32,000 bases of DNA, from assembly GCA_021650915.1 (NCBI GenBank), contig CP091279.1, forward strand, positions 3,960,001-3,992,000, in the 5' to 3' direction. Under the pieces are notes generated by a model. It saw only the letters and a program-made list of their open reading frames with translations. It was not told the DNA's origin and did no database searches. A program made the position numbers and the translations under genes. Shown piece after piece: positions 1 through 32,000 of this stretch (positions are counted from its first letter, which is position 1; each line of letters opens with the position of its first letter). Source of the stretch: Candidatus Brocadia sp. Its GTDB lineage: Bacteria > Planctomycetota > Brocadiia > Brocadiales > Brocadiaceae.

Positions 1-43
1 TAGGTACCGGGTTTAATCTTGAAATAGCCGAATCTTTCTCTTG

Positions 44-466
44 TCATTTTTGCAAAGGTTCTCCCAGCTTTGTCTGAATGGCAACTTTCGTGATTCCTGA
101 AGACCTTACCTCGTCAAGTATTTGAATAGCAGCGCCAAAATAGGCTTCCCTGTCCCCATTAATAAAGACTCTTGTGTCAGGATTTTCTGTCTTTAATTGT
201 TTCAAGCGCCCGGATAAAAGGCCTGGAGCCAGTTTTTCCTGATTCAGGTATACATCTCCCGACTTTGTGACGGTGATGGTTACCGCCGCCTCACGCTCTT
301 GAGGGTTGCCGGTAACGGCGGAAGGCAAATTCACGCTGATGCCCTGATTCTTGACCATCGAAAGAGAAACCACTACAAAGGTAGCCAAAAGAAAAAATAT
401 GACATCAATAAGCGGAATAATCTCTATCCTTGCCCTCCGCCTGGTTGCTGGTAGTGGTATCTTCAT
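44..466 (-). CDS. exbD: ExbD/TolR-family biopolymer transport protein
   Basis: 140-aa ORF. It has a short basic N-terminus, then one TM helix with the ExbD/TolR signature (IIPLIDVIFFLLATFVV) and a periplasmic C-domain. Its ATG overlaps the stop of the upstream ExbB gene (ATGA coupling). It is the last visible gene of the receptor-exbB-exbD unit. Confidence 0.85.
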   Translation of the reverse strand: MKIPLPATRRRARIEIIPLIDVIFFLLATFVVVSLSMVKNQGISVNLPSAVTGNPQEREAAVTITVTKSGDVYLNQEKLAPGLLSGRLKQLKTENPDTRVFINGDREAYFGAAIQILDEVRSSGITKVAIQTKLGEPLQK

Positions 467-1071
467 GAGTTTTTATCCTGTTTTAAAAGTAAAAGTTCGA
501 GATGTGCAGTGGCATCCTCAATTTCATGCCTGGCTTCTTCAAGGCGCGCATTGAGATAGTTAAACGGAATAAGCGCGACAATGGCGGTGAGAAGGCCGTA
601 TGCGGTGGCAATTAAGGCCTCGGCAATGCCGCCGGTGATAACCGCAGGCGCCTCAAGCTCTCTGCCTCCCAGAAGACCAAAGGCTTGTATCATACCGATC
701 ACCGTACCAAAAAGACCCAGGAGCGGCGCAAGGGTGATAATCGTGTCAAGCACCGGAAGCCCCCGGTTAAAGCGCTTCAGTTCCTTATTTGCAGCCTGCA
801 AAAGGGCATTTGAAAAGGCTTTGTGACGGTGGCGAAGACCGTAAACAAGGGTAACGGCGACAAAATCACCACATCCTTCTCCTGCCTGTATCGCTTCTTC
901 AATTTTTCCTTTCTCAACTTCAGAAAATATCTTTCCTACCGTTTCCGGGTACCTTGATCTTTTTTCTCGGATAAGAAATGCAATCCGCTCTATAATTACG
1001 GTTAAGGCCGCCAAAGACGCAACGAGGATAGGCCACATGACAGGTCCCCCTCTTAAGAATAAATGAACCAT
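463..1071 (-). CDS. exbB: MotA/TolQ/ExbB-family proton channel (ExbB)
   Basis: 202-aa ORF with an N-terminal TM (PVMWPILVASLAALTVII) and the conserved C-terminal channel region (LAPLLGLFGTVIGMIQAF ... GGIAEALIATAYGLLTAI). It lies 19 nt downstream of the TonB-dependent receptor and is translationally coupled to exbD. Confidence 0.85.
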   Translation of the reverse strand: MVHLFLRGGPVMWPILVASLAALTVIIERIAFLIREKRSRYPETVGKIFSEVEKGKIEEAIQAGEGCGDFVAVTLVYGLRHRHKAFSNALLQAANKELKRFNRGLPVLDTIITLAPLLGLFGTVIGMIQAFGLLGGRELEAPAVITGGIAEALIATAYGLLTAIVALIPFNYLNARLEEARHEIEDATAHLELLLLKQDKNS

Positions 1072-1090
1072 TTTTTACTCCTTTTAAAAA

Positions 1091-3436
1091 TTAGAACCGG
1101 AAAGCCAATGCAGCACGCACCGCAATGGGTTCGACCGGTTTAAAATGAATGTCATTATGCGAAGCGCCCTCATCTTTCAAGCGCGATGGATAATAATAAT
1201 CAATCTCGTGGTCCTCGTTGTTGAGGAGATTGAAACCCTCGACACTGAGAGTCCAGTTTTTGTTGAAATTGTAGCCCGCTTTTGCACTCAGCAGCCTGGT
1301 GGATCCGGAGCGAATACTATTGTCTTCCGTAAGAGGGCGAGGGCCAAAAAACCGCAACCGTAGTTCACTGAAGAGGCCACGCTCACCTGGCTGATGGAAT
1401 GCAATTCCTGTGGATATAACGCTGTCAATTGCGCCGGGGATGTGTCTGCCCTGCACTCCTTCACCCTCAACAGTTTCGCTAAACTCAGCGTGCGAAAATG
1501 AGAAATCAGCGTCCAGAGAGAGCCATTGGGCGGGCGTATAGTAATTTGTCCACTCGACGCCATAACGTCTCGTCGGGGCGCTGGCTTCAGTGCTGCCAGC
1601 GTCTCCGGAAAAAACGAGCTCAGAATCCATATCCAGCAACCATAACGCCAGCGTGCTTTGCAATCCCTTAACAATCGTCGTGCGCACACCAATTTCCGCC
1701 CCTTTTGTGCGCACTAAAGGATCTGCGGATTCCACAGCGTCTCCCGTTTTTGGATCAACCTGTTGCGTCACGCCGTTCCCGGAATTGCTGTGGAAACCGA
1801 AGCCTCCGCTCAAATAATACTCCGTTTTGGCCCAGGGGCCGAAGACAAGCGACCCTTTGGGGCTAACGATCGCGTCATCTCGCGTGCCAGAGTTGGCGGA
1901 TAAATCACTATTCACATCGAAGTGGTAATAATCCATCCGTAATCCGAAAACCGTGCGGAATTTGTCAGCCCATTGAATCTTGTTCTCGACATAGGGAGAG
2001 AGACTCGTTTCCCACACATCATCCTTACGCGTTGTGTCTGAAATCGTCTTACCGTCATAATCTACTTTATCCGTACGTCTTCGTTCTACAGTTTGAAACA
2101 AGCCATTGGTAATCGAATCACTGCGTATTTGCAGGCCAACGGTGTTTTCCATATCACGGTTAAACACCTCGCTATACCAGGTATGGCTGACTTTTGTGCC
2201 ACCGACCCACCGCCTGTCAATTTGCTCAAACTGATCACCCTGGGGACTGTCAAGAAAATAGGTAAAATTGGAAAACAAATCGAGATCGTAGTAAAATCCA
2301 TACAGCAGCGCCTTTGTGGAGGAGTCTGCATCGGCACGATGCCACTCAGCGGAAAGACTGTGACGTTGAGAGTCTCCGCCATCGTTTGAACCCAGTGAAT
2401 CGAAACGGCCAAAGCCTGGAACCACATCCAGGGCGCGCCGGGCAATTTGGTCGGTCGCGTTCCAGTCCCCTGCATACGACATGGATGTTATGCTATAGCC
2501 CCACTCTGGCGTGCCCTGACTGTACCTCAGCACGCCATTTATCCTCTTGTAATCATCCGGCTCGGTCCAGGGGCCGTCATTATGGAATAATTCAACGGCA
2601 TAAAGGAGATTTCCTCTTCCGGCAAGATGTGATCCGGCATACAATCCCCGCGCATAACCCAAGCTGCCGCCCTCCACCTGTGCTATGCTTTGTGGAAGGA
2701 AATCAACATAGTGGATGTCTGCGGCGCCTGTGGAGGAAAAATCGCCGAGGTCGGCAAAATAGACCCCTTTCCGGAAATCCACGCGCTCAATTAGTTCAGG
2801 AATGATAAAATTCAAATCTGTATAACCCTGGCCATGCCCATGCGTGGGCAGATTTACCGGAACGCCGTTGACCGATGTGGCGAAGTCTGTTCCATGATCA
2901 AGATTAAAGCCACGCAGAAAAAACTGATTCGCCTTACCGGCGCCACTGTGCTGGGTGACGATAACGCCGGGAACCGTCTCCAGCACTTCACCGGGACGCG
3001 AGAAGGTGCGCCATTCCAACTCGTCCTTCCCTCTGGTGCCCTGAGACGCCGTGCCTGCAATGCCAAGCAAACTGTCCGCACGTCCGCTGACCAACACTTC
3101 CGGCAAAAGAATCGCATCGCTAGAGGAATCCATTGCTTCCGTGGACTCTTGTATGATCCCCGGTGAATCATCTGTATTATTACCGCTTTCCTCTGATTGA
3201 TTGAAAGAGTTTGCATCTGCTTCATTTGCTGTTGGAGAGCTGGTTTCGGCTTGCTCCTCAGTTATGCCCTGCCCTGCTGATTGTTTTAGAATTGCCTCGT
3301 TGCTCGCGGCTTCCGTTTCTTCCGAGCGACGTCTCGTTGAAGCAGTTTCCGTCGTTTCCCCGGCCAAAGCGGTCTTGCAACAAAAGTCAGGCGCCAAAAT
3401 AATTACGAACATGACAAAAAGATACTTCATTTGCAT
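1091..3436 (-). CDS. TonB-dependent outer-membrane receptor, cobalamin-riboswitch controlled, with an acidic N-terminal extension
   Basis: 781-aa ORF with a signal peptide (MQMKYLFVMFVIILAPDFCCKTALA). About 83 aa of acidic, S/T/E-rich low complexity follow, then a plug-like region (LLPEVLVSG...VIVTQHSGAGKANQFFLRGFNLDHGTD). A long beta-rich body ends in ...ALAFRF, the terminal aromatic typical of OM barrels. Its RBS and start lie directly 3' of a cobalamin riboswitch. Confidence 0.85.
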   Translation of the reverse strand: MQMKYLFVMFVIILAPDFCCKTALAGETTETASTRRRSEETEAASNEAILKQSAGQGITEEQAETSSPTANEADANSFNQSEESGNNTDDSPGIIQESTEAMDSSSDAILLPEVLVSGRADSLLGIAGTASQGTRGKDELEWRTFSRPGEVLETVPGVIVTQHSGAGKANQFFLRGFNLDHGTDFATSVNGVPVNLPTHGHGQGYTDLNFIIPELIERVDFRKGVYFADLGDFSSTGAADIHYVDFLPQSIAQVEGGSLGYARGLYAGSHLAGRGNLLYAVELFHNDGPWTEPDDYKRINGVLRYSQGTPEWGYSITSMSYAGDWNATDQIARRALDVVPGFGRFDSLGSNDGGDSQRHSLSAEWHRADADSSTKALLYGFYYDLDLFSNFTYFLDSPQGDQFEQIDRRWVGGTKVSHTWYSEVFNRDMENTVGLQIRSDSITNGLFQTVERRRTDKVDYDGKTISDTTRKDDVWETSLSPYVENKIQWADKFRTVFGLRMDYYHFDVNSDLSANSGTRDDAIVSPKGSLVFGPWAKTEYYLSGGFGFHSNSGNGVTQQVDPKTGDAVESADPLVRTKGAEIGVRTTIVKGLQSTLALWLLDMDSELVFSGDAGSTEASAPTRRYGVEWTNYYTPAQWLSLDADFSFSHAEFSETVEGEGVQGRHIPGAIDSVISTGIAFHQPGERGLFSELRLRFFGPRPLTEDNSIRSGSTRLLSAKAGYNFNKNWTLSVEGFNLLNNEDHEIDYYYPSRLKDEGASHNDIHFKPVEPIAVRAALAFRF

Positions 3437-3473
3437 CCATCCTTCCCCCTCGGAAATAAGAATTAAAAAGTGT

Positions 3474-3775
3474 GCTCAAACAGGTCTCCTGGCTGCCGGG
3501 TCTTCCTACGTTCTGCGCCTTCCCATCCCTTGAGATCGTCTCACCGCAAAGACGCAGAGGTCGCAAAGAAAAACAGAAGATTAGGAAATAAAGAGGCCTT
3601 GTTTTTGCATTCCCATCTTCCAGGTTTCTTACCTCGTCCTCGTCCTTTTCCTTTGCGCTCTTTGCGCCTCTGCGGTGATCTCTTTCCCAATCACGACAGT
3701 GGCATAGTGCAGAGCTCGTCGCCGGTTACAGTTGCGGGGCAGCTCCCGTTTTTACGGGATTCCCTGAATATTTGA
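3474..3775 (-). promoter_or_regulatory. Cobalamin riboswitch (long variant) leading the receptor-exbBD operon
   Basis: The minus strand reads AGGGAATCCCGTAAAAACGGGAGCTGCCCCGCAACTGTAACCGG ... GCCACTGTCGTGATTGGGAAAG ... GGGAAGGCGCAG ... GGCAGCCAGGAGACCTG (B12 box). The receptor RBS and ATG follow about 35 nt later. An extra long helix is inserted between the core halves (arms about 3537-3567 and 3660-3682). Confidence 0.85.
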
Positions 3776-4080
3776 ACTATTAATAATAAGGACGCAGATT
3801 TCCGATGATTACCGCAGACTTTGTCGTGAACGCACAGTCGAATGACAATAATTTTATCTTCTGGTTTTTAAATCCTGATAATCAGTATTCATCTGTGTCC
3901 GATTTCGTAAGTTTTTATCTTTTTTTATCCCCTCCCTTCATAAATATTCCACGAATCCTCTTTCTTAAAGGGGAAGTCTTCAACCAGACTGATCAAAAAA
4001 TTTTTGCCTATAATGTGTATGTATTGGCAAACTGCCGTTTTTCCTGCTAGTTGTATACAAAGATTGATTTTTAGGAATGT

Positions 4081-4434
4081 CTATTCAGACCCTTCCGGCA
4101 CATAGATTACCTTTCCATCTGTTAACCGATAAGCAATCCCTAATCGGGTGCCTTCTCCCTGTAGTTTTTTATCGGTAACCTTTTCCACTTTTACCTGCTT
4201 CCCCTTTTTTGTAACAATCTCTACCTGGCCATTTTCTCTTTGTTTAACCATGGTAATCTCTGTTTTTGGAGAAAGGAGGTCGAGGAGGCTATACGCGCTA
4301 ATTAATGCCCCGATAAGACCGACAATAAAGACAACCCCTACGTCGAATAGATTTGCAACACCTGACATGGGATCTTCCTGATGAAGATCAACATCCCTTC
4401 CTATCACCCTGCGCCTTTTCTTGAGATATCTCAT
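4081..4434 (-). CDS. DUF2149-like single-TM protein (partner of the MotA/ExbB-like channel)
   Basis: The ORF track gives a TTG start at 4509. I prefer the ATG at 4434 (MRYLKKRRRVIGRDVDLHQEDPMSGVANLFDVGVVFIVGLIGAL...), because a basic N-terminus followed by the 'DPMSGVANLFDV' TM segment is how I recall DUF2149 proteins beginning. The topology is ExbD-like (short cytoplasmic tail, one TM, soluble C-domain). It lies directly after the MotA-like gene. Confidence 0.65.
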   Translation of the reverse strand: MRYLKKRRRVIGRDVDLHQEDPMSGVANLFDVGVVFIVGLIGALISAYSLLDLLSPKTEITMVKQRENGQVEIVTKKGKQVKVEKVTDKKLQGEGTRLGIAYRLTDGKVIYVPEGSE

Positions 4435-4521
4435 TGTGTATTTTTGTTCACCGCAGAGACGCACATATTCCGGATAGCGGTTGGGAAATTGAGTGATTGA
4501 GATTCCCAACTTCCCAGTTTC

Positions 4522-5172
4522 TTATCCTTGTCTCCGCTCCTCTGAGGCAAACGACTCCTTATCTTTCATAATATACTCTGTAAAATATTCAAGGTTTTTT
4601 ATATCTTCATGAATCCAACGATTCTTCATCATAGAGAGGAAATATGCTACGATTCCGATTGCTAATCCAACGACCGTTGTGGTAAAGGCAATGATGATAT
4701 TACTTGAGAGTTTTTCAAGGTCGCCGTGCGATAGTGCAGACAATGCAGGCCCCATCGGGATTATCGTTCCCATCAATCCTAACGTAGGACCTGCACGGAT
4801 CATGAGACGAAGTTTGTCCAGACTTCTGGTCATCTCTTGTTCTTTACTCTGCAACAGATATTCAACCCGAATTTCTTTACCGTGATCCCCCATCCTCAAT
4901 TCATTTACCAATTCATCAACATATACCCGAAAATACCGTGGCATTCCCTGGATTTTTTGAATTTGAAGCGGAGAAGATTCTGTAAAATACCCAACAAATT
5001 CCTTTGGATCCCTTCTGCCGCCAAGCCCCCTTCGTTCTGCATATTCAGAAACGAAACCTCCCACGATTATAATCATCCAAATAAAAAAGATGATTAATAA
5101 AATCATGACGGGATAGAGCATTGCCGATGAGATAAGGGATAGAGTATTTTGTAATACATTGATCGTGCTCAT
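4522..5172 (-). CDS. MotA/TolQ/ExbB-family proton channel protein (second copy, CobN-associated)
   Basis: 216-aa ORF with an N-terminal TM (MLYPVMILLIIFFIWMIIIVGGF) and a C-terminal channel motif (GPTLGLMGTIIPMGPAL ... IIIAFTTTVVGLAIGIVAYFL). It is clearly distinct from the ExbB at 463-1071. Confidence 0.8.
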   Translation of the reverse strand: MSTINVLQNTLSLISSAMLYPVMILLIIFFIWMIIIVGGFVSEYAERRGLGGRRDPKEFVGYFTESSPLQIQKIQGMPRYFRVYVDELVNELRMGDHGKEIRVEYLLQSKEQEMTRSLDKLRLMIRAGPTLGLMGTIIPMGPALSALSHGDLEKLSSNIIIAFTTTVVGLAIGIVAYFLSMMKNRWIHEDIKNLEYFTEYIMKDKESFASEERRQG

Positions 5173-5283
5173 AGTAAATTGTCCTTTAATACGAAAATTA
5201 CCGGATGTTCAAATACCGTTGTAATTTAAACCTTTAAATCTGAACAAAACGTTTCATGGCAAAACGGATTATTTCAAGTTAAA

Positions 5284-5314
5284 CATGGACAAACAAGTTT
5301 GTCCATGCCACCCC
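5284..5314. repeat. Palindromic intergenic element, copy 1 (CATGGACAAAC-AA-GTTTGTCCATG + CCACCCC)
   Basis: A perfect 11-bp inverted repeat followed by CCACCC lies between the cobN-like stop and the motA-like start. Related copies sit at 12761-12793 and 26563-26593. Confidence 0.8.
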
Positions 5315-5350
5315 AAAATCCGCTTAAATAAAATAAAAATTCCTATACAA

Positions 5351-8300
5351 TTAAAACTTCTTCCTTACCCATCCATAAAAGAAAAGACCGACGCAGCTTA
5401 TTATTACGATGACAGGAAACCATTGCCTGCCTGACCTATTTACCCATGCGGATGCATTATCAGGCACTCCTGCTGATTTTTCCTCGTTCGTTTTTACCTC
5501 CTCCATCTCGAATCCATTGACCGGTTCCGTTTCTTCAACTGGCAATGCTTTATGAGCTTCCTTTTGTCCGCCCTGGGAAAGAGGGAATTCATTCTTTGCG
5601 CCGGAAAATAAAAAGTCTGTTGATGTCTCATGGGGTTTTTCTTCTGATTTTTGCTCAGCAATTTTTGCAGGAACAGGCGTTTGTTCTAACCGATTTAGTA
5701 AGGGTGTCTGAGCTTGAACAACCTTATCCATCTCTGTCTTTCGTTCGTCTAATAGTTTGCCGGTAGCCGCCTTTAAGATACCCGCATAGGTATTTAAACT
5801 ATCTTGATCCGCAAGACCGGAACCAGACAAGACATTCATTACATATTCCTGGAATGCCGGATTGTTGCAGGTATGTTCACAACAGGCGACTCCATGTTTT
5901 GCCACCGTTTCCACATATTCCTTCGCCAAGGTTTGTTTGTCTTCTTCTGAGGGATGCCAGTAGCCCTTCCGCACAACCTCAAGCATGCGGGCAGTAATGG
6001 CCTGATAGGCATACGGATTCTTTTTATTGAAAAACTCCTTCAAATCCATTCCGTATTTATCCTCGACATAAACCCCGAACGTTTGCTCCCAACGGGCAGC
6101 ATCTATTGTCTCTGGCACCGTAACCTGCCAGCCCCACATATTCTCAATAAATTCCGACATCTTATTTGCCCCCTCAAAGCCTTCCTTCTTCATCCCCTCA
6201 ATCCATTGAGGATTCAGATAGCGGGATCGCAGTTCCATGCCCATCATCCTATCGATCGGCGTCATTTCCGGCTTGGCCGGATTCATAATATTCGTAACAG
6301 CGAGGTCCGGAGATTTTCCATCGAGTTCCCGGACTGTCGCGGCAAGTCCGCCTGCGTACATATAGAAGTCATCGTTATCTAGGGTCCCATAAACATTGGT
6401 GGAACGGCTGTGGATTACCATCTTTGTCCCGCTTAATATCATTTTATATACCTCCTCCATCGGTTCTCCCCATAAACCATTCCCGTAACCATGGCTCATA
6501 CGCTTCAAATATTCGTTTGCAACCACAGAATCATCCTCCCATGTCCCGCTTGCACTCACAATCCGGGAAACATTCAGATCATAACGCCCCGGAGCCTCAT
6601 CAAAGATCCTCACGGAAGCATATTGCTCAGCCTTTTTTTGCGACCAGCCTGACTGGACCAGTTTTTCAGTCAATTCCTTGATGTGTTGCCGAACCAGGTT
6701 ATCTTCCTCATCAAGTTTCTTCACCATCTGAACGGCCTGATCAATATACTGAGTTAATTGACCAAACATCTCTTCTGCCGCCGAAGATACAACGATATCG
6801 ATCCGTGGACGACCTAATTTTTCTTTCGGTATGACGCTTATTCCCGTCACCCTCCCCCATTCATTCCAAACAGGCTCGACGCCCAATAAATAAAGTATCT
6901 GCGACTCTAATATCCCCTCATGCCGTATCGTCTCAGTACCCCAGATGACAAATGATAATTTTTCCGGATATTTCCCATTGTTTTTTTCCCGATAATTATC
7001 AAGGAGTTCCCGGGTCAATTTCACCCCCACCTGCCACGCCTCTTTCTTGGGAATCTTATCGGGATTAAAGGCATAAAAGTTTTTTCCCGTTGGCAATGAA
7101 TCCGGATTCCGTACAGGGTCATTCCCCGTGCCCGTTGTTATAAATCGACCTTCTAATGATTTAACCGTGTTTGCCAGTTCCTGCCTTGCGCTGTCCTGAA
7201 TTTTTTTATCCAGTTCCTCGGCAGAGATATCTTTAACAACCTCTTGTATAGCCTGAATAGTTGAGTTTCGAAGTAACTCGTCGGGAACGCTCCCAAAGGT
7301 ATGAAGACCGTAAGGCATATTCAGTTGTTTCATCTCTTTGAGAAATTCTTCAATCTCGTGAATAACTTCATGATCAAATTTGTGCGGGCCGCCTTCCTCC
7401 GTATTAACAGACAAGAATCCGCTGATATCGATATCTTTATCAAGCCCCAGTTCTTTTACCTTCTTTATAATATTTTCCTGATACTGCCTTGCGTGTTCGG
7501 CGCCCTGTTCAAGTGCCTGGTCATGACTGCTAATCAATTCCTCAAGTTCGGCATACTCGTGGTAAAGTCCTCCCTTTTTCAAGGGCGGAATCATGTGATC
7601 AATAATAACCGCAGAACCCCTGCGTTTCGCAACAAGCCCCTCGCCAACGTCATCCACGATATAGGGATAGATTACTGGCAAGTCCTGAATTAATGCCTCT
7701 GGCGGGTCTTCATCAGAAAGACCATTACTCTTTCCAGGCAACCACTCGTGTGTGCCATGTGTGCCAAAATGAATAACAGCGTCAGCGCCAAAACCATATT
7801 TCAGCCATAAATAAACCCCTACATACTGATGATGCGGAAACAGGTCCTGACTATGGAACATAGCCTCATGGTCTTCCATCCAGCCCCTTACCGGCTGAGG
7901 CAGGATAATAACATTTCCCTGTCTTACTGCCGGAATAACCATATATTTTTTGCCTTGTTTTGTATCCCTCCACATCATTACATCCGACGTTTCAACCGGC
8001 CCCCAGTCTTTATTAACCTCTTTCATAAAATCTCCGGGCAAATTTCTGGTCCATCTTTGATATTCCTCCAAAGGCAGTAATACACATTTCCCGTTTTTTA
8101 CCATCTCATCAAGCTCGCCCGGCGCCCAATTCCCAACGTTTCTCCCATATCGAAGTGAATTCTCAAGGAGTAGTTCCTGATTCATTGCATCATTGCCGAT
8201 ATCGTATCCGGCCGCCTTCAGTGTCTTTAATACGTTGTTAATACTGGCGAAGACGTTCAGGTAGCTCGCGCCGATATGCTGTTTCCCGGGGGGGTAATTC

Positions 8301-9487
8301 CAATAAAAGATTGCCACTCTTTTATCTTTATTATCCTTTCTTTGTAAATTAATCCAGGTATTCATGCGGTTAACAGCCCGGTTAATTCGGTCGGCTATAG
8401 GTTTTCGTTCTTCAATAAAAAAGCCCGTTTCATCATCCCTCTCACGAATGCGATGTGAAACAACGACAGGCTGAATAAGACCTGCAATCTCAGGGATAGC
8501 TAATTGCCAGCTTACCTCTAATGAACTGAGGCCTTCAGGGTCGGTCTTCCATGCCTTTCCATCCTTCCCGTACAGTGTAATTAAATTCAGTATCGGCACT
8601 CCGCATTTTTCCAGTACATGAGCAGCTTCGAAATCTGAAAACCGGAATAAAAAGGAAAGTATGCCAGAGATCCTTGGGATGCCTCTTGAATCTATCAGTA
8701 GTTTCTCAACTGCTGCCGCTTCAGGATACCCAAATGCAACGAAGGCGTTGTATCCCTTTTCTTCCAACTTACGAATTAATTCATCCTCTACCTCATTTTG
8801 CCCCTGTTCACAAAAAGATGAATAGGTTAATACGGCAATCCATTCTGCATTTTGTTTAAAATAGCCTCCCTTCTTATACCACTCCGCATATTCTTCAAAT
8901 GTCTCAAAGAACATTCCCTGTGAATTGTGCCGATGATAGTAACCGTTCTTTAGTAACTTTTGGGGCGCCGCTCCTTTAATCCCGGAAATTCCAGAATACT
9001 TTGCCAGAGAGAATAACACCATATTCTGGAAATTTTCGATGCCTCCGCAATCAAAATAAGAGCGGAATTCCTCATCATAGGTGAGACCTATTTCGATATA
9101 CTGCTTATCTAATCCGGCCGAATGGTTTATCGGTAATATATACGCCCCATGAGCAATAGCCTTCCTGATTGCCTCCTGATCAAAACCTGTTTGCGTTAAA
9201 GTTGATATCCTTATGCCCATAATATCGATAACAACGATATCAGATCCCTCTATCTCATGAGGATTGAAGGTGGAATCCAGGTCTGTGTCGCTGATAAGCT
9301 CAAAATCTACTCGGTCTCTGAGAAACGGGTATTCTTTCCAAATATTTTTTATTGCTTTGGCAACTGCCGGTGTCAAATAGTTTCCCACCAGGAAAGTATA
9401 TTTTATACGCTCGGTTTCTCCTGCAAGAGAAGATGACAGGAAAGAAATACATACAATAAGCAGAGTTAAAACTGTGTATCTTCTCAT
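5351..9487 (-). CDS. cobN: CobN/Mg-chelatase-family large subunit homologue with N-terminal signal peptide and C-terminal membrane anchor
   Basis: 1378-aa ORF of CobN-like length and content throughout (for example ...HFGTHGTHEWLPGK..., ...VIWGTETIRHEG..., ...YGTLDNDDFYMYAGG...). It starts with MRRYTVLTLLIVCISFLSSSLAGE (signal-peptide-like). It ends with a low-complexity linker, one hydrophobic helix and a basic tail (WFPVIVIISCVGLFFYGWVRKKF). An SD-like GGGGTGA precedes the ATG. Confidence 0.8.
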   Translation of the reverse strand: MRRYTVLTLLIVCISFLSSSLAGETERIKYTFLVGNYLTPAVAKAIKNIWKEYPFLRDRVDFELISDTDLDSTFNPHEIEGSDIVVIDIMGIRISTLTQTGFDQEAIRKAIAHGAYILPINHSAGLDKQYIEIGLTYDEEFRSYFDCGGIENFQNMVLFSLAKYSGISGIKGAAPQKLLKNGYYHRHNSQGMFFETFEEYAEWYKKGGYFKQNAEWIAVLTYSSFCEQGQNEVEDELIRKLEEKGYNAFVAFGYPEAAAVEKLLIDSRGIPRISGILSFLFRFSDFEAAHVLEKCGVPILNLITLYGKDGKAWKTDPEGLSSLEVSWQLAIPEIAGLIQPVVVSHRIRERDDETGFFIEERKPIADRINRAVNRMNTWINLQRKDNKDKRVAIFYWNYPPGKQHIGASYLNVFASINNVLKTLKAAGYDIGNDAMNQELLLENSLRYGRNVGNWAPGELDEMVKNGKCVLLPLEEYQRWTRNLPGDFMKEVNKDWGPVETSDVMMWRDTKQGKKYMVIPAVRQGNVIILPQPVRGWMEDHEAMFHSQDLFPHHQYVGVYLWLKYGFGADAVIHFGTHGTHEWLPGKSNGLSDEDPPEALIQDLPVIYPYIVDDVGEGLVAKRRGSAVIIDHMIPPLKKGGLYHEYAELEELISSHDQALEQGAEHARQYQENIIKKVKELGLDKDIDISGFLSVNTEEGGPHKFDHEVIHEIEEFLKEMKQLNMPYGLHTFGSVPDELLRNSTIQAIQEVVKDISAEELDKKIQDSARQELANTVKSLEGRFITTGTGNDPVRNPDSLPTGKNFYAFNPDKIPKKEAWQVGVKLTRELLDNYREKNNGKYPEKLSFVIWGTETIRHEGILESQILYLLGVEPVWNEWGRVTGISVIPKEKLGRPRIDIVVSSAAEEMFGQLTQYIDQAVQMVKKLDEEDNLVRQHIKELTEKLVQSGWSQKKAEQYASVRIFDEAPGRYDLNVSRIVSASGTWEDDSVVANEYLKRMSHGYGNGLWGEPMEEVYKMILSGTKMVIHSRSTNVYGTLDNDDFYMYAGGLAATVRELDGKSPDLAVTNIMNPAKPEMTPIDRMMGMELRSRYLNPQWIEGMKKEGFEGANKMSEFIENMWGWQVTVPETIDAARWEQTFGVYVEDKYGMDLKEFFNKKNPYAYQAITARMLEVVRKGYWHPSEEDKQTLAKEYVETVAKHGVACCEHTCNNPAFQEYVMNVLSGSGLADQDSLNTYAGILKAATGKLLDERKTEMDKVVQAQTPLLNRLEQTPVPAKIAEQKSEEKPHETSTDFLFSGAKNEFPLSQGGQKEAHKALPVEETEPVNGFEMEEVKTNEEKSAGVPDNASAWVNRSGRQWFPVIVIISCVGLFFYGWVRKKF

Positions 9488-9604
9488 TCATCGTCACCCC
9501 TAAAAAGTTAATAATTATTTAATCTTGCGCAGTATACCAGATCAGGTCTTCAGCAGCTTTTCAGATTCTGGCGCAACATTTATGAAATTGAATACCATAA
9601 TCTC

Positions 9605-9994
9605 TTACTCGCCCTTTTTAATCGTGCGAGAGCAGACATCTGTTGCGTATTTCCACTTCACATGGTCACCCTCTTTCAGTATGCATTTATTTGCAAAGGA
9701 CGTCGCATGTTTACCATTAATATCGTAGTACCAAACCTTATCTCCAACTCGTCCTACTACGTTATCAATTGATGTCACGAGAAAATATTCCTCCTTGTAT
9801 TCTGATTCGACCTTTGCAACAGCCTGGAGCGCCTCCAGGGCAGTAATACCCCGTTTCCATTGTATCTCTACTTTACGGTTCTGGTGTAATCCACCATAAT
9901 CAACTTCTACGGTTACCTTTTGACTGGCACAAAATGCAATTGGTAAAAAAACGAAAAAGACAAATATTCCTGTTATCCAATTTAATCGCTTCAT
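9605..9994 (-). CDS. Secreted DUF4430-like protein (transcobalamin/intrinsic-factor beta-domain-like; candidate corrinoid binder)
   Basis: 129-aa ORF with a signal peptide (MKRLNWITGIFVFFVFLPIAFCAS). The body fits the DUF4430 pattern as I recall it (V.V.VDYG...G.TALEALQ...V.SI....G....W.Y..NG......A....LKEGD.V.W.Y). A strong SD (AAAGGAGG) is present, and the gene starts 15 nt after the receptor stop. Confidence 0.65.
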   Translation of the reverse strand: MKRLNWITGIFVFFVFLPIAFCASQKVTVEVDYGGLHQNRKVEIQWKRGITALEALQAVAKVESEYKEEYFLVTSIDNVVGRVGDKVWYYDINGKHATSFANKCILKEGDHVKWKYATDVCSRTIKKGE

Positions 9995-10009
9995 TTTTTT
10001 CTTCCTCCT

Positions 10010-12388
10010 TTAAAATTTAAATTCAAATCCTCCATACGCTGTAAAACCAAGCGAACTAAAACCGGTTACTTCTTCGTAATGATAATCAAAAAGGTTTTCA
10101 AGCCTGATATATCCGGTCATCATCTTTGTAATGTCGTAACTTGTTGACACATTCGCTGTCCAGTAATTATCCATTTCTGTCCCATCACTATCGATTCTGT
10201 CTCTGACCATAACACCAACCACATTAACATTCCACTTCTCCATCGGCCGGGTATTAACCCCAAGTGTCGCCCGGTTTCTCGGTCTGCGCGGTAGTTGTTG
10301 ACCCTTTTCTCTGTCTTCCGTCTTTGTATACGTGTAGGTGCCGGTAAGAGAAAGTTTGGGAAATGGTTTATAGGTGAGCGATGTCTCAATTCCCTCAGAT
10401 TCTGCCCTTGCTACATTTTCTGCCAAGAAACTACCGTCAGGTTGAATTGCAGCAGTAATCAAATCCGTGAAATCGTTCTCAAAGTAGGTAACGTCCAGAG
10501 TTAACGTATCTTTAAGAATCTCCTTCTCAACACCAAAATCCCAACCCTTACTCTTTTCGGGACCGAGGTTCGGATTGCCATAGAAAGGGAAAAAGAGTTC
10601 ATTGATACTTGGAGCGCGAAAACCGGTTCCCCACGACCCATGGAATCTGGTATCAATCTCATCTATATTGTAAGACACCGTCGTTCTGTAAGTGAGATTA
10701 TTCCCAAATGTGCTGTAATCATCATACCGTAACCCGGCCGTCCAGTTTAACGAATCAAATAATTTTATCTGGTTTTGCAAAAAAACTGAATTATTCCAAA
10801 AGGTTTTTTTGTCGAATACGCCGTCATTCTCACCCTCCCGTGCTTCGTATTCATAGCCTACGGTTAATGTATCAATGTCAAGGAGGGCAAAGTCAGATTG
10901 GTGTTCAAACCTCCAAACCCTTGTAGGAATGCGGAATTCTCCTGATGCATCCGTTGGATCAAATCCTTTCAGCTCTGTATCATTAACGGACACAAGGACT
11001 GATGGCGTCCAGAAATCAAAAAAGGTCTTGTTAACCCTTGTAGAAAAAAGGACTTCATCCGTCGTTTGGCGCCGGTCAGGGTCGTCTACAGGACCGACGC
11101 CGTAGAGATACGCATCAGTTTCGAAATCAGAGTGTGACCCTCTTACGGTAGTATCAATCCGTCCATCGTCCATAAAATTCCATCCCAGACGCGCTGAGCC
11201 GGTGAAATTCTCACAGGCATCATTTTCGTCTCCACTATGGGCGGCAGATATCCCATGGGTTTTCAGATAAGAACCTCCGACCGAATAATCGAACCTTTCT
11301 TTGCCACCGGAAACACTAACGCTCTCCCGGTAGGTATCACGCATTCCGTACTCCGTCCCCAAGGTAACTTTATTTTCTCCCTGCCCCTTTTTTGTAAAAA
11401 TAGAGACAACGCCGCCCATCGCATCCGAACCATACAATGTACTCTGCGGACCGCGCAAGATCTCGACCCTCTCAATGTTATCCGTTGTAAGATTTGCAAA
11501 ATCAAACGCCCCTGTTGTCGTACTATTCATCTGTACGCCGTCAACAAATACAAGGGTTTGGGCAGAAGATGCGCCTCTGATAAACATACTTGTCGTCCCG
11601 CCTATTCCCTGAGTTCTGGTAACCTCAAGCCCCGGCGCCTGGCGCAAAACATCAAGAAGAAGGGGCGCCTTGCCATTTTTAATATCTTTTTCTGTAATAA
11701 CCGTTACAGAACTACCGGTATTCCTTAATAATTGCTTTGTCCTCGTGGGAGTAACAACCGTCTCTTCGTTATCACGGAACATGTTTTCTTCCTTCTTTTC
11801 TTCAGTTTTATTTTCCTCCTTCTTTTCACTCATCTCCTTACTTTCGGCATCATTTTTACTCCCACTTTGATTTTGTTCTTCATTCTCATTTGTGTTTTTA
11901 TTCTTATCGTTGATTTTTTTATCCGTCGCTGCCTCTCCCTTCATTTTATTATTCTCGCCCCCATTTTGATCTTTATTCTCAATTTGTTTCTCCCCGTCCC
12001 CTCTTATAGCAGACCGATCAAACTCCTCTTTAAATATAAGCCTTCTTGATGATGACCTCAAATCATATTCGGGATCATTTATTTTCGGTATCTTAGAGGA
12101 CTGTTCTGTACCACGGTACTGTTCGGGCAAATAATCTCCTTCCTGGTTATTTTCCGTTTTGTCCGTACCCTCTTTTTTGATGGAGATAACCAAAGGTGGA
12201 GTCATCTGGTTATCACCTGGCGTATTTTGATTTTCTCTGATTTGTCTTTTCAACTCCATCAGTTTTCTCTTTAAATCCTCATTTTCCTGAATAAGCGATT
12301 CCATCGTTTTTTCGTCTGCAAAGCAATAAGAGTTTGATAATGATAAACTGAGTGATACAAAAATTATCTGCAAATAACAGCCCTTCAT
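10010..12388 (-). CDS. btuB: TonB-dependent receptor, BtuB-like core, with ~184-aa K/E/N-rich N-terminal extension
   Basis: The ORF-track start (12460) would overlap the riboswitch B12 box. I prefer the ATG at 12388 (MKGCYLQIIFVSLSLSLSNSYCFA, a signal peptide), which sits where the twin leader at 3436 places its start. A TonB-box-like/plug region is present (EETVVTPTRTKQ...VTVITEKDI...FIRGASSAQTLVFVDGVQMN...RVEILRGPQSTLYGSDAMGGVVSIFTKKG). The barrel is about 585 aa (BtuB-sized) and ends ...GGFEFKF. The btuB symbol is inferred from riboswitch control and size. Confidence 0.8.
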   Translation of the reverse strand: MKGCYLQIIFVSLSLSLSNSYCFADEKTMESLIQENEDLKRKLMELKRQIRENQNTPGDNQMTPPLVISIKKEGTDKTENNQEGDYLPEQYRGTEQSSKIPKINDPEYDLRSSSRRLIFKEEFDRSAIRGDGEKQIENKDQNGGENNKMKGEAATDKKINDKNKNTNENEEQNQSGSKNDAESKEMSEKKEENKTEEKKEENMFRDNEETVVTPTRTKQLLRNTGSSVTVITEKDIKNGKAPLLLDVLRQAPGLEVTRTQGIGGTTSMFIRGASSAQTLVFVDGVQMNSTTTGAFDFANLTTDNIERVEILRGPQSTLYGSDAMGGVVSIFTKKGQGENKVTLGTEYGMRDTYRESVSVSGGKERFDYSVGGSYLKTHGISAAHSGDENDACENFTGSARLGWNFMDDGRIDTTVRGSHSDFETDAYLYGVGPVDDPDRRQTTDEVLFSTRVNKTFFDFWTPSVLVSVNDTELKGFDPTDASGEFRIPTRVWRFEHQSDFALLDIDTLTVGYEYEAREGENDGVFDKKTFWNNSVFLQNQIKLFDSLNWTAGLRYDDYSTFGNNLTYRTTVSYNIDEIDTRFHGSWGTGFRAPSINELFFPFYGNPNLGPEKSKGWDFGVEKEILKDTLTLDVTYFENDFTDLITAAIQPDGSFLAENVARAESEGIETSLTYKPFPKLSLTGTYTYTKTEDREKGQQLPRRPRNRATLGVNTRPMEKWNVNVVGVMVRDRIDSDGTEMDNYWTANVSTSYDITKMMTGYIRLENLFDYHYEEVTGFSSLGFTAYGGFEFKF

Positions 12389-12429
12389 CCATCCCTTCTC
12401 CCCTCGGAAATAAGAATTAATAAATGTGT

Positions 12430-12730
12430 GCTCAAACAGGTCTCCTGGCTGCCGGGTCATCCTACGTTCTGCGCCTTCCCATCCCTTGAGATCGTCTCAC
12501 CGCAAAGACGCAGAGGTCGCAAAGAAAAACAGAAGATTAGGAAATAAAGAGGCCTTGTTATTGCATTCCCATCTTCCAGGTTTCTTACCTCGTCCTCGTC
12601 CTTTTCCTTTGCGCTCTTTGCGCCTCTGCGGTGATCTCTTTCCCAATCACGACAGTGGCATAGTGCAGAGCTCGTCACCGGTTACAGTTGCGGGGCAGCT
12701 CCCGTTTTTACGGGATTCCCTGAATATTTG
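12430..12730 (-). promoter_or_regulatory. Cobalamin riboswitch (long variant), near-identical twin of 3474-3775
   Basis: It has the same core, B12 box (GGCAGCCAGGAGACCTG) and inserted helix as copy 1. By eye I see only three substitutions over about 300 nt. It is followed by the receptor RBS and start. Confidence 0.85.
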
Positions 12731-12760
12731 AACTATGATAAACCTGAGATTATTACGCAA

Positions 12761-12793
12761 GGCACGGATAAACAAAGTTTATCCGTGCCACCC
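12761..12793. repeat. Palindromic intergenic element, copy 2 (GGCACGGATAAAC-AAA-GTTTATCCGTGCC + ACCC)
   Basis: A perfect 13-bp inverted repeat lies between the two tandem riboswitches. The stem differs from copies 1 and 3 by paired (compensatory) changes. Confidence 0.8.
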
Positions 12794-12820
12794 TTTTGCG
12801 AGTAAAATTTCTCTATGATT

Positions 12821-12866
12821 AAATAAAAAAGCCCGTTCCTTCGCATTGAGAAGAAACGGGCTTTTA
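12821..12866 (-). terminator. Intrinsic terminator (expression platform of the upstream riboswitch)
   Basis: The minus strand reads AAAAGCCCGTT-tcttctcaatgcgaagg-AACGGGCTTTT followed by TTATTTAAT. This is a GC-containing stem plus a U-run, about 55 nt 3' of the B12 box of the 12921-13135 riboswitch. Confidence 0.7.
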
Positions 12867-12920
12867 CAAGATGGACATCACGCTTCACCTCCTTTACGAC
12901 GAAGAAGTTTTCAGCCAAAC

Positions 12921-13135
12921 ACTACAGGCAGGTCTTCTGACTACGGATCATCCTACTGATTGCACCTTCCCGAAAGGCCGTTTAAGAGGCCTTTCAGTGG
13001 TTCTTGCAACGTTCGTCACCGATTACAGCGGCGGTACCGTTCCCTTTTCTCCGAATTTCTGACACAAAGAACTACGCATGAATAGTTATCAGAAATTCGT
13101 TGGAGTGGGGATTCCCTTTGAGCCCCGATAAATAC
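12921..13135 (-). promoter_or_regulatory. Cobalamin riboswitch (short variant), first of a tandem pair
   Basis: The minus strand reads CAAAGGGAATCCCC ... GGGAACGGTACCGCCGCTGTAATCGGTGACGAA ... CCACTGAAAGGCC...GGCCTTTCGGGAAGGTGCAA ... GTAGTCAGAAGACCTGCCTG (B12 box). It is a paralogue of the cbiM leader riboswitch, not of the adjacent long variant. Confidence 0.8.
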
Positions 13136-13199
13136 CGGAGCGCCTGTATGTGGAATTTTCCTTATATTATTTTGTCTTTACATAACGTATCCTTTCCAT

Positions 13200-16121
13200 T
13201 CAAAAAAGCGTGCCTTCAACACGTTGTTTTGTAAGTTTAGAGTATTCCAATATCTCCCCTACAGAAGCCCCTTTTGACTGCATGCTATAGAACGTATTTT
13301 CACCTACAAGGGCGTAAGACCAATTACCGTCATCCCGATCATCCGGTTTTAATTCATTTATCTTCTTTAACCAGTCCAGCGCCGACTGTTTCTTCAGGAG
13401 AACATTTTCATCCTTAATATCCTTCTGTGCCTTTGTTTCCACAAGATAGATATGCTTTGGAGTTTTTATAATAAAATCAGGATAATAAGACGACAGAATA
13501 CCATCGCTCCTGATGTAGTTCAGATGCGCAAAATCATGATACATTTCACTAATCTTAAGAAATGCCTTAACCGCACCGTCATGGTCACAAGCCAGCATGA
13601 AATTCTTTTCCAATGCACCTTTATTAGATGGATACGGAAGCCTTTCGTAGATTGTCTTTACCATATCAAGAGAAAAATTCTCCCGCATTTTTAATTGTTC
13701 TACCTGTGAAAAGTATTGCTTTATTACAATGGCATCCTGCACATCAACGGTATTCTGCATCTCATATAATACCTTGCTAAGTTCCTTTATGATGTGCTCA
13801 GTAATACCGGTTTGTGACAGCAAAAGCACGCGCCAGTTATTGTCTTCCAGAGGATTGAATTCCTGATTAAAGAGATTGTGCCTTACAAAGTCATCAATTA
13901 ACTGTACCAGACTAGCTTGATTAATCTGCATAGCGGGATAGTCCTTTGTCCTACGCTGGGTAATCTTGACAACGGTGCTTGTGATTATCTTTACCAACTT
14001 TGATAAAAACTCATTGTAGCTTTTCGCAGTGAAAAGCTCCGCCGTAACCTTGTAGTCGCCAAACCTTGTCTTTACGGTCATTTCTTCTGAATAGAACGTT
14101 TCTCCTTTTTCACACACCATCAGTTTAAGCTGGTCGAGATTGTACCACTGCATAATTTTTAGATTGTCCAGAGAAGGCATTACGTCTTTTAAAAATTCCT
14201 CTCTTTCCTGTATTATTACAGGCCAGTACAGGTCGTAATCTTTATAATTCTGTTTGAGTCCGACCTTGATAATATCCCCTAAAATACCTTCTCTATCCCT
14301 GGGTAATTCAGTTATTTCGCCAACAAGCCCTTCTTTTATAAGGTCATCGTAAAATTCAATAAATGCCGGGTGTTCTACAATGCTTAATATATCCAAATAG
14401 TTTGATGGCGCTTCCTTCCTTTTAAGGAGCCTTGTTCTGTTTTCTTCCTTTGCGTCCTGAAACTCGGGCTCTCTCCACATTAACCGCAAACCTCTTCCAA
14501 GTATCTGCTCCAGGAGTATCGGCGCCTGTGTTGAGCGTAATGGCACGATAACACAGATATTATTCACATCGAACCCTTCGCGGAGCATGAGCACCGAAAC
14601 GATAACCTTTGGTTTTTCGTGTTTGTCAACATTAAACAGTCTTTGTTTAATCGTGTCCCATTCCTTTGCGGGAATGCTCCCTTTCTTATCAGAGTCTATC
14701 TGGACAACGTCTTCTTCACCAAGACCTTCGGCCTGTGTTAAAAACCCGGTAACATAAGGAGAAACCGCTGTGTCCTCACATATAACAAGCATCTTTGGAT
14801 GTTTATCCGTAATGCCATTTTTATCTTGCGTCAAATCCGTAAATTCCTTTTCAAGTATTTTCAGTTTTGTCAGACCAGCGCGGAGCATCAATTTCTGTCC
14901 CTCTGACAGCCCTATTACTTTATTGCCATCCCTCATTGCCCTGAAATCAAGCTCCATCGTGGCAATTTCCTTGCGTCTGTCTAATGTAATCGTTTTGACA
15001 AGCCCTCCGTGAATTGCGTTCCTCAAATCGAAATCGACAACAATATGTGGGAAATAATGCTTTGTCCTGCGCTGCCCGCTTCCCGCCACATCATAAGGAG
15101 TTGCAGAAAAATCAATTTGGATAAACTTCTTTCCCTTGTTTTCAGAAATTTTATTCAACGACTTCTGCCATTCCACCTCTGAGACAATCCCCGCCCGTTT
15201 TGTTTCGTGTATGTGGTGCGCCTCATCATTAAAAACAACGATGCTTTCTAACTTTGCCAGATACTCAATCTCACCGCCGCTTAAATATTTGTTGTCCAGG
15301 GTATTTAAATCATGCCCGGCAGAAGTGCCTGGCGTCACCGGGAATATTTCTTTTACCGCTACCGATGGGTCTTCAAGTGGCGAGGGGTTGCTATCAACCT
15401 CTTCTTCCTCCCCCGCAAGCAAATGCCAGTTGGTTATAGCAATTAACCCGGAGCCGGTTACTTTACGTCCAATTTCTTCCTTCCTGACAACGCAGGTCTG
15501 GATGAATCCATAGACTTCATCCCTGTATGCAGGCGGGATAAACAGCTTCTCATATTGTTTAAAATCTGAAGCCTCAAAGTCGCGAATTCCATCTTCCCTT
15601 TGCTTTCCAAGGTAGGCGTCCAGCAATCTTTCATATACGATAAGACCCGGGGCGACAAGCAGAAAGTTTGTGGAATAGCATCCGCTTGGCTTCTCCTCGT
15701 GCCTCGCATTCAAGTACTGCCAGATAAGCAGGGCGTTCATTACCCACGTCTTGCCCGTGCCAGTCGCCATCTTCATGCAATATTTGGGATGACTGAATTT
15801 GTCTTTTCGCAGGTAACTCAAGTCCATCTCTGCCAGGATTTCATTACTTATCATTGAATACAAATCAAACACAGACTCCGGCCTTAGTATTTCATGCGCA
15901 TAAATCGTATTTAAAATCGCCTGCCGTTGTCCGTCGTGAAAATTAACGTGACGGGTTTCCGTGAAGGCATCAGAGAACCAGAATCGCAGTAAATCCTGGG
16001 TAATGGGGGTTGCTTTCGCAAGAAATTCACCGCTATCCCACACACGATGAACAATCCCTGTTATTTCCCTGGCAAATTTTAAGGGAATTTCCCTGGTTCC
16101 TGTGTTTAACGATATGGACAT
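13200..16121 (-). CDS. res: Type III restriction enzyme, Res subunit (SF2 helicase + C-terminal PD-(D/E)xK nuclease)
   Basis: 973-aa ORF with helicase motif I (MATGTGKTWVM), motif II (VVFNDEAHHI), motif III-like (DFSATPY) and motif VI-like (QILGRGLRL). A C-terminal nuclease-like motif is present (YYPDFIIKT...YLVETKAQKD). A Mod gene lies on the same strand upstream. Confidence 0.85.
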   Translation of the reverse strand: MSISLNTGTREIPLKFAREITGIVHRVWDSGEFLAKATPITQDLLRFWFSDAFTETRHVNFHDGQRQAILNTIYAHEILRPESVFDLYSMISNEILAEMDLSYLRKDKFSHPKYCMKMATGTGKTWVMNALLIWQYLNARHEEKPSGCYSTNFLLVAPGLIVYERLLDAYLGKQREDGIRDFEASDFKQYEKLFIPPAYRDEVYGFIQTCVVRKEEIGRKVTGSGLIAITNWHLLAGEEEEVDSNPSPLEDPSVAVKEIFPVTPGTSAGHDLNTLDNKYLSGGEIEYLAKLESIVVFNDEAHHIHETKRAGIVSEVEWQKSLNKISENKGKKFIQIDFSATPYDVAGSGQRRTKHYFPHIVVDFDLRNAIHGGLVKTITLDRRKEIATMELDFRAMRDGNKVIGLSEGQKLMLRAGLTKLKILEKEFTDLTQDKNGITDKHPKMLVICEDTAVSPYVTGFLTQAEGLGEEDVVQIDSDKKGSIPAKEWDTIKQRLFNVDKHEKPKVIVSVLMLREGFDVNNICVIVPLRSTQAPILLEQILGRGLRLMWREPEFQDAKEENRTRLLKRKEAPSNYLDILSIVEHPAFIEFYDDLIKEGLVGEITELPRDREGILGDIIKVGLKQNYKDYDLYWPVIIQEREEFLKDVMPSLDNLKIMQWYNLDQLKLMVCEKGETFYSEEMTVKTRFGDYKVTAELFTAKSYNEFLSKLVKIITSTVVKITQRRTKDYPAMQINQASLVQLIDDFVRHNLFNQEFNPLEDNNWRVLLLSQTGITEHIIKELSKVLYEMQNTVDVQDAIVIKQYFSQVEQLKMRENFSLDMVKTIYERLPYPSNKGALEKNFMLACDHDGAVKAFLKISEMYHDFAHLNYIRSDGILSSYYPDFIIKTPKHIYLVETKAQKDIKDENVLLKKQSALDWLKKINELKPDDRDDGNWSYALVGENTFYSMQSKGASVGEILEYSKLTKQRVEGTLF

Positions 16122-16210
16122 TATAGTGTTACTCTATAAAAACTTCTTTTTCTGTAAGGTTTTCTTTGTGATCTTTGTAGTTGAACTTTTTTGGTTGCGG
16201 CTGTGCTGCG
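16122..16210. repeat. Miniature derivative of the 21731-22192 repeat family, filling the whole res/AlbA_2 intergenic spacer
   Basis: 16122-16165 (TATAGTGTTACTCTATAAAAACTTCTTTTTCTGTAAGGTTTTC) matches the 5' end of the ~230-bp unit. 16191-16210 (TTGGTTGCGGCTGTGCTGCG) matches its 3' end. The interior hairpin is absent. The element abuts the res ATG on one side and the upstream gene's stop on the other. Confidence 0.7.
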
Positions 16211-17401
16211 TTAGGCAATTTTTCCTCGTTTGTACATTGTTACCACGACCTCATGTTCACCTTCTTTTATACCAAGCGCTGGATTCCCATTTTCCTTTAG
16301 CCAGCGGTTGGATTTTGGAATGCCTTGTCCTGCCCGTTCAACCATATTTGCATCAAAAAAATACTGTGCCAATACCGGGTTTCTGTGATACTTGATGCCG
16401 ACCTTCATCTTTTCTACTGTTATGGTATTGGGAAGCCCGCCCGGGCTTTTGATTTCTATTCTGTCATCATATATCCAGACGGTAATACCCGTCCCGGCTA
16501 TCGTGTAATCCCTGTGAATAATGGCATTTGCCAGGATTTCCCGAAAAGCCTTTTCAGGGTAATCGTAAAAATCAATCCGTTTCACCCCTTCAATTACAAA
16601 GGATTGCCTGTTGTAAAGATAAAAAAAGCTGACGGCGTCTTTAAAATTGTCAAATACGTTTCTCTCAAAAAATTTCAGGTTTTCTTTCTCATCGGTGATA
16701 TGTGTCCCGGAAACCTTTACACACATGATTTCTGCCTGCGGCAAATATTTTGTAACGCGATCTTTTCCAAAAAGCAGGAGGCCGGCAATTGTCGGACGGT
16801 ATTGGTTGTCAGCAAAAGTAATCAGTTCAAGACTCTGAAACAGATTCAGCTTGTTTTCTTCAGTCAGTTCAATACCACTTCTGTTATTTTTCAGATATTC
16901 CTTTATCTCATACTCATCCAATGTTTCCGGTTTTGCATAAGAGGCGGGGATAATTTCATAGTGAATATTTTGGGATGCCTGAAAGAGCCTCTGAAGTTCA
17001 TCCCTGTGCTTTACCTCCCTTGTCGTACTGCCGTATCTCATATAGTAGCGGTTTGTCTTTGCAGCTTTATCCTCCATGTAATATGGCTTATTGCAGCCGT
17101 TATCAATTTCAACTACTCCGATGCGTTTACCCTCAATACTCATTTCATAATATGCTGGATTTATTACCGGTTTTATCAAATCAGAACATATATTTACCAT
17201 GCGCTCTTCATTATCATTCCGTGCAATTCCTGAAACCTTCCCGGCATCATCAACGCCCAGAAGGAGGTAGCCGCCTCTATGGTTGGACAATGCGATAATC
17301 TCCTTTGCAAGCTTTTTATTATCAACGGTGTCCTCTTTAAACTCTACATAAGAGTTTTCACCGCCAGCTATCAACTTCAGCACCTCCTGTTCATGAAGCA
17401 T
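16211..17401 (-). CDS. AlbA_2 (Schlafen-like 'divergent AAA') + HATPase_c_4 domain protein, often annotated as RecG-like or putative transcriptional regulator
   Basis: The start is set at the ATG preceded by GGAGGTGAGATA; the track's TTG at 17419 is less likely. The N-terminal region has the AlbA_2 pattern (GENSYVEFKED...LAKEIIALSNHRGGYLLLGVDDAGKVSGI). The C-terminal region has the HATPase_c_4 pattern (FREILANAIIHRDYTIAGTGITVWIYDDRIEIKSPGGLP...HRNPVLAQYF). Confidence 0.75.
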   Translation of the reverse strand: MLHEQEVLKLIAGGENSYVEFKEDTVDNKKLAKEIIALSNHRGGYLLLGVDDAGKVSGIARNDNEERMVNICSDLIKPVINPAYYEMSIEGKRIGVVEIDNGCNKPYYMEDKAAKTNRYYMRYGSTTREVKHRDELQRLFQASQNIHYEIIPASYAKPETLDEYEIKEYLKNNRSGIELTEENKLNLFQSLELITFADNQYRPTIAGLLLFGKDRVTKYLPQAEIMCVKVSGTHITDEKENLKFFERNVFDNFKDAVSFFYLYNRQSFVIEGVKRIDFYDYPEKAFREILANAIIHRDYTIAGTGITVWIYDDRIEIKSPGGLPNTITVEKMKVGIKYHRNPVLAQYFFDANMVERAGQGIPKSNRWLKENGNPALGIKEGEHEVVVTMYKRGKIA

Positions 17402-17503
17402 TATCTCACCTCCAAACAATTATCCGGCTTTTAGCTTAAGAAACCAGAAACATCAGGAATTTATCCTGGCAAACCACAAATCACATTATCGTTTTTCCTG
17501 TCC

Positions 17504-17560
17504 TCCTGCATTCTTCAGATCTTATTTCCTGAACTATCTTTTCATCTGAAGAATGCAGGA
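17504..17560. repeat. 17-bp-stem perfect hairpin between mod and the AlbA_2 gene
   Basis: TCCTGCATTCTTCAGAT (17504-17520) and ATCTGAAGAATGCAGGA (17544-17560) are exact reverse complements around a 23-nt loop. No U-run follows on either strand. Confidence 0.8.
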
Positions 17561-17577
17561 ACATAATAAACTTTACG

Positions 17578-19662
17578 TTATTCCTCTGTATCCTTAATCA
17601 CAACGCTCTCAAACCCAAACACGTCAACCGCCTTTACGCATATCTTTCTCTTATGATGAACTTTGGGAACTTTCAACTTGGCTTCAAGGACGACGTGGTG
17701 CGGGTCTGAGTCGTTCGATGTATTATTCCGGTAATCCTGCCATTTGCTTCTGAATGTCTCGCAGTCGTAGTCGGGGTCAACAGACCAGTATTCGATTAAC
17801 GCCAGTGGGTCTTTTTCTATAACCGTCTGTAATTTTTCTTTGTTTGCCTCGTCGAGAGGCAGTGCGTCTGGAGAAAGCAGGACGTAGTTATCCAGGGTAA
17901 TGGTCAATTCATCCATATTGTCGTCAATGCCTCTTACCTTTGGCTTTTTAATGGACAAATATTGCAAGGATGAAAAACGCACCTGCCCTGTTTTTAAGAG
18001 CTTTTCATAACCTGCCTTTGTCTTGAGCTTATCGAGGAGATCGGGCGGTATAACCAGGACTTCCAGTTTGTCATCATTCAATGCCTGTATCTGCGCGGCA
18101 ATGTCAAAGACGAAATTCCAGCCCAGGACGACGACCTTCCTCCACCCGCCCATAAAGGATTCCCGTAGTTCCTGCGCCTTTTTCATGGTGGCAAAACCTG
18201 TCAGTTTGGATGGAGAATCAACCATGACCAGCGTCTTGGATTCTTTTATATAACCAATGTTGCGGTTGGGATTATTTTCTTCCGGGAATGGTATCGCACC
18301 GTAAAGGTTGAGCACCACGTGGGCAAGGTCGCCCACCCGGCGAAACAGCCTGCTTGAGGCAAATGCCTCTTTTTGGTAATCGCCAATGGATTGATAAAGG
18401 AACGGCTTTGCCTCCTGATCAATGAGGCGTTTGCGGGTGATCATGATGGCGGGTTTGCCGATGTCGCATACAATCCAACGACGGCCAAGTTTTTCGGCAA
18501 CGGCTGCGGTAGTGCCTGAACCTGTAAAAAAGTCAGCGATAATGGAATTTTTATCAGAAGACATGCCAAGTACACACTCAAGCAACGTTTCTTTCTTCTC
18601 GGTGCTATATCCGGTAGTAAACGCAGAAACAGTTATGTCCTCCCATAAAGTGTCTCTCAGAATATGGTCGGTTGCTTCAATTTTATATTCTGGCTTTCCC
18701 GTTTGTGGGTTAGGTCTTAATTTCCCTTCTTTTATTGCCTGTTCTGCTTTTTCCTTTGTCCATGCCCAATGGCGACCTGATGGTGGAATTTTACCAAACA
18801 ATGGATAATCCATGCCGTTTCTTAACCCTTGAGCATCTAATGCATGCCACCTTTCTAGTTTTGGATTATATTTTTTGGGAGGGTTTATAAAGTGCTTGCT
18901 TGATTTCGCATAAAAATAAATTGAGTCGAGCGCTTCATTTAATCGCGGTACCCTTTCTCGTTCTTGAACATTTTTTCTAATTCTTTTTGCATAAATCTCA
19001 TTCCTAAAATTTTCTTTCCCAAATATCTCATCCATCAACACCTTCACATAATGTCCCACATGCCAGTCAATATGTACATAAATAGAGCCTTGTTCGCTCA
19101 GCAATTCCCTCATGAGCGCCAGTCGAGGATACATCATCTTTAAATAGCTTACCGTCCCGTCTTTCCAGGTGTCTGAATAGGCCGACTGCTCAATAACGGT
19201 TGGTCTTTGTTCCAATGTAGCACCCGGTAGCATAACCTTTGTGCGGTAATCTGCCTTGCTGTCAAAGGGAGGATCGTTATATATCAAATCAATCTTCCCA
19301 CGCATGGATGGCAAACCTGTCGCCGGATCGCCTGCAAGTAATGCCTGCATCACCAGGAGATTATCTCCGTAACACAAACGGTTTACCCATTCACCGCCAA
19401 TTTCAGAGTGCAGTTTTTGCTGTCCACCGGGGGATATCCCCGCAAATCCCAATTGCGATTCACCCAGATATTTCCTTGCCTTTGGCTTGAATTCTGGAAT
19501 TAGCCCCTTGAAAAGACCCGATGTGTCTTTGCATGGCAACACAAACTCATTTGTCTGCAACGTCAGCTTATGAGGGGACGAGATCTTCTCCAGTATCCGT
19601 TCAACCTCCTTCTTCCCCTCAGCAACGATCTTTGGCAACTGTTCTATCAGTGATTCAGCCAT
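17578..19662 (-). CDS. mod: Type III R-M Mod subunit (beta-class N6-adenine/N4-cytosine DNA methyltransferase)
   Basis: Catalytic motif IV ([11 protein letters not shown]) precedes the AdoMet motif I ([26 protein letters not shown]) by about 250 aa, giving the beta-class order with a TRD in between. I prefer the start at MAESLIEQ (19662). The track start at 19728 lies inside a 20-bp-arm hairpin repeat. Confidence 0.8.
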
Positions 19663-19684
19663 ATATTTCGTCTTTTGGTACGGT

Positions 19685-19758
19685 GTAGGGGCGAAGCATT
19701 TGCCATAAATTGGCATACATGTGTTCACACCCTAAACTGGCAACTGCTTCGCCCCTAC
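19685..19758. repeat. Long hairpin repeat (GTAGGGGCGAAGCATTTGCC / GGCAACTGCTTCGCCCCTAC) upstream of mod
   Basis: The 20-nt arms are complementary with one mismatch and enclose a 34-nt loop. The element lies between the beta-barrel gene stop (19785) and the mod start. Confidence 0.75.
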
Positions 19759-19784
19759 TACTACAATATTTGCCATTTTACAAA

Positions 19785-20600
19785 TTAAAAGAGGGGGTGT
19801 TCGAATGACAAATATGCAAAAACACCATATTCACCCTCTGAAGCTCCCAGACCCACAGGAAATGCAATCCCCGGCACTATCTGCAGGCCTGATTCAAAGT
19901 TTATTGCATAACGAACGCCCGGACTGATAAGCAATGAATCTTCTTCTCGTGTAAACACTTCTTCGTTAAAAATCTCGCTGTGACTCCACAAAACTTCCAG
20001 CATGAAATTGAAGTCCTCTTTGATCAGCCAGATAATGCTTGCCCCGACATTTCCAACAAGGTTGTCAGACTCAGATCCAACTGAATCTTTACTGTTTGGG
20101 GTATAAGTTGCCCCGATGTTCCAATGCGTTATCCATTTGTCTGAAAGTTCTATACTGAACGGAAGATTCGTTTGAATTCCGGGGGAGCCGCTTCCCATTC
20201 CTCTTTTATAATCCCCTGTAGGAAACAAGGCAGAAAATCGGGGCGAGAACGCAATTCTGTCCTGCATGATGGCCTGGTACCGATAGCTGATCATTACATC
20301 GCCAATGCCGGTAGAATTATCGGGATCGGTAACATGAGTAATTGGTATCTTGTAGGATAGTTGATGGGTTTGTCCCAGAACCGGCCACTCCTGGGTAAAG
20401 GAGTAATCCCAGGTTTTATCTTTCATATATTGAAATGTCTGGATATGCTGGACAACTCCGGCTTCCTGATTGTACGCTTCTTCGATGAGAAATGAATCAT
20501 CAACGATTTTTTTGGGTTCTTCAGCAAAAGCCGTTGCAAAAACAAAGCAAAACATTATGAAATACAGTTCCAGGGCTTTGGAAAATATTTTTCTATCCAA
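19785..20600 (-). CDS. Predicted outer-membrane beta-barrel protein (family not assigned)
   Basis: 271-aa ORF with a TTG start 7 nt after a strong SD (AAGGAG) and a signal peptide (...FIMFCFVFATAFAEE). It shows an alternating amphipathic beta pattern, and the C-terminus ...YLSFEHPLF ends in Phe as in OM barrels. Confidence 0.55.
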   Translation of the reverse strand: MDRKIFSKALELYFIMFCFVFATAFAEEPKKIVDDSFLIEEAYNQEAGVVQHIQTFQYMKDKTWDYSFTQEWPVLGQTHQLSYKIPITHVTDPDNSTGIGDVMISYRYQAIMQDRIAFSPRFSALFPTGDYKRGMGSGSPGIQTNLPFSIELSDKWITHWNIGATYTPNSKDSVGSESDNLVGNVGASIIWLIKEDFNFMLEVLWSHSEIFNEEVFTREEDSLLISPGVRYAINFESGLQIVPGIAFPVGLGASEGEYGVFAYLSFEHPLF

Positions 20601-20611
20601 GCCGGCTCTCC

Positions 20612-21028
20612 TTACTTTAAGATGTCATAGACTATATTCACATCCATATTCTCACGAACAATACTGGCCAATCCATCGTATCTACGCTCTTTTATACTTT
20701 TGAAACCCGGCTGAAATTCATGAGACGGCTCCAATCCTTTTTTTGATCTGAGATAATTCATGAGCTTTGACCGGAACTCGTCGTTGTCGAAGATGCCGTG
20801 TATATAGGTGCCCATCACATTGCCATCGTCAGAAACACAGCCGTCCGGGATATCTACCCTCTTTCCTGCCCGTTCAGTAATCCTTGCGAAGGGCCTAACG
20901 GAATTATGTCCATCAAATATCGTCTCGCCCATATATTTTCTCACTTTATTCAGCATTTCAATATTGCTTAAACCCTGAGTTCTTCCGCTAAATGCCTTCA
21001 TTTTTATTATATCGTCTATTGAATTCAA
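20612..21028 (-). pseudogene. Duplicated 3' fragment of cobQ (C-terminal ~95 aa only)
   Basis: The residues ...YMGETIFDGHNSVRPFARITERAGKRVDIPDGCVSDDGNVMGTYIHGIFDNDEFR...IVRENMDVNIVYDILK align with the C-terminus of the full CobQ at 22324-23859 (HMGETTYNGHNFVRPFARITERAGKRVDILDGCVSVDGNIVGTYIHGVFDNDGFR...IVRENIDMNMIYKMV). Long identical nucleotide runs are shared (for example AGAAACACAGCCGTCC.GGATATCTACCCTCT). The N-terminal ~45 aa are unrelated, and the ATPase and glutaminase cores are absent. Confidence 0.8.
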
Positions 21029-21101
21029 AGGCAGGCAAGATGCCTGCGCTGCACAATATTTTTGCTAAAAAATGCCAGGACATTATTTATCCTTTCAACG
21101 A

Positions 21102-21419
21102 TCAATCAACTAGCATCTCTTTAATTATTGATTTAATCTTTGTGATGGCATCATCAGTTATTCGCCCCAATCTTTTGACCAACCGACTCCTGTCAACTGT
21201 TCTTATCTGATCAAGCACTATCCAGCCTGTTCTCTTCTGAAAATTTATTTTCACCCTGGTTGGGTAACTGTGGGACTTTGTAGTCATTGGTGCAATAATG
21301 ATTGTCTGAATATTTTGGTTCATTTCATCAGGGGAAATTACCAGGCAAGGTCTTGTCTTCTGGATTTCAGAACCGATCGTAGGATCGAAATTGACGAGAT
21401 ATATATCGTACTGGTTCAT
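21102..21419 (-). CDS. mazF: MazF/PemK-family type II toxin (endoribonuclease)
   Basis: MNQYDIYLVNFDPTIGSEIQKTRPCLVISPDEMN...IIAPMTTKSHSYPTRV...GWIVLDQIRTVDRSRL is a typical PemK/MazF pattern. The ATG at 21419 overlaps the antitoxin stop (ATGA). Confidence 0.85.
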   Translation of the reverse strand: MNQYDIYLVNFDPTIGSEIQKTRPCLVISPDEMNQNIQTIIIAPMTTKSHSYPTRVKINFQKRTGWIVLDQIRTVDRSRLVKRLGRITDDAITKIKSIIKEMLVD

Positions 21420-21664
21420 TTCCATTCCCAATTTTCCATTGAGTCTATGGTCTCATCAAACAACAATGCATCATCCTTTTTGTCGTGCATTAATCGGAAG
21501 GCGTCATTCCATCCCTCTCGAGGGCTGGTTTTTACCGGCTTGATTACTATTTTTTCTTTTTCGACTTCCAAATCAATCTCATTTTCAATCTTGCATTGCT
21601 TCAGTATTGCCATCGGTATCCTGATACCTTTTGAATTTCCTATTGACACAAGTTTTGTCTTCAC
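21416..21664 (-). CDS. mazE: AbrB/MazE/SpoVT-family antitoxin
   Basis: 82-aa ORF with a GTG start 4 nt after GGAGGTGA. The N-terminal swapped-hairpin motif (KLVSIGNSKGIRIPMAILKQ) is present, and the gene sits directly upstream of and coupled to mazF. Confidence 0.8.
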   Translation of the reverse strand: MKTKLVSIGNSKGIRIPMAILKQCKIENEIDLEVEKEKIVIKPVKTSPREGWNDAFRLMHDKKDDALLFDETIDSMENWEWK

Positions 21665-21730
21665 AATTCACCTCCGTAATTTTATCGTATTGGTACGGAA
21701 ATACCTATTATCATACCCTTATTGCTGTTT

Positions 21731-22192
21731 TATAATATTACTGTGTAAAAACTTCTTTTTTTTGTAAGTTTTTTCGCGACCCTATCTACCCTTTATCAGA
21801 AGGTGCAGTTTGTTTATGAGAGAAGGATTGCTTCGTTTCGCTCGCAATGACAATGTACCGTATGTCATCAAAGACATAGCCAGCGTTATTGCGAGGGTCT
21901 TTTCCGAAGCAATCTCCCCACTTTCATAAAGGAAATTTGGTTGCAGCTGTGCTGCGCTATGTAATTATAGTATTACTGTATGAAAACTTCTTTTTTTTGT
22001 AAGTTTTTTCACAAACCACTTTCAGGAGGCACCGGTTTTTATGAGTGAAAGATTGCTTCGCTTCACTCGCAATGACAACGTGCCGTGTGCCATCAAAGTG
22101 CATGGTCGCTGTCATTGCGAGGGCCTTTTCCGAAGCAATCTCTCCGCTTTCATAAAGGAAATTTGGTTGCGGCTGTGCCGCGCTATGTAATT
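21731..22192. repeat. Two tandem ~230-bp repeat units, each with a long internal imperfect hairpin (MITE/REP-like)
   Basis: Unit A is 21731-21965 and unit B is 21966-22192, and a third unit begins (TATAATGTG...) at 22193. Each unit runs TATA.TATTACTGT.T.AAAACTTCTTTTTTTTGTAAGTTTTTTC ... GATTGCTTCG.TTC.CTCGCAATGACA ... (T)ATTGCGAGGG.CTTTTCCGAAGCAATCTC ... GGAAATTTGGTTGC.GCTGTGC.GCGCTATGTAAT. The hairpin arms are GATTGCTTCG...TCGCAATGACA and TCATTGCGA...CGAAGCAATC. Confidence 0.85.
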
Positions 22193-22323
22193 ATAATGTG
22201 CTTACATTTAAAAAGCAATGTTCAGGACAATCTTTTATATTAATTAGGTCTCGGCGACTTACCCCCCCCTGTTTCCTCCCGTAAACGGGGAGGATTGTGG
22301 GGGGTGTTTGAAATTCCGATATA

Positions 22324-23859
22324 TTAAATTGTTACCATTTTGTAAATCATGTTCATATCAATATTTTCCCGGACAATCTCTGCGAGTTTGTTGTATTTCT
22401 GCTCTTTTATTCTCTTGAATTCCAAAGGAACATCATACGAGGGTATTTGTCCCTTTTTCTTTCTCAGGTGTTGAATGAGTTGAAAACGAAAGCCATCATT
22501 GTCGAAAACGCCATGGATATACGTGCCGACGATGTTGCCATCGACAGAAACACAGCCGTCCAGGATATCTACCCTCTTGCCTGCCCGTTCGGTAATCCTT
22601 GCAAAGGGTCTGACAAAATTATGACCGTTATACGTTGTTTCTCCCATATGAATCTCATATCCCGTGATCTCATCATCCACACGAAACAGATTTTCATGAC
22701 CCAGCATGCATGCCTTGACCTGAAAGGTCTGTTTCTCCCTGGCAAAGGTAGTCACGGTATTCAATAAACCTAAACCCTGGATACCATCGTTTGATGATTC
22801 TACATGATACGGGTCGTGAATGTACCGTCCCAGCATCTGGTATCCACCACAGATACCCATGATCATAACACCCCGCTTTGACAGTCTCACCATTTCATCT
22901 GCTATGCCCTGACTCACAAGAAACAGCAGGTCATCTATCGTATTTTTTGTGCCGGGGATGATAAGCAAGTCGGGGTTTCCAACATCACATGCCCCGTCGA
23001 CGAAACGAATTTTTATGCCCTCCTCGTGATGAAGTATCGCAAAATCCGTAAAGTTTGATATGCGAGGCAATTTAATTACTGCAATATCCACCGTGTTATT
23101 ATGCGGAACATCTGCCTTTTTGCTGCTTATATTTTCGAGAGAAACGGAATCCTCATCGTCGATATTCAACTGATGCAGGTATGGTATTACTCCTACGATG
23201 GGTTTCCGGATGCGTTCTTCCAGCATATCCAGTCCAGGCTTCAGGATATTCTTGTCTCCCCGGAATTTGTTGAATATGACACCTACCACCCGGTTCCTTT
23301 CACTTTCGGTTAGTAATTCAAGCGTTCCCACAATCCAGGCAAAAGCCCCGCCACGATCAATATCGGTAACCAGCAATACAGGAGCAGAAGCCATCTCTGC
23401 CATCCCCATATTGACGATATCACCGTCCTTCAGATTTATCTCCGCCGGGCTGCCTGCCCCCTCAATAACAATCACATCAAATTGGTTTCGCAAGGTATCG
23501 TAGGCTTCTCTTATGATGGAAACGAATTCGCCCTTCTTCTGATAATACTCCCTGGCAGTCATATTCCCTATGGGCCTGCCCATAATAATGACCTGTGAGC
23601 CGCAGTCCCCCGTAGGTTTAAGGAGTATGGGGTTCATCTCTACCATGGGTTCGATTCCGGCGGCCTCAGCCTGCGCCACCTGCGCCCGTCCCATTTCCCT
23701 TCCGTCTTTTGTCACAAAGGAATTCAAGGCCATATTCTGGGCCTTAAACGGGGCAACCCGGTAACCGTCCTGTTTCAGGATGCGGCAGAGGGCGCAGGTC
23801 AGGATACTCTTGCCCACGTGCGAACCCGTACCCTGTATCATAATGGATCTCTTTGTCAT
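22324..23859 (-). CDS. cobQ: Cobyric acid synthase CobQ/CbiP
   Basis: 511-aa ORF with an N-terminal P-loop (IMIQGTGSHVGKS), a CobQ-type ATPase domain and a C-terminal glutamine amidotransferase domain (...LIIPGTKNTI...MGICGGYQMLG...GTYIHGVFDND). Confidence 0.9.
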   Translation of the reverse strand: MTKRSIMIQGTGSHVGKSILTCALCRILKQDGYRVAPFKAQNMALNSFVTKDGREMGRAQVAQAEAAGIEPMVEMNPILLKPTGDCGSQVIIMGRPIGNMTAREYYQKKGEFVSIIREAYDTLRNQFDVIVIEGAGSPAEINLKDGDIVNMGMAEMASAPVLLVTDIDRGGAFAWIVGTLELLTESERNRVVGVIFNKFRGDKNILKPGLDMLEERIRKPIVGVIPYLHQLNIDDEDSVSLENISSKKADVPHNNTVDIAVIKLPRISNFTDFAILHHEEGIKIRFVDGACDVGNPDLLIIPGTKNTIDDLLFLVSQGIADEMVRLSKRGVMIMGICGGYQMLGRYIHDPYHVESSNDGIQGLGLLNTVTTFAREKQTFQVKACMLGHENLFRVDDEITGYEIHMGETTYNGHNFVRPFARITERAGKRVDILDGCVSVDGNIVGTYIHGVFDNDGFRFQLIQHLRKKKGQIPSYDVPLEFKRIKEQKYNKLAEIVRENIDMNMIYKMVTI

Positions 23860-23957
23860 ATGTTGACAGCAACCACAGATTTCACCGGTTGCACAGATAA
23901 ATAAAAGAGATTTTCAAAACCCGATTTTTCACATTAATTCCGGTGTATCGTTTAAGC

Positions 23958-25362
23958 AAAATATTTAGTAGCGTTGTCAAGTGGAGACCTGAGAAAAGTC
24001 CTCCAATGTATAGTTGTCACGCATCAAAGCCGTTGTAGTAATAGGCAAGCCGAATTTTGGTAACGTTCAGCGCCCCGGCAACACTCCATTTGCTCACATT
24101 CACCCGCAGGTTAACCGTACGCATGACGCGCTCTACTTTACTTGTCGTTCTGCCATTGAGCCTCTTTTCTATCGCCGTAAACATATCAGGCCTGGCATTC
24201 TCAAGATAGGATGCGGTATGAGTATATCCCTTCGACAAACAATGCTGAATCACCGCATCCAATCGTTTCCTCTTGGACTCTATCATTTTCTCGATGGTCT
24301 TCTGACAATCAACCAATGGCCGTATCGCACAGACCTCCATAAGCTCAGACATCACCTCCAGCCATTCTTTCCCCTTGCTCTTGACCCCATCTTGCCACAA
24401 TACATACTTTGCCTGATACGGAATATGCCACAAACATCTCTGTACAAGCACCTTGATCTTACCTTTCAAACTATCCAAAATAGAGGTGTCGCCATCGGTT
24501 ATCAAAAGAAACCGGGAAAACTTCCTGAACACCTTAACACTCTTACCAAAAAGCTTATCCCAACTACCGTTGTAATCCCCTATGTCAAGCCCTGCCACTC
24601 TCACCCCTCCACCGCTCTTGTATTGCACAAAGACCTTGAGTTCCTTGCCTCGTTTGGCTATCCCCTTAATCCCTACCCCTGTCCCGTCTGCTTCTCCCAG
24701 GGGAAGTCCCTTCTCGTCGAGTTGAAAATCTATCTCTGCTGCCGTCTTTTGTACCGATTTCCATATCGTCATCTTGTCTACTGTCCAGCCAAACATCGAC
24801 ACGATCTTCTTCGCTACCCGGTAGGTCGTTAACGATCCTACCAGCCCAAGCTTCCGATACGTCTCCGGTGGTATTCGCTTCATCCGCTCCATCCCCAGAA
24901 GCTTTCGCGTTATATACATCTTATGACCGCACCTCTTGCACTGCACCTGCAACTGCTCTAATCTCAACCACTGAAAGACCGTCAGTATCTTCGTCTCTTT
25001 TCCATGCCTCGTCTTCCAGATAAACTCCTTGTCATTCCCACATTCGTCGCAGCAAAATGGCTTCCGTGATTGCGCCATCGCACTCTCACCAAAACCAACC
25101 ACGATCTTCTGAATAAAATCCCTTAATATCTCCGGCAGTATCTTGCAAAATGCCTTGAGAATCGACTCCAGGCTGCCGTCCTTTAATTCAACCCGAATTT
25201 GACAACCAAATTCTATTGTGATACCATCTGTGCATGGGGTTGCTCCCATATAGCCCTCCTTTTCTTTATGGTTTAGTTTCTTGTATCAAAACTATTTTTT
25301 ACCATATTTGGAGGGCTTTTTCTTTAACCAAGTCTCTCTTTTTCTACTCTACCAAATATTTT
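23958..25362 (-). mobile_element. Insertion sequence (ISLre2/ISKra4-like) between cobD and cobQ; boundaries tentative
   Basis: There is a single transposase ORF. Candidate terminal inverted repeats are AAAATATTTAGTAG (23958-23971) and the reverse complement of 25349-25362 (AAAATATTTGGTAG), a 13/14 match. I could not recognise a target-site duplication. Confidence 0.45.
24017..25249 (-). CDS. DDE-type transposase, ISLre2/ISKra4 (UPF0236)-like
   Basis: 410-aa ORF with ATG 4 nt after GGAGGG. The N-terminal Cys pairs (CCDECG...CKRCG) and the following '...RKLLGMERMKRIPPETYRKLGLVGSLTTYRVAKKI...' match the architecture of this family as I recall it. Candidate acidic residues sit in GEADGTG, LLITDGDTS and SKVERVMRTVN. 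The family assignment is from memory only. Confidence 0.65.
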   Translation of the reverse strand: MGATPCTDGITIEFGCQIRVELKDGSLESILKAFCKILPEILRDFIQKIVVGFGESAMAQSRKPFCCDECGNDKEFIWKTRHGKETKILTVFQWLRLEQLQVQCKRCGHKMYITRKLLGMERMKRIPPETYRKLGLVGSLTTYRVAKKIVSMFGWTVDKMTIWKSVQKTAAEIDFQLDEKGLPLGEADGTGVGIKGIAKRGKELKVFVQYKSGGGVRVAGLDIGDYNGSWDKLFGKSVKVFRKFSRFLLITDGDTSILDSLKGKIKVLVQRCLWHIPYQAKYVLWQDGVKSKGKEWLEVMSELMEVCAIRPLVDCQKTIEKMIESKRKRLDAVIQHCLSKGYTHTASYLENARPDMFTAIEKRLNGRTTSKVERVMRTVNLRVNVSKWSVAGALNVTKIRLAYYYNGFDA

Positions 25363-25444
25363 GGTTCAATCTGCAAGATTGAACCAGCCAGAGAAACCCT
25401 CTTTAGACGATACATTGTTTTCCTTATCGCCCATCACCTATAGT

Positions 25445-26515
25445 TTACTGGTGGTCAGTTACTTTTTTCAATGCAGCAATAAGCCTCATGTTTTCCTCCC
25501 GTGTCCTTACTGCGACGCGAAAATACGTATCGTCGAGGCCGGTAAAGTTGGAGCAGTCACGAATGGCAATACCGAGATCCAACAAGCGTCCGCGCAACCA
25601 GGAGGAAGTTACGCCGTCCCTCTTGATTTTGATAAAAAGATAATTCGCCGTAGGTTCATACGGCGAAAGCCCGTGGATCCCAGACAATTCGTGAAACAAA
25701 AATGATCGTTCCTGGAACATAAACCTTCTACTCCTGGAAATGAACTCACCGTCTTCCATAGCCGTCATGGCGGCATATTGAGCCAGGGTATTTACAGACC
25801 ACGGTTCCTTGTACGCCATCATTTTTTTCACTAAATCCGCATGGGCTGCAAGGTATCCTATCCGTATGCCGGGAAAGCCGTAAAATTTTGTAAGCGATCT
25901 GACCACAATCAAATTGTGTGTGGTAATCGTCTCATTGATAACGCTGTATCTCTCTGGTTCATCAACAAAATCGATAAATGCCTCATCCACGACAAACAGG
26001 GTATGGGGATGTTGTTGTGCCATGTCGAGAATAACGGCCTTTTCAACCAACTGCCCTGTTGGGTTATTGGGGTTACAGAAAAAGGCGATCTCTGCTTTTT
26101 TATCATAAAAATCGCACGCTGAACCGGTAAAACAAAAATTGTCTTCCTCCTTTAACATAATATTCAGCACTTCTGTGTGGGTTGATTTCAATGCCTCAGC
26201 AAATTCACTGAAGGTAGGCTGAAAGACAATTCCTTTGGCCGGCCTGAGTGCACGCGGGATCAGATAAAATAACTCCGTGGAGCCATTCCCCACAATGATT
26301 TCATCTTCAGAATGTCCAATTTTCCGCGCAATGTATTTTCTCAGGGCGGCGCAATCAATATCGGGATAATGCAGGATGTCATCAAAATTTTCCTGTATGA
26401 CTTCTCTGACTTTTTGCGGATATCCAAGGGGATTGATGCTGGCGCTAAAATCGAGGATGCCATTATTTCCCTGATTCATAAGATGAGTTATATTGCCGCC
26501 GTGACCGTGAAACAT
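25445..26515 (-). CDS. cobD: L-threonine-O-3-phosphate decarboxylase CobD (class I/II aminotransferase fold)
   Basis: 356-aa ORF with N-terminus MFHGHGGN...ILDFSASINPLGYP, characteristic of CobD. A PLP-fold body with ...VRSLTKFYGFPGIRIGY (Lys) follows. The SD is AAGGAGAG, and the gene sits between cbiO and cobQ. Confidence 0.85.
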   Translation of the reverse strand: MFHGHGGNITHLMNQGNNGILDFSASINPLGYPQKVREVIQENFDDILHYPDIDCAALRKYIARKIGHSEDEIIVGNGSTELFYLIPRALRPAKGIVFQPTFSEFAEALKSTHTEVLNIMLKEEDNFCFTGSACDFYDKKAEIAFFCNPNNPTGQLVEKAVILDMAQQHPHTLFVVDEAFIDFVDEPERYSVINETITTHNLIVVRSLTKFYGFPGIRIGYLAAHADLVKKMMAYKEPWSVNTLAQYAAMTAMEDGEFISRSRRFMFQERSFLFHELSGIHGLSPYEPTANYLFIKIKRDGVTSSWLRGRLLDLGIAIRDCSNFTGLDDTYFRVAVRTREENMRLIAALKKVTDHQ

Positions 26516-26562
26516 GGCTCTCCTTGTGCGCTGAGATATTAACGTGAATATGTTTTATTGCA

Positions 26563-26593
26563 CACGGACAAACAAAGTTTGTCCGTGCCACCC
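26563..26593. repeat. Palindromic intergenic element, copy 3 (CACGGACAAAC-AAA-GTTTGTCCGTG + CCACCC)
   Basis: A perfect 11-bp inverted repeat plus the CCACCC tail lies between the cbiO stop and the cobD start. Confidence 0.8.
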
Positions 26594-26623
26594 GAAAACC
26601 AGCATGAAAAAGATAACAAATTC

Positions 26624-27496
26624 CTATTCAATCAGGCTGCGGGTAATGCCTGAAAAATTACTGTTGAGCTTGTGCGCCAAAAACTTTCTCGCTTCTCCTA
26701 TGGTAAGAGGCAAGGTATCCATAGGGAGATTATCTTCGTCCCGCAAGATTTGCATTAACTGAGCAATCTGGGGGAGTTCCAGACATGCATGTCGTACTGC
26801 CTCTTGCTGTGAAAATACGTATTCCGGAGTACCTGTCAGCAAAACATTGCCGTGGTACATGATTGCCAGGCGATCCATATAGACCGGCGCCAGGTCTACG
26901 GTATTGGTTGCCATAATGATGGTAATGCCGTGCCCGCCATTCAGGTCTTTCAGCAAATTCATGATGGAGGTAACACCGGCCGGATCAAGGCCACAGGTAG
27001 GCTCATCCAGCACAAGGATTTCGGGCTTCATGGCAAGCACGCCTGCAATACAAACACGCTTCCTTTGCCCGAAGCTCAGCGCATCTACGGTCTTCTTCGC
27101 ATAAGGCTCCATATCAACCAGAGACAGTGCCTCGTCCACCCTGCCAGCAATCTCGTCCCTGGACAAACCCAGATTCATGGGGCCAAAGGCGACGTCCTCC
27201 CAAACGGTCGGGGCAAACAACTGGTCATTCGGGTCCTGGAATACCAACCCCACTTTTTGAAATAGCGTCTTCGGTGGATAGGAGGCAAAGGATCTTTGCT
27301 CCAACACGATTTCTCCCTCTGTCGGTTTCAGTAAACCATTGAGGTGTTTTAGCAGGGTTGTCTTCCCTGACCCGTTGGGCCCGAGGATGGCTAAAAATTC
27401 GCCTTTTTTGATATCAAGAGAGACACCCTGTAAGGCAGCCGTTCCGTCATGATACCGGTACTGGATATTTCTGACCTGCAGAATCACCATATGCAT
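26624..27496 (-). CDS. cbiO: ECF-transporter ATPase CbiO (cobalt import)
   Basis: 290-aa ORF with Walker A (GPNGSGKTT), Q-loop, ABC signature (LSFGQRKR) and Walker B (ILVLDEP). It overlaps the cbiQ end. Confidence 0.9.
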   Translation of the reverse strand: MHMVILQVRNIQYRYHDGTAALQGVSLDIKKGEFLAILGPNGSGKTTLLKHLNGLLKPTEGEIVLEQRSFASYPPKTLFQKVGLVFQDPNDQLFAPTVWEDVAFGPMNLGLSRDEIAGRVDEALSLVDMEPYAKKTVDALSFGQRKRVCIAGVLAMKPEILVLDEPTCGLDPAGVTSIMNLLKDLNGGHGITIIMATNTVDLAPVYMDRLAIMYHGNVLLTGTPEYVFSQQEAVRHACLELPQIAQLMQILRDEDNLPMDTLPLTIGEARKFLAHKLNSNFSGITRSLIE

Positions 27497-28272
27497 CTGT
27501 TTCCCACATAAATAAGGATAGGTATGATAAGAACCATCCCTGTAAACGAGGCGTATTCCTTCTTTCTCCAGGGTGATAGGGGCATTGTCAGGATGCCGCC
27601 GCCTTCATATCCCCGGGCGTACATTGCTTCGTGAGTCCGTTCTGCCCTGTCAAACGCGCGGATAATAAGGAGTCCGCCCAGTATGCCCAGAGATCGTATC
27701 GTTTTTTTCCATGAGGCATGACCCAATCGTGATTTTTGAGCAGTCCACATCGCAGATACTTCATCGAGGAGCAGAAATATATACCGGTACATAAAGGCCA
27801 GGATTTCAATAACGGTATGTGGCAGGCGAAACCACGTCATACCCGAGCACAGACGGCTAATTGTTGTGGTAAACGAAAATAGCATGAGTAATGAAACACC
27901 GCCCAGTACCTTGCTGCAGACATGAAGGCCGTTCCGAACCCCTTCTTCTTTGAAGACGAGGTTGTAGCCCGGGATGGAAAGGGAAAACCATACCCGTTCC
28001 CCCTCATGCAGACCCTTCACAAGCAAGATGAGCATTGCAAGCATCATGGGCAGAGCCATGTTTCGAATGATTGCCATAAGAGGGATTTTTATGGAAAAGA
28101 GTAAGAGAAAAGATGCCACAAAAAAACACAACGGAACGGTTACATTCTTCGCCCATATATTTATGAAAAGGAGCGACACGACATACAGCATTTTTATTCT
28201 TACGTCAACCCTTGTCAGCCAATTATCCCGGCGGGCATAGAGGTCAGAAAACGTGTGGTGTAAAAACCCCAT
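27484..28272 (-). CDS. cbiQ: ECF-transporter transmembrane (T) component CbiQ
   Basis: 262-aa polytopic membrane ORF with the CbiQ/EcfT pattern (...DVRIKMLYVV..., C-terminal ...AFDRAERTHEAMYARGY, the conserved coupling-helix ARG motif). It lies between the cbiN-like gene and cbiO. Confidence 0.85.
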   Translation of the reverse strand: MGFLHHTFSDLYARRDNWLTRVDVRIKMLYVVSLLFINIWAKNVTVPLCFFVASFLLLFSIKIPLMAIIRNMALPMMLAMLILLVKGLHEGERVWFSLSIPGYNLVFKEEGVRNGLHVCSKVLGGVSLLMLFSFTTTISRLCSGMTWFRLPHTVIEILAFMYRYIFLLLDEVSAMWTAQKSRLGHASWKKTIRSLGILGGLLIIRAFDRAERTHEAMYARGYEGGGILTMPLSPWRKKEYASFTGMVLIIPILIYVGNRCIW

Positions 28273-28456
28273 AGTACCTTAATTTCTTATGTTTTGACCG
28301 ATTTGGAGAATAATAAGTGCCAAATAACAAGCGCCAAATATCAAACAAATTCCAATGAACTACTTCCGAAATTCAAAACAAAGAATTTGATTCATTTGTG
28401 TACGGGTAACTTGGAATTTATTTGAGATTTGGAATTTACGATTTATGATTTGTATT

Positions 28457-28789
28457 TTATTTCTCATAGAAAAGTCTCCGCACATTAAATCCCATGACGA
28501 ACCCCCCAATAACCCCGGCAAGAGTAAATACAAAAAGAAGCAGATCTCCCTGGTCGGTATTAATATAAGGATCACGGGGCGGACGGCCGTATTTCGACGC
28601 ATATTTACCTACAATACTTACGTCAATACCCGTCCATGCCCCTTCTTCAGATGTTTGCATTACCCCTCCATCAGGATTGTTTCCGGGATTTTCTGCAAAT
28701 GCACAGAAGGCTGCAGAGAGTAATACCGCCATGGCAAGAAGAGTGCATGGGATGATTGGCAACTTATTTCCCGATGGGTTTTGTGTCAT
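28457..28789 (-). CDS. cbiN: CbiN-like small membrane component of the cobalt ECF transporter
   Basis: 110-aa ORF with two hydrophobic helices flanking a soluble loop. The C-terminal helix (GDLLLFVFTLAGVIGGFVMGF) resembles the CbiN 'GE.ESLLF.LQ...G' segment. It occupies the cbiN position in the M-N-Q-O order and overlaps the cbiM end. Confidence 0.6.
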   Translation of the reverse strand: MTQNPSGNKLPIIPCTLLAMAVLLSAAFCAFAENPGNNPDGGVMQTSEEGAWTGIDVSIVGKYASKYGRPPRDPYINTDQGDLLLFVFTLAGVIGGFVMGFNVRRLFYEK

Positions 28790-29531
28790 TTCTGATTACT
28801 CCAAGATTGAGCAAAATACCTGGACGTCGTTTGTAAATAAAGACCATTACAAACCCCACCACGGCGCCCTCAACGAGACAGAGGATTCCCTGTGAGGTCA
28901 TCATAAACACTGCAAATATTTCAGCAGTCGCCCGAAAAAATGATTCACCGTTCCTGATCACAAGCAATCCTAACTCAAGCGAGGTGCCAAGATACGTAAA
29001 GATATCCGAGACCACACCGGCAAGAAATCCGCACCAAAAGAGCGGCAACCGGCATCGCTGTGCCATTTTAAAGGCAAAATACCCGGAAAAGGATCCCAGA
29101 ATTCCCATCGAGAAGATATTTCCTCCCAGCGTCGTCAACCCTCCATGGGCAAGGAACAATGCCTGAATCAGCAAGGCGATGCCCGCAACCAGCACACTAA
29201 CAAAGGGCCCCAGCAACACGGCGCTCAGGCCCGTGCCGCATGGATGGGAAGTCGCCATGCCATTCAGGGCAATGACGGGGATGGGAAAACAGGAAAACAC
29301 AAACACCGCAGCCCCCAACAGCCCAACGAGAGGCAGGTAACCTGGCATCGACCTCTTCTTCCGCTTTACCTGATAGATACCGATGCCTACGAAAGGCGTC
29401 GATACGGCAAACCAGGTAGCAAACCACTCAAAAGGCAGAATTCCTTCCGTGATGTGCATCGCTTCCGCCGTATGTGTCGCAGCAAAAAATAGCAGAAAAA
29501 TCAAGAAAACGGTAGATATTATTCTTGTCAA
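28764..29531 (-). CDS. cbiM: ECF substrate-capture component CbiM
   Basis: 255-aa ORF with a TTG start after AAGGGGA. The signal-like segment ends ...HTAEA, then comes MHITEGILP, the conserved CbiM/NikM N-terminus that binds the metal. Multiple TM helices follow. Confidence 0.9.
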   Translation of the reverse strand: MTRIISTVFLIFLLFFAATHTAEAMHITEGILPFEWFATWFAVSTPFVGIGIYQVKRKKRSMPGYLPLVGLLGAAVFVFSCFPIPVIALNGMATSHPCGTGLSAVLLGPFVSVLVAGIALLIQALFLAHGGLTTLGGNIFSMGILGSFSGYFAFKMAQRCRLPLFWCGFLAGVVSDIFTYLGTSLELGLLVIRNGESFFRATAEIFAVFMMTSQGILCLVEGAVVGFVMVFIYKRRPGILLNLGVIRNDTKPIGK

Positions 29532-29550
29532 TGTATTCCCCTTGTCGAAA

Positions 29551-29592
29551 CAAAAAAACCCATGTCTCCGGTAAGGAAGACATGGGTTTTAG
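29551..29592 (-). terminator. Intrinsic terminator/attenuator immediately upstream of cbiM
   Basis: The minus strand reads AAAACCCATGTCT-tccttaccgg-AGACATGGGTTTTTTTG, an 11-13 bp stem plus a U7 run. It ends about 20 nt before the cbiM start and lies 3' of the cobalamin riboswitch. Confidence 0.75.
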
Positions 29593-29837
29593 AAAAACTG
29601 TAAGACCATAGATTTCATACAGGGTGCAGATAAAATTTTGTGTCAGCTCACCGCCGGGCAGAGATCACGGGAAAAAACGACGGGCGCTTTTTGTGCTCTT
29701 TCCTTAAAACCCCGGCATTCTCCGCTCCATGCGCAACCGACACAACACACTTTTTCTTTTTTATCTGAATACTCTGAAAAATCTGTGGGTCCGTTTATAC
29801 CCTTCACCTTCTTTACCATCGAAGACAACGTGAAGTA

Positions 29838-30030
29838 ATTACAGGCAGGTCTTCTGGCTCCCGGATCATCCAACCGGCCACCCTTCCCAGAAAGCCGTTT
29901 CGACGGTATTTCCAGTGGTATTGTGACCTTCGTCCCCGGTTACAGCGGCGGGTCCGCTCCCTGTCTCTTGTGATAACGAGTCATGGATTCCCTTTTATCT
30001 CCCGCATTTTTGCGGGAGCGTTACCTGTAA
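29838..30030 (-). promoter_or_regulatory. Cobalamin riboswitch (short variant) of the cbiMNQO-cobD-cobQ operon
   Basis: The minus strand reads CTCCCGCAAAAATGCGGGAG hairpin, AAAAGGGAATCC ... GGGAGCGGACCCGCCGCTGTAACCGGGGACGAAGG ... CCACTGGAAATACCGTCGAAACGGCTTTCTGGGAAGGGTGG ... GGGAGCCAGAAGACCTGCCTG (B12 box). Confidence 0.85.
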
Positions 30031-30255
30031 TTCATCTTATTATTGGGAAAGAACTATTTTAAACACGCAGAGCGATTCTACTTTAAATACGCTCTTCGTG
30101 TCAAACAAATTGTTTTTTCTTGCCGTTTGGCAATCACACACACTTCGTCATTTTTCCTTTGATTCTCCATCACAAGAAATATACAATATCGCCTGATGTT
30201 CATTTGTGATTTGAGCTTGTGCGCAATTTTCTTGCTAAAGGGGGATATAATTTAC

Positions 30256-31416
30256 ATGAGATTGAAAAGAGACGTCCATCCGGTTTTTCTTCCTGCGGTA
30301 ATGCTTATCATTCTTATGCTCATGGGATCAGGCTGTGCCATGTTTAAGAAAAAAACACTTTTAGTTCCGCGAGAAGCAGGGGATACCCTCGTGGAGATTA
30401 CCGACCCCACACAACTTCCTCAGTTTAGAGACGATTACAGCCGTGATTCCCTCTTGCAATCGATCGATCATAGCCTTGACTACTTTAAGAGAGTGAAGGC
30501 GAATCCGTATGGTTTTCATATGGATGGTTTTTCACACGAAAATCTGGAAGATTCCCTAAAGTTCTTTCGGGAAGGTTTTTTACGCTGCAGAGACACTGCG
30601 GAGATCAACGATTTCATCGTAAAAAACTTCAGGGTCTTTCAGGCCATAGGAAAGGCTTACGAGGGACAGGTGCATTTCACCGGTTATGGAACGCCCATCT
30701 ACGATGGAAGCCTCACCCCAACCGGAGAATTTCGCTATCCCCTTTATAAAATCCCGCCAGACTTCAGGAAACCTTATTATACCCGGAGTGAGATCGAGGA
30801 CCGCAATCTCTTAAAAGGACTTGAAATTGCCTATCTCAAATCCAAACTGGACGCCTACCTCATTCACGTTCAGGGATCGGGGCAAATACGGCTTGCGTCG
30901 GGTGAAAAGGTCTATGTGGGGTACGGCGCTGATTCAGGCCACAAATATAGCAGTATTGGGCGTATGCTCGTTATGGACGGGAAGATTCCCGAAGAGGAAT
31001 TGACCCTTTCGACGCTCATTGCCTATTTTAACCAGCACCCGGGTGAACTCGATTCTTACCTCAGGAAAAACGACCGCTATATCTTTTTCAAGCGGGTCAA
31101 CTATGCAACCCCCTACGGCTCTATCGGCGTGCCGGTAACTCCTATGAGGAGTATCGCCACCGACAAAAAGGTCTTCCCGGCTGGTGGTTTGGCCTTTGCA
31201 GTTATCGAACCAAAGAAGGCAAAGAAGACCTGGAAGTTTTGGGAAAAAGGGACGAGCGGGACAGAAAAATCGTTCTTTGTTCTCGATCAGGATACGGGAA
31301 GCGCCATTCAGACCCCGGCCAGGGCAGATGTCTATTTCGGAATCGGAGACCAGGCAATGTATGAGGCCGGGAGCTTAAATACCTACGGACGACTCTATTA
31401 TTTCCTGAAACGGTAG
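30256..31416 (+). CDS. mltA: Membrane-bound lytic murein transglycosylase A (MltA) lipoprotein
   Basis: The start is set at MRLKRDVHPVFLPAVMLIILMLMGSGC (a lipobox-like LMGSGC) rather than the track start at 30196. MltA motifs are present (VHFTGYGTPIYDGS...FRYPLY, YLIHVQGSGQIRL..G..VYVGYGADSGHKYSSIGR) along with a C-terminal 3D domain (LDQDTGSAIQTPARADVYFGIGDQA). Confidence 0.85.
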   Translation: MRLKRDVHPVFLPAVMLIILMLMGSGCAMFKKKTLLVPREAGDTLVEITDPTQLPQFRDDYSRDSLLQSIDHSLDYFKRVKANPYGFHMDGFSHENLEDSLKFFREGFLRCRDTAEINDFIVKNFRVFQAIGKAYEGQVHFTGYGTPIYDGSLTPTGEFRYPLYKIPPDFRKPYYTRSEIEDRNLLKGLEIAYLKSKLDAYLIHVQGSGQIRLASGEKVYVGYGADSGHKYSSIGRMLVMDGKIPEEELTLSTLIAYFNQHPGELDSYLRKNDRYIFFKRVNYATPYGSIGVPVTPMRSIATDKKVFPAGGLAFAVIEPKKAKKTWKFWEKGTSGTEKSFFVLDQDTGSAIQTPARADVYFGIGDQAMYEAGSLNTYGRLYYFLKR

Positions 31417-31527
31417 TTCGCCATGGCTCACTTTAACCGATTTCAGGAAAGGAGATCAGGGCAAAATATTACAATTTTCTCTTGACATTGGCCCGTATTA
31501 GATATATCTTCATATACTCAATAATTT

Positions 31528-31610
31528 CGACAAAGGTAAACTCTGAGTGATCAGGGGGCGCAAAGTAAAGGGTCTTTCTCCACAGTTGAGATAGAGTGCA
31601 TCTCTTATAA
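31528..31610 (+). promoter_or_regulatory. Candidate c-di-GMP-I (GEMM-I)-like leader element (tentative)
   Basis: acAAAGGTAAACt-CTGA-GTGA-TCAG-gGGGCGCAAAGtaaaGGGTCT resembles the GEMM-I 5' half (AAA.GGCAAAC, GNRA-capped hairpin, GACGCAAAGCC..GGG.C). A second hairpin follows (TCTTTCTC..GAGATAGA). I could not convincingly find the 3' half of the motif. A possible TTGACA -35 lies at 31482-31487. Confidence 0.3.
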
Positions 31611-31613
31611 AAT

Positions 31614-31672
31614 AAAAAGATAGCCTTACTGCCGAAGCATTGTAATATTTAGCAGTAAGGCTATCTTTTTAG
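31614..31672 (+). terminator. Intrinsic terminator (A-tract/stem/T-tract, potentially bidirectional)
   Basis: AAAAAGATAGCCTTACTGC (31614-31632) and GCAGTAAGGCTATCTTTTT (31652-31670) form a perfect 14-bp GC/AT stem flanked by A5 and T5. Confidence 0.75.
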
Positions 31673-31837
31673 TAATAACCGTAAAGGGATTGTTTGTCTT
31701 TAGCATGATTTTATTAAATACTCATACATAAAAGGGAGTATATAAGCCGCCTAAACGGCAAAGGAGTTGGCTCATGTTACAGGAAGCAAGAGGGCTCCTT
31801 TTAAAGATCATGTGTCTTTTTTAGAAAGGAGGAGTAA

Positions 31838-32000
31838 ATGAGGTTAAGGAATAGTATGTACAAATTGTTGTGTATTTCTGGCTTGATGTCGTTTGCACTT
31901 TACGGGTGCGGAATGTTCAAATATGAAGCTGGTGTCGAGCATGATAAGCCACCGTACTATCATGGACACGTTGAAGATGAACCACCGGCAAGGCACCTTC
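31838..32000 (+). CDS. Putative lipoprotein, 5' part only (runs off the window)
   Basis: The ATG lies 6 nt after AAAGGAGGAG. The sequence MRLRNSMYKLLCISGLMSFALYGCGMFKYEAGVEHDKPP... has a signal peptide with a lipobox-like LYGC. The frame stays open to the window end. It is too short to appear in the ORF track. Confidence 0.5.
   Translation, partial: MRLRNSMYKLLCISGLMSFALYGCGMFKYEAGVEHDKPPYYHGHVEDEPPARHL

Follow-up and report, generated by a model that had tools for sequence, protein, structure and literature searches.

The operon described here, from Candidatus Brocadia, an anammox bacterium, very probably encodes a periplasmic machine for corrinoid/cobalt acquisition, of the BtuS/Hmu type. 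In a narrower reading, which we favor modestly, the locus is the anammox version of a widespread BtuS/Hmu-type module, that is, a B12-repressed, TonB-dependent operon for corrinoid and cobalt acquisition in which a CobN-like protein carries out a metal step in the periplasm. The initial annotation of this DNA implied that such a system was new. This kind of system is already known: the name BtuS, which the gene family carries, was given to B12-regulated CobN-like proteins in 2003 (Rodionov 2003, as cited in PMC6460266), and hmu-like operons bearing riboswitches were noted in 2023 (PMC10100974). The window analyzed is the whole 32,000-nt stretch of contig CP091279.1; all coordinates are positions within it, and the features given with coordinates lie on the minus strand.

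A five-gene operon behind tandem cobalamin riboswitches

Open reading frame (ORF), Pfam, and Rfam searches recovered the arrangement first described from the sequence, with five genes on one strand behind cobalamin riboswitches. Two tandem RF00174 elements are followed, in order, by genes for a BtuB-like TonB receptor, a DUF4430 protein, a CobN-family protein, a MotA/ExbB-like protein, and a DUF2149 protein; the four Pfam families anticipated for the last four genes (DUF4430, CobN-Mg_chel, MotA_ExbB, and DUF2149) were all matched. The leader RNAs scored far over the RF00174 gathering score of 31.5 in the covariance model, with 75 bits (E = 6e-17) for the aptamer of riboswitch 1 (12910 to 13162) and 71.9 bits for riboswitch 2 (12418 to 12746), which contains an insertion of ∼165 nt. 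The hairpin located between them (12827 to 12865; a T-run after a 16-bp stem that includes 7 GC pairs) is the strongest terminator-like site within positions 3300 to 13400 and is probably the expression platform of riboswitch 1. Translational control by riboswitch 2 is likely because only 30 nt separate its end from the start codon of the receptor; a ribosome binding site (RBS), GAGGGGAGAAGGGA, is present just 3′ of it. Riboswitch 2 shares 92.8% identity with a copy at 3425 to 3804, the site of the near-identical riboswitch 3 (3462 to 3790; RF00174, 70.7 bits), which controls the next operon.

The tandem arrangement is also kept in Kuenenia, Scalindua, Jettenia, and other Brocadia. Across related loci, riboswitches were called by nhmmer, with 15/15 calls validated with Rfam, and were found upstream of 10/10 Brocadia-type loci, 23/25 scorable DUF2162-type loci, and 0/19 loci of a third type (h187-type relatives). 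The expected co-occurrence with RF00174 therefore holds for two of the locus types and fails for the third, and the CobN-like family is not uniformly B12 linked.

The TonB-dependent outer-membrane receptor (10010 to 12388; 792 aa) matched the Plug (101 bits) and barrel (TonB_dep_Rec, 175 bits) domains. Its ORF spans 10010 to 12460, and the ATG at 12388 was taken as the start because a strong RBS precedes it and the longer ORF runs into the riboswitch. The best NCBIfam family is TIGR01779 (TonB-B12), at 310 bits, under the cutoff of 599.7; inspection of the sequence indicated a signal peptide, an E/K/N-rich N-terminal extension of ∼190 aa, and a TonB-box-like ETVVTPT. The DUF4430 protein (9605 to 9994; PF14478, E = 1.9e-11) has a hydrophobic N-terminal signal and is predicted to be secreted. 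When its AlphaFold2 (AF2) model (pLDDT, 83.7) was searched against the PDB with Foldseek, each of the top 19 matches (E = 4e-6 to 1e-4) was either the DUF4430 structure 3u7z or a beta-domain from transcobalamin, intrinsic factor, or haptocorrin. As modeled, the protein thus has the transcobalamin beta-domain fold that the initial annotation had suggested, and it is likely a corrinoid binder, in the position that HmuY takes in hmu operons. A domain scan and comparison with related loci revealed neither an inner-membrane corrinoid transporter nor BtuF in the Brocadia operon.

The next operon encodes a second, siderophore-receptor-like TonB-dependent receptor (1091 to 3436; Plug and barrel, with a weak TonB-B12 match), canonical ExbB (463 to 1071; PF01618, 107 bits), and canonical ExbD (44 to 466; PF02472, 94.8 bits). 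A TonB gene is expected just past the window edge, and receptor-ExbB-ExbD-TonB occupy the same place in other Brocadia and Kuenenia loci. At the other end of the window, riboswitch 4 (29827 to 30043; RF00174, 99.2 bits) heads a block of cbiM, cbiN, cbiQ, cbiO, cobD, a transposase-like ORF, and cobQ (22324 to 30043; CbiM, ABC_tran, aminotransferase, and CobQ domains); the cbiMNQO-cobD-cobQ block directly adjoins the receptor operon in seven related genomes. The corrinoid-related accessory genes at these loci are those for DUF4430, CbiZ, BtuF, and CobA. In 10 loci, the CobN-like gene has a signal-peptide-bearing BtuF-CbiZ fusion as a neighbor, BtuFCD occurs within operons of related loci, and the metal permease HupE/UreJ directly follows the CobN-like gene in one sister-subtype locus.

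The CobN-like protein and its relation to HmuS

The CobN-like protein (5351 to 9487; 1,378 aa; PF02514 CobN-Mg_chel, 1050 bits) is a class I chelatase homolog of the BtuS type, predicted to be exported and membrane tethered. Its best PDB match is HmuS (9d26, E = 4e-148), with CobN and ChlH ranking behind, and it carries the motifs HFGTHGTHEW, GTLDNDDFYMYAGG, and ACCEHTCNNP. Kyte-Doolittle hydropathy and the (−3,−1) rule predicted both the N-terminal signal and the C-terminal transmembrane (TM) segment of the initial annotation. Hydrophobic residues 3 to 25 (MRR, an h-region, and SLA↓GE) fit a Sec signal peptide or an anchor, and a hydrophobic helix at residues 1355 to 1375 is preceded by ∼115 E/K/A/P-rich residues and followed by RKKF. 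These ends extend across the family, with the N-terminal hydrophobic segment in 74/81 relatives and the C-terminal TM in 64/81; HmuS homologs possess them, whereas CobN and ChlH do not (PMC13227078).

The Bacteroides HmuS protein, which the initial annotation described as a proposed heme dechelatase, has since been shown to be one, acting catalytically in the periplasm (PMC12583661). HmuU and HmuV are MotA-like and DUF2149 proteins (PMC11681262), which bears out the likeness to hmuYRSTUV. The Brocadia operon resembles a corrinoid-linked cousin of this heme-stripping system: its gene order matches hmuR-S-U-V, but it encodes DUF4430 in place of the hemophore HmuY. The corrinoid link is strengthened by the conservation of the riboswitches, the DUF4430 fold, and the exported BtuF-CbiZ of related loci. 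Within the cleft, H573, H577, E581, and D1037-N-D-D1040 are invariant across the family. The DNDD motif is of the chelatase type, like the DSDD of CobN, whereas HmuS has a His pair instead. Compared with HmuS, the Brocadia protein lacks the Met-rich insertion and His-254 and has Asp, as in CobN, at the position of His-1209; the absent insertion and this Asp rule out its identity as HmuS proper. Since the chelatase-type Asp is retained and the His pair is absent, the mechanism of HmuS is not simply transferable. At its head/neck, HmuS also has a second, noncatalytic site for the tetrapyrrole (Met-79); this Met is retained as M90.

The MotA-like/DUF2149 pair

No Mg_chelatase, AAA_5, or VWA partner was found among the 18 window ORFs scanned. 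ChlI/ChlD and CobS/CobT were likewise absent from the window, from the Pfam-annotated related loci, and from 10 of the 15 Walker-A ORFs (≥250 aa) of the surveyed loci, in agreement with the earlier view that no AAA+ chelatase partner is encoded nearby. The CobN-like gene is instead followed by genes for a MotA/TolQ/ExbB-family proton-channel protein (4522 to 5172; PF01618 MotA_ExbB, 52.5 bits), a HmuU homolog with an LGLMGT motif, and a single-TM DUF2149 protein (4081 to 4434; PF09919, 101 bits), a HmuV homolog. The start of the latter, within an ORF at 4081 to 4509, is probably the ATG at 4434; the family consensus, MRYLKRRR, agrees with this start. One TM was predicted in 66/68 DUF2149 members, and an invariant Asp, in ANLFDV, marks the start of the helix; the AF2 model of the protein was poor. 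The pair is co-conserved with exported CobN homologs, as had been anticipated: the MotA-like gene adjoins the CobN-like gene in 71/83 relatives, and 74/83 exported CobN-like genes have MotA-like or DUF2149 genes no more than 3.5 kb away on their strand. None of the four outcomes that the initial annotation named as fatal to its hypothesis was observed.

We consider it an even call that the pair serves the CobN-like protein rather than TonB only. It is doubtful that the two proteins are instead a divergent ExbB/ExbD that energizes TonB for the adjacent receptor, leaving the CobN-like protein without energy coupling. The MotA-like protein is homologous to ExbB (hhalign against a canonical ExbB set: probability 94.9%, E = 4.8e-8), and DUF2149 has an ExbD-like topology and a TM Asp, but no homology between DUF2149 and ExbD was detectable. 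In at least five relatives (L004, L040, L042, L063, and L065), TonB stands directly ahead of DUF2162-MotA-DUF2149 and the locus contains no ExbB/ExbD, and ExbB/ExbD are absent from up to eight related loci; the Fig. 1 legend of PMC12583661 assigns HmuU/V the role of energizing TonB. Together with the ExbB-ExbD(-TonB) next door, the TonB-first loci leave room for a plain Ton-energizer role, and the proton-motive-force-energized (de)chelatase or remodeling activity of the initial annotation is conjectural and not supported. Against a role confined to TonB, DUF2162-MotA-DUF2149-CobN-like occurs in an archaeal locus that contains neither a receptor nor TonB, full canonical ExbB-ExbD-TonB coexists with the pair in the operon (Kuenenia) or neighborhood (Brocadia and others), and the pair tracks the CobN-like gene much more tightly than do receptors (46/83 at that distance) or TonB (8/83).

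Competing readings and a proposed mechanism

By analogy with HmuS, which frees Fe2+ for FeoB, the chemistry of the CobN-like protein could tentatively be cobalt removal from a corrinoid, which would free cobalt for CbiMNQO. To our knowledge, cobalt removal from an intact corrin, whether enzymatic or by mild chemistry, is unprecedented, and the BtuF-CbiZ and BtuFCD of related loci count against it because they suggest that whole corrinoids are remodeled and imported, not destroyed. The same genes favor a somewhat unlikely alternative without metal chemistry, in which the protein is a tethered periplasmic scaffold for corrinoid capture and hand-off or remodeling; it would present ligand from the receptor or DUF4430 to remodeling enzymes (such as exported CbiZ) or an inner-membrane importer, with the MotA-like/DUF2149 pair driving release or conformational cycling. 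The conserved M90 is consistent with such a scaffold, as is the finding that Bacteroides fragilis btuS1 btuS2 mutants still dechelated heme, from which a noncatalytic role was inferred (PMC6460266). However, the invariant cleft residues would be unexpected in a pure carrier, the Brocadia operon lacks an inner-membrane corrinoid importer and BtuF, and HmuS later proved catalytic.

It is distinctly unlikely that what the receptor imports is a small complex of cobalt and not a corrinoid, with the CobN-like protein stripping or holding the ion for CbiMNQO. Canonical CobN binds Co2+, the host encodes a late B12 pathway of its own and, in conserved synteny, the cobalt importer cbiMNQO, HupE/UreJ follows the CobN-like gene in a related subtype, the receptor falls under the BtuB equivalog cutoff, and the deposition of 3u7z labels it a “putative metal binding protein.” TonB receptors under a B12 riboswitch have also been predicted to be cobalt specific (PMC7689651). 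Nevertheless, TonB-B12 is still the best family of the receptor, the DUF4430 fold is that of a corrinoid-contacting beta-domain, CbiZ and BtuF occur in related operons, and all characterized members of the CobN-like family act on tetrapyrroles. Forward chelation outside the cytoplasm, in which cobalt or another metal is inserted into imported metal-free or incomplete corrinoids and a proton-motive-force stator replaces CobS/CobT, would suit the chelatase-type cleft motif and the presence of such a device without an AAA+ motor; it is improbable, as metal-free corrinoids are rare in nature. The nearest characterized exported homolog also runs in the opposite direction (PMC12583661), and metallation in the periplasm has no obvious benefit. 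Least probable by far is a heme/iron system like Hmu with incidental B12 riboswitches. HmuS is the best solved homolog and anammox bacteria are very heme rich, but riboswitch control is kept across phyla, HmuY is missing, the HmuS-defining His-1209, His-254, and Met-rich insertion are all absent, and the accessory genes are corrinoid related.

Under the favored reading of a B12-repressed corrinoid and cobalt acquisition operon, scarcity of adenosylcobalamin would open both riboswitches, and a corrinoid would enter through the receptor with energy from the neighboring canonical ExbB-ExbD-TonB. The DUF4430 protein would hold the corrinoid, standing in for HmuY. Anchored through its C-terminal helix and the flexible ∼115-residue linker, the body of the CobN-like protein would lie in the periplasm, and the corrin would enter its central cleft, where His577/Glu581 of HFGTHGTHEW are predicted to face DNDD, and be acted on at its metal center. 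Neither ATP nor an AAA+ motor (ChlI/D or CobS/T) is available outside the cytoplasm, so this protein would receive proton-motive-force-driven work from the MotA-like/DUF2149 pair. Cobalt freed from imported, possibly unusable, corrinoids may then pass through CbiMNQO into de novo B12 synthesis.

Operon structure and cobalamin riboswitch control

The operon comprises five genes on the minus strand: a TonB-dependent receptor with plug and barrel assigned by Pfam (10010-12388), a DUF4430 protein (9605-9994; PF14478, 44.7 bits against a gathering score of 23.8), the 1378-aa CobN-Mg_chel protein (5351-9487; PF02514, 1050 bits), a MotA_ExbB protein (4522-5172; PF01618, 52.5 bits against 22.9), and a DUF2149 protein (4081-4434) whose start is probably the ATG at 4434, as judged from the DUF2149 family consensus. 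The receptor ORF as first listed (to 12460) runs into the second riboswitch, and its actual start is the ATG at 12388, which has a strong ribosome binding site. The top NCBIfam model for this receptor is TonB-B12 (TIGR01779), at 310 bits against a cutoff of 599.7 that is not reached; the BtuB model NF007926 also stays below its cutoff (214 against 836), and TonB-B12 is still the best-scoring receptor family.

The initial annotation had placed the five genes behind cobalamin riboswitches, and RF00174 (gathering score, 31.5 bits) matches twice in series upstream of them on the same strand, at 13162-12910 (75.0 bits) and 12746-12418 (71.9 bits). A 16-bp terminator hairpin lies between the two (12865-12827), and no terminator of comparable strength was found within the five-gene operon. 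Tandem riboswitches also occur in Kuenenia, Scalindua, Jettenia, and Brocadia. A third minus-strand riboswitch (3790-3462, 70.7 bits) lies downstream of the operon and controls, on that strand, the gene of a second receptor and those of a canonical ExbB-ExbD set; TonB would fall past the window edge. The leaders at 12381-12760 and 3425-3804 (both minus strand) are 92.8% identical, with a core of ∼320 nt at 97 to 100%. The region common to the second and third riboswitches takes in an aptamer insertion of ∼165 nt and the ribosome binding site, the downstream receptor genes differ, and the pattern suggests recent copying of the leader, by duplication or gene conversion. Both receptors (10010-12388 and 1091-3436, minus strand) carry a long low-complexity N-terminal extension ahead of the TonB box and plug, which in the first is ∼190 aa, E/K/N-rich, and includes a coiled-coil-like stretch and in the second is ∼110 aa and E/S/T/A-rich.

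Upstream of the operon, a fourth riboswitch (30043-29827, minus strand, 99.2 bits) controls cbiMNQO, cobD, and cobQ. These genes directly adjoin the tandem-riboswitch operon in seven other Brocadia and Jettenia genomes; in the window, ∼9 kb of restriction-modification, toxin, and transposase-like DNA parts the cobQ block from the operon. This mobile/defense block (13200-25249) includes genes for a type III restriction enzyme (13200-16121), a Schlafen/AlbA_2 protein (16211-17419), a DNA methylase (17578-19728), and a PemK-like toxin (21102-21431), together with a 3′ fragment of cobQ (20612-21028; 64% amino acid identity to CobQ residues 404 to 509) and a transposase-like ORF without a Pfam match between cobQ and cobD (24017-25249). 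Elsewhere in the window, an MltA-like lytic transglycosylase gene (30196-31416) has downstream of it a c-di-GMP-I riboswitch (31525-31636, plus strand; RF01051, 54 bits) whose target gene is past the window edge.

Relationship of the CobN-like protein to CobN, HmuS, and BtuS

Hydropathy analysis agreed with the signal peptide and C-terminal membrane helix proposed in the initial annotation: residues 3 to 25 of the CobN-like protein are hydrophobic and signal-like (MRR, an h-region, and SLA-GE), and a transmembrane segment at 1355 to 1375 is followed by RKKF. About 115 E/K/A/P-rich residues precede the C-terminal helix. Hydrophobic segments at both termini are family-wide among the relatives, and the protein is predicted to be exported and attached to the membrane on its periplasmic side. 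It is 98% identical to a Candidatus Brocadia sp. protein and has orthologs in all anammox genera (63 to 79% identity). An exhaustive search of cluster representatives with residues 140 to 1235 as the query returned 5,082 clusters of the CobN/ChlH superfamily (E ≤ 1e-3). Nearly all of the best 135 full-length representatives have hydrophobic N and C termini, and these 135 divide by their domain V cleft motif into DNDD, SLDH, T[ST]DDP, STDHP, and xNHH types. The window protein is of the DNDD type, and HmuS is of the SLDH type, with insertions of 100 to 440 residues. DNDD was found in 93 of 116 close homologs of at least 1,200 aa, the remaining 23 not matching the search pattern. The invariance of DNDD among the fetched loci was set aside as uninformative because the locus search pattern itself selected for DNDD; the claim of invariance is based on similarity-selected sequence sets.

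The protein resembles CobN and ChlH in that PF02514 extends across its whole body and the cleft motifs HxGxHGxxE[WF] and DxDD are conserved; within HFGTHGTHEW (573 to 582), H573, H577, and E581 are invariant in an alignment of CobN-like relatives. CobN acts on a corrin. The window protein nevertheless falls below all nine CobN/BchH equivalog cutoffs in NCBIfam/TIGRFAM (e.g., 970 against 1619 for NF004645 and 619.5 against 822 for TIGR02257). CobN (of CobNST) and ChlH/BchH depend on ATP and on CobS/CobT or ChlI/ChlD in the cytoplasm, and their ends carry no membrane segments (PMC13227078). The window protein differs in its signal-like N terminus, an additional Cys motif, a linker, and a transmembrane segment. 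A CobN identity was therefore rejected, given the subcutoff scores, the predicted export, and the lack of CobS/CobT. The search for AAA+ partners was confined to the window and related loci. As the initial annotation had stated, no ChlI/ChlD- or CobS/CobT-type gene occurs among the 18 window ORFs scanned; likewise, no Mg_chelatase, AAA_5, or VWA gene was found in any Pfam-annotated related locus or among the 10 of 15 unassigned Walker A ORFs (at least 250 aa) that were scanned from the surveyed loci.

The C-terminal ∼180 aa (window 5351-5900) contain two further motifs of the exported clade, both beyond the stretch that aligns with CobN and ChlH. One is a Cys pair, ACCEHTCNNP (CCxHTCNNP), invariant in the alignment of CobN-like relatives, which may bind a metal or take part in redox chemistry. 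The other, the juxtamembrane motif G[YF][EK]M..E...SSG..W, immediately precedes the C-terminal helix; it is conserved in the clade, occurs in an archaeal member as well, and may be a docking site.

Among solved structures, the best match is HmuS (9d26; E = 4e-148), with CobN and ChlH ranking behind. HmuS is a membrane-bound, periplasmic, NADH-dependent heme dechelatase of Bacteroides (PDB 9d26/9p4s) whose family converts heme to PPIX and Fe(II); it has transmembrane segments at both ends and is encoded within hmuYRSTUV (PMC12583661). A 2026 study noted terminal membrane segments in HmuS homologs and their absence from CobN and ChlH (PMC13227078). HmuU belongs to the MotA/TolQ/ExbB proteins and HmuV to DUF2149 (PMC11681262); the roles of HmuT, HmuU, and HmuV are termed unclear in the Hmu literature (PMC12094164). 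Both systems combine a TonB receptor, a ligand binder (extracellular or periplasmic), a CobN-family protein with two membrane ends, a MotA/ExbB-like protein, and a DUF2149 protein, and both lack AAA+ subunits. They differ in that hmu is under iron control and the window operon under cobalamin riboswitches, and DUF4430 stands where hmu has HmuY. HmuY and HmuT/DUF2162 are absent from the window operon, and on the operon strand the gaps at 5173-5350 and 3790-4081 contain no small ORF to suggest an overlooked HmuT. By analogy, the window system may work like Hmu.

The window protein has in common with HmuS the HFGTHG motif, part of the HFG(T/A)HG motif whose His-538 is superfamily-wide, together with the Glu that follows it, and a C-terminal CxxxxC-N motif. 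However, the domain V motif LSLDHxxEFMGG of HmuS, with its metal-facing His-1209 and Glu-1212, is replaced by TLDNDDFYMYAGG. In the phmmer alignment to 9d26, ALSLDHVYEFMGG of HmuS pairs with TLDNDDFYMYAGG, which puts Asp at the position of His-1209 and Met at that of Glu-1212; CobN has Asp at the His-1209 position as well, its LDSDDYYQFEGG matching TLDNDDFYMYAGG. The Met-rich insertion of HmuS (∼120 aa, domain IV) is also missing: the alignment skips HmuS residues 689 to 909 where the window protein runs from 740 to 746, and in a MAFFT alignment this region has 25 residues, compared with 100 to 440 in SLDH-type proteins. Of the head/neck heme ligands of HmuS, Met-79 (in INGMGLRI) aligns with M90 (in IDIMGIRI), and His-254 aligns with Ser-274, the latter within a poorly aligned stretch. 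As judged from these alignments, the window protein lacks most HmuS-defining features and is outside the HmuS family as defined.

B12-regulated CobN-like proteins were reportedly named BtuS in a 2003 study by Rodionov. As cited in PMC6460266, the gene for BtuS is CobN-like and shares an operon under B12 regulation with one for a BtuB-type receptor; the protein, exemplified by BtuS1 of B. fragilis, is predicted to be periplasmic and membrane anchored and is proposed to act in the salvage of metallo-tetrapyrroles. The window operon has the B12 elements and receptor of this description (two RF00174 matches and a TonB-B12-like receptor, on one strand and without a strong internal terminator), and hydropathy indicates export and periplasmic-side membrane attachment; the putative assignment to BtuS is by description and context. 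The novelty implied for a B12-regulated version in the initial annotation thus does not hold, since the operon matches the description of BtuS and resembles hmu-like operons with riboswitches, which were reported in 2023 (PMC10100974). What is new is a member in anammox Planctomycetota that has a DUF4430 binder and tandem riboswitches and lacks DUF2162; a literature search on anammox, cobalamin, and TonB yielded no description of this operon. To our knowledge, the reaction of the exported CobN-like clade is known for the heme branch (HmuS) only, and we know of no B12-regulated member with demonstrated activity.

Conserved gene neighbors and links to corrinoids and cobalt

The neighborhood survey covered Pfam-annotated contigs and 80 loci from species-representative genomes. 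Genes were annotated with HMMs built from Pfam-confirmed examples and riboswitches with an nhmmer profile, whose matches in eight test loci were all confirmed by Rfam (15/15), with none added. Counts were taken over 83 CobN-like ORFs of at least 1,200 aa, with neighbors required to be on the same strand and no more than 3.5 kb away. MotA-like or DUF2149 neighbors were present for 74/83, most exceptions being at contig ends; the proposed association of this pair with exported CobN homologs is thus conserved. A polytopic membrane protein, either DUF2162 or an unassigned family designated h187, is encoded upstream in 54/83 loci; the two families are only weakly related by hhalign (probability, 8.7%).

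Riboswitch control divides cleanly by locus type. An upstream riboswitch is present in 10/10 Brocadia-type loci, which have DUF4430, and in 0/19 h187-type loci (Acidobacteriota and alpha- and gammaproteobacteria). Among DUF2162-type loci (Thermodesulfobacteriota, Nitrospirota, and others), 23 have a riboswitch, 2 do not, and 6 are cut by contig ends. Three h187-type loci adjoin divergent, riboswitch-controlled btuFCD-receptor operons. Desulfospira joergensenii carries two full CobN-like/DUF2162/MotA-like/DUF2149 modules in tandem, with a CN_hydrolase gene and a receptor gene between them and CbiK and a canonical ExbB-ExbD-TonB set nearby.

By hhalign, the MotA-like family and ExbB are homologs (probability, 94.9%; E = 4.8e-8), and the MotA-like protein scores below the cutoff of every ExbB, TolQ, and MotA equivalog model. 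The DUF2149 protein has a basic N terminus, one transmembrane helix (22 to 54) with an invariant Asp at its start (D31, in ANLFDV), and a small beta-rich periplasmic part, a topology resembling that of ExbD, TolR, and MotB. In its AlphaFold2 model (pLDDT, 62.6), the transmembrane helix alone is confident. An identity as ExbD was rejected: PF02472 did not match, and hhalign, run twice, gave no significant homology (probability, 0.5 to 0.6%), the sole aligned part being 10 residues around the membrane Asp.

Three observations favor a role of the pair with the CobN-like protein over one with a receptor alone. The pair is found beside the CobN-like gene much more consistently than are receptors (near 46/83 CobN-like ORFs) or TonB (8/83). 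Moreover, it coexists with the canonical system, both in a single Kuenenia operon (receptor-CobN-like-ExbB-ExbD-TonB-MotA-like-DUF2149) and in Brocadia, where a canonical ExbB-ExbD set is next door. The same conclusion is drawn from archaea, where the pair occurs without receptors: one contig (L089, 6223-13145) carries DUF2162-MotA_ExbB-DUF2149 and a 1,714-aa CobN-like gene, with no receptor or riboswitch, flanked by eIF2-gamma, Spt4, and S24e genes. A role of the pair as the energizer of TonB is kept in play by at least five bacterial loci in which TonB directly precedes DUF2162-MotA-DUF2149 with no ExbB or ExbD in view.

Several neighbors point to corrinoids or cobalt. A phmmer search of the DUF4430 protein against the PDB returned no match, so a fold search was needed. 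With its AlphaFold2 model (pLDDT, 83.7) as the Foldseek query, all 19 significant PDB matches were DUF4430 (3u7z) or the beta-domains of transcobalamin, intrinsic factor, and haptocorrin, with 3u7z, 5no0, 2pmv, 2bb6, and 4kki at the top. The isolated transcobalamin beta-domain matched with an E of ∼1e-5, a TM score of 0.75, and an RMSD of 1.6 to 2.5 Å over ∼99 residues, and the isolated human beta-domain with bound cyanocobalamin (5np4) was among the matches. The modeled protein thus appears to have a transcobalamin-like beta-domain fold. It differs from these proteins in sequence (9 to 18% identity) and in being a stand-alone bacterial secreted protein without the alpha-domain, and its ligand binding is putative.

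In 10 DUF2162-type loci, the CobN-like gene adjoins a gene for a ∼680-aa fusion of a periplasmic binding protein, Peripla_BP_2, with the adenosylcobinamide amidohydrolase CbiZ (L004, at 7940-10000, L052, L060, L061, L065, L068, L073, L079, L082, and L087). All 10 fusions have N-terminal signal peptides, which implies corrinoid remodeling outside the cytoplasm. CobA/BtuR and btuFCD are also found in related loci; no inner-membrane corrinoid importer was found in the Brocadia operon, which is syntenic with the genes of the cobalt importer CbiMNQO. A T[ST]DDP relative (L090, 6462-12769) has the order receptor-hypothetical-MotA-like-DUF2149-CobN-like-HupE/UreJ, the last being a metal permease, with a divergent ExbB-ExbD-ExbD-TonB set and no riboswitch; there are hints here of a nickel- or cobalt-releasing subtype.

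Possible reactions and significance

The analysis shows the genes of the system, their order, regulation, and co-conservation, and the lack of AAA+ partners in the loci scanned; from these we infer that the CobN-like body is exported, that its ligand is a corrinoid, and that MotA-like/DUF2149 couples it to the proton motive force. The reaction is a guess. The one that we favor, tentatively and as one possibility among several, is that the CobN-like protein would release cobalt from imported corrinoids, to be taken up by CbiMNQO, by analogy with HmuS releasing Fe2+ for FeoB. Against it, the cleft is chelatase-like rather than HmuS-like, and forward chelation is one of the rival reactions; we also know of no precedent for the demetallation of a corrin. 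The relatives with CbiZ and BtuFCD point instead to salvage of intact corrinoids, and a noncatalytic scaffold for hand-off or remodeling is a further rival. Uptake of cobalt chelates and a role with heme, the substrate of HmuS, are the others.

A more specific and rather improbable extension of cobalt release is that the MotA-like and DUF2149 proteins form a proton motive force-driven stator that would substitute for the AAA+ motor, with the exported CobN-like protein demetallating corrinoids and the cobalt passing to CbiMNQO. If true, it would mark the first case of an enzyme taking cobalt out of a corrin, and the same pairing of motor and client would account for the puzzling CobN paralogs in methanogens and for what HmuU and HmuV do.

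Class I chelatases are classically ATP-driven cytoplasmic machines. A very large clade of them is instead, by prediction, exported, anchored at both ends, and paired with the MotA-like/DUF2149 proton channel pair. Its branch under B12 riboswitch control has members among anammox bacteria, sulfate reducers, and Nitrospirota and, being cleanly regulated, is a good starting point for asking how such proteins act on corrinoids, how they are energized without ATP, and what the archaeal CobN paralogs do, with a bearing on the cobalt and B12 economy of anammox reactors and anoxic sediments.

Follow-up and report, generated by a model that had tools for sequence, protein, structure and literature searches.

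The locus raises the question of why a Type III restriction-modification (R-M) operon carries a third gene between its methyltransferase and restriction genes, and what the product of that gene may do. Type III R-M enzymes hemimethylate an asymmetric site, and their ATP-dependent cleavage needs inversely oriented unmodified sites. In the window, by which we mean the whole 32,000-nucleotide stretch of DNA from the anammox bacterium Candidatus Brocadia sp. that was analyzed (GCA_021650915.1 CP091279.1:3960001-3992000), three co-oriented ORFs, mod, a middle gene and res, lie on the minus strand, as the first-pass annotation had described. The features of the locus are as follows.

17578-19728, minus strand: mod, Type III beta-class N6/N4 DNA methyltransferase, given as the longest ORF (GTG 19728); from Pfam, PADLOC and motifs
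17503-17561, minus strand: hairpin in the spacer between mod and the middle gene, with a perfect 18-bp stem and a 23-nt loop; from the sequence and RNA fold
16211-17401, minus strand: the embedded middle gene (Schlatpase, 396 aa); from Pfam, conserved residues, an AF2 model, and fold and profile matches
16122-16210, minus strand: spacer of 89 bp from the Schlatpase stop to the res start; from the sequence
13200-16121, minus strand: res, 973 aa, the restriction subunit of the Type III system, an SF2 helicase followed by a putative PD-(D/E)xK nuclease domain at its C-terminus; from Pfam, PADLOC and motifs
13199-13223, minus strand: weak hairpin and T-run that overlap the res stop and may terminate the operon; from the terminator scan
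12910-13162: cobalamin riboswitch, the next element, 37 bp downstream of the res-end hairpin
12827-12865: strong terminator, assigned to the cobalamin riboswitch

Mod matched Pfam N6_N4_Mtase (8.5e-33) and PADLOC MTase_III (2.4e-72), and the order of its motifs, DPPF152 before FxGxG401 (FFTGSG401), is that of the beta class, as claimed earlier. Since relatives align only from ~19667, the Mod start is probably ATG 19662 (MAESLIEQ), which gives 694 aa. A variable target-recognition region lies at ~18554-18998, a stretch that was unalignable in several Brocadia relatives. Res matched Pfam ResIII (3e-14) and PADLOC REase_III (2e-21) and contains the SF2 helicase motifs GTGKT121, DEAH299, SAT339 and QxxGRGLR539. 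The PD..ExK tail noticed earlier is present as P881-D882...E895-T-K897, with the Pfam nuclease models below threshold (RE_endonuc, 16 bits; TnsA-like, 17.5 bits). Membership of Res in NCBIfam NF046055 (BPTD_3080 family) was rejected (203 bits over three segments; the curated cut-off is 800 bits). More than 4,600 Res homologues were found, 60-74% identical across phyla. As judged from the sequences, the catalytic motifs of Mod, Res and the middle protein are all intact, and apart from the gene between mod and res the locus is a canonical Type III R-M operon.

The middle gene starts at an ATG at 17401 with its own GGAGG Shine-Dalgarno (SD) sequence 7 nt upstream, stops at 16211 and encodes 396 aa. 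The two domains previously assigned to the protein were recovered: Pfam SLFN_AlbA_2 over residues 21-136 (1.7e-27; 96.7 bits, gathering cut-off 25.3) and HATPase_c_4 over residues 309-395 (1e-20; 73.9 bits, gathering cut-off 26). PF04326 followed by PF13749, both above their gathering thresholds, is the domain order of the Schlatpase supradomain, named in 2026 (bioRxiv 10.64898/2026.05.29.728809). From the N-terminus, the protein comprises a Schlafen/AlbA_2 nuclease domain (~1-145), a linker domain and finally an ATP-binding domain of the GHKL type (~225-396). Among 85 homologues, E15, E20 and N40 were invariant and D52 and K22 at least 90% conserved; the acidic metal-binding triad of Schlafens and the (S)AxxN motif are both kept. 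The homologue alignment also showed E288, N292, H296, R297, G321 and G360 to be invariant, and the GHKL (Bergerat) motifs are conserved as E288/N292 (N box), S319-P-G321 and G358-x-G360.

The structure prediction proposed earlier as a check on nuclease and ATPase sites gave an AF2 model with a pLDDT of 88. The model matched 3lmm, SLFN5/11/12/13/14, the SAMD9 tRNase domain and the PDK/BCKDK GHKL kinases; its C-terminal half matched PDK2/4, BCKDK and HK853, and a resemblance to PDK-type GHKL kinases is also drawn in bioRxiv 10.64898/2026.05.29.728809. The only solved full-length structural relative is DIP2311 of Corynebacterium diphtheriae (PDB 3lmm; Foldseek E 1e-20, profile E 2e-19), an uncharacterised structural-genomics protein of 583 aa that is 21% identical and, unlike the window protein, has C-terminal extra domains. 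Profile matches were to CbCash and SLFNs; E15/E20 align with CbCash E17/D22 and with the SLFN14 'E-x4-EFK...GVDD' segment, and mutation of CbCash E17/D22 abolishes activity, according to PMC13462974. PADLOC, another of the checks proposed, reported MTase_III and REase_III for the two flanking genes and matched the middle protein to PDC-S50 (2.6e-12) and, over residues 42-339, to the pAgo model PDLC02394; no NCBIfam model matched it. With a dN/dS of 0.12, compared with 0.08 for res, the gene is by this measure under purifying selection. On the domain and residue evidence, the middle protein is a stand-alone Schlatpase, a predicted Schlafen RNase joined to a GHKL ATPase.

Source annotations of its homologues ('predicted transcriptional regulator', 'RecG-like', 'RNA/DNA-binding protein') suggested another role, in which it would regulate mod and res in the manner of a C protein. 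Such a role would be consistent with the wHTH in which many longer Schlatpases end (bioRxiv 10.64898/2026.05.29.728809; PMC12839542) and with the C-terminal extension of ~150 aa in a 555-aa Schlatpase paralogue of relatives. However, HTH was absent from the model of the 396-aa protein, which is predicted to end in the GHKL fold, the nuclease triad and ATP-binding residues are invariant or at least 90% conserved in the 85 homologues, and most mod-res pairs of the Res family are without such a gene. We consider a regulatory role highly improbable.

No convincing terminator separates the three co-oriented genes: a scan of 12800-20200 found one weak terminator-like match only between them. The terminator at 12827-12865 was rejected as the operon terminator and is more likely part of the cobalamin riboswitch. 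All matches of a promoter scan over 12800-20200 were on the plus strand and none on the minus strand; the consensus is of sigma-70 type and uninformative for a planctomycete. The spacer between mod and the Schlatpase gene has an RNA fold of -49 kcal/mol (z = -3.5). Its hairpin is not followed by a T tract and its arms were found nowhere else in the window, and the hairpin was rejected both as a REP/MITE/attC-like repeat and as a terminator. Among the relatives compared, it is kept only in the near-identical locus L086 (L numbers denote surveyed loci). With spacers of 176 bp after mod and 89 bp before res, its own SD and the large hairpin upstream, the window Schlatpase is less tightly coupled than in relatives; in B. 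sapporoensis and others the Schlatpase gene and res overlap.

Mod and res normally adjoin or overlap, as had been stated: they overlap or lie at most 2 bp apart in 19 of the 32 related loci with both genes visible. The window lacks this immediate adjacency; its mod-res gap is 1.46 kb, one whole gene, and such a separation is unusual. The Res subclade to which the window belongs (identity of 70% or more) differs in that 11 of its 12 loci hold a Schlatpase gene or a remnant between mod and res, in a survey whose samples were small, partly redundant and inclusive of several Brocadia-lineage contigs. All Schlatpase-bearing loci fall in this one subclade of the Res tree, which has a single cargo-less member, and the Schlatpase tree contains a matching clade that is mostly R-M-embedded. 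By these trees, the Schlatpase and Res have been passed on together within one sublineage of the R-M family. The Schlatpase stop overlaps the res start in L001-4, L005, L131, L019 and L028.

The cargo of the slot is also exchanged. Three different Schlatpase types are swapped between mod and res flanks that are ~90% identical, with breakpoints at most 14 bp from the mod stop and 1 bp from the res start. In L124 and L088, Mod and Res are 90-91% identical to those of the window, and the cargo is either a gene for TrlF with a 66%-identical Schlatpase or the 555-aa Schlatpase, only 23% identical.

These data bear on the possibility that the mod-res junction is merely a permissive site, a 'genomic sink', in which an autonomous defence or selfish cassette shares only transcription and transfer with the R-M genes. 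Other members of the Res family carry DUF1016/YhcG (PDC-S02 in PADLOC), DUF3800, toxin-antitoxin pairs or an IS200-type transposase gene in the same slot, and location alone is therefore no proof of cooperation. In a 98.8%-identical strain, the Schlatpase gene is truncated after ~codon 50 and the adjoining res is intact. The dS relative to B. sapporoensis was 0.29 for the Schlatpase gene and 0.52 for the flanking res, and this lower value suggests a separate, more recent transfer. Schlatpase homologues that are 50-66% identical stand alone among housekeeping genes. Nevertheless, the 11 subclade loci hold some type of Schlatpase or its remnant rather than random cargo, the gene overlaps are repeated, and Schlatpases recur with unrelated Type III systems. 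We regard a pure hitch-hiker as quite unlikely.

The recurrence was seen in distant Type III operons with distantly related Mod and Res, arranged as Mod, TrlF, Schlatpase and Res in L019 and L043 and as Mod, Schlatpase and Res in L078; phmmer searches with the window Mod and Res overlooked some distant partners, among them the L043 Res, and it took Pfam to find these. In the Schlatpase tree, four separate lineages occupy the mod-res slot. The commonest neighbour in the wider Schlatpase clade is a TrlF/Ppl-like ATPase. The TrlF gene (NCBIfam NF045780) encodes a PHP plus ABC-ATPase protein of ~900 aa and lies directly upstream of the Schlatpase gene in L124, L134, L127, L019 and others, and on plasmids. 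It adjoins the Schlatpase gene in ~27 of 80 species-representative loci by HMM, and Pfam gave a TrlF-type match in 25 of 72 upstream neighbours. On a Vibrio plasmid, a homologous TrlF-Schlatpase pair sits inside BREX-1, flanked by pglX and pglZ; on Pseudomonas plasmids the pair is found alone. Both occurrences favour a hitch-hiking cassette. TrlF was not found in the window (best tblastn match, E = 0.16), and a literature search on TrlF returned nothing relevant.

We know of no trigger for any small stand-alone Schlatpase. The number of such proteins is large: ~60,000 Schlatpase-containing sequences have been reported, most of them small with no further domain or a short C-terminal HTH only, and the stand-alone forms are the largest prokaryotic Schlafen group (bioRxiv 10.64898/2026.05.29.728809). 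In the Schlatpase module of Runella zeae SLFN-pAgo (RzAgo), an ATP-driven dimer or tetramer brings two Schlafen domains together to form an active site (bioRxiv 10.64898/2026.05.29.728809), and tRNA cleavage with ATP-driven oligomerisation is known from RzAgo and other Schlafens (bioRxiv 10.64898/2026.05.29.728809; PMC13462974). The window protein agrees with the RzAgo module in both Pfam domains and in their order, and shares the conserved acidic triad and GHKL ATP-binding residues with Schlatpases. Unlike SLFN-pAgo, it is small and stand-alone, without an Argonaute, NACHT, HTH or other sensor domain.

Schlafen-ATPase proteins are described as 'tightly associated' with R-M and BREX in PMC13462974, and Schlafen-histidine-kinase-wHTH RNases, in at least 1017 taxa, have been proposed as BREX backup effectors (PMC12839542). 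As in the window, these embedded RNases (PMC12839542; PMC13462974, Fig. 6, clusters 2 and 7) are encoded by a same-orientation gene for a Schlafen domain with a minimal histidine-kinase-like ATPase inside a methylation-based defence operon. The window differs in that its host is a Type III R-M system, the gene sits at the mod-res junction, the protein has no wHTH and no TrlF partner is present; the texts of PMC12839542 and PMC13462974, as far as available, do not describe a Type III host. Defence loci quite generally contain embedded genes ('guilt-by-embedding'; Payne et al. 2024, bioRxiv 10.1101/2024.01.29.577857), nested as here in the same orientation inside multi-gene systems, although the systems surveyed there were Hma, BREX, DISARM and Type I R-M, and Type III lay outside its scope. 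The window locus is a real, locally conserved case of an already reported pattern, in which Schlafen-type putative 'backup' genes are nested in methylation-based defence loci.

The first-pass annotation had also likened the arrangement to PrrC/RloC-type genes. PrrC and RloC consist of an ABC-ATPase N-domain and a PrrC-type nuclease C-domain. The middle protein has neither, and its membership in PrrC/RloC or Hma was rejected since no ABC-ATPase, HEPN or PrrC model matched in Pfam, PADLOC or NCBIfam. The parallel holds as an analogy: an RNA-targeting suicide effector gene nested in an R-M operon, possibly as a backup when restriction is blocked, the RNase activity of the window protein being a prediction. 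PrrC/RloC genes lie in Type I (hsd) loci whereas the window host is Type III, and PrrC is almost exclusively embedded whereas Schlatpase homologues often occur without any R-M system.

In a PrrC-like reading, the Schlatpase would be physically held inactive by Res-Mod or activated by DNA ends that Res generates, and would fire only when a phage inhibits or evades restriction, the three genes forming one integrated sensor-effector machine. In many relatives the Schlatpase stop overlaps the res start, which implies that the two are expressed together in stoichiometric amounts. Inheritance alongside one Res subclade, the four separate lineages in the same slot, the 396-aa form without a sensor or HTH domain of its own, and the precedent of PrrC with EcoprrI are also consistent with gating, and the authors of PMC13462974 speculate that such homologues may detect structures from DNA cleavage. 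On the other hand, close Schlatpase homologues occur without an R-M partner and therefore cannot need Res/Mod to stay harmless. In L131-133, the Schlatpase gene is intact beside truncated res and mod. The exchange of Schlatpases only 23-66% identical between near-identical Mod/Res flanks argues against a tightly co-evolved protein interface. Direct gating of this kind appears unlikely.

The earlier proposal of a composite defence unit with the inserted protein as a backup effector stands in part. It is supported by the occupancy of the slot in the subclade, the overlaps, the purifying selection and the use of one slot by unrelated Schlatpase lineages. It is weakened by the absence of the gene from most related mod-res pairs, the stand-alone homologues and the truncation in the near-identical strain. 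We favour, as rather likely, a canonical Type III R-M operon with an accessory defence gene, the Schlatpase, embedded in its mod-res slot. From the comparative data, the Schlatpase is an embedded, co-inherited accessory defence gene and probably a second-layer tRNase, and it may plausibly be coupled in function to Mod and Res. Restriction itself is probably independent of the gene, with the reservation that intact res and mod in loci without it are no proof of activity.

For this embedded accessory gene, we propose the following mechanism by homology. Mod2Res1/2 would methylate DNA and restrict unmodified DNA in the ATP-dependent Type III manner. The Schlatpase may be a latent tRNA/RNA endonuclease, in which ATP bound to the GHKL domain would drive dimer or tetramer formation, so that two Schlafen domains would jointly make up an active site, as in Runella SLFN-pAgo. 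It may be triggered when the Res-Mod complex is lost or inhibited, by DNA ends that Res leaves, or by something of phage origin. The activated enzyme would shut down translation, as a second, abortive-infection-type layer once restriction fails. Comparative genomics further suggests that the mod-res slot may be an exchangeable cassette site, where recombination within conserved sequence at the 3' end of mod and the 5' end of res would swap Schlatpase types with or without the TrlF/Ppl-like ATPase.

A bolder reading, tentative and in our view doubtful, is that the mod-res junction is a dedicated, recombination-exchangeable 'effector slot' and that a Schlafen tRNase is under the direct control of Res-Mod, either through the activity of the complex or through phage inhibition of that activity. 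If true, the locus would be an integrated restriction-plus-abortive-infection machine, the Type III counterpart of EcoprrI-PrrC, and the four-gene form of Mod, TrlF, Schlatpase and Res would be the complete version, with the three-gene form of the window reduced. The lineage, with its Schlatpase at a constant position in an R-M enzyme of just two subunits, makes a compact system for tests. Its natural variants, with no cargo, the short form, the long form, both forms, TrlF or a truncated gene, could show whether restriction complexes gate Schlafen RNases as backup effectors, a question that also bears on the link which mammalian SLFN11-type proteins make between the sensing of DNA damage and tRNA cleavage. 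Even if the Schlatpase were a mere hitch-hiker, the locus would be a clear example of defence-gene embedding reaching Type III R-M.

Three co-oriented ORFs, all on the minus strand, were found in the survey of the operon, together with an inverted repeat in the first spacer:

13200-16121, minus strand: res, 973 aa (Pfam ResIII, PADLOC REase_III)
ATG 17401 to stop 16211, minus strand: Schlatpase gene (Schlafen/AlbA_2 nuclease domain plus GHKL ATPase), 396 aa
17503-17561, mod-Schlatpase spacer: perfect 18-bp inverted repeat, 23-nt loop, fold z = -3.5
longest ORF from 19728, minus strand: mod (Pfam N6_N4_Mtase, PADLOC MTase_III)

DPPF152 precedes FxGxG401 in Mod, and Res carries GTGKT121, DEAH299, SAT339, QxxGRGLR539 and a C-terminal PD...ExK-type motif (P881-D882...E895-x-K897). 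With the Pfam and PADLOC matches, these positions bear out the Mod and Res calls of the first-pass annotation. Since the alignment of relatives begins only at ~19667, ATG 19662 is the probable start of Mod rather than 19728. Central mod (~18554-18998) could not be aligned to several Brocadia relatives in which flanking mod is 83-89% identical, which is consistent with target-recognition domain swapping and hence differing specificities between close strains. The spacers are 176 bp (mod-Schlatpase) and 89 bp (Schlatpase-res). The hairpin is not followed by a T tract and has no second copy within the window; candidate roles are in RNA processing, in RNA stability or as a site for protein binding.

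The source organism is an anammox planctomycete, and top matches were from Candidatus Brocadia and Kuenenia. The operon and a MazEF pair two genes upstream of mod form a small defence/toxin-antitoxin islet within a cobalamin gene cluster, which also holds DUF4430 and CobN genes:

3462-3790, minus strand: cobalamin riboswitch
10010-12460: TonB-dependent receptor gene
12418-12746 and 12910-13162, minus strand: tandem cobalamin riboswitches, directly 3' of res and 5' of the receptor gene
12827-12865: strong terminator between the tandem riboswitches
20612-21028, minus strand: 138-aa ORF, a partial duplicate of the cobQ-type gene covering its C-terminal GATase_3 end
21102-21431, minus strand: MazF/PemK toxin gene
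21416-21664, minus strand: overlapping MazE-type antitoxin gene (pair 21102-21664)
22324-23859: cobQ-type gene
29827-30043, minus strand: cobalamin riboswitch
31525-31636, plus strand: c-di-GMP-I riboswitch (54 bits, gathering threshold 35)

The riboswitch copies at 12386-12736 and 3434-3780 are 97.7% identical. The 138-aa ORF may be left over from the insertion event that delivered MazEF; at the equivalent position B. sapporoensis has AbiJ_NTD4 and SBF transporter genes.

The middle protein matched SLFN_AlbA_2 (1.7e-27) and HATPase_c_4 (1e-20), and a GGAGG SD lies 7 nt 5' of its ATG, as the earlier description of a 396-aa AlbA_2/HATPase_c_4 protein with its own SD had it. No HTH was found in it. 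Across an alignment of 85 homologues, E15, E20, N40, E288, N292, H296, R297, G321 and G360 were invariant, and D52 and K22 at least 90% conserved. E15/E20 line up with E17/D22 of CbCash and, in SLFN14, with its E-x4-EFK...GVDD segment; CbCash lost its activity when E17/D22 were mutated (PMC13462974). In the AlphaFold2 model (pLDDT 88), the predicted N-terminal third resembles Schlafen nuclease domains (SLFN5/11/12/13/14) and the SAMD9 tRNase domain, and the predicted C-terminal half resembles the GHKL kinases PDK2/4, BCKDK and HK853; the model's sole full-length match was the uncharacterised DIP2311 (3lmm). The protein is the "Schlatpase" supradomain of bioRxiv 10.64898/2026.05.29.728809, where GHKL ATP binding in an Argonaute fusion drives tetramerisation that assembles the Schlafen tRNase. 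PADLOC pAgo and Aga models match the middle protein because the supradomain also occurs in that fusion.

A metagenome scan recovered 38 loci with 44-98% identity to the window Res. Where both genes were visible, mod and res abutted or overlapped in 19/32, in keeping with the premise that Type III pairs are usually adjacent, and the slot was occupied in the other 13. All six Brocadia-lineage contigs carried Schlatpase cargo, in four slot states.

Contents of the mod-res slot among relatives of Res
L099: DUF1016/YhcG
L114: DUF1016 and an IS200-type transposase gene
L101: DUF3800
L111, L112: toxin-antitoxin pairs
L108, L123: small unknown ORFs
State 1 (L088, L089, L090, L100): 555-aa Schlatpase
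State 2 (B. sapporoensis, L001-4 and L087): 559-aa and 396-aa forms
State 3 (window): 396-aa form by itself
State 4 (L086): truncated Schlatpase copy

Over 9 kb, L086 and the window share 98.8% identity, and the res of L086 is intact. Its Schlatpase stops after about codon 50, followed by ~380 bp of unrelated sequence (L086:900-1280, in place of window 16162-17253) with GC-rich inverted repeats in the form of two palindromic motifs, CCCCCGCTGGCGGGGG and CCCCCGCCAGCGGGGG; the replacement looks like a MITE-like element or deletion scar.

In an NJ tree of the Res family, all Schlatpase-bearing loci fell in one subclade (≥70% identity) and none outside it; L091 was its single cargo-less member. 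The matching clade of the Schlatpase tree comprised the window, L001, L005, L130, L131, L124 and L134. The 555-aa forms branched off deeply on their own, and the proteins of L019/L028/L043 and of L078 formed further distinct lineages. Mod and Res of both L124 and L088 are 90-91% identical to the window, and their Schlatpases 66% and 23%, respectively. Alignment breakpoints lay ≤14 bp from the mod stop and ≤1 bp from the res start. Against B. sapporoensis, dN/dS was 0.12 for the Schlatpase and 0.08 for res, and dS was lower for the Schlatpase (0.29) than for res (0.52). Combined, the trees, identities, breakpoints and dN/dS indicate that the Schlatpase is under purifying selection, co-inherited with Res and exchanged as a cassette by recombination in conserved flanks.

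The closest non-Brocadia Schlatpases (64-66% identity) occurred in these settings:

L005 (Geobacteraceae): Mod-Schlatpase-Res, genes abutting or overlapping
L124, L134: Mod, ~900-aa ATPase, Schlatpase, Res
L131-133: Schlatpase adjoining truncated res and mod
L130: Schlatpase by itself

At L131:1217-6524, and also in L132 and L133, mod is truncated, PIN and radical-SAM genes are inserted, res is in two fragments (314 aa and 163 aa) and the Schlatpase is intact; the system is decaying, and the Schlatpase outlives the R-M genes. Homologues at 50-57% were solitary in housekeeping surroundings (L125/126, L006, L129, L135/136) or had the ATPase as sole partner (L127/128). Two organisms (L125/L126:4654-9060 and L006:4772-9130) share the order hydantoinase, Schlatpase (53-55% identical), short-chain dehydrogenase, which suggests stable inheritance outside defence islands. 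PrrC-like direct gating of the Schlatpase by Res or Mod is possible, but such stand-alone homologues argue against it, and so does the finding that divergent Schlatpases are swapped freely where the Mod/Res flanks are nearly identical.

The ~900-aa ATPase belongs to the TrlF family (NCBIfam, 486-516 bits, cut-off 350), kin of the anti-phage protein Ppl but outside the Ppl family itself. It has a PHP plus ABC ATPase architecture and lies directly 5' of the Schlatpase, frequently overlapping it, in a widely recurring two-gene module (L124:2204-4888; L134:2101-4797; L127:4303-6990; L019:1800-4523; plasmid-borne, L137:4356-8161 and L138:3981-7894). The wider clade (28-53% identity) was sampled by 80 species-representative loci: TrlF was directly upstream in ~27 of them by HMM, and 25/72 upstream neighbours matched it by Pfam. 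ResIII matched 8/76 downstream neighbours, Type I HsdR proteins among them; NACHT, DUF1156 methylases and an OLD-family nuclease were other tightly linked downstream partners. Distant Type III operons carried the module in L019 and L043 (Mod-TrlF-Schlatpase-Res), L078 (Mod-Schlatpase-Res) and L028 (partial). The TrlF-Schlatpase pair was found solitary, in the Type III mod-res slot and in the BREX-1 pglX-pglZ interval: a Vibrio plasmid has it inside BREX-1, flanked by pglX and pglZ, and Pseudomonas plasmids have it solitary, adjoining mobile elements. No published description of the pair was found in the literature searched.

Defence genes are nested in Hma, BREX, DISARM and Type I R-M systems (bioRxiv 10.1101/2024.01.29.577857). 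RNases with Schlafen, histidine-kinase-like and wHTH domains, in at least 1017 taxa, were proposed as BREX backup effectors (PMC12839542), and PMC13462974 calls Schlafen-ATPase proteins "tightly associated" with three kinds of system: R-M, BREX and type I CRISPR. Type I R-M operons are reported to hold Schlatpases stand-alone or fused to the S subunit (bioRxiv 10.64898/2026.05.29.728809), whereas the host here is Type III and the slot is the mod-res junction. The literature found on Schlatpases and embedding held no account of this slot, of cassette swapping or of a TrlF partnership, and no experiment on any R-M-embedded Schlatpase. The window locus is a further case of a known embedding pattern.

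The first-pass annotation had taken absence of the gene from essentially all related mod-res pairs, and its occurrence without R-M genes, to speak against a composite unit. Most family members do lack it and solitary homologues occur, yet one Res subclade keeps it. The three-gene arrangement is neither chance nor a one-off insertion. The Schlatpase is not obligatory to the Type III enzyme: most family members are without the gene, a sister strain has lost its copy, and close homologues occur without R-M. The idea of a composite unit with a backup effector has co-inheritance with Res and purifying selection in its favour. On the best reading of these sequence comparisons, the Schlatpase is an accessory defence gene embedded in the operon and presumably co-expressed with it, whose product would probably be a latent, ATP-switched tRNase forming a second defence layer.
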